The notes beneath the pieces were generated by a model. It did not search any database, was not told the DNA's origin, and saw nothing but the letters and a program-made list of their open reading frames with translations. Both the position numbers and the translations under genes were made by a program. From assembly GCA_002269645.1 (NCBI GenBank), contig NIVC01000811.1, positions 124,001 to 188,000 of the forward strand: a stretch of 64,000 nucleotides of DNA, written 5' to 3'. Positions 1 to 64,000 of this stretch are shown here, one piece after another; positions within the stretch are counted from its first letter, which is position 1, and each line of letters opens with the position of its first letter. The DNA is from Macrostomum lignano. Lineage: Eukaryota.

Positions 1-409
1 CAATACAGAAAGTACAACCAATGTGAAGCTACGCTCGTAGATGCTAAAGTACAAATCATATCCCATAACTGGATAGTCATCAGTTGGGGTTTTTAAAGAC
101 GTTTATATGTCTATGTCAATATTAATATTAGTATTATAATTACATGTATATAATTATTGCACTTTCAATTATAGACTTCTGTTTACTTTTACACCTTGAA
201 TCATACCCAACATCTGCGGTGTTGGAATATTAGAAATGCTGGACATCCCCTCATCCTGCAGTTGGCCAAGTTCAAATATTGAATGTCGCCCAGCCGCGGT
301 GTCAGGCTCGTCACGGGTTTAAAGTTCATTGGACATTGGCAAACCGTAGTGATTTGATTTTTCTAATGACAGGCTAGGAATGTCCCGCACCGGCTGACTG
401 ATGGTCCTT

Positions 410-990
410 TCTCTCTCTCACCTCTCTCACTCTCCCTCTCACTCTCACTCTCACTCTGCCTCTCACTCTCCCTCTCACTCTCCCTCTCACTCTCCCTCAC
501 ACTCTCCCTCTCACTCTCCCTCTCACTCTCCCTCTCACTCTCCCTCACACTCTGCCTCTCACTCTCCCTCTCACTCTCCCTCTCACTCTCCCTCACACTC
601 TCCCTCTCACTCTCCCTCTCAATCTTCCTCTCACTCTCCCTCTCAATCTCCCTCTCACCTCTCTCACACTCTCCCTCTCACTCTCCCTCTCAATCTTCCT
701 CTCAATCTCCCTCTCACCTCTCTCTCACTATCCCTCTCACTCTCCCTCTCACCTCTCTCTCACTCTCCCTCTCAATCTCCCTCTCACCTCTCTCACACTC
801 TCCCTCTCACTCTCCCTCTCAATCTTCCTCTCAATCTCCCTCTCACCTCTCTCTCACTATCCCTCTCAATCTCCCTCTCACCTCTCTCTCGCTCTCCCTC
901 TCAATCTCCCTCTCACCTCTCTCTCACTCTCCCTCTCAATCTCCCTCTCGCTCTCCGTCTCACTCTCCCTCTCACTCTTACTCTCGCTGT
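410..990. repeat. CT-rich tandem repeat, ~12-bp unit (CTCTCCCTCTCA)
   Basis: Direct tandem units visible; explains the SHSP/ESER ORFs. Confidence 0.9.
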
Positions 991-1483
991 CCTTCTCTCT
1001 CCTTCGCATTTTCCCTTCCCTCTCATCCTTTTCTCCCCTGTTCTTTCTCGTCTTCTTTTTCTCCCCTCCTCTGTAAATTTCATCTCTGGGGCCCTCCTAC
1101 TACCATATAGCTCTGGGCCTGCGCATTAATACAATTATTAGCATAGAGACCAGCTTAAGCAAAAATATTCCCAATCTTCGGGAGTCAACTCTCTCGAATA
1201 CTTGATTTTGCGACATTGAATTAATTAAATCTAAGCCTCAATCTTCTCCTAAACTTCCAAAAAGTACTCATTGGCTAAACTGAACGACTTTGACTTGCAG
1301 ATTTTGTAAATTTCTGAAAGAGCATAGCCAATATGACCGGTACAGCTTTGAGTAACTTCTCTTACAGAGCTGAAGGTAAAGTAAGTACTGCTTCATCTAT
1401 CAGCGTAATAAGTTTCTCCGTAACAAGTACTGTGACATTAGCTTAGAATTGAGAATATTATTATTCTAAGGAAAGGCGCCACG

Positions 1484-2183
1484 AAGAAAGGCGCTATGGA
1501 GAGAGGCGCTATGGAGAGAGGCGCTGAGTAGAGAGGCGCTGAGGAGAGAGGCGCTGAGGAGAGAGGCGCTGAGGAGAGAGGCGCTGAGGAGAGAGGCGCT
1601 ATGGAGAAAGGCGCTGAGGAGAGAGGCGCTATGGAGAGAGGCGCTGAGGAGAGAGGCGCTGTGGAGAGAGGCGCTGAGGAGAGAGGCGCTGAGGAGAGAG
1701 GCGCTGAGGAGAGAGGCGCTGTGGAGAGAGGCGCTGTGGAGAGAGGCGCTATGGAGAGAGGCGCTGAGGAGAGAGGCGCTGTGGAGAGAGGCGCTGAGGA
1801 GAGAGGCGCTGAGGAGAGAGGCGCTGAGGAGAGAGGCGCTGAGGAGAGAGGCGCTGTGGAGAGAGGCGCTGTGGAGAGAGGCGCTATGGAGAGAGGCGCT
1901 GAGAAGAGAGGCGCTGTGGAGAGAGGCGCTGAGGAGAGAGGCGCTGAGGAGAGAGGCGCTGAGGAGAGAGGCGCTGAGGAGAGAGGCGCTGAGGAGAGAG
2001 GCGCTGAGGAGAGAGGCGCTGTGGAGAGAGGCGCTGAGGAGAGAGGCGCTGAGGAGAGAGGCGCTGTGGAGAGAGGCGCTGAGGAGAGAGGCGCTGTGGA
2101 GAGAGGCGCTGTGGAGAGAGGCGCTATGGAGAGAGGCGCTGTGGAGAGAGGCGCTATACAGAGAGGCGCTATGGAGAGAGGCG
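1484..2183. repeat. 15-bp minisatellite (GGAGAGAGGCGCT+GA/AT/GT), ~46 copies
   Basis: Regular 15-bp period; explains the ERGAE/SAPLS ORFs. Confidence 0.95.
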
Positions 2184-2649
2184 CAGGGGAGAGGCAGCAA
2201 GAATGTCTCTGGCGCTGGGACATGGTGCGAGGGCATCAGGACTGGAGTATCAACAAGACTTCGTTAGTTACTTTTTAAATGATTTACCCAAGCCCAGGTA
2301 GACTTTCTGGTCGGTGTTAAAAGGAAGTTCAGACTGCTTTCAAATTTCGGCCATTCGCAAAGCAAAGAATAGAAAATATTCCAGCAACTGCAAGTTAAAT
2401 TGACAGATGAAAGCAACGAATTCTGTACCGTACGTTGGTTCTGCAATTTCAATTGCGAGTTTTGCTGTTTTACTTTTCAATGCAGATTTCTGGGGATTGC
2501 CTCTCCTTTTAATAGCCAAATTCAGAAAGAAACCTTCAAATACGAGCGTACTGTAGGATAAAAACTGGGTTTGGCACACAGTTGTTTGGTCTACCAGCAA
2601 TGCCTCTCCGGATTCTCCTGTCGATTGCCCGTCCCGTTGCGCTCTCTTG

Positions 2650-3478
2650 TTTTCTCCCTTTTTTTCCTCTCCCAGTCTCTTCTCCCCTCACTTCCTTCGT
2701 CTCTCTCCCTCTCTACAGTTACGTCTCCCCTCTCCTTAACTCCTTCTCTATCTGCCTCCACTCTCCCTGTCTTCTCTTCATCCTCTCCCTCTCTCTTCCT
2801 CTCTCCCTCTCTCCCTCCCTCTCTCTTATTCTCTCTCTCTCCCTCTCCCTCTCTCTCTTCCTCTCTCTCTTCCTCTCTCTCCCTCTCTCCCTCTCTCTCC
2901 CCTCCCTCCCTCTCCCTCCCTCTCTCTTCATCTCCCTCTCCCTCCCTCTCTTCCTCTCTCTCCCTCTCTCCCTCTCTCTCCCCTCCCTCCCTCTCCCTCC
3001 CTCTCTTCCTCTCTCTCCCTCTCTCCCTCTCTCTCCCCTCCCTCTCTTCCTCTCTCTCCCTCTCTCCCTCTCTCTCCCCTCCCTCTCTCTCCCCTCCCTC
3101 CCTCTCCCTCCCTCTCTCTTCATCTCCCTCTCCCTCCCTCTCTTCCTCTCTCTATTCCTATCTCTCCCTCTCTCCCTCCCTCTCTCCCCTTCTCCCTTCC
3201 TCTCCCTTCCTCTCTTTCCCTCTCTTTCCCTCTCTTTCTCTCTCTCCCTCTCTCCCCTCCCTCCCTCTCTCTTCCTCTCTCTCTCCCTCCCCTCTCTCCC
3301 TCTCTCTTCCTATCTCTCCCTCTCTCCCTCCCTCTCTCCCTCTCTCTCTCCCCTTCTCCCTTCCTCTCCCTTCCTCTCTTTCCCTCTCTTTCCCTCTCTT
3401 TCTCTCTCTCCCTCTCTCCCCTCCCTCCCTCTCTCTTCCTCTCTCTCTCCCTCCCCTCTCTCCATCTCTCTCTCTTCC
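2650..3478. repeat. Polypyrimidine CT low-complexity tract
   Basis: Almost pure C/T on the + strand. Confidence 0.9.
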
Positions 3479-4274
3479 CCAAGCTGCGGGCATCCTGGCG
3501 CAACGCCTTAGGTGACATCGCTTCCCACTCCGCTGCCTCCTGAGCACATACAAGCGCGCCAATACTGTACGCAGGCACAGCACTCATGCACTCGCTCACA
3601 CAGGGTGTACAGCGGCCCTGACTTTCTAATCATCAGACGTGTACACTTTCTGTGCATTCGGGTTTGTCCCTCATGAGATCCGCACGTCTCGCTCCTAACA
3701 GACAATGACTTACCAAACAATAGATACCAAAAAATATCCCCATACAAAATGATCCCTAGCAACTACATGTAATGTACTGCCGAACTTTTCATATTTCTTA
3801 TCTGCAACCAACCGACATATATTGCCCCCTCCCCCCAATAAAAAGCATTCCATGCCCCCCTCTGATCATGATTGCCACTAAGGGGATCGGGGCACAGTCC
3901 AAGTGGCTATAAAACCAGAAAAAAAGCAACCACCAAGGTTATGGCAAAGGCGAATGTTGCATCCGGGGGAACTGGGAATACGGCTAGCAACTAATATGAG
4001 CTATCATAACTCAAGCTGGACTACACGGCTATTTGGCTGTTTTGCACACCAAAGCGCAGCAGCCGCCACCACCACCTTCTGCCCAGGAAGTTTTACGACC
4101 AGAGCTGGGCCAGGTGTATAATAATAAGTAAGTTGCCCAATCGGAATTCCAAGGATTGTCCATTGATTTACGATCAATGAGTTGGGTAGGAGACTTATAA
4201 TATCTGCCGATACGAAGCCTGTGATTGTATTATATTAGTTTGTGTGCATAAGCTTCAGTGAGTTTAATGATCAA

Positions 4275-4630
4275 TCGAAGGCCCCAAGGGCCCCTGAAGG
4301 ATTGAAGGGCTTTCTGAAAGGTTGAATGGCCCTGGAAGTATTCAATGGGCTCCTGAAGAATTGAAGGGCCTCCTGAAGGATTCAAAGGGCCCCTGAAGGA
4401 TTGAAGGGCCTTCTGAAGGATTGAAAGGGCCCCTGAAGGATTGAAGGGCCTCCTTAAGAATTCAAAGGGCCCCTGAAGAATTGAAAGGCCTTCTGAAGGA
4501 TTCAAAGGGCCCTGAAGGATTGAAGGGCCTTCTGAAGGATTGAAAAAGCCTCCTGAAGGAAGGAGGATTTAAAGACCTCCTGAAGGGTTGAAGAACCTCC
4601 TGAAGGGTTGAAGAACCTCCTGAAGGATTT
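4275..4630. repeat. Degenerate ~21-22-bp tandem repeat (GAAGGGCCCCTGAAGGATT-like)
   Basis: Repeated ctgaagga(a)tt(g/c)aagggcc units. Confidence 0.8.
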
Positions 4631-5143
4631 AAATGGCCTCCTTAACCTGAAGAAAAAAGGGCTTCCTCTTCCATCGAGAAAGGGGTTCGATGCCTTCTTC
4701 TGAAGCGATCAAAAGCATTGTGAAGGCAAGTCAAGAAAAATGAATGACTGAAAATCCGTTGCATTTCCTATTAGAACTCAGTTTGAGCACTTCTGAGTCA
4801 GTCACCAGTTTAGGCACGCGGGAATACGAGCTTTGTCCAGTTGGTGGATCAGCTGATTCAATAATTTCCTAGGAAGCCGGCGCAGCACGTCCCATCGGTC
4901 CTTGGTCATCTGTCCAGCTTCCCATTCGTGTTCACTTTCACTTATACGAATTTGTTGTTAGCACTAACTGTACAGGATTGATTGACACCTGAAAGATGCG
5001 TGCTCCGTTATTTAAAATGTAAAGTTAATTTTCTCTGTTCATTTATATCTGTAGACACAGAAACACTTACAGTTTGCAGAACGAACTTAGCAATGCAGGG
5101 CCAACTCGTTCCACTCTAGTGGATTAGGGCTACAGATGTTGAG

Positions 5144-5430
5144 TTGACACGGTGCTTGAGACTTGAGCAAATCCCTTTAAGCTGCTTGTCACGTACCAGC
5201 TCACCGCTCAAAGTTGCAGAACTTCCCCATGGCCAAAATGCCTCTATAATGTTTTCAAGAAGTTCCTTTACAGTTTTACAACTGTTTACCATCTTTATTG
5301 CTGTTGATGGTTTGCTGGGCGTTACCGGAAACATAATTTGCTTAGTTTATTGAGAATTTTATGAGGGACATCAGCCATTGTGCTGGGCTGCTGGCTGCGG
5401 TGATGCTGCTTAACAGCCTTGGCCCCTCTG
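5144..5430 (+). pseudogene. Possible decayed class-A GPCR N-terminus/TM1 fragment
   Basis: Translates ...GQNASIMF...FTIFIAVDGLLGVTGNIICLVY* (sequon plus GxxGN TM1 motif), followed by a stop and a frameshifted LAxxD-like stretch. Confidence 0.3.
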
Positions 5431-5689
5431 GCTTAAGTATATTTTTTAACGAAAAATATTCACAAATTTGCTGATAAGAAAAAAAAACTGGAACGGAGCA
5501 AACAGTTACTCAATATGCCATGTACTTTTAATCTTTTGGTGCTTCACTTTATAGCGTCAAGGATGGGGATACGCTCGTATGTACAGCAAAAATTAAAACA
5601 AGCAGCGTAGTTTTCTAAAGCTTTACAGATAAATATAGATTTAGGGGTGCCTAACGAAGCTGGGAGATAGGAGACAGACATCTCCCTCC

Positions 5690-6195
<506 letters not shown>

Positions 6196-7016
6196 AGGTT
6201 TAACTGCCTAAATCTGTTAAAATTCCGGTTATGAATAAAAATAGGAAAAATTCTTCAAGGGCTGCAGAAATGAAGGAGGCCACAGTGAGCCTCAGAGCGC
6301 CAACCACGCGAGCCTCAGGGTTAGGTGAGAATTTGCATGGGATAATCAGTCGCATTGCCTCACAGCACTTGAAGCATCCAAGCTGGTGCTGCAGAGCTGA
6401 ACAGACGGAACCATCTGTCAGGTGATGGAAGCCACAGGCCCCTTCGCCAGCCCGCAAATTGCCTGGACCGTCACGAACGGCTTCCTTCCTTCCCTGTCTT
6501 CCTTAACAACCGTATTCTTTTTTTCAATTTTTCCCTTAAGCAGCTTCCAGGAGCAGAAAGCCGTGAGGCTCCGAGGATCGGGCAGCACATTTTTTTCACT
6601 ATTTTTTTCATTGGCCCCCTTGCTACGCTCGTAAGAGCCAGATTGCGTTTCCCTGATAGCGCAATTTTTTTAACAATTTGCCAATTTTCCTGGTGTCCTA
6701 GTCAGAGGAAATCCCTCAGGAGGTTAGATAGGACATCCGGTTACAACCGACAGACATCAAGCAGAAGAACTGAATAGTCAGGCTATAATTCCCATAAGAC
6801 AAGCAAGAAATGTATTACTAGCAAAACCAAAAAGTCTGTTGCCCCAGCGGGAACTGTTTCTGTAAGCTGATTCCAAGCTCTCCAACAGAGTGCCAGTCTG
6901 TTATGCTCGCCAATCTTTGTCTGAATCTTCCGTGTTTTTCTGCTCCGCGGGAGGCCCCAAGCGAGATTGACGGATGGCGATAAGAGTCAGGGTGGACTTG
7001 TTGACGCACCCTCAGG

Positions 7017-8348
7017 CTACACGAAGCCGGCGTCAATTTCTTCCTGCGACTTTGACGGCGATGACGGCAGAGCAGCTGGCATTGAATGAACCGAAGGCAG
7101 CGGCAGCGGCGCGGTGTCTCGGCTTCCGCGAGCTCCTCCTCCTCCTGGCCGAGCCGCGGCGCAGTGACTGACAGCTACGGAGTTGGCGTGAGCGGCAGAC
7201 CAGCTCATGCGCAGGTTGGCGCCGGGGTTCACTGTCCGAATCAGGGTGTAGTTGCCGCTGTTCGGCCCGCCCACACCGGCGCCTTTCCGTCCCGGAAGTC
7301 CCAGCAGCCTCCTGACGGTGTCCCGGAACGTGTTGCTGGTGCTGCTGTAGACGATGAAGTTGCTGAAGCTGTCCACGCAGACCAGGATGTTCGCGATGAA
7401 GGTGGTGTGCAGCTTGACGGTCCTGGAGTTTGCCAACTTCTTGAAGGCCGTGTTGTTGAGCACGAAGAACACAAAAGTCGGCAGTTCGAACACGACAAAG
7501 CAGATCAGCAGCACCATGACTGTTTTGGTGGCGGCGTCCTGACTTCGCGCGGCACCGCCGCCGCCCAGACTGCCCGGCTGCTGGTTGAACTGACGTCGGC
7601 GGAGCGTGAAGATGATGAGGAAGCTGAGGAAGCTGATGAGAAAAATCGGCGCAATGGTCTGCATGGGGAACAGCAGCAGAGTCTTGTAGTGCTTGTACTC
7701 ATACAGGTTGTCCAGCCGCTGATGCGTCATGATGGTCAGCAGGTAGGTCGAAGTCTCATTTCCAGTAGCGTTGCACGGCTTTGGGAAAACTGTCCAGGTG
7801 AACTCGAACATCCTTGGCGAGCACAGCGCCAGGCTGATCACAGTGAGCAGGATGTAGCCACCCAGAGTTCGGTTCGGGCTGAACAGCTGGCCGCTCCGCG
7901 TGCTAAGCGGGTTGCGGACAACCTCACAACGGCTGCCGGCAATCATCACCAGGCACCAGTTGCGGATCATAATAAACGCATTGAACAGCATGAATGACAG
8001 GAAGAATGCTCCCGTGATGAAGTTGGCCGAATCGGGCAGCTGGAAGAGGCGCTGCCGGTTGCCGACCCACAGCATCACGGTGAAGTTGGACGCCAGGCAG
8101 ATGTTCAGGACCGTTTCAGACAAGGACAGCAGCAAGAGCAGCCGGCGCATGATGATATTCTTGCGGTCTAGAATGAAAATTATCAATGAGAATCCGTTGG
8201 TGAAGGTGTTCACGTAGCCCAGAATGCAGGTGATCCACAGGTAGACGATGGCGCTGTTGGAATCGCCACCCCCTCCTCCTCCGCCGCCGCCTGCGGCCAT
8301 CAGGCTAAGGTTAACGCACTCCTCAACGCTTGCAAAGTGGGCCAGCAT
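7017..8348 (-). CDS. Intronless rhodopsin-like (class A) peptide GPCR, FMRFamide/myosuppressin-receptor-like, 443 aa
   Basis: Seven hydrophobic segments; TM3 RNWCLVMIAGSRC (DRY replaced by SRC), TM4 LCSPRMFE, TM5 PMQTIAP, TM6 FVVFELP, TM7 VDSFSNFIVY; ECL2 Cys and N-glycan sequons. Confidence 0.88.
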   Translation of the reverse strand: MLAHFASVEECVNLSLMAAGGGGGGGGGDSNSAIVYLWITCILGYVNTFTNGFSLIIFILDRKNIIMRRLLLLLSLSETVLNICLASNFTVMLWVGNRQRLFQLPDSANFITGAFFLSFMLFNAFIMIRNWCLVMIAGSRCEVVRNPLSTRSGQLFSPNRTLGGYILLTVISLALCSPRMFEFTWTVFPKPCNATGNETSTYLLTIMTHQRLDNLYEYKHYKTLLLFPMQTIAPIFLISFLSFLIIFTLRRRQFNQQPGSLGGGGAARSQDAATKTVMVLLICFVVFELPTFVFFVLNNTAFKKLANSRTVKLHTTFIANILVCVDSFSNFIVYSSTSNTFRDTVRRLLGLPGRKGAGVGGPNSGNYTLIRTVNPGANLRMSWSAAHANSVAVSHCAAARPGGGGARGSRDTAPLPLPSVHSMPAALPSSPSKSQEEIDAGFV

Positions 8349-8679
8349 GTTTGCTTTGATGTCGGCGTGTTTGATAGTCTGATTGATTAATAGATTGATT
8401 GACTGATTGATTGATCAGTGCCCAATTGACGCACCGGACAAAGGGAAACGCTTGAGTGTTTGAGGGACAGCTTGGGTGGGAGAGGCCAGGATTAATAAGC
8501 AGATTCTGGGTATAGGGGCCGGCTGACGCTGGGGAGTCTGCAGAAAACAATACGAGTGCAGAAACGATTCCTGATTGGCTGAGAGCGATTAAGCCAATGA
8601 GACGCTGGTTAGCCTGGAGATTTCTCCTTTTTTCGTATCAGACTTTGCTTGGGTAGGAGAATGGAATTATCAGATGGAA

Positions 8680-9241
8680 GCACCCAATGACCAGATGGAA
8701 GCATCCAATGACCAGATGGAAGCATCCAATGACCAGATGGAAGAATCAAATGACCAAATGGAAGCATCCAATGACCAGTTGGAAGAATCAAATGACCAGA
8801 TGTGAGAATCAAATCACTAGATGTGAGAATCAAATGACCAGATATGAGAATCAAATGACCAGATGTGAGAATCAAATGACCAGATGTGAGAATCAAATCA
8901 CTAGATGTGAGAATCAAATGACCAGATATGAGAATCAAATGACCAGATGTGAGAATCAAATCACTAGATATGAGAATCAAATGACCAGATATGAGAATCA
9001 AATGACCAGATGTGAGAATCAAATCACTAGATGTGAGAATCAAATGACCAGATATGAGAATCAAATGACCAGATGTGAGAATCAAATCACTAGATGTGAG
9101 AATCAAATGACCAGATATGAGAATCAAATGACCAGATGTGAGAATCAAATCACTAGATGTGAGAATCAAATGACCAGATATGAGAATCAAATGACCAGAT
9201 ATGAGAATCAAATGACCAGATGGAAGAATCAAATGACCAGA
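8680..9241. repeat. 21-bp minisatellite (ATCAAATGACCAGATATGAGA), left block
   Basis: 21-bp period; same unit as 10050-10620. Confidence 0.93.
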
Positions 9242-9329
9242 TGCAATGGCATCTGTCCGGTGGTCCCTTTGTCCGCACTGGGTATCTGTGCTCAGTGCTT
9301 TCCCTCTTAATGGTTTCTTTACTCATTTT

Positions 9330-9920
9330 CGCAGAGACGCTCGTCCGTCGCTTGCTGAGCTCTGTCTGATGTTGGTCACGATGCATACTCAGATCTCGTC
9401 CTTGGTGATCTTGGACTCGCCGTAGATGCTCCAAGAGCCGTAGGACTCTTGAATGGGAAGGCGCGAACGCCCATTCCGCTAAGCACAAAGACCTGACTCG
9501 AGACAGCCAGCATCGAGTACAGTGTTGGGCGGAGCTGCTAGCATTCTATCTGTACCAACTCCGGGGCGATAGGACGCATGCAGACGCTCTATCAAGATTT
9601 CCATCTGACAGCGGCAACTGTAGCGGACTTGCGACTTGCGACCGCCAATATCGGCCTATCAGATGAAGGACCAGTTACTGAAGATCAAATTGAGCGAGCG
9701 TCACACGGCAGACGTGGAGTCAAGTGCAGGAGCGGTTTGAGAGCGGATTGAGACGGCTCGGGATAATAAATAAGACTGAGGGTAAAGAGCTGCCGATCGT
9801 AAAAGTACATCAAGCTTTAGAGCTGCATGTCGAGCAACTTCTTAGGCTGTTTGGTTCTGGACCATTTGAAAACACAGCAAAGCAGGTTATCGAAAGCCGA
9901 GACAGCTGTCGGTAACCTGC
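9330..9920 (+). mobile_element. Decayed Ty3/Gypsy pol relic (RNase H end plus integrase Zn-binding region)
   Basis: One frame reads QHRVQCWAELLAFYLYQLRGDRTHADALSRFP (ADALSR at ~9580-9597, the RNase H terminal motif); downstream HQALELH...FENTAKQVIESRDSCR resembles the HHCC region; multiple stops and frameshifts. Confidence 0.5.
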
Positions 9921-10049
9921 GCGAGTTTTACTAGACTAAATAATAAAATAATCATAGATTACACCTGCCCTAATGGACAGATGTGCAACAGACAGCTCAG
10001 CCGCAGCTATTGCGCGGCAGTTATGAAGGCTGCGTTTGGTCCAAGGAAA

Positions 10050-10620
10050 GACCAGATGAAAGAACCAAATGACCAGATGGAAGCATCGAATGACCTGATG
10101 GAAGAAACAAATGACCAGATGGAAGCATCAAATGACCAGTTGGAAAAGTCAAATGACCAGATATGAGAATCAAATGACCAGATATGAGAATCTGGTCAAA
10201 TGACCAGATGTGAGAATCAAATCACTAGATGTGAGAATCAAATGACCAGATGTGAGAATCAAATGACCAGATGTGAGAATCAAATGACCAGATGTGAGAA
10301 TCAAATGACCAGATATGAGAATCAAATGACCAGATATGAGAATCAAATGACCAGATGAGAGTTAAATGACTGGATGGTAGCATCAAACGACCAGATGGAA
10401 GAATCAAATGACCAGTTGGAAAAGTCAAATGACCAGATGGAAGAATCAAATAACCAGATATGAGAATCAAATGACCAGATGGAAGAATCAAATAACCAGA
10501 TATGAGAATCAAATGACCAGATATGAGAATCAAATGACCAGATATGAGAATCAAATGACCAGATATGAGAATCAAATGACCAGATATGAGAATCAAATGA
10601 CCAGATATGAGAATCAAATG
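10050..10620. repeat. 21-bp minisatellite, right block
   Basis: Same unit and orientation as 8680-9241. Confidence 0.93.
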
Positions 10621-11159
10621 ATTGAAGCATCAAGTGACTACGATGAAGTATTAAAAGAGAAAAACCATCGCTGTTAAATCGATGTATTCGAATTTTCGAG
10701 CACACAAAATGCCCATTTTTGAAGAAACAACAAATATTGGTCACAAAAATCAGACGCACAAATAATAAATTTATTTATTAACTGGCTGAAATCTACAGGT
10801 AACGGACACATTTATAAACGCACACATAGCTAGCATTGTGGAATAATATCATCAATAGTGTCTTGGAAACAAAAACACTCAAAACAAAAATCACAGGAAT
10901 ATATAATTTCTTCCATCTTACGAATGATTAAAAAAGTCACGATTATTACAGACATCTGTGTAGCGTTATAATCTTGTTAAGCACTGTAACCTTATCATAA
11001 GAACAAAAATACACAGCTGGTAGCATAGTGGACACTCAATAAAATGATTATCTCGATGGACGATAAGCTAAATAATTATCCATATTTTAATATGCAGGTC
11101 ATCAACTTTCTACAACGACTGTTGTAAAAATTATAAATCAAAAAGCGTTCGCTGCCATA

Positions 11160-11900
11160 TCTCACCGACACGTCTCACCGACACGTCTCACCGACACGTC
11201 TCACCGACACGTCTTACCGACACATCTCACCGACACATCTCACCGACACATCTCATGGACACATCTCACCGACACATCTCACCGACACAACTCACCGACA
11301 CATCTCACCGACACATCTCACCGACACAACTCACCGACACATCTCACCGACACATCTCACAGACTTATCTCACCGACACATCTCACCGACACATCTCACC
11401 GACACAACTCACCGACTTATCTCACCGACACATCACACAGACTTATCTCACCGACACATCTCACCGACATATCTCACCGACACAACTCACCGACTTATCT
11501 CACCGACACTTCTCACAGACTTATCTCACCGACACATCTCATCGACACATCTCACCGACACATCTCACCGACACGTCTCACCGACACATCTCACCGACAC
11601 ATCTCACCGACACATCTCACCGACTTATCTCATGGATACATCTCACCAACTTATCTCATCGACACATCTCACTGACACATCTCACCGACACATCTCCCCG
11701 ACACATCTCACCGGCACATCTCACAGACTTATCTCACCGACACATCTCACCGGCACATCTCACCGACTTATCTCACCGACAATCTCACCGACTTATCTCA
11801 TCGACACATCTCACCGACACATCTCACCGACACATCTCACCGACTTATCTCATCGACAAATCTCACCGACACATCTCATCGACACATCTCACCGACATAC
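11160..11900. repeat. 13-bp minisatellite (CATCTCACCGACA)
   Basis: Direct tandem units. Confidence 0.93.
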
Positions 11901-12246
11901 CTCATACTGACAGTTTTTAAGCGACGTGACTCATTTCGTCAAAACCAGACTATTCGTAATGGAAGATTGTTTACACTACATAAACGCAATTGCCGCAAAA
12001 ATATGTTTAAAAGCACTAAAAGCTAAAACGACTGCAGTGTCGCTCAGTCAAAATTGACTCGACATTCGGGCTAGGAACTAGGGGCCATCACAACAATAAA
12101 CGAAGTTTCTTCAAAAAAACTTGGACAAAAACGCACGTTATTACACATCAATGCTAAATAGTTCCACGCAAATATTAATATCAAATGAGATTTTCAGCCC
12201 CCCAGCGTACGGCACTCCCTCAGCACTCCCTCAGTTCCATTCACTG

Positions 12247-21647
<9,401 letters not shown>

Positions 21648-22933
21648 GGCTGGATGGTAAAACTCGCTTTTAGTCCAGAAAATTCTAAAAAACATATTTT
21701 CATAACTTGCGGTTAAGCATTTAGTGCTACAACTGTAGTGTGGCTACTCGCAATTAAATTCAGTAAATTATTAAATTATTGCATGGATAAGTTTAACTTA
21801 AACACATTAAATAATTTCCATTTTATCAAACAATTTTTTTTGAAAAATTTGAATTTAAATGTAGAAAAGAGTGAATAAATAATACAATCTGTAGATTCTG
21901 TTGATTTTGTTATTTTTGAAATTAAAAACAAGTAAATATTGATTACAATTTGTAAAAAGTCATCAATAAAACTGTAAAATACATTAAGATTACCTAAAAA
22001 CTAATATTTACTAAAAATACTTTCAAACATTTCTATACTTTCCTCTTTAGGATAATCATATATCTTCAACAAGATCAGAAGCATGACGTTGTGTAAGTAT
22101 AAATATCTCATCTAAAAGAGACTATAATTGTTCAAGTGTAAGCAAAAATTACCTTTAGTCCCTGTATTTATCTATTCAAACGATAGGGTGAACTGGATGG
22201 CTGTGCTCAAGGTGTCGAGAGCCAAACGTTTTCTTAATCTGATAAATTTTACTTTGTCGCTCTGTAAAAAAATATCTTTGGAAAACAACAATGACATCAA
22301 AAGTAGCTAGTATTTTTTCTTATTCAAGTTTTGTTGTCTCTAAGTATGTTTACTTTTATCAGCTTTCTAACTTTGTTTTACTGTGCAAATTTTCCGGAGT
22401 AGTTTACGACAAAAAATGAGCAAAGATGGGTATGAAAAACAGATTTTACGTCATGCTACTACCCAATGCTGGCTTTACTAATGGATCTGTCAAAACACTA
22501 GTAAATATGTACAATCAGATCTACTGACATACTAATGCATGTGCATACGTACATGCTACGTACATTACACGCGGTATGAATAAAATACCATTACCAGAAG
22601 TTTGGTATTACGTAGAAAATTGTTTAGAAAACCTAAAGCGAATTTCCATGATTAAAAATAATGCTCGGGAAGCTGATAGTGGACGTCGTCCCTATACCTA
22701 CTACTCGTGCACTATTCTATATATTTCTTTTTCTATCGCAAAAAAACTTTTACCATAGACTAACGTTGAGCGAAAACGCATAGCCTGAATCGCGCAGGTC
22801 GAGTAAACTCGAGAAAACCGGATTAGCAAGAAATTCACGACACTTGAGCCATTTTGTAGCTACTAAACAGTAAGGCTTCATTTTTTCAGCTTTAAAGCGC
22901 GGGCCTCAATAGCCAGAAAGAAGACAATCAAAC

Positions 22934-24909
<1,976 letters not shown>

Positions 24910-26994
24910 AACTGAGACTAAGCAGCAACTTAACAATGAATAGTGCTTGTGCAGCTCATCACTTTTTTATTTTATTGTACTTTTCAGCACGCATTTTTTG
25001 TTTTTATCGTAACGCGAGCTCCTCCAAGTTGCTTGTCGGTCAGAGACTATAACTCTTTTTAAAGCCAATGTAGATTATTCCCCATTCTCAAACCACAGCC
25101 AGGTTTTTCGTTCCAGCTTCTTTTTTCTTATTATTAACTGGACTCATCTTTTTGTGCTGAGCACTAGTCTTATTTTTTTGTCGACGCACTTCTAAAAGAA
25201 TTCGATGCGCTTTTCTTGCAGCAAAAAACGTAACATTTAGAATGTCGCCATCGGAGAAACGTCAGCAACAAAACAAAAATAAAAGAAAAAAGTTATGAGA
25301 ACATCGTTCAGTTTCCTAGTAGAGTAGGTATATAAATATAAATGAAAAACAAAATTGATTTTTTCTTCATTCACACACTTGAATTTTCTTAGTACTAAGA
25401 AAATGCTTAGAAAATGCCCGAATGCTTACAAGCGTACATGTATTACAAATAGACCTATCGCGACTTTCCTAGTCGTTTCTTTAGTTCACCTTCACTTGTC
25501 TCTGTTTACTCTGTTTTCTCTCTGTCTAGCTCAATCTTGTTATTCTTGTCTCTCTCTCCCTTGCTGCCTTCTGATTGAGTCAGATTGACTCTTCATTCTC
25601 GCCTATCTCTTCAGTCGCGCACTCCACCACACTCCACTCCTCTTCCTTATTATTCTGGGCTCAACCCCCAAATATAAAATGTTCTATAAATACATCGGTT
25701 CGAGCCCTGCGCCCACTTCTGCTTTGTCTTCAATATAACTCATCTAACAGTAAATATAGAATATAGTCTTATTTTCTCTACAAGACCTTCATTTTATATT
25801 ACTGCACTAGTGACGAGTAAGGTGTGCCGTCTTATGTATTATTCAAATGAAAATTTCCGTAAAATTATACGTTCGTATACGTATGTGGTTAAAAAGTATG
25901 TTTCATTCTTCAGGCAGCCTAACAGTATCGAAGTGATTTACCTGTACTAAGCAAAAAATATAAACAGAATCCCTAAAAACTAGCTTAAATAAATGTCCTT
26001 AAAATACATAATAAAATAAGCAACGAAATAGGCGAAATCCATTAAATAGTTCTTAGTATTTTATTTACTCAAATTATTAGTTTTGATATTTTCGTGCGCG
26101 GAAATACATCCTAACAAATTATTTTGTAGCGATTTGACAGCAAGTAATATTTAATTCAAGGATTTAATCGCTTTAATAAAAAACAATTTTATTGTTAAAA
26201 AAAAATTAATTATTAAAAATACAGTGCAGTGTCAATGTCTACTCTTGGTGGCACAGTAATTTTAAATTGTCTTATGTAAACGAAATTTTTACTAGTCGGG
26301 CGCGGGTTGATAATATTGTTGAATAAATTTACGAAAAATGTCGCAAGTAAAGTTGCAGGAAAGCATCGTGTAAGTGTTTCGATTTTTCTTGAGAAGCCTT
26401 AAAGTAAGCACAAATAAATTATGAAGAGCTTTAAAAATATATGAAAATGTATCTAACAATGCTTTAAGGTCCATTGTGATTTTGGCTTGCGATTCTCACA
26501 TAATTAGAAATACAGTAATATCTTACTAAAACAAGATCGAGACTTCAAGGGGAGTTTTTTAATTTTATTGCTGAGAAAAAAACAGTTCTATGTTTATTCT
26601 GTCAAGCAATATTTAAAAAACACAAAAAGCTATGCACAGAAAAAATTATTTGGGAATTGGGATAGTGTTAGTCCTGTTAGTTTTGCTGGCTACAGTATAG
26701 TCTTGCTGTTACTATATAAATACTTTAATGCAGGAATATCTATTTAAACTTTAATAAACTTTAGAGAAGAAATATAAATACTCTATTAGTACTCTTTACT
26801 CTTCCTGAAAGTATTCTGTTGTTATGCTTAAACTGGAAACTCATTAAAACCATTTGAATGTAATTTTTGTTTACAATTTTTTCCTATTCTAAAACTGTTT
26901 ACCACCAGCAAGTTTGAACAGAAAATTAACAGTTGATTAAAACAAAATTTACAGAAAACATACATATGTATTTATTTATTTAATTTGAACTCAG

Positions 26995-28210
26995 GACCAG
27001 CAGCAGGCCAGCTGCGGCCGGGCAAAGTGCCGCTAACGCGTCAAAAAAGGCGCGCCAGTCCCGCAAAGGATTTTACGCGTCCGGCTTGTACGCTTCGCGC
27101 GCCACGAGCGGAGTGTCGTCCAGAAAATCCGGCGAAGAAAAAGGCGTCTGGAGCAAATACCCCCGGCTGCCCAATGACCAGGGCGGAGAGGACACGCCCA
27201 AGCCCCTGCTGGAGGACGACAAGAAGGTGTCCTACGACACTAAGGAAACTGTAAGTTTAATTAGCTTCTTGATTACTTTTTTCGGGATTCTCTTGCTTTT
27301 GGAAACCCTTGTGATTAAGCCTTATTGTAAGCCCATCGCTAGCAGTGCAGTGTCCTTGGCAACTAATAGCTTCCTTCTCAACCACCGTCAAATATGGTAG
27401 CTTTCTTGGATTTCTCCCCATCCACACAGCTTCCTTGGCAACCATAAAACACATTTAGCTTCCTTGGCAACCAAAAAGTACACTTAGCATATTTGGTAGC
27501 CATAAAAAATCGCGCATTTGCACATAGTTTGGATGTTTCAATTTTAACCAACCACTGCACCACAACGCCCCCCCCCCCAGCCATCTGAGCTGGCCTCGCA
27601 GTCGCAGAGCTCGCAGCTGCAGTTACAGCCGGAGAAGAGCAGCATCGGCCTGGGCAGCCGGTCAATACAGAGCAGCAGCGTCGTGTCCATCGGCTCCGAC
27701 TACGGCGACGACTACGGCGACAGGGGCAGCGTTGACCAGCTGCACTGGACGGAGATGAAGACCCTCAGAGATCAGATGGAGTCTCCTCTAACCGAAGCAG
27801 ATCTAGAAGCTGATGTTGACATTGAAATCAGCGAGACGGACACCATCTGGCTGCTGGACATCAAGCCGAAGCTGGTGAATCCCGAGACTGACGGCGATCT
27901 CGCCGAACTGATCAAGCAACGCAATGAGGCCTACAAAGCTCTGCTGGCCGATAAGGTGAGACTGGACGCTCTTATGCTCTTAATAGGGTGTGATCAAATG
28001 AAGAACCACTTCGCGGTTCGAGTTGTCACGCTCCAGACGCGTGTTGATAGTCACGTGATCAGGCTTGGGCTGGTTGGTTAGCAATGTACACTTCTATGCG
28101 TACATTAACGGTAGAGCTATAAGTGAACCGAAACGGGGTTCCACTTAGATAATATAGTTGGTTAGTCAGTTAGTTAGTTAGTTAGTCAGTTAGTTAGTTA
28201 GCTAGTTAGC

Positions 28211-28292
<82 letters not shown>

Positions 28293-28369
28293 GTTTGTTT
28301 GTTTGTTTGTTAGTTAGTTGTTAGTTAGTTAGTTAGTTGTTAGTTAGTCAGTTAGTTAGTTAGTTAGTC

Positions 28370-28419
<50 letters not shown>

Positions 28420-31400
28420 CTAGATAGTTAGCAAGTAGTCATTACCCATTTTGCTGATCCGTGAGCCCGCACAAGCACACGGATACGCACTCAGGTGTAC
28501 AGCGGCCCTCACAAAAACTCGCAACAGAAGTTCCCTTAACCCACCGCTGTTCAGGTCGGCAACGACAAGTACGTGGCTCGCGAGATGAACACCCTGGAGG
28601 CCACAAAGATGACGAAGCCCTGCCAAACTGACGAAATTGGCCGATCAGAGTTTGGCAACACGGCCAGCGGCTGGGACATGTTCGACTCGTTCCAGGCTCA
28701 GCTGGAGAAGGAGAAAGCCGATCGCTTCGAGAAGAAGACGGACGAGGAGCTGGCCAAGGAGGCCGAGCAGCAGCAGGGCGACGATCCGCTTGAAGACAAT
28801 CGGAGACCGCTGGAGCCGACTTCGAAATCGCCCGCGTTCGTTGGTGAGTAGATACTGGCTTTCTCAGGTTTAGAGCTGAGTGCCTAACCTTTCGCGACAT
28901 AACATGCTTTAATTACTTAACATGCGCTTAGTCCGTTTACCATATCGCCAATTTGTCCGTTTTATTACCTAAATTAAATGGTGTTGTTCCTTTCATTGGG
29001 TGTTGGTTTTATGGGGGTTGGTTTTATGGGGGTTGGTTTAATGGGGGTAGGTTTTATGGCGGTTGGTTTTACGGGGGTTGGTTTTATGGGGATTGGTTTT
29101 ATGGGGTTGGTTTTATGGGGTCGGTTTAATGGGGGTTGGTTTTATAGGGTGCCGGTTCTATGGGCGTTGGTTTCTTGGGGTGTTGGTATTGTGGGGTGTT
29201 GGTATTGTGGGGGTGTTGGTATTGTGGGGTGTTGGTATTGTGGGGGTGTTGGTTTTATTTGGTGCAAATTGTAAGCTTGTAGGGTTGATTTTAACACTTA
29301 ATTAGAAGTCAAGATGCTGCCATTTTTACCTTTCAATAAAACAAACTCGCTTAACTAATTAATTGCGACGCGGTCGCGGCAGCAGACCAAGCAACAGTCG
29401 ACAGTCCGGATCAAATGGGTAGTCGCAGCGGGAGCAGCGCGCGAACAGGCGTCGAATCCACCATGTCGATGCGACCTGCCGCCAGTAAGGCGCAAGCGGC
29501 CTCCGCCCTGCCCCCCACCTCTGTTGAATTCTGTAGAATGATGCACTTCTGTTGAGGGCATTTTTCAATATCATGTATATTAACAGAACATTGAGGTTCT
29601 AATGCGAAAAACATATTAGTCTTAGTCAAACTTAGTAAATTTCCTTAGCTACTCAGTGAGTCATCTTTTATAGATAATCTAGTGACTCATCCCATTAGCT
29701 ACCCAGTGACTCTTCACATTAGCTACTTAGTGACTCATCCCATTTGGTACCCAGTGACTCATCCCACTAGCTCATTCTTATTTCCCTCATTCATTCGCAA
29801 TGTACTTACGCTCATATTAAAGTACATATACCCTAAAAAGTAGCATTCCGATTAAATTTAATCTCTTTTAAGATGGTAAATACTTGAACCTTATTAGAAC
29901 AATTAAAAATTAACGCAAAACATTTGCACATGTTTATTTATCATCTATAACTTTTCTGCCTGTCTCTATTTCTTTGCACAGAAATTTCGTTTTAAATTTG
30001 ATTTAAAATTTTTATAATTTTTGCATGCCTCTGACAGACTATTTCTGCTAAATTTCGACTCTAGACTTGTTACTTCTTTTAAAGCAGGTTTGCACTTTAT
30101 AGCAACCTAAGCAGCAGAAAGCTATCTACTCGTATATACAGTAGTATTCCAACTAGCAAGAATACAGGTATATTGTACGAATGTATGCTTCCGTGAAATT
30201 TTTGCATTTTTCCAGCGTTCTTCCTACGAGTAGCATGGACTTTTCCACTCTATTCTAGTTTGAATAGCGTAAAGATGCGTCTCTTCTACGCTCGTACGAA
30301 CACGATTACAGCTGATTTTATAAAAAATTTTGGCCCACTGCCCCTCGCGGAGAATCATTTCAACAGCCCCAGCTGGTTTTATTGCAAATTTTATTGGCCT
30401 ACTGCCCCTCGCTTAGAATCAGTCCAACAGCCCCTCGCTTAGAATCAGTCCAACAGCCCCTCGCTTAGAATCAGTCCAACAGCCCTCGCTTAGAATCAGT
30501 CCAACAGCCCCTCGCTTAGAATCAGTCCAACAGCCCCTCGCTTAGAATCAGTCCAACAGCCCCAGCTGGTTTTATTGCAAATTTATTGGCCTACTGCCCC
30601 TCGCGGAGAAGCAGCCCAACAGCCCCAGCTGATTTTATTGCAAATTTTATTGCCCTACTGCCCCTCGCTTAGAATCAGTCAAACAGCCCCAACAGGTTTT
30701 ATTGCAAACTTTATTGGCCTACTGCCCCTCGCTTAGAATCAGTCCAACAGCCCCAGCTGGTTTTATTGCAAATTTTATTGCCCTACTGCCCCTCGCGGAG
30801 AATCAGTCCAACAGCCCCAACTGGTTTTATTGCAATTTTTATTGGCCCAGTGTCCCCCGCAGATCGTTAGTAAAAGAATTCAAACGGTTTTTTTATTGTT
30901 TCTTTGGCCCACCGTTCAACAGGACCTGATTCGTATATATTTTATATTTTAAGTACACCCGCACTTTAAAACATTCGTTAACCCAGGCCGCCAATCCACG
31001 ACTCCAAGCGTGCTAGATTCGGAATTCGGCACGGTGCGCGAGTCCGTTGCCATGACAGCGGAGGAGCAAGCTCAACTCGACGCTATTCTCACTGTGAGCG
31101 AAATACCTGATCTAGTCAAAAATAAAGAAATTCAAATCCTTTTAATCACGAATTTAATAAACCGTTTTTTAGTCGCCAAAGCTCAAACAGACCCTGTTTA
31201 TCATAGAACGCGCGGTTGTGCAGAACAACAGTCAAAATCTGCTGGCTACCTACCGACACCTGCCGATTATTGAGCGTAAGTAGCTGCATTATCCCGGCCA
31301 GGGAGCACAGGAGATAGGAAAGTGACAAACTCCCCTAAAAATGGGTCGAGAATGTGAATCCAAAGAGCCAAGCCTCCTAAATAATCAAATAAATGCAAAT

Positions 31401-34400
31401 ATGTAAACTCCATTTAAGAGGAATAGAAAGTCGTCTTACCCAAAAATCGAATACTAAACCGGAAACTCAATTACAGTGGACAAAACTGGAGACTCCGAGG
31501 CCGAAGCCTCCCAAGCGCTGCTGGTCCGTCAGAAATCTGGGGCCAGTTTGTCGCCTCACCTGGCCTACCTGTGGCGCTACTCATGCCCGGCAGTCAAGGG
31601 TCAAGCTGTCACCTGTATGGTTTGGAACAAGCAGAATAAGGTGAAATTTTGTTTCAATTCGTGCTTTTCAATTGTGCTTTTGAGTTGTACTTTTCAATTC
31701 CATTTGAATTGGGGATTTTTCCCATCCGTACGTTAATGGAGATCCCACCGATTCCCAATGACGATTTTTCTTCTATCCATTCATTGATTGAGATCCCACC
31801 GATTCCCAATGAGGATTTTTCTCCCATCCTCCATAGATTGAGATCCTACTGATTCCCAATGAGGATTTTTCTCCCATCCCCATAGATTGAGATGACACCC
31901 ACCGATTCCCAGGAGGGATTTTTCTCCCATCCTGCGATCCCACCGATCCCTAATGGGGATTGTTCTCTAGCTCAGTGCAAGAAGAACTAATCCCCCTACC
32001 TTTAACAATGGACTTTAGGACATTCTGGCGGTGAGCTACGGCAAACACGAATACGAACCCGAGATGAAGAACGGTCTAGTCTGCTGCTGGTCGGTGAAAA
32101 ATATCCAGCAGCCGGAGCGAGTATTCCGCACCAAGTCCGGCGTCACAGCGTTGTCTTGGTCCACCCAGTTCAGCTACTTGCTGGCTGCCGGCCTGTTCGA
32201 CGGTCACGTGCTTATCTTCGATGTCAGAACCGGATCGCAGGAGCCCGTCTTTGACTCATAGTGAGTTTTATTGACGCCCACCTCGCTCCGCCAAACATTA
32301 ACACCCACCTCACTCCGCCAAGCATTAACACCCGCCTCACCCCACCAAGCATTAACATCTGCCTCACTCCGCTAAGCATTAACACCCCCATTCCGCCAAG
32401 AATTGACACCCACCTCACTCCGCCAAGCATTAACACCACCTCACTCCGCCAAGCATTAACACCCACCTCACTCCGCCAAGCATTAACACCCACCTCACTC
32501 CGCCAAGCATTAACACTCACCTCACTCCGCCAAGCATTAACAACCACCTCACTCCGCCAAGCATTAACACCCATCTCACTCCGCCAAGCATTAACACCCA
32601 CCTCACTCCGCCAAGAATTAACACCCACCTAACTTCGTCAAAATTTAATACCCACCTCACTCCGCTAAGCATTAACAGCCACCTCACTCCGCCTGTCACA
32701 TCAGTCTATCGCCCGGACGTCACTTCGGCCCAGTGCGCCAGCTGGAATGGGTTCGCAAGGAGGCTGGCAAGCACGAGGAGACGCAGGAGGTCCTTGTCTC
32801 CGCCTCCTCGGACGGCCGCGTCATCCAATGGTCCATTCGAAAAGGTTTCGAGTTCAAGGAGCTGATGAAGCTGAAGAGGGTCACGACTGTGCTGCCCGGG
32901 CCAAGCCAAAAGCAGAAACAGCAGAAAGCAGACGCTCTGATCTCCAGACAGGCCTCCGGCTCCAGCATGGCCTTCAACCCCAACGATAAGAATGTGTGAG
33001 TGGCGACTCGGGACTTATGATTCGGGACTAAAGGGTTCGGGACTAAAGGATTCGGGACTAAAGGATTCGGGACTAAAGGATTCGAAACTAAATTATTCGG
33101 GACTAAAGGATTCGGGACTAAAGGATTCGGGACTAAATTATTTAGGACTTATGTACTCGGGACTAAATGATTTGGGACTAATGGATTCGGGACTAATGGA
33201 TTTGGGACTAAAGGATTCGGGACTAATGGATTCGGGACTAAATGATTCGGGACTAATGGATTCGGGACTAAAGGATTCGGGACTAAAGGATTCGGGACTA
33301 AAGGATTCGGGACTAAAGGATTCAGGACTAAATGATTTGAGACTTATGTACTTAGGACTAAATGATTTGGGACTAAAGGATTCGGGACTAAAGGATTCGG
33401 GACTAAATTATTCGGGACTGTGATAAATAGGCAATTAGATAAATAGCATGCACGGTGAGCAATTATTTAGGCCCTAGACAAACCTACTTGGAGCGTTCGA
33501 AGATTTTAAAGCTATTAATCCTAATCGCCTATCGCCGGTCGGCGAGTCCTACCAGTCTTTCTCCAATAGCCGCAGGTACAATACAGGAAAAGAAAGAACA
33601 CGAGGGAACACAAACCGAAAGATTTAGAGAGTGATAATCCTATATGATACAACTGATAATTGGCTAGACGATTTAATTTGATTACTTCAAGTTACAAGAT
33701 TCAAAATCAAAGCGGCGCAGATAACCAGAGTTGACAAAACGACGATAATGGTTAATAATAATAATTAGATTACGCAACTGGCAAGCAGATCTCAGCTGAG
33801 AAGAAGAGGAAGAAGAACCGAACACGACCACGGAGAAGACTCCTAACCCCTGGCCTAAACCAGAACCTACTCTCAAACGAGAGCCCTGCCGAATCGACCG
33901 TTCAACGGAGTACCGACTAAATTCTATCGGCACTGCCCTTCAGTGTGACACTGAGGCCCTCGGGGTCGAGGCCGCGTACTTGATCAGATCCGACAGTCTC
34001 TATCTAACCGCGCTTGATAGCGACGACTTCAGACAGAAATTTGCCGTAGACGTTACGCCACAAGACTGAAGCGGTTGGGCAAGGGAACAAAGATATGGAC
34101 CGGGGTGACGAAATCAAAACGCCTCAAAGCGCGAACCAAAGGGAAACAGGCCACCGGCCGGGAAGCTGGACAAAACCAAGAACCGGGGAAAGAAAGGCGG
34201 AAAGGAAGGCGAGATCTGATTGCCGAACACACTTTCATATATAGTCAGAGTCACAACCCCTCAAAACCCCCTCAAGCCGGGTGGTGGTCGTCTGGCCGGC
34301 CGCTTGCTTAAGCCGAATTGTACTGTGCCCGCGGCGCCGGGTAGAATTGAAACTTGCCGCGTGCCAGGGTCCAGGCCGGTTCTGATTGGCTGGCCGCGCA

Positions 34401-37400
34401 AAGCTGGGGTTCGCAGACAAAAACTCAACCCTCCGCTGAGTCACAATTGGCGTCTAACTCTAACCTGTTTACAATTTTAGATTTCAACCAACTAGAAAAA
34501 GTACACAAAAAACGCATGACTAAACTAGAGCAAAATAATAATTCAATAACAATAATGCAAAACCTAACTAATAGAATACGCAAAAGATGCTCACACTACA
34601 GGACTAAAGGATTCGGGACTGAAGGATTAGGAACTAAATTATTTAGGACTTATGTACTCGGGACTAAATGATTTGGGACTAATGGATTCGGGACTAAATA
34701 ATTCGGGACTAATGGATTCGGGACTAAAGGATTCGGGACTAAAGGATTCGGGACTAAAGGATTCGGGACTAAAGGATTCGGGACTAAAGGATTCGGGACT
34801 AAAGGATTCGGGACTAAAGGATTCGGGACTAAATTATTCGGGACTAAAGGATTCGGGACTAAAGGATTAGGAACTAAATTATTTAGGACTTATGTACTCG
34901 GGACTAAATGATTTGGGACTAATGGATTCGGGACTAAATGATTTGGGACTAATGGATTCGGGACTAAATGATTCAGGACTAATGGATTCGGGACTAAAGG
35001 ATTCGGGACTAAAGGATTCGGGACTAAAGGATTCGGGACTAAAGGATTCGGGACTAAAGGATTCGGGACTAAAGGCTTCGGGACTAAAGGATTCGGGACT
35101 AAATGATTTTTGAGACTTATGTACTCGGGACTAAATGATTTGGGACTAATGGATTCGGGACTAATGGATTTGGGACTAAAGGATTCGGGACTAAAGGATT
35201 CAGGACTAATGGATTCGGTACTAAATATTTCGATACATATCGTAAAAAATTCGAATCCGTGGATATTTCAGCTACCTGGTTGGCACAGAAGACGGCAACT
35301 TGCACAAGTGCAGCTGCTCCTACAACGAGCAATACCTTGAGAGCTACTTCGGCCATTCGAGTCCCGTCTATTCGGTCAAATGGTCGCCATTCCTGACTGA
35401 CGTGTTCATCAGCTGCGCAGCGGACTGGACCATCAACCTGTGGCAGGCCGACAGGACCAGGCCGGTCACCACCATGGGCTCGTCAACGGTGAGTTGCCGG
35501 GTTTGCGTCTCTCGGGAAACTTGTCTTTGATAAAGGGTATGGATTCATTCCTTTTGATCGATGGTATGGGATTTGGGATTGATGACATTGTGGGATCTCT
35601 GATCTGGGATCTGGGATTGATGACATCATGGGATCTGGGATCTAGGATCTGGGATTAATGACAGCATGGGATTTTGGGATCTGCGATCTGGAATTGATGG
35701 GATCTGGGATTAATGACAGCATGGGATCTGGGATTTGGGATTGTTGACATCATGGGATTTTGGGATCTGCGATCTGGAATTGATGGGATCTGGGATTAAT
35801 GACATCATGGGATCTGGGATCTGGGATTTAGTATTGATGTCATCATGCGATCTCTGATCTGGGATCTGGGATTGATGATATCATGGGATCTGGCATTTTG
35901 GATTGATGACATGATGGGATCTGGGATCTGGGATTTGGGATTGATGGCATCATGGGATTTTGGGATCTGGGATTGATGACATCATGGGATTTTGGGATCT
36001 GCGATCTGGAATTGATGGGATCTGGGATTAATGACAGCATGGGATCTGGGACTTGGGATGATATGAGATCTTATATCTTGGAATAATGGTTTGGGAATCG
36101 GATATTGATTTTATTGGATGTACTAGCATAGAATAGATTTTCTGAAGAGGCTGGGATCAATAATAATCAAGTTATGGAACCGATGTCAGATAATCAGGAA
36201 CTCATATCTTGGGGCTTGAACACCATAAGCTCGTGAAAAAATCGATAATTTCATATTGAACCTTGATTAAATTCCCTCAGAAATCCATCAACAGTCTGAG
36301 CTGGTCGCCAAAATCGTCCTGCATTTTCGCGTGCGTCAACGACGGCCAGCTGGAGGTGTGGAACATGGCGCATTCTACGTAAGTGCAAATTTCCGGGTTT
36401 TCTTAGAAATCGGTCCATTTCCACAAAACGGCAAAGGAATTTTTTGATAAAAGAAATGAAATTCAAATTTAAGCACCACAGATTATTTCAGTTTGAAAAG
36501 CAGTACTAACTTCAAAGGATCTTAGGTTTTTTAAATTTAAAGTGTAATTTAGGTCAAAATTTTAACAAAAAATCAAGACGTTTAAATTACAAGCAATTAG
36601 TCACCTTAAACTATCGCAATAGCAGGTCAGGTAGCGAACATATTAAAATGATGTTACGAAAGTTTTTTTTTCATATTATTTTTCTATGAAAGCAAAAGTT
36701 AGTTACACTAATTTCAAACAAAAGTATCAAATAATATTTTAGCCTCGATCCAATCATCACGGAACCAACTGACGAGGACACTGGCCGCTACACCCACGTA
36801 CTTTTCTCGGATAACAGCGACGTATGTGCATTATTTAAATATTTTCTAAATTATTAACTTGCAAATAACACAAAATCTAAAATACTACTAACTAAAAAAC
36901 AACTTACAGTAACATTAAAAGCAAATACTCGTATCTTACTTTTATTTCATGAAAAACGGAAGCAATTTAAACTTTCATGGGGAACGGTAGTTTTGGATGT
37001 ATAATCCTGAAGTACTCGTACGAGTCTTTAAATGGTATGGGATCATTCTAATGCGATGGGATATTCTGATGGGATAGGATGGGATCATTCTAATGCGATG
37101 GGATATTCTGATGGGATAGGATGGGATCATTCTGATTGTATAGGATCATTCTGGTCGGATGGAATCATTCTGATGGGATGGGATCATTCTGATGGGATGG
37201 GATCATTCTGATAGGATGGGATCATTCTGATGGGATGGGATAGGATCATTCTGATGGGATAGGATCATTTTGATGTGATGGGATGGGATCATTCTGATGG
37301 GACAGGATCATTCTGATGGGATAGGATCATTCTGATAGGATAGGATCATTCTGATGGGATGGGATCATTCTGATAGGATAGGATCATTCTGATGGGATGG

Positions 37401-40400
37401 GATCATTCTGTTATGGGATCAGTACGATGGTGTGGGATAATTCTAGATATGATGGGATTTAAACAATCTAATTGGCATAGGATTAATCCCAACGAAATTC
37501 GCAATCGAATCCTATGGCATGGGAGTTTCAATCTCGTGCATCAGCTGCTGCTGCTGCTGCTGCCTCGCCAGCATCTGCTGCCGGTCCCGAAGCCGCTGCT
37601 CGGTGGCGCAAAAGATGCAGCCGGTGGTGGAATGATCCTACGGGCCGTTACATGATCCTACGGGCCGTTACATGATCTGTTTGGTCTGTTACATGATCCT
37701 TTCGGTCTGTTACATGATCCTCTTGGTCTGTTACATGATCCTACGGGCCGTTACATGATCTGTTTGGTCTGTTACATGATCCTACGGGCCGTTACATGAT
37801 CTGTTTGGTCTGTTACATGATACTTTCGGTCTGTTACATGATCCTCTTGGTCTGTTACATGATCCTTTTGGTCTGTTACATGATCCTTTTGGTCTGTTAC
37901 ATGATCCGTTTGGTCTGTTACATGATCCTCTTGGTCTGTTACATGATTCTTTTGGGCTGTTACATGATCCTTTTGGTCTGTTACATGATCCTTTTGGGCT
38001 GTTACATGATCCTTTTGGCCTGTTACATGATCCGTTTGGGCTGTTACATGATCCTACGGGCTACAGACCAGTTACATGATCCTTTTGGGCTATTACATGA
38101 TTATCTTGGGTTGTTACATAATTATTTTTTAGTTTTTTACGTCATACAATTACCTGTTTCGCGACCCTACGGGCTGTTAAATGATCTTTCTAGATGGTTA
38201 CATGATTCTACAGGCTCTTGCATGATCCCAAGGATTGTCGTATCTTTTGGACTATATCAAATAATATTTTGAGCTGTACTACATGATCTTGAAAGTTAAT
38301 CCATGATTCTGAATTCCAATACATGATCTTGAAGGCTAATACATTATCCGAAAGTCTAATACATGATCTAAAAGTCCAATAGATAATCCCTGTATTTGAC
38401 AAGAAATTGCTTTTACACAAAATAAAACTTACCAAAATCCACAGATCAACTGTCTTGCAGATTTCCGAGTTGATCTGAAATGTGAATATTAAAAACTTTT
38501 AATAGGGCTGCCGGTCACTCTTTGTCTTCATAGAAAACTGGAATCGAAGGGAGGAAAGAGTGTGAGGGAGTTCAGGGCCAATAGTAGGCCTTCAAATATG
38601 TTTGCCAATATCTTTGGTTGGTTCTGAACGCTGATGAATGATTGATTGCCGCTGGCCTGGGGTCTGGTGGCCAAGGACCATTAGAACGTCTGGATTGGAA
38701 CTCGCTTCGAGTTTTGGAACAGTTTTTTGAATTTTAATAATTTCAAGGCAGTTTTTCCAAGTAGTCTTTTTGATTTATTTAGCTCTAAACCTTTAAACGC
38801 TAAGGAAATTTTGAAGGTCACTGACATAAATAGCAATCATTTAGTATCTATTTTGCTTTAATTGGCATTCAAAGCTTTTGTCTCCCAGTCCAGAAGCAAT
38901 TTCAGGGGTCCCTGGTACTGCGCGCCGATCCAATTAAAGCTTGTTTTTCCTTTGCTTTCTTTCCTCTTCTTCTAAAAGCAGCAATTTGAAACTTTGGCCT
39001 GGCAAGGTTCTGCATTCGGCACAGAGCCGGCATCTCTTGTCTAGGGGGGGGGGGGAATTCCTGACAAACTAATTGGGCCGATTGTTCAAACACATCCCCA
39101 AGGAAAGTTTCAGCTTGGCAACCAAATTATCAAGTGAAAGCGGGGGGTTCTGTCAGTAATTATGCCACCAGTTTTACAGAATCTGCCATCCGCTGTAACC
39201 AAACTTCAGAGCCTGCTGGTTGGCGATGCCCAGGGCAATGTGCAGGTCTTCAAGCTGGAAAATATGCCTTCGGCTCCGAAAAATCAGGTAAGTGTTTTTG
39301 CCAACGATTAATGGATAGAGATAAAGGTGTGAGGGACGGAGATAAGGGAGTGAGGGAGAGAGATAAGGGAGTGAGGGAGAGAGATAAGGGAGTGTGGGAG
39401 GGAGATAAGGGAGTGAGGGACAGAGATAAGGGAGTGAGGGAGGGAGATAAGGGAGTGAGGGAGAGAGATAAGGGAGTGAGGGAGAGAGATAAGGGAGTGA
39501 GGGACAGAGATAAGGGAGTGAGGGACAGAGATAAAGGAGAGAGGAAGAGAGATAAGGGAGTGAGGGAGGGAGATAAGGGAGTGAGGGAGAGAGATAAGGG
39601 AGTGAGGGAGAGAGATAAGGGAGTGAGGGACAGAGATAAGGGAGTGAGGGACAGAGATAAGGGAGTGAGGGACAGAGTTAAGGGAGTGAGGGACAGAGAT
39701 AAAGGACAGAGGAAGAGAGATAAGGGAGTGAGGGAGAGAGATAAGGGAGTGAGGGAGAGAGATAAGGGAGTGAGGGACAGAGATAAAGGAGAGAGGAAGA
39801 GAGATAAGGGAGTGAGGGAGAGAGATAAGGGAGTGAGGGAGAGAGATAAGGGAGTGAGGGACAGAGATAAAGGAGAGAGGAAGAGAGATAAGGGAGTGAG
39901 GGAGAGAGATAAGGGAGTGAGGGACAGAGATAAGGGAGTGAGGGAGGGAGATAAGGGAGTGAGGGAGGGAGATAAGGGAGTGAGGGACAGAGATAAGGGA
40001 GTGAGGGACAGAGATAAAGGAGAGAGGAAGAGAGATAAGGGAGTGAGGGAGAGAGATAAGGGAGTGAGGGACAGAGATAAAGGAGAGAGGAAGAGAGATA
40101 AGGGAGTGAGGGAGAGAGATAAGGGAGTGAGGGAGAGAGATAAGGGAGTGAGGGACAGAGATAAAGGAGAGAGGAAGAGAGATAAGGGAGTGAGGGAGAG
40201 AGATAAGGGAGTGAGGGACAGAGATAAGGGAGTGAGGGACAGAGTTAAGGGAGTGAGGGACAGAGATAAGGGAGTGAGGGAGAGAGATAAGGGAGTGAGG
40301 GACAGAGATAAGGGAGTGAGGGAGAGAGATAAGGGAGTGAGGAAGAGAGATAAGGGAGTGAGGGAGAGAGATAAGGGAGTGAGGGACAGAGATAAGGGAG

Positions 40401-41658
40401 TGAGGGACAGAGATAAGGGAGTGAGGGACAGAGTTAAGGGAGTGAGGGACAGAGATAAAGGAGAGAGGAAGAGAGATAAGGGAGTGAGGGAGAGAGATAA
40501 GGGAGTAAGGGAGAGAGATAAGGGAGTGAGGGACAGAGATAAAGGAGAGAGGAAGAGAGATAAGGGATTGAAGGAGAGAGATAAGGGAGTGAGGAAGAGA
40601 GGTAAGTGAGCGAGGGAGTGATATCAGAGAAGATAGGAAAAGCTTATAGCTAGTATGAAATCAATAAATAAAGTCAGAAAAAAGTTCAACGCAGACAGTT
40701 GCAGCATTGCAAAACTTCTAGAAAATACCACGCAGGGTTCAGTTCGTATAGGCGTGAAAATTATCACTGCAACAGCTGCTAGAATCATGGCTTGGTGGGT
40801 GCGGGTTTGTTTACCTCTGCCAAACTTCCGAAGTCCTTCTTGATCGAAGCTACATCGCTGACGCAACCGGATTTTCTCAGTAGATTCCTTCATCGCGACC
40901 TGTTGCGCAACCGCTATTATTATTAACACCGCGCCTTGAACGTGACTTGTTGGGGACGCCTGTAGCGTCTGAGGTTGCTATGGTTACACCCTTATGGACA
41001 TGAACCAGATTCTCCATCTAAAGGGTTATAAAAAGGAAGCGAATTCTTGCCAAATGATGTTAAAAATTTATCTGAAAGTATAAAAAAAATGTTTGTGTCA
41101 TGAAGTATGATTATTACTCAGACATATGAGAGTGACAGTTCATGAGGGTGACAGCTCATGAAAATGACAGTTCATGAGAGTGACAGTTCATAAGAGTGTC
41201 AGTTCACAAGAGTGACAGTTCACGAGAATGACAGTTCATAAGAGTGACAGTTCATGAGAGCGACAGTTCACGAGAGTGACAGTTCAGGAGAGTGACGGCT
41301 CATAAGAGTGACAGTTCACGAGAGTGACAGTTCACGAGAGTGACAGTTCACGAGAGTGACAGTTCACGAGAGTGACAGTTCACGAGAGTGACAGTTCACG
41401 AGAGTGACAGTTCACGAGAGTGACATTTCACGAGAGTGACAGTTCACGAGAGTGACAGTTCACGAGAGTGACAGTTCACGAGAGTGACAGTTCACGAGAG
41501 TGACAGTTCATGAGAGTGACAGTTCACGAGAGTGACAGTTCACGAGAGTGATAGTTCATGAGAGTGAAATTTTATTAAATTCCCTGCAGGCCGAAGCTCT
41601 GGACCGAGTCATACAGCTGGCCTTGAAGACCGAACTGAATGCCAGCCAGACAGCCTGA
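26995..41658 (+). CDS. DNAI4: Dynein axonemal intermediate chain 4 (WDR78), WD40 protein; start exon not located
   Basis: Exons: 26995-27250, 27581-27955, 28555-28843, 29383-29484 (weaker), 30987-31093, 31173-31275, 31477-31640, 32019-32260, 32705-32995, 35272-35488, 36281-36378, 36743-36821, 39210-39287, 41590-41658 (TGA). Phases consistent. Signatures: SETDTIWLLD, GNDKYV, LFIIERAVVQN, GLVCCWSVKN, DALISRQASG, GTEDGNLHKCSCSYNEQYLESYFGH, DVFISCAADW, LLVGDAQG. Confidence 0.93.
27350..27471. promoter_or_regulatory. Cluster of three RFX X-box-like motifs in the DNAI4 5' intron
   Basis: GTGTCCTTGGCAAC (27350-27363), GCTTCCTTGGCAAC (27429-27442 and 27458-27471); they resemble the GTNNCC-N-RGYAAC X-box typical of ciliary genes. 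Confidence 0.35.
28157..28432. repeat. (GTTA)n microsatellite
   Basis: Direct observation. Confidence 0.95.
28985..29260. repeat. Degenerate G/T-rich repeat (GGTTTTATGGGG / GGTATTGTGGGG)
   Basis: Direct observation. Confidence 0.8.
30335..30860. repeat. Compound repeat: 26-bp unit (CAGCCCCTCGCTTAGAATCAGTCCAA) nested in a longer ~60-bp unit
   Basis: Direct observation. Confidence 0.85.
31730..31960. repeat. Degenerate tandem repeat (GATCCCACCGATTCCCAATGAGGATTTTTCTCCCATCC...)
   Basis: About 4 imperfect units. Confidence 0.75.
32270..32695. repeat. 27-bp minisatellite (ACCTCACTCCGCCAAGCATTAACACCC)
   Basis: Fills the DNAI4 intron 32261-32704. Confidence 0.92.
33005..35222. repeat. 15-bp minisatellite (TTCGGGACTAAAGGA), split by a solo LTR
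   Basis: Blocks 33005-33418 and 34601-35222. Confidence 0.93.
33419..34600. mobile_element. Solo LTR, 1182 bp
   Basis: Begins TGTGATAA and ends CACACTACA (TG...CA); flanked by a 4-bp direct repeat GGAC (33415-33418, 34601-34604); interrupts the 15-bp array; no coding motifs recognised. Confidence 0.75.
35560..36060. repeat. Degenerate GATCTGG / GATTGATGACATCATGG compound repeat
   Basis: Direct observation. Confidence 0.85.
37035..37420. repeat. GGGATCATTCTGATGGGAT-type tandem repeat
   Basis: Direct observation. Confidence 0.85.
37640..38100. repeat. 21-bp minisatellite (TTACATGATCCTTTTGGTCTG)
   Basis: Direct observation. Confidence 0.9.
39312..40600. repeat. 21-bp purine-rich minisatellite (AGAGATAAGGGAGTGAGGGAS), ~60 copies
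   Basis: Explains the RDKGVRE ORF; the real exon in that ORF is only 39210-39287. Confidence 0.95.
41125..41565. repeat. 16-bp minisatellite (TGACAGTTCACGAGAG)
   Basis: Ends ~25 nt before the last DNAI4 acceptor. Confidence 0.93.
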
Positions 41659-41854
41659 TCCCAGCTGGAGTTTGTTCCCAACTTCAGCAAAACTGTGCTC
41701 CGCAGACTCTGACTGTCAAAGCTTATTAAATTTGAATTTGATATCAAAAACTTTTATTATTGCAGTTTCTACTCTTGCAGTGCCTCTTTTATTTAGTTTT
41801 ACAAAATAATGATTTTGCTTGCTTAAAATTTAATAATCTTTGTTGAGTTTTGGA

Positions 41855-41860
41855 AATAAA
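41855..41860 (+). terminator. Candidate DNAI4 polyadenylation signal AATAAA
   Basis: About 200 nt after the stop, followed by a T-rich tract. Confidence 0.4.
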
Positions 41861-42896
41861 AATTTTTGTTGGTTGCTACTAATAGTAATAATATTCTGTT
41901 TTTTTAATTTATTTGAAAATACAAAGTAGGTTCAAATAGATGTCAGACAATGGAAAATATGTTGAATATTCTGTCAGAGACAGGAAAATGAGTTTTGTAT
42001 TTTGAAACAATTCAAAGTATTTTGAAGGTCTCGATGATTGCTTCTAATTGCTTCTCCAAACCAATTACGCTCTGAGCAATACCCCCTGACTGAATTCTGC
42101 AGCTGAGCAATACCCATTGACTCAATTCTGCCGCTGAGCAATACCCATTGACTCAATTCTGCCGCTGAGCAATACCCATTGACATAATTCTGCCGCTGAG
42201 CAATACCCCCTCTTGACTCAATTCTGCACCTGAAAAAAGTACATTAGCATTTAGATATTTTATCATGAAATTCAGTACTAAGACAGGCAGCTAAAAGCCA
42301 GTCTGCTAGTTATTAGCCATCGAATATCTAACTTAAAAGGCAGGAATTGGCAATTTAAAAGTCATGCATGAATCGATTCTGCAGACGATGTCGCAGCTAA
42401 GAGCTACCACCCGTAACCATCTGGCTTTGGGACGATTGCAGCCTCCTTAAAACGATGGAAAAAAGGCAATTTACTGCATCCGCAGCAGCTGGCAAAAAAC
42501 CCACTAGAGTAAAAAAGTTTTCAGAACTCAAGACGAAATCCTTCGCTGCTAAGTTCCCTCCCACAGCAGGTAACCTTGACAACTGAAACAAACACATTGC
42601 AAGAAGCCCGATGGGTGTGGAACATCTGTCTCTTTTGCCTTCCTACGACGAGTTCACGATCAAAAAGTGTCTAAAACTTTTGTCACAGACAATTACAGTT
42701 CTGTTTCAAGCATGAACTTCGCTGCCTTAACAGCGATACTGCTAGTTGAGGCCTTCTGCAGCCGCAACGGCTTTCAAGGCAAGTTGCTTGATCGATTTTG
42801 CATTAGTTATCCATGGCACTCCCGTTTTTTTTTTCTACCGCATCCAATACTGGCCATGCCTTATGTATGGAGTCTGCACACTGATTAGCCTGCGTA

Positions 42897-43195
42897 GCGT
42901 GACTCCCGCTGCTCAACTCTGTCTCGACGCCTCCACCGAAAGTCTCGTCGCTTTCGCGACCCTCGGTGCCGCTCCGTGCGTCCGACCGGCGATGTTCGAA
43001 GCGGTGAACCTCCTGCCAGCTCGGCCGGACACTCTGGCTCTCCTGTTGTCCGACGATGGCACTCGGCTCTGTTCCTGACGGCCGGCAACGGCTCGAGACT
43101 CGACGCGACTTCGCTGACATCGGCGGCACAGCTGACTGCGGCCAGCTTTCGGACTCGACTGTCCGGAGCAGACGGCGGTGTCAGCTTTGAGAGCA
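42897..43195 (+). pseudogene. Truncated, frameshifted third copy of the AbfB-like exon
   Basis: Highly similar to ~47322-47612; indel near 43057-43070; ends at SFES where the 30-bp array begins. Confidence 0.85.
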
Positions 43196-43274
43196 GAGGA
43201 GATCAGACACAATGGTAGAGTGGTCTTATAGATCAGACACAGTGTTTATAGTGGCCTTATAGATCAGACACAGT

Positions 43275-45238
43275 GTTCATAGACACACTCACGCTCCGTG
43301 GAAGTCCAGAAAGGCGGACCGCAAGGTGTGGAGTCCTCAGCCCGATCCTCTGGAACTTAGTCATGGACGAGCTGCTTTGCAGCCCGCATCCGGACCCTGT
43401 TCAGAAGGTCGGCTATGCGGACGATGTTACCGCCACTGTGGCTGGACCATCGCCCGCGGTCCTCAGGGACCTCCTTCAAGCCTTCATCCACCGTGCCGAG
43501 CGCTGGGCACATAGCTGCGGTCTCAGGTTCTCTGAGTCTAAAACCGTGGCTATCATGTTCACCAGCCGCCGAAACTGGAGGATCGAACCGCTCTCCCTCT
43601 ACGGCAAACCTGTTGCCATGAAGAAACAAACTAGATGTCTGGGCGTCACCCTCGACCACAGGTTGAGCTGGACCCCGCACGTCCAAACTAAAGCCCGCAA
43701 AGCTCTCGCGACTCTCGCGCAGATCCGCAGAGCTTTCGGTGCTACCTGGGGCCTCACCCCCGCCGCCTCTGGTGGATTTACACTGCCATTGTTAGACCGG
43801 CCATCTCCTTCGCCGGCTTCATTTGGAACAGTGCCCTAGAGGTGAAAGGGGTTCTTGAGGTTTTAAATAGGGTGCAAGGCCGCGCTTGTCGAGCTATCAT
43901 GAGCGCGGCTCCCTCAACGCCCTTCGATGGCATGAACTCCTTCTTGGACATTCCCCCCCTCGACCTCTTTGTTAGAGGGGAGGCTATGAAAACCACCCGT
44001 CGTCTGCTTGACGCGGGTGTCCAAATCCAGAAGCAGTTTGCCTTCAGAAAGCGGAACCTCCGGCCGCACGGCGACCTCAGCCTGCGAGACCTGGAAGCAG
44101 CGAGAGGCCTGCTGACCCTCTCGGACGGAATCCCGTCCACGCTCTGCCCCCCGCTCAAATTCAAAACCAGCATTCCACCACGTCATGAAGCAAGAGACAA
44201 CTGGAAACCCCATAAAATCCACTGCTTCACTGACGGGTCCCAAATCAACTCCGCCTCTGGATACGGCTACTGCATCGTGTCTGGAGGGAGAACTGTGGCG
44301 ACCTTCTCCCAACACACCGGCACCTGCTCCACCGTCTTCCAGAACGAAGTTCTCGCCATCAGCTCCTGCGCCATGGAACTGTACAATCAGCGCGTCTGGG
44401 GGAAGGAAATTACCCTCCACTCGGACAGTCAAGCGGCGATTCACGCCCTTGAGCGCACCACCACCTGCTCGCGTACAGTCCTCGACTGCATCGGGCAGCT
44501 CAACCGCTTAGGCGCCTCCAACAAGGTGTCCCTAAGGTGGATCCCCGGGCATTCGGGCCACCCCGGCAACGAGCTGGCCGATCGCCTGGCCAAGGCTGGC
44601 TCGACCGGTTCTTTTACTGGTCCCCTGCCCGTGGCCCCCACCCCCATCGCCGTTGTCACCACTCGGATCAACCAGTGGGTGGCTTCTAAGCACAGGGAGA
44701 GGTGGGCTAACGCCCCCGACTGCCGGCAATCCCGCGCGGCTGTCCCCTGTCCCTCCCCCGCCCTACGCAGGGCCCTGCTTGTACTCAACCGCAGGGACAT
44801 CAGGGCGGTTACCATGGCCCTCTCGGGTCATGGCTGCTTTGCCAGGCATCGTTACCTCCAGGAGAAAATCCGCAGTGAGGAATGCCCTTTCTGCCTCTCC
44901 GGTGTCGAGAATGCGGAGCACTTCATCTGTGAATGCCCCGCATTTACTCAGGACAGGCTCACCTACCTCGGCCCAAACCCGGACCTCTCCGACGTTTTCA
45001 GGCCCGAGAATCTCTGCCAGCTCGTCCGCTACCTAAGGGCTACCGGGCGAGCGACAATCCACCTCCTGGACTCTCCGGAGGGGACCGCGCTGCGGACGCC
45101 GGCGCCACCGGAACTCCCTGCGCGACACCGCAGCACTAGCTGCCCGTGGTCGCCAGGGGTTAGCGAAATGGGCGGCAACGCCTCCTCGCTGTTTCCGGAC
45201 GCACGGAGCCCCCTGCAGCTGAGTCAAGTAAGTCAAAG
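43275..45238 (+). mobile_element. 5'-truncated non-LTR retrotransposon (RT + RNase H + Cys/His motif; I/R1/Loa-like)
   Basis: GPQG/GVLSPILWN, GYADDV (YADD 43414-43425), LGVTLD..LSW, RNase [42 protein letters not shown], then [14 protein letters not shown]; two frameshifts (~43325, ~43760); AAGT-like 3' end; inserted in the 30-bp array. Confidence 0.9.
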
Positions 45239-45239
45239 A

Positions 45240-45822
45240 GGCCTTATAGATCAGACAAAATGGTAGAGTGGTCTTATAGATCAGACACAGTGTTTATAGT
45301 GGCCTTATAGATCCGAAACAGTGTTAGAGTGGTCTTATAGATCAGACACAATGGTAAAGTAGCCTTATAGATCAGACACAATGGTAGAGTGGTCTTATAG
45401 ATCAGACACAGTGTTTATAGTGGCCTTATAGATCCGAAACAGTGTTAGAGTGGTCTTATAGATCAGACACAATGGTAAAGTAGCCTTATAGATCAGACAC
45501 AATGGTAGAGAGGCCTTATAGATCAGACACAATGGTAGAGTGGTCTTATAGATCAGACACAGTGTTTATAATGGCCTTATAGATCCGAAACAGTGTTAGA
45601 GTGGTCGAACAATGCTAGAATGGCCTTATAGATCAGACACAATGGTAGAGAGGCCTTATAGATAAGACACAATGATGGAGAGGCCTTATAGATCAGACAC
45701 AATGGTAAAGTGGTCTTATAGATCAGACACAATGGTAGAGAGGCCTTATAGATCAGATACAATGGTGGAGAGGCCTTATAGATCAGACACAATGGTCAAG
45801 TGGCCTTATAGATCAGATACAG
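45240..45822. repeat. 30-bp minisatellite (GATCAGACACAATGGTAGAGTGGCCTTATA); also at 43200-43275
   Basis: Reverse complement of the array at 56722-58088. Confidence 0.93.
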
Positions 45823-46059
45823 CTAGCCGTTAAGATCTGAATAATTTAGGTGAACATTAACGGGGCAAGTGAAGGCTCATTCACATGTGGCTGGGCAAAT
45901 TGCTTCAAGCCAATCAGGCTCCAGGTAGAGACCTGTATATGCTGATGATCTGTGACTCCGCAGACAACTTGTCTGCTCGTTTCTTTCTCCATCTTCTTGG
46001 GTTCGAAACTGCTGCTCAAGATTGTCACTGCATTGCTTTGCAACACCGAGGACAAAACG

Positions 46060-48764
46060 ATGAGGCCTCTCGCCCTCTTGATGGCTCTTTCGGCTGCAAT
46101 TCAGCTTCCAGACTTTTGTTCAGGTGAGACTGTTGCCTGTCTTTTTGGGTTTATTGCAATCAACGGAACTGCGTATCGAAGTTACAAGTAGTCACCCAGA
46201 CCTAATCAGCACCTTACCACTCTGTAGCATAGACCCACTCCCTCAGGCATAAGTAATCACTCAGACCTAATCAGCACCTTGCCACTCTGTAGCATAAGAC
46301 CCACTCCCTCAGGCATAGGTAATCACTCAGACCTAATCAGCACCTTGCCACTCTGTGGCATAGACCCACTCCCTCAGGCATAGGTAATCACTCAGACCTA
46401 ATCAGCACCTTGCCACTCTGTAGCATAGACCCACTCCCTCAGGCATAGGTAATCACTCAGACCTAATCAGCACCTTACCACTCTGTAGCATAGACCTCAG
46501 ATACACTAAGTTAAGACTACCTAAGCTATCAAGCAGCTTTACCACTCTGACACGAACCCCAGTCTAACACTAATTGGTAGTCACACAGCCTCTTCTTTAC
46601 TAAAGAAGAAACAAGGGCTATAATGGCCTTGAATTCGTTATATTATTCTCCACTGCTCATTACTCAACAACCTTACGTCAGAAGGCAACCAGTCTGCCAA
46701 CAATGAACTGCATGCGCTTGGAATTTAGCGTAGTTGCCCAGAAGGAAAGATATTTCTATTGAATTGATCAGCCATCTCTGTGTACCGTGCAATCCATCAG
46801 AAAAATTGCTAGTCATGCTGGCTGCATCAAATGAATAGGGGGGGGGGGGCTGCTCTGCTCGAAACGACAATCGGCCTCTAGTTTTTAATTCAAAGAAAAT
46901 CGCTGCGATTGTTGTTGCTGCTTTGCTACGTGCCTATGACCCTGCCGAGCCCCCCGCGGAGGAACCGGGCCCCCATCTTCCTTGCTCGGTTCCAGGCGAA
47001 TTTTTTTGTATGCCAGTGCCTAAAAAAGTTCGCCAGATTTTTGTATTTTGGTTGCATTTGTAGAAATTGAGCTAGCTAACTGCAGTGCATACGACAGCCC
47101 TGACTTTCCTATCACCATAAGTCATACATTCCCTCTGTGCAGATGGGGGTGCATCGCACGCCAAGCGAAAGGCCCATTCACACACTTTTACAAGCACCAG
47201 TCTATCGTAAAATTTTCACAAATAGATTAGCATAATAATTTACTCTGACTGCAAGCCCATCACCTTGGAATGCAGGTCTACCGCTGTGTCCCAATGAGCA
47301 GCTCAGTCTCGCTGCTCAGCTGACTCCCGCTGCTCAACTCTGTCTCGACGCCTCCACCGAAAGCCTCGTCGCTTCCGCGACCCTCGGTGCCGCTCCGTGC
47401 GTCCGACCGGCGATGTTCGAAGCGGTGAACCTCCTGCCAGCTCGGCCGGACACTCTGGCTCTCCTGTTGTCCGACGGCGCTCCGACTCTGTTCCTGACGG
47501 CCGGCAACGGCTCGAGACTCGACGCGACTCCGCTCACATCGGCGGCACAGCTGACTGCGGCCAGCTTTCGGACTCGACTGTCCGGAGCAGACGGCGGTGT
47601 CAGCTTTGAGAGCGTCCTGCGGCCGGGGATTTTCGTCGGACTTTTGTCGCCGAACTCCACTGAGGCAGGCGGGTCGGCTGTGGGACTGACAGCGGCCGAG
47701 CTGAGCTTCACCGTGAACTGCAGCACTGGTGAGTCGGCTGAGGACCTCCTCTGTGGAGCTGTGAGCTGTCATTGTTGTTTAACTTTCTGAAAGCTCTGCT
47801 TTTTCAGCCGCTTCGTCCCTGCGGTCTCGCGGCCAGCCGGCCCGCTTCTCCACCATCAACTACGCCGGGCTGTACGCGTCCTCCCTGGTGGACGGAAACC
47901 ACAATGGAAGATGGAGCTCCGGCTCGTGCGCTGAGACCTCCGCTTCCGACCCGACGCCCTGGTTCATGATCGACCTGCTGCGCGACTTCCTCATCGACCG
48001 AGTGGACGTGTACAACCGTCAGGACTGCTGCTACACTCGGTTCCGACAGGTGACTCTCGGTGTGGGATCGGATCCGCAGTCGTGGGTCACCTGGTCGCCG
48101 AGCCAGTTCGCACAGGTGAATTACTACGCTGGTCCGGCGATTCTGAGTCCTCAGGTAGTACCGTTTTCGGACATCCTGCTGGTTGGACGGTTCATCGTGC
48201 TGCAGAAGAACGTCACGGGTCTGGCTTCCAATCAGCTGATCATGAACCTGTGCGAGGTCGAGGTCTTCGGCTGGGACGTCTGTGAGTGCTTTGCGTATGG
48301 ATTTTTTCGCATAGATTAGAGCTTGCTTAGCAATCATTTGTCGCCACTTGCAGTTCCACTCGTGTCGGAGGGCATGCCGACCGCCGCCAGTTCTGCAGTC
48401 AGCACTGAGTTGTCAGTCGATGCCAAACTCAGCAACTGCTTCAACTCGCCGATCGCAACATCCAATGACTCCACCGCGTGGCTTCTCGTGGACTTTCTGC
48501 GTCCGGTGCAGTTGCACGAAGCCTCAGTCATTCTGGCTGTTCAGGCAGCGTCCAATGCTGAAACCAGTTTGCAGTTTTACGGAGTGCAAGACGCATCGTC
48601 CAACGGCACTGCTCTGGCAAACGTGTCATTTAGAGGCAACAAAGTTGGCCAAGTTCAACAGCGAGTGCATCTCAAGGACCGGACTGGTCAGATGGTTCGG
48701 ATGACCATTGACGGGACGTCGCAGCTGTCCATCTGCGAGATTCAGGTGTTCGCAGCTTCAGTTG
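46060..48764 (+). CDS. Secreted lectin-like protein copy A: signal peptide - AbfB-like beta-trefoil - F-type lectin (FTP/F5-8C) - divergent FTP; 3' part appears disrupted
   Basis: Exons 46060-46123 (MRPLALLMALSAAIQLPDFCS), 47276-47728 (AASFRTRLSGADGGVSFESVLRPGIF), 47808-48281 (LVDG..SC..PWFMIDL..NRQDCCYTR..GRFIVL..LCEVEVFG), 48354-48764 (WLLVDF..ICEIQVF); all phase 1, GT-AG. Confidence 0.78.
46199..46495. repeat. ~64-bp tandem repeat in lectin intron 1, ~4.5 copies (vs ~10 copies at 55730-56358)
   Basis: Unit GACCTAATCAGCACCTTGCCACTCTGTAGCATAGACCCACTCCCTCAGGCATAGGTAATCACTCA. Confidence 0.9.
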
Positions 48765-48989
48765 GTGAGGATTAGTTTTTAGTGACTCTCTATCTTCACT
48801 ATGATCTTCCCGACTCAGTTCGGTAACCAGAGCCAATTCGCTTGATGTAACGCCATCGAGGGATTGTACTGGTAAATGCTTCCAGTTGGTCATCTTTCTC
48901 CAGTGTCTAATAAACTAACAATGTGTTTGTATTCTCAAAGGCTTCAGACTGCGCTTCTGTCCTCTTTCTGCCCAACAAAAGGCTCGCTT

Positions 48990-49185
48990 TCTGTTGCAGC
49001 TACTTATGTCTATGGTTCAAGCCAGACCCTAGACGTCGAATTAGAAATCATATAGACAACTAACCATTGCAGCTACTTATGTCTATGGTTCAAGCCAGAC
49101 CCTAGACGTCGAATTAGAAATCATATAGACAACTAACCATTGCAGCTACTTATGTCTATGGTTCAAGCCAGACCCTAGACGTCTA
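48990..49185. repeat. ~72-bp tandem repeat, ~2.7 copies
   Basis: TTGCAGCTACTTATGTCTATGGTTCAAGCCAGACCCTAGACGTC... repeated. Confidence 0.85.
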
Positions 49186-49473
49186 ATTTTAGACATGCAT
49201 TGTCCAGAAGACACAGCCTGGCGTAATGACAAACTCAACTGGCCATTATTTCAGCTTTAACAGACGTTTGAACCATAGACGATTAGTTAAAGTATTCATA
49301 TATTAACTGGCATAAGGGAATAATGTTCACAGTAATGATAATCATAACAATAGTAATATTTGTGAGAAGAAAAATGATAGTCAAAACTATTTAGCCACAA
49401 AACTATTTAGCAGAAAACGCGCCTAACACAAAAACAACATAGTAGTCGTAGTCTGTTCATCAGAAGTTGCTCA

Positions 49474-49734
49474 TTAAAAATGAAATGTGCAATCCTTGAA
49501 GTGGCAATTCTCGAAAAACCGAACTGGCAACGACTGGATTTCCACGGCGTCAAGGTTGACTCCATCTTCGGCGGGAGGCAGCTCCGGCAAGTCTTCGAGC
49601 CACTTGATAAATGAACTCAATTCTACATCCTGTTGATGCTCCTTTGCACTTAGCTCGGATAGTAGTTCTAACTCATATCTAGATACTCCGTTAAGGCTGT
49701 CCACGGGAAGATGCGACCAATTGATAAGCGCCAT
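49474..49734 (-). mobile_element. Possible Crypton-type (tyrosine recombinase) C-terminal relic; related piece at ~48790-48893
   Basis: HLPVDSLNGVSRYE...FENCHFKDCTFHF* and HLPVQSLDGVTSSE resemble the GHRSxxGVRxY...FxNCTFxF tail of Crypton/DUF3504 proteins; recognition by eye only. Confidence 0.3.
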
Positions 49735-50859
49735 AGCCGAAAAAAGAAAAGACAGCTCTGTTAATCCTCGATCTCGACTATCTCTACTTCTCGTCAGCTC
49801 AAGCCTATCATCAGCTTATTCATTTATAGTCTATGGCCCAACAGCTTTTTTATTTATAGTCTATGGCCCAACCACCGCCCTCCTTACGCAGTCGCACGCA
49901 CGCAGACTCTTACCCTGAAATAATGACCGCTTCCGGCACGCTGAAATAATGGCCAGGCTGTGTCTTATAGACAATGACGTTGCGTAGTAGGTAAGGGGCT
50001 GAAATAATGGCCTTAGACACTCGTGCGCGGGCAATCTACCATTGCCACATATGTAGCTCGTAGCAATGCATGATTGTCACACGCTTCGTGAGTGGCTTGA
50101 TCAATAGGACAATAATATTGTCTATATGATTTCTTCCATAGACAATGCTCGAAGCCACTCGTGGCAATTCGTACATTGCCTATATCAGAAATCATTTAGA
50201 CAACTAACCATTGCTAGGGTTTTCTATGCTCGTATAGATAACAGATTTTGCAAAGAATTGCTGTTTTACACAGTGCTAATGGGGTTATGCCATAGAAAAA
50301 TGCACTAAAGTGATGGGAACATGGATGAAGGATTCCTTCCTTCATCCATGGATGGGAACAGCTGAAATTTCTTCGATGTTCGACTTCGTTGACTTTTAAC
50401 GCTTTGAACAAAGCCCTAATATTAACAAGACAAATAAAGAGGAAATAGCCAGAGCTGAGGCTACGGAGCAGACCCACGTTGGCTGCCAATTCATTTGTTT
50501 CTTTGTTGGAAAAAGACACAACAGTTTTGTATTCATTACTTTATTGCTGCCTAGTGCCTGATCACAATGCATGGAAAAGGCCAGCTCATTGGAGTGCAAC
50601 AAGTTTTCATTTGGTGCCTGCGTGATTTGTAAGGAAGGCTGCTTGCGTGCGGGAGATAATACTATTCATATATGAAAGTGTTTTGACGGTCATCAGCAAC
50701 CTTAGTTAACAAAATTCACAAACAGCACACCTGTCGCCTGTGGATTCCCGGGCCAGTATATACGCTCGTAATTCTACTTTGAACAGTACTTTTCCCTACG
50801 CGACTTTTCTGGTTGATGGGAAATATGAGTATGACAGCAGTGGCTCTATTGCAAAGCCG

Positions 50860-51330
50860 TGAGACGTCCTGCTGAGCGACTTCCTCGTTGACCGAGTTTA
50901 CGTGTGGATCCGATTATCAGGGGTGGCTGGAAAAGTTGCTGAGCCAGTTCACGCTGGTGAACTGCTCTGCTGGTCCGGCGGCTGCTGCTGGAAGTCCGAA
51001 AACTTTTACACACATCAGGCGTGTTGGACGTTTCGTCATGCTGCAGAAGAATGCCACTGGTCTCGCTTCTGAGCAGCTCGTCATGAGCCTGAACGAACTT
51101 GAAGTGTTCGGTTGAGACGTCTGTAAGTTCGAGTTTATTGTTACCTTGAGCCTGGAGATGATGCTTCCTGTGCAGCTGCACGAAGTGTTTCTCACCGCGA
51201 CCGTTCTGGACGTCATCAAAACGGAGATCACCTTCGATTTACCCATCATTGGAGACGAATGGACTGACGAAATCAAAATCACGAAATTCTACAGAACCGG
51301 AGATCATGACCGAGTGCGCGCGGGTACCTG
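50860..51330 (+). pseudogene. Older decayed FTP-domain exon remnants
   Basis: LLSDFLVDRV...VGRFVMLQKNATGLASEQLVMSLNELEVFG* (TGG to TGA relative to the intact copies) and PVQLHEV; internal deletions. Confidence 0.8.
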
Positions 51331-51439
51331 AGTGACTGGACGGGCGGGTCGTTGCAGCTGACCATTTCCGGCATGTTTTTACACCAAAAAGAGCAGCAAC
51401 TTTATCAAGAAACGTTTGCTTCAACTTGATCATCTGCTT

Positions 51440-51700
51440 CACTCCCAGCTCCGATTCTGTGCGGCGGCGGCGGCGAGGCCTTCGAGCTCTGGGAGGCCAA
51501 GCCGAACACATCCAGCGGCACCCGCCGACTTCTGCACTGCACCGATCCGCTGCCGCAGCCGGCAGCTCAGTCCCGGTTGCCATGGCTACGCCGAACGCGT
51601 TAGCAACCGACTGGCTGCCCCTGAGGCTGCTGCAGCGGCCGGCTCTGAGCCCGGCTGGCGCGGCCGCCTTCGGCAGGCGGTCGGCGGAGTGTACAGCGGC
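51440..51700 (+). pseudogene. Frameshifted, truncated copy of the second AbfB exon
   Basis: Matches ~53104-52875 in reverse; 5-nt net indel after LLH; cut off by a 14-bp CAGTCAATTTGTGA array (51700-51870). Confidence 0.8.
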
Positions 51701-52570
51701 AGTCAATTTGTATCAGTCACTTTCTGATAATCAGTTTGTGATATTCAGTTTGTGACAGTCAATTTGTGACAGTCAATTTGTGACAGTCAATTTGTGACAG
51801 TCAATTTGTGACAGTCAATTTGTGGCAGTCAATTTGTGACAGTCAATTTGTGACAGTCAGTTTGTGACAGTGACCCGTCAGACAAAGAACAGGGCCAGTC
51901 AACCCAGACAGATTGAAATTTCTATTCAGGGTAACGGGCTTCAATAACTCAGACTGGATAAACACACAGAGAGCGCAAAGGCAGTCTCTGGACACTGAAC
52001 TCTATTGCTCAAATTTAAGATGACTGTATTCTTTAAATTTGTAATAATTTTTGTAATAGCAGAAGGTAAAAACATCATCTTATAAAGGCTTGAAATGTCA
52101 ATTTTCTCTGTCTCGCCAATGCGTACTTATATTTCATGTACATGTATTCTGAGTGGCAATTGAAGGCTTTAACACGTCACTCCATTTCTTATTGACAGTC
52201 GCGTAATGGAAGCAATTAAAGTCTGAAATGTCAACGAGATCAATAAAAAGTTGACATTACTTTGTTTGAACTGTCATGCTGTCAGACTTGCCATTTTAAA
52301 TTTCTTTTTTTCAATGCTAAAGGCTTGGCCTTAGAAAGATAGCTGCTTTAGCTTAAATTCTTAAGCGTCGTATATAAACAGTCGTCGATATTTTGAGTCA
52401 GTATATTTATAAAGAAAAATTTAACAGAAACATATTCACACAAAAGCGCATCAATGTACTTCAATATTTAATAAAAAATATATATTTTTAATAAGCATAC
52501 CTACCTTTGCCTTACCTTTGTGAGACAGCGGGTTGAAATAATGATAAAGTCACCCAGAGGGAATGCTCAC

Positions 52571-55500
52571 CGGAGTCGCAGGCGGCCTCGAAGCTGCTCA
52601 CCAGCCCGACACCGTCAGCCTCCGCCAGTCGCAGCGTCGCCACGCCGACTGCCGACTCCGCTGCCAGAAGGCCTGCCGCGCCATGCCGCAGCTCGAGTCT
52701 CCCGCAGCAGGACGTCGCGTGCGGCTGCGCCAGGCTGAAGGTCGCTCGCTGACGCTCCGCCTCGGCGTCGGCACCGCCGCCGCTCGTCGGGCGAAACAGC
52801 GCCGCGGTGTCGTTGGCTCCGGTCGGCAGGATGCTCAGGAACCAGCCGGGAGCTGCCGCAGCTTCGAAGGACGCCGCCGACCGCCGGCGGAAGGCGGCCG
52901 CGCCAGCCGGGCTCAGAGCCGGTCGCTGCAGCAGCCTCAGGGGCAGCCAGTCGGTTGCTAACGCGTTCGGCGTAGCCATGGCAACCGGGACTGAGCTGCC
53001 GGTCGCGGCTGTGGACCAGTGCAGAAGTCGGCGGGTACCGCTGGATGTGTTCGGCTTGGCCTCCCAGAGCTCGAAGGCCTCGCCGCCGCCGCACAGAGTG
53101 GGAGCTGGGAGTGGAACGGGATTTTGAATTGCGGTTACCAGCTGTGCTAGAATAAAGGTTTCACATTGAGAGAAGTCAAGTTAGCTGATATTCATACTCA
53201 TAATTGTATTTTAAAGGCGTCAAGTAGCTGTCTGCGGTAAATCCGGCTGACTCTTGCGCTACGCGACCCCCAGACTTATTTATTGCGCGCCCGCCTTCAT
53301 TTGGGGCTTGTGTGCACGGATATTGGCCAGGTGGGGTGCGATTCACAGCCAAGAGGGCCAACAGCCGTTCTGTAGTTGTTATTATTATCGGACTTTAAGC
53401 GTCACTAAAAACTAATCCTCACCAACTGAAGCTGCGAACACCTGAATCTCGCAGATGGACAGCTGCGACGTCCCGTCAATGGTCATCCGAACCATCTGAC
53501 CAGTCCGGTCCTTGAGATGCACTCGCTGTTGAACTTGGCCAACTTTGTTGCCTCTAAATGACACGTTTGCCAGAGCAGTGCCGTTGGACGATGCGTCTTG
53601 CACTCCGTAAAACTGCAAACTGGTTTCAGCATTGGACGCTGCCTGAACAGCCAGAATGACTGAGGCTTCGTGCAACTGCACCGGACGCAGAAAGTCCACG
53701 AGAAGCCACGCGGTGGAGTCATTGGATGTTGCGATCGGCGAGTTGAAGCAGTTGCTGAGTTTGGCATCGACTGACAACTCAGTGCTGACTGCAGAACTGG
53801 CGGCGGTCGGCATGCCCTCCGACACGAGTGGAACTGCAAGTGGCGACAAATGATTGCTAAGCAAGCTCTAATCTATGCGAAAAAATCCATACGCAAAGCA
53901 CTCACAGACGTCCCAGCCGAAGACCTCGACCTCGCACAGGTTCATGATCAGCTGATTGGAAGCCAGACCCGTGACGTTCTTCTGCAGCACGATGAACCGT
54001 CCAACGAGCAGGATGTCCGAAAACGGTACTACCTGAGGACTCAGACTCGCCGGACCAGCGTAGTAATTCACCTGTGCGAACTGGCTCGGCGACCAGGTGA
54101 CCCACGACTGCGGATCCGATCCCACACCGAGAGTCACCTGTCGGAACCGAGTGTAGCAGCAGTCCTGACGGTTGTACACGTCCACTCGGTCGATGAGGAA
54201 GTCGCGCAGCAGGTCGATCATGAACCAGGGCGTCGGGTCGGAAGCGGAGGTCTCAGCGCACGAGCCGGAGCTCCATCTTCCATTGTGGTTTCCGTCCACC
54301 AGGGAGGACGCGTACAGCCCGGCGTAGTTGATGGTGGAGAAGCGGGCCGGCTGGCCGCGAGACCGCAGGGACGAAGCGGCTGAAAAAGCAGAGCTTTCAG
54401 AAAGTTAAACAACAATGACAGCTCACAGCTCCACAGAGGAGGTCCTCAGCCGACTCACCAGTGCTGCAGTTCACGGTGAAGCTCAGCTCGGCCGCTGTCA
54501 GTCCCACAGCCGACCCGCCTGCCTCAGTGGAGTTCGGCGACAAAAGTCCGACGAAAATCCCCGGCCGCAGGACGCTCTCAAAGCTGACACCGCCGTCTGC
54601 TCCGGACAGTCGAGTCCGAAAGCTGGCCGCAGTCAGCTGTGCCGCCGATGTGAGCGGAGTCGCGTCGAGTCTCGAGCCGTTGCCGGCCGTCAGGAACAGA
54701 GTCGGAGCGCCGTCGGACAACAGGAGAGCCAGAGTGTCCGGCTGAGCTGGCAGGAGGTTCACCGCTTCGAACATCGCCGGTCGGACGCACGGAGCGGCAC
54801 CGAGGGTCGCGGAAGCGACGAGGCTTTCGGTGGAGGCGTCGAGACAGAGTTGAGCAGCTGGAGTCAGCTGAGCAGCGAGACTGAGCTGCTCATTGGGACA
54901 CAGCGGTAGACCTGCATTCCAAGTTGGTGGGCTTGCAGTCAGAGTAAATTATTATGCTAATCTATTTGTGAAAATTTTACGATAGACTGGTGCTTGTAAA
55001 AGTGTGTGAATGGGCCTTTCGCTTGGCGTGCGATGCACCCCCATCTGCACAGAGTGAATTTATGATTTATGGTGATAGGAAAGTCAGGGCTGTCGTATGC
55101 ACTGCAGTTAGCTAGCTCAATTTCTACAAATGCAACCAAAATACAAAAATCTGGCGAACTTTTTTAGGCACTGGCATACAAAAAAATTCGCCTGGAACCG
55201 AGCAAGGAAGATGGGGGCCCGGTTCCTCCGCGGGGGGCTCGGCAGGGTCACAGGCACGTAGCAAAGCAGCAACAACAATCGCAGCGATTTTCTTTGAATT
55301 AAAAACTAGAGGCCGATTGTCGTTTCGAGCAGAGCAGCCCCCCCCCCCCCTATTCATTTGATGCAGCCAGCATGACTAGCAATTTTTCTGATGGATTGCA
55401 CGGTACACAGAGATGGCTGATCAATTCAATAGAAATATCTTCCCTTCTGGGAAACTACTCTAAATTCCAAGCGCATGCAGTTCATTGTTAGCAGACTGGT

Positions 55501-56493
55501 TGCCTTCTGACGTAAGGTTGTTGAGTAATGAGCAGTGGAGAATAATATAACGAATTCAAGGCCATTATAGCCCTTGTTTCTTCTTTAGTAAAGAAGAGGC
55601 TGTGTGACTACCAATTAGTGTTAGACTGGGGTTCGTGTCAGAGTGGTAAAGCTGCTTGATAGCTTAGGTAGTCTTGACTGTGTCTAGATCTATATGTGAT
55701 CTATAGATCTAGATCTATATCTATATCTGAGGTCTATGCTACAGAGTGGCAAGGTGCTGATTAGGTCTGAGTGATTACCTATGCCTGAGGGAGTAGGTCT
55801 ATGTCACAGAGTGGTAAGGTGCTGATTAGGTCTGAGTGATTACCTATGCCTGAGGGAGTAGGTCTATGTCACAGAGTGGTAAGGTGCTGATTAGGTCTGA
55901 GTGATTACCTATGCCTGAGGGAGTGGGTCTATGCTACAGAGTGGCAAGGTGCTGATTAGGTCTGAGTGATTACCTATGCCTGAGGGAGTGGGTCTTATGC
56001 TACAGAGTGGTAAGGTGCTGATTAGGTCTGAGTGATTACCTATGCCTGAGGGAGTTGGTCTATGCTACAGAGTGGTAAGGTGCTGATTAGGTCTGAGTGA
56101 TTACTTATGCCTGAGGGAGTAGGTCTATGTCACAGAGTGGTAAGGTGCTGATTAGGTCTGAGTGATTACCTATGCCTGAGGGAGTGGGTCTATGCTACAG
56201 AGTGGCAAGGTGCTGATTAGGTCTGAGTGATTACCTATGCCTGAGGGAGTGGGTCTTATGCTACAGAGTGGTAAGGTGCTGATTAGGTCTGAGTGATTAC
56301 CTATGCCTGAGGGAGTTGGTCTATGCTACAGAGTGGTAAGGTGCTGATTAGGTCTGGGTGACTACTTGTAACTTCGATACGCAGTTCCGTTGATTGCAAT
56401 AAACCCAAAAAGACAGGCAACAGTCTCACCTGAACAAAAGTCTGGAAGCTGAATTGCAGCCGAAAGAGCCATCAAGAGGGCGAGAGGCCTCAT
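52571..56493 (-). CDS. Secreted lectin-like protein copy B: signal peptide - AbfB - FTP - FTP - AbfB (3' end unresolved)
   Basis: Exons (-): 56493-56430, 54911-54459, 54379-53906, 53833-53423, 53104-52571 (534 nt, open; PALSP..AASFEAAAAPGWFL..RQRATF); all phase 1, GT-AG. Read-through at the last donor would end at the stop at 52512. Confidence 0.8.
55730..56358. repeat. ~64-bp tandem repeat, ~10 copies
   Basis: Reverse complement of 46199-46495. Confidence 0.9.
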
Positions 56494-56721
56494 CGTTTTG
56501 TCCTCGGTGTTGCAAAGCAATGCAGTGACAATCTTGAGCAGCAGTTTGGAACCCAAGAAGATGGAGAAAGAAATGAGCAGACAAGTTGTCTGCGAAGTCA
56601 CAGATCATCAGCATATACAGGTCTCTACCTGGAGCCTGATTGGCTTGAAGCAATTTGCCCAGCCACATGTGAATGAGCCTTCACTTGCCCCGTTAATGTT
56701 CACCTAAATGATTCAGATCTT

Positions 56722-58088
56722 AACGGCTAGCTGTATCTGATCTATAAGGCCTCTCTACCATTGTGTCTGATCTATAAGACCACTTTACCATTGTGTCTGA
56801 TCTATAAGGCCTCTCCATCATTGTGTCTTATCTATAAGGCCTCTCTACCATTGTGTCTGATCTATAAGGCCATTCTAGCATTGTTCGACCACTCTAACAC
56901 TGTTTCGGATCTATAAGGCCATTATAAACACTGTGTCTGATCTATAAGACCACTCTACCATTGTGTCTGATCTATAAGGCCTCTCTACCATTGTGTCTGA
57001 TCTATAAGGCTACTTTACCATTGTGTCTGATCTATAAGACCACTCTAACACTGTTTCGGATCTATAAGGCCACTATAAACACTGTGTCTGATCTATAAGA
57101 CCACTCTACCATTGTGTCTGATCTATAAGGCCATTCTAGCATTGTTCGACCACTCTAACACTGTTTCGGATCTATAAGGCCATTATAAACACTGTGTCTG
57201 ATCTATAAGACCACTCTACCATTGTGTCTGATCTATAAGGCCTCTCTACCATTGTGTCTGATCTATAAGGCTACTTTACCATCGTGTCTGATCTATAAGA
57301 CCACTCTAACACTGTGTCTGATCTATAAGGCCATTCTACCATTGTGTCTGATCTATAAGGCCTCTCTACCACTGTGTCTGATGTATAAGGCCATTCTACC
57401 ATTGTGTCTGATCTGTAAGGCCTCTTTACCACTGTGTCTGATGTATAAGGCCATTCTATCACTGTGTCTGATCTATAAGGCCATTTTACCATTGTGTCTG
57501 ATCAATAAGGCCTCTTCATCGTTGTGTCTGATCTATAAGGCCTCTCCATCATTGTGTCTGATCTATAAGGCCTCTACCATTGTGTCTGATCTATAAGGCC
57601 GCTCTACCATTGATCTGATGTATAAGGCCATTCTATCATTGTGTTTGATCTATAAGGCCATTCTATCATTGTGTCTGATCTATAAGGCCTCTCTACCACT
57701 GTGTCTGATGTATAAGGCCATTCTATCATTGTGTCTGATCTATAAGGCCTCTCTACCACTGTGTCTGATGTATAAGGCCATTCTATCCCTGTGTCTGATC
57801 TATAAGGCCATTCTATCATTGTGTCTGATCTATAAGTCAACTCTACCATTGTGTATGATCTATAAGGCAACTCTACCATTGTGTCTGATCTATAAGGCCA
57901 CTCTACCATTGTGTCTGATGTATAAGGCCATTCTATCACTGTGTCTGATCTATAAGGCCATTCTATCATTGTGTCTGATCTATAAGGCCTCTCTATCACT
58001 GTGTCTGATGTATAAGGCCATTCTATCACTGTGTCTGATCTATAAGGCCATTCTATCACTGTGTCTGATCTATAAGGCCATTCTACCA
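56722..58088. repeat. 30-bp minisatellite, reverse orientation, uninterrupted
   Basis: Explains the [10 protein letters not shown] ORFs. Confidence 0.93.
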
Positions 58089-58369
58089 TTCTGTCTTATG
58101 TTAATAGCTGCAATTTTCATATAGACTAGTTCTGCTTGCATTGCACTTTTATTACTGTCGTGCCATATTTTCTAATCAGCCACTACCCGAGACAGATATG
58201 CTCTCTATCCTTCCATCCATGGACTACTTAGCGGAGCATCTGGACTGGCCAAAAAACAAGAAAATTTGGCGAAAAAATGCTTCAAATATTTTCGTAACGA
58301 GTTTCTCCTCTCGTTATTAGAAAAATTCAAACTAAAAATCTCAGTCCAGATTTCCCATAGTAGTAGTCC

Positions 58370-63831
<5,462 letters not shown>

Positions 63832-64000
63832 GTGAGCTGGTGTTTTGTTTGTTTTCGCCTTTCTGTGCCCTGTGTACATAATTGTTCTTGCTAATTGGTG
63901 TATTGGATTGCTAATCTACTCATACTCATAGCCAGCATCACGGATAAAGGAATAGAATGAAGTGAACAACAACTGATATATTTGTAGTTTATAATAGGGA

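What the first reader, a model, noticed from the sequence alone, without database searches (positions are those of the whole stretch)
52571..56493. Secreted modular AbfB + F-type lectin protein built from one-domain, phase-1 exons
Seen: after a signal-peptide exon, four exons (453, 474, 411, 534 nt, each phase 1-1 and divisible by 3) each encode one domain: AbfB-like, FTP, divergent FTP, AbfB-like. Established: AbfB/CBM42 is an arabinose-binding beta-trefoil known mainly from microbial arabinofuranosidases and, in animals, from a few proteins such as otogelin; FTP domains are fucose-binding F-type lectins; symmetric phase-1 exons are the classic signature of exon shuffling. Inference: a multi-specificity glycan-binding secreted protein (mucus, adhesion, microbe recognition or feeding). 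I do not recognise this architecture as a named family.
Basis: partly seen in the sequence, partly recalled or inferred. Interest (0 to 1): 0.75.

Follow-up and report, generated by a model that had tools for sequence, protein, structure and literature searches.

The report
Secreted mosaic F-type lectin gene
This is a five-exon animal-type gene for a secreted sugar-binding (F-type lectin) protein whose two outer domains resemble nothing in the databases; the "AbfB" label for them is not confirmed, and the gene lies in a recently duplicated, rearranging cluster.

Summary
The gene model is real. On the minus strand, a signal-peptide exon is followed by four GT-AG exons, all in phase 1-1 and each encoding one module. 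The second module is a definite F-type lectin domain (PDB FBP32 E=1.7e-20, eel agglutinin 1.6e-10). It keeps the Ca2+ motif, the RxDx4R motif and the conserved cysteines, but the fucose-contacting His is Glu. The third module is a degenerate copy of that fold without the sugar-binding triad.

The two outer modules are not demonstrably AbfB/CBM42. Pfam gives no hit at E<=10. hhalign gives 3.5% and 0.3% probability. An exhaustive phmmer search of the first outer module against 1.84 billion proteins found no true relative. Single-sequence AlphaFold2 failed (pLDDT about 30). Both share a two-part motif, F-R-x-R…SFE[SA]xxxPGxF[LV]. It resembles beta-trefoil hairpins in AbfB and, more closely, in IL-1-family cytokines (best E=0.06, not significant). 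"Beta-trefoil-like, family unassigned" is as far as the evidence goes.

I read it as a new mosaic variant of the F-type lectin family, of modest interest.

The parts
56430..56493 (-). Exon 1: ATG plus a signal-peptide-like sequence (MRPLALLMALSAAIQLPDFCS), 64 nt, ending in phase 1
   Evidence: First ATG of the ORF, A at -3, GTGAGA donor. An identical copy lies at 46060-46123 on the plus strand. The signal peptide is judged by eye; no predictor was available.
55730..56365 (.). 65-bp minisatellite inside intron 1 (9.8 copies; 4.7 copies in paralog A at 46188-46496)
   Evidence: Tandem Repeats Finder
54459..54911 (-). Exon 2 (453 nt, phase 1-1): orphan Cys-bounded module N (151 aa, 4 Cys) carrying the motif ASFRTR...SFESVLRPGIFV
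   Evidence: Splice sites and frame. Codon model. 2/453 substitutions against copy A, compared with 2.5% in non-coding sequence. No Pfam or PDB hit. No true relative among 1.84e9 proteins.
53906..54379 (-). Exon 3 (474 nt, phase 1-1): F-type lectin domain with LVDGN, SCAE (His replaced by Glu), NRQDCCYTR and LCEVEVFG
   Evidence: PDB 3cqo E=1.7e-20, 1k12 E=1.6e-10, 2j1r E=2.7e-7. Pfam PF22633 E=7e-13 and PF00754 E=4e-10.
53423..53833 (-). Exon 4 (411 nt, phase 1-1): degenerate F-type/discoidin-like domain. It keeps AWLLVDFL and ICEIQVF but has no Ca motif and no basic triad.
52571..53104 (-). Exon 5 core (534 nt, phase 1-1): orphan Cys-bounded module C (178 aa, 4 Cys) carrying the motif AAFRRR..SFEAAAAPGWFL
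   Evidence: Splice sites. Codon model. Homology to copy C begins 9 nt upstream of this acceptor. Weak IL-1-family matches, E=0.06.
53105..53146 (-). Optional 42-nt 5' extension of exon 5 (alternative in-frame acceptor ttctag|CA at 53146)
   Evidence: Its codon score is poor and it is not conserved in copy C.
52512..52570 (-). Read-through tail (EHSLWVTLSLFQPAVSQR, then TAA at 52514-52512) if the GTGAGC donor at 52570 is not used
   Evidence: It scores like non-coding sequence, and GC content falls sharply here.
52467..52492 (-). Two ATTAAA hexamers (52487-52492 and 52467-52472) 20-45 nt past the TAA, in an 18%-GC stretch; candidate poly(A) signals
   Evidence: Read from the sequence; inference only
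45853..48789 (+). Paralog A: inverted copy of the promoter region and exons 1-4 (e1 46060-46123, e2 47276-47728, e3 47808-48281, e4 48354-48764)
   Evidence: blastn 97-98% identity. Exons differ at 4/1402 sites, non-coding sequence at 40/1573, Fisher p=6e-8.
50764..51722 (+). Decayed copy C: an FTLD-like pseudo-exon (43-47% aa identity to e3, with an in-frame stop and a frameshift) and an exon-5-like piece (51442-51722, 92% nt identity, frameshifted, cut off by a 14-bp minisatellite)
42899..43194 (+). Fragment D: part of exon 2 (94-98% aa identity in two frames) next to a non-LTR retrotransposon

Best explanation
Shown: window 52512-56493 (minus strand) holds an intact five-exon ORF whose exon 3 is a genuine F-type lectin domain. 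[quoted passage not shown]

Inferred mechanism:
- The exon-1 signal peptide sends the protein to the secretory pathway. It has 9 N-x-S/T sequons, and each module has an even number of Cys.
- The exon-3 FTLD keeps the Ca2+-binding h2DGx motif, the R-x-D-x4-R half of the sugar motif and the family's cysteines, but has Glu where the fucose-contacting His normally sits. It probably binds a glycan with altered specificity, or more weakly, than classical fucolectins.
- The exon-4 domain is a degenerate FTLD that most likely acts as a structural partner, as the non-identical second domains of tandem FTLs do.
- The two outer modules (exons 2 and 5) are mutually related, Cys-bounded, lineage-restricted modules. 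They are probably beta-rich and possibly beta-trefoils. They would add further binding or oligomerisation surfaces, so the protein could cross-link glycans as an agglutinin, opsonin or adhesion lectin.
- The one-module-per-exon, phase-1-1 layout, together with the duplications, inversion, retrotransposon and minisatellites around it, points to assembly and turnover by exon shuffling and birth-and-death evolution.
For: Gene model:
- Splice sites, phases and open frames.
- GC3 pattern and GC islands.
- An independent codon model picks the proposed frame.
- Exons are about 9-fold more conserved than introns and flanks between copies A and B (4/1402 against 40/1573, p=6e-8). Exon 2 alone gives p=0.004.

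FTLD identity:
- PDB FBP32 E=1.7e-20, AAA E=1.6e-10, S. pneumoniae FRP E=2.7e-7, with LVDGN, NRQDCCYTR and LCEVEVFG aligned.
- Pfam F5_F8_type_C_2 E=7e-13.
- The motif definitions HX24RXDX4(R/K) and h2DGx, and the statement that domain shuffling and mosaic architectures are typical of FTLs, come from PMC5712786.

Exon 4 as a degenerate FTLD.

Outer modules related to each other:
- Both have a P-x-L-C start and an SF-x-x-x-C end.
- The motif SFE[SA]xxxPGx[FY][LIVM] occurs only in e2 (in both copy A and copy B) and in e5 of copy B in the six-frame translation of the whole window. It occurs 0 times in 200 shuffles.

Trefoil hint:
- All nine PDB hits at E<=10 to the e2/e5 profile are IL-1-family trefoils matching that motif.
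- The AbfB HMM scores e2 above 99.97% of shuffles.

Secreted nature: sequons and Cys parity.
Against: - No transcript evidence is available.
- The 3' end is unresolved. Exon 5 looks like an internal phase-1-1 exon, yet no downstream minus-strand exon is visible. The complete ORF exists only by reading through the donor into 19 codons that score like non-coding sequence.
- The His-to-Glu change means fucose binding cannot be assumed.
- The outer modules have no significant homolog and no usable structure model (pLDDT 32.5 and 30.4), so their role is inference.
- Only 2 synonymous and 2 non-synonymous differences separate copies A and B. That is too few for dN/dS, and gene conversion could also keep the exons alike.
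- The source organism is unknown. None of its proteins was found in the protein collections.
Confidence: 0.62

Rival explanations
1. One reading: the outer modules are true AbfB/CBM42 homologs. The protein would then be an AbfB-FTP-FTP-AbfB lectin that binds arabinofuranose-type as well as fucose-type glycans.
For: - BLASTP of both e2 and e5 against the real 1WD3 CBM42 domain lands on the same motif, SFESVDTPGSYI (single-comparison E=0.023 and 0.17).
- hhalign aligns e2 residues 94-120 to ASW..GL...SFESVDTPGSYI (P=0.012).
- Unfiltered hmmsearch with a fungal AbfB HMM gives e2 4.9 bits, empirical P=0.0003, and e5 P=0.036. Controls e3 and e4 give P=0.08 and 0.75.
- By eye, e5 can be laid on the three-repeat AbfB template (AFELW..RLLH / SFEAA..PGWFL..ATFSL / GRLELRH..SSFEAA).
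- e5 shows an internal periodicity of 44 residues (P about 0.05), against 47 in AbfB.
Against: - Pfam PF05270 gives no hit at E<=10.
- hhalign probabilities are 3.5% and 0.3%.
- 1WD3 and the other CBM42 structures are absent from PDB hits at E<=10.
- e2 shows no significant threefold periodicity (P=0.34).
- From memory of the CBM42 structures, and not tested here: the His (in 'RH') and Asp (in 'DATF') pairs that bind arabinofuranose are mostly not conserved.
Confidence: 0.22
2. The outer modules are beta-trefoils of another lineage: IL-1/FGF-like, or a new lineage-specific trefoil lectin family. They only converge with AbfB on the generic trefoil hairpin motif.
For: - e5 alone, and the e2/e5 profile, pick almost only IL-1-family trefoils out of 177,635 PDB sequences (IL-36Ra, IL-1Ra, IL-36alpha, IL-1beta), all on F[RY]RR..SFE[SA]..PGWFL. 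For e5 alone this is 5 of 6 hits; for the e2/e5 profile it is all nine. The best E-values are 0.06 and 0.075.
- The same two-part motif is present in e2.
Against: - No hit is significant database-wide.
- The match covers about 40 residues only. Global Z against IL-36Ra is 1.5-1.7, at control level.
- Pfam IL1 was not reported.
- The nine hits are one homologous family, so they count as one observation.
Confidence: 0.3
3. The locus is a decaying remnant. Copy B would be a 3'-truncated product of the inverted duplication that is not expressed or not functional, and its intact ORF simply reflects its youth.
For: - Exon 5 ends at a consensus donor with no visible downstream exon.
- Neighbouring copies are clearly broken. 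Copy C has a stop and frameshifts. Copy A would run into the frameshifted e5' and stop after about 50 codons. Fragment D sits beside a retrotransposon.
- Copies A and B differ by only about 2.5% even in introns, so the duplication is recent.
Against: - The exons are about 9-fold better conserved than the non-coding sequence between A and B (p=6e-8). Neutral decay would not give this.
- All five exons are open with intact splice sites.
- A stop codon and two ATTAAA signals follow immediately if the last donor is skipped.
Confidence: 0.2
4. A and B are not paralogs. They would be two haplotypes of a highly polymorphic species that the assembler joined in inverted orientation.
For: About 2.5% non-coding divergence with minisatellite copy-number differences is typical of allelic divergence in many marine invertebrates (general knowledge). 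The arrangement is tail-to-tail.
Against: - The arms are not a perfect fold-back.
- About 3.6 kb of unique sequence separates them. It contains an older decayed copy (C), and homology ends at different points within intron 4.
- Fragment D and the retrotransposon show that real rearrangements occurred here.
Confidence: 0.15

Closest known systems
F-type lectins (fucolectins): MsaFBP32 (PDB 3CQO), Anguilla anguilla agglutinin (1K12), and mosaic FTLs such as Xenopus PXN-FBPL, Drosophila furrowed/CG9095 and sea urchin SpCRL
   Same: - Exon 3 aligns over the whole FTLD, with the Ca2+ motif, the RxDx4R motif, the CC pair and the C-terminal CEVEVFG.
- A non-identical second domain follows in tandem.
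- The protein looks secreted.
- Combination with unrelated modules and evolution by duplication and shuffling are typical of the family. Retroposons and repeats next to FTLD exons have been described in oyster bindin genes (PMC5712786).
   Different: - The His of the basic triad is Glu.
- The second FTLD has lost the Ca motif and the triad.
- The partner modules are not CTLD, pentraxin, CCP or FA58C, but two orphan modules with no detectable homolog.
AbfB / CBM42 arabinofuranose-binding beta-trefoil (A. kawachii AbfB, 1WD3; the AbfB domain of otogelin, PMC4948705)
   Same: A short two-strand motif, A[ST][FW]..-(GL)-..SFE[SA]xxxPGx[YF][ILV]. Module size is similar (about 150-180 aa). Both would have an extracellular carbohydrate-binding setting.
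   Different: No significant sequence or profile match. In e2 the motif sits one repeat out of register. The fold was not verified.
IL-1 family beta-trefoil cytokines (IL-36Ra 1MD6/13BS, IL-1Ra, IL-1beta)
   Same: This is the best local match in the PDB: FRRRS..SFEAAAAPGWFLSILP against [26 protein letters not shown].
   Different: The match is not significant database-wide (E=0.06), covers only about 40 residues, shows no global similarity, and occurs in a lectin rather than a cytokine.

Membership tests
F-type lectin family (FTLD) | Significant sequence match to solved FTLDs or to the F5/8-type-C superfamily profile across the domain | tested here: met
   e3: 3cqo E=1.7e-20, 1k12 E=1.6e-10, 2j1r E=2.7e-7. 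PF22633 49.4 bits against a cut-off of 27.8.
F-type lectin family (FTLD) | Fucose-binding motif H-X24(26)-R-X-D-X4-(R/K) (PMC5712786) | tested here: not met
   In e3 the His position is Glu (GSCAETS against GSCTHSS in AAA). R-Q-D-C-C-Y-T-R matches RXDX4R. e4 lacks the whole motif. The fold membership stands, but canonical fucose recognition cannot be assumed.
F-type lectin family (FTLD) | Ca2+-binding motif h2DGx | tested here: met
   LVDGN in e3 aligns to AIDGN in AAA and FBP32. It is absent from e4.
F-type lectin family (FTLD) | Conserved cysteines (AAA C50-C146 and C82-C83) | tested here: met
   GSC, DCC and LCEVEVF align in e3. e4 keeps only the outer pair (SNC...ICEIQVF). The disulfide bonds themselves cannot be tested here.
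F-type lectin family (FTLD) | Binds L-fucose or fucosylated glycans | not testable with these tools
   Needs recombinant protein and a glycan array.
AbfB / CBM42 (PF05270) | Match to the family profile at or near the curated threshold | tested here: not met
   No PF05270 hit for e2 or e5 at E<=10. hhalign against a 32-sequence AbfB alignment gives probabilities of 3.5% and 0.3%. Unfiltered hmmsearch gives 4.9 and 0.3 bits.
AbfB / CBM42 (PF05270) | Beta-trefoil fold with three pseudo-repeats | tested here: inconclusive
   AF2 single-sequence models have pLDDT 32.5 and 30.4, so no fold search was possible. Autocorrelation: e2 P=0.34, e5 offset 44 with P about 0.05, AbfB control offset 47 with P=0.003.
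AbfB / CBM42 (PF05270) | Conserved arabinofuranose-binding residues in subdomains beta and gamma | not tested
   No reliable alignment exists to map them. By eye, the His after PGxY[IL]R and the Asp of DATF are mostly replaced.
IL-1 family (beta-trefoil cytokines) | Significant match to family members or to the family profile | tested here: not met
Exon-shuffled extracellular module (symmetric phase 1-1 exon = one domain) | Each domain is encoded by one exon flanked by phase-1 introns | tested here: met
   e2 is 453 nt, e3 474 nt, e4 411 nt and e5 534 nt (or 576 nt). All are phase 1-1, and the domain limits coincide with exon limits.

The most novel reading that the evidence does not exclude
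Exons 2 and 5 would encode a previously unrecognised, lineage-restricted family of Cys-bounded beta-trefoil modules, distantly akin to CBM42 and/or the IL-1/FGF cytokine fold. Exon shuffling would have fused them to F-type lectin domains. The result would be a hetero-multivalent recognition protein that is being duplicated, inverted and pruned in a fast-evolving cluster, as expected for an immune or gamete-recognition lectin.
Probability: 0.3. Interest if true: 0.5.

Novelty: new variant of a known kind. Interest (0 to 1): 0.33.

Why it matters
F-type lectins are a model for how recognition proteins diversify by domain duplication and shuffling. This locus shows that process in progress. It has symmetric phase-1 exons with one module each, a young inverted duplicate under exon-specific constraint, older decayed copies, a retrotransposon, and minisatellites at the breakpoints. 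It also supplies two orphan modules with no detectable homolog that may extend the beta-trefoil lectin repertoire in animals. The FTLD with Glu in place of the fucose-contacting His is a natural variant useful for studying specificity. None of this changes current understanding of the family. Its value is as a catalogued new architecture and as a candidate for structural and glycan-array work.

Tried and rejected
1. Whole spliced protein against the 5.8-billion-protein word-indexed search: no hit. Exon 3 alone: 37 candidates, none scored. The tool is too insensitive for this divergence and the source proteome is not in it.
I used the single job on exon 2. Its only hit was P0001, a 1677-aa FN3-repeat protein whose score is the sum of 13 weak repeats. 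I rejected it as spurious.
3. AlphaFold2 on exon 2 and exon 5 without an alignment gave pLDDT 32.5 and 30.4, which is unusable. I chose not to fold exon 2 inside an AbfB alignment, because the borrowed alignment would impose the trefoil and make the test circular.
4. AbfB tests by BLASTP, hhalign, unfiltered hmmsearch with shuffles, and global or local alignment with shuffles: only motif-level signal.
5. Internal threefold repeat test: positive for the AbfB control, not significant for e2, marginal for e5.
6. Exact-protein look-ups of the GPCR ORF and two ORFs from the locus, to identify the organism: nothing on record.
7. Rfam and tRNA scans of the window: nothing.
8. Metagenome scan with exon 3: one 30%-identical FTLD-like stretch on an unrelated AT-rich contig (L001). 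Not informative.
9. Literature search for 'F-type lectin' together with 'AbfB': no paper holds both terms.
10. Search for a further minus-strand exon downstream of exon 5: the sequence is AT-rich until the opposite-strand copy C, and no candidate was found.
Full report
**What is in the sequence**

The finding lies on the minus strand. Translating 52400-56600 in three frames and then locating splice signals gives this model:

| Exon | Coordinates | Length | Notes |
|---|---|---|---|
| e1 | 56493-56430 | 64 nt | first in-frame ATG, MRPLALLMALSAAIQLPDFCS, donor GTGAGA |
| e2 | 54911-54459 | 453 nt | phase 1-1 |
| e3 | 54379-53906 | 474 nt | phase 1-1 |
| e4 | 53833-53423 | 411 nt | phase 1-1 |
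| e5 | 53104-52571 | 534 nt | phase 1-1 |

- Every donor is GTGAG and every acceptor is AG after a pyrimidine-rich stretch.
- An in-frame alternative acceptor at 53146 would add 14 codons.
- The exons are GC-rich islands (55-69% GC) in 43-48% GC introns, with GC3 > GC1 > GC2 in the proposed frame.
- A codon-usage model trained only on an unrelated single-exon GPCR ORF in the window (7017-8348) ranks the proposed frame first of six for e2 and e5. Their scores are as good as those of e3.
- The 42-nt 5' extension and the 57-nt stretch after the donor at 52570 score like non-coding sequence. This favours the 534-nt exon.

**Evidence of constraint**

The gene (copy B) has a near-identical inverted copy (A) on the plus strand at 45853-48789, covering the upstream region and exons 1-4.

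- In a MAFFT alignment, the exons differ at 4 of 1402 sites and the introns and flanks at 40 of 1573 (Fisher p=6e-8).
- Exon 2 alone differs at 2 of 453 sites (p=0.004).
- So the orphan exon 2 is constrained like the recognisable exons.
- Two of the four exon changes are non-synonymous (Q to R in e2, S to I in e3). That is too few for dN/dS.

**Domain identities**

Exon 3 is an F-type lectin domain.
- phmmer against the PDB gives striped-bass FBP32 (3CQO) E=1.7e-20, eel agglutinin (1K12) E=1.6e-10 and S. pneumoniae fucolectin-related protein E=2.7e-7.
- Pfam gives F5_F8_type_C_2 E=7e-13 and F5_F8_type_C E=4e-10.
- The printed alignments show the Ca2+ motif (LVDGN), R-Q-D-C-C-Y-T-R (= RXDX4R), the CC pair and the C-terminal LCEVEVFG.
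- The His that starts the fucose motif HX24RXDX4(R/K), as defined in PMC5712786, is Glu here (GSCAETS against GSCTHSS).

Exon 4 is a degenerate copy of the same fold.
- Pfam E is about 0.008, below the family threshold.
- BLASTP to e3 hits the PW..DLL and CE.EVF segments.
- It has neither the Ca motif nor the basic triad.

**The AbfB claim**

Exons 2 and 5 give no Pfam hit at E<=10. Exon 2 gives no PDB hit at E<=10.

The one exhaustive phmmer job, run on exon 2 against 1.84 billion representative proteins, returned a single hit. It is an FN3-repeat protein whose score is the sum of 13 weak repeats, and I regard it as spurious.

I recovered the true CBM42 domain of 1WD3 from the PDB and built a 32-sequence fungal AbfB alignment. 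The tests against these gave:
- BLASTP of e2 and e5 against 1WD3 lands only on SFESVDTPGSYI (single-comparison E=0.023 and 0.17).
- hhalign gives probabilities of 3.5% (26 columns) and 0.3%.
- Unfiltered hmmsearch gives 4.9 bits for e2 (better than 99.97% of 3000 shuffles) and 0.3 bits for e5 (P=0.036). Controls e3 and e4 give P=0.08 and 0.75.
- The threefold internal repeat is detectable in AbfB (offset 47, P=0.003). It is not significant in e2 (P=0.34) and marginal in e5 (offset 44, P about 0.05).
- AlphaFold2 without an alignment failed for both modules (pLDDT 32.5 and 30.4), so no fold comparison was possible.

AbfB membership is therefore not shown.

**What the outer modules do share**

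- Both start P-x-L-C and end S-F-x-x-x-C-(S/D)-x at the exon boundary. Each has four Cys.
- Both carry the two-part motif A-[SA]-F-R-x-R…S-F-E-[SA]-x3-P-G-x-F-[VL].
- In the six-frame translation of the whole window, the second half of this motif occurs only in these exons (e2 in copies A and B, e5 in copy B). It occurs 0 times in 200 shuffles.
- A profile of e2 plus e5, and e5 alone, retrieve almost only IL-1-family beta-trefoils from the PDB (5 of 6 hits for e5 alone, all nine for the profile): IL-36Ra, IL-1Ra, IL-36alpha and IL-1beta. All match on [22 protein letters not shown], with best E=0.06-0.075.

AbfB and IL-1 are different trefoil families that both use this hairpin motif. The most I can say is that the modules are probably beta-trefoil-like and related to each other, with the family unassigned. 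Statistically the IL-1-type match is stronger than the AbfB one, and neither is significant.

**The 3' end**

Exon 5 ends at a consensus donor (CCG|gtgagc, 52571/52570), where GC content drops from about 73% to below 40%. No further minus-strand exon is visible before the sequence runs into the opposite-strand copy C.

If the donor is skipped, 19 more codons lead to TAA (52514-52512). Two ATTAAA hexamers follow within 45 nt, in an 18%-GC stretch. Read-through gives a 664-aa protein, or 678 aa with the upstream acceptor. Only RNA data can decide between these.

**Locus context (not mentioned in the finding)**

- Copy A has intact exons 1-4, but its homology to B stops 25 nt into intron 4.
- Downstream on the plus strand lies an older, decayed copy C. 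It has an FTLD-like pseudo-exon at 50764-51121 (43-47% aa identity to e3, with an in-frame stop and a frameshift). It also has an exon-5-like piece at 51442-51722 (92% nt identity, frameshifted, ending in a 14-bp minisatellite).
- Spliced to that piece, copy A would terminate after about 50 codons.
- A fragment of exon 2 (42899-43194) abuts a non-LTR retrotransposon, with RVT_1 at 43273-43836 and RNase H within 43842-45266.
- A 65-bp minisatellite in intron 1 has 9.8 copies in B and 4.7 in A. A 30-bp minisatellite lies upstream of both copies.
- This resembles what the FTL review describes for oyster bindin genes, where retroposons and repeats flank FTLD exons.

**Interpretation**

The best-supported reading is a secreted mosaic member of the F-type lectin family, assembled from phase-1-1 modules.

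- It has one probably sugar-binding FTLD of altered specificity (His to Glu) and one degenerate FTLD.
- It has two orphan, probably beta-rich and possibly trefoil modules that would add binding or oligomerisation surfaces.
- The 9 N-glycosylation sequons and the even Cys count per module fit an extracellular protein.
- Mosaic FTLs and domain shuffling are established features of the family (PMC5712786), and otogelin shows that AbfB domains do occur in animal extracellular proteins (PMC4948705).
- No paper in the searched library mentions F-type lectin and AbfB together.
- The source organism could not be identified. An Srw-type GPCR, an Ost-alpha exon and a kinase exon in the window indicate a metazoan, most likely an invertebrate.

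**Verdict**

The exon structure and the FTP domains hold; the AbfB label does not.
- In novelty it is a new variant of a known kind.
- Interest is modest (0.33).

Noticed in passing
window 45853-48789 (+) versus 53398-56700 (-): An inverted, tail-to-tail duplication of the lectin gene's upstream region and exons 1-4. Identity is about 97% overall, 99.7% in exons and 97.5% in non-coding sequence.
   Followed up: yes
window 50764-51722 (+): An older decayed copy. It has an FTLD-like pseudo-exon with an in-frame stop and a frameshift, possible exon-4-like remnants (about 51116-51330), and a frameshifted exon-5-like piece cut off by a 14-bp minisatellite (51700-51871).
   Followed up: partly
window 42899-45266 (+): A fragment of exon 2 directly next to a non-LTR retrotransposon remnant (RVT_1 ORF 43273-43836, RNase H ORF 43842-45266). 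The element is embedded in the 30-bp minisatellite that also lies upstream of both gene copies (45240-45821 and 56732-58096).
   Followed up: partly
window 59074-60473 and 62778-63630: Two long, nearly perfect arrays of the same 14-bp satellite in opposite orientation (CCTAGATCCCAGAT, 100 copies; TGGGATCTAGGATC, 61 copies). They bracket a roughly 2.3-kb segment that holds a protein-kinase exon (61628-61927) and other tandem repeats.
   Followed up: no
window 7017-8348 (-): An intronless 443-aa ORF for a rhodopsin-class GPCR of the Srw/FMRFamide-receptor-like type (PF10324 E=1e-14). The exact protein is not in the public gene-call collection.
   Followed up: partly
window 12985-13737 (-): An exon encoding the C-terminal half of an Ost-alpha/TMEM184-type transporter (PF03619 E=1e-38). 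In the raw ORF it is fused to an (SVSQ)n microsatellite.
   Followed up: no
window 1-42000, many places: Mini- and microsatellites are unusually dense and produce long spurious ORFs on both strands. Examples are 401-3600, 5544-6194, 8609-11920, 15120-16775 and 39134-40618.
   Followed up: no
L001 3019-3234 (metagenome contig Ga0055584_100045676): The only metagenome match to exon 3 is a 30%-identical FTLD-like stretch on an unrelated AT-rich 4.3-kb contig, outside any ORF of 100 aa or more.
   Followed up: no
window 52871-52906 (-) and 54550-54585 (-): The motif SFE[SA]xxxPGxF[LV], preceded by [AS]FRxR, is nearly identical to the conserved IL-1-family segment (FYRR…[12 protein letters not shown]). 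The match is local only and not significant database-wide.
   Followed up: partly
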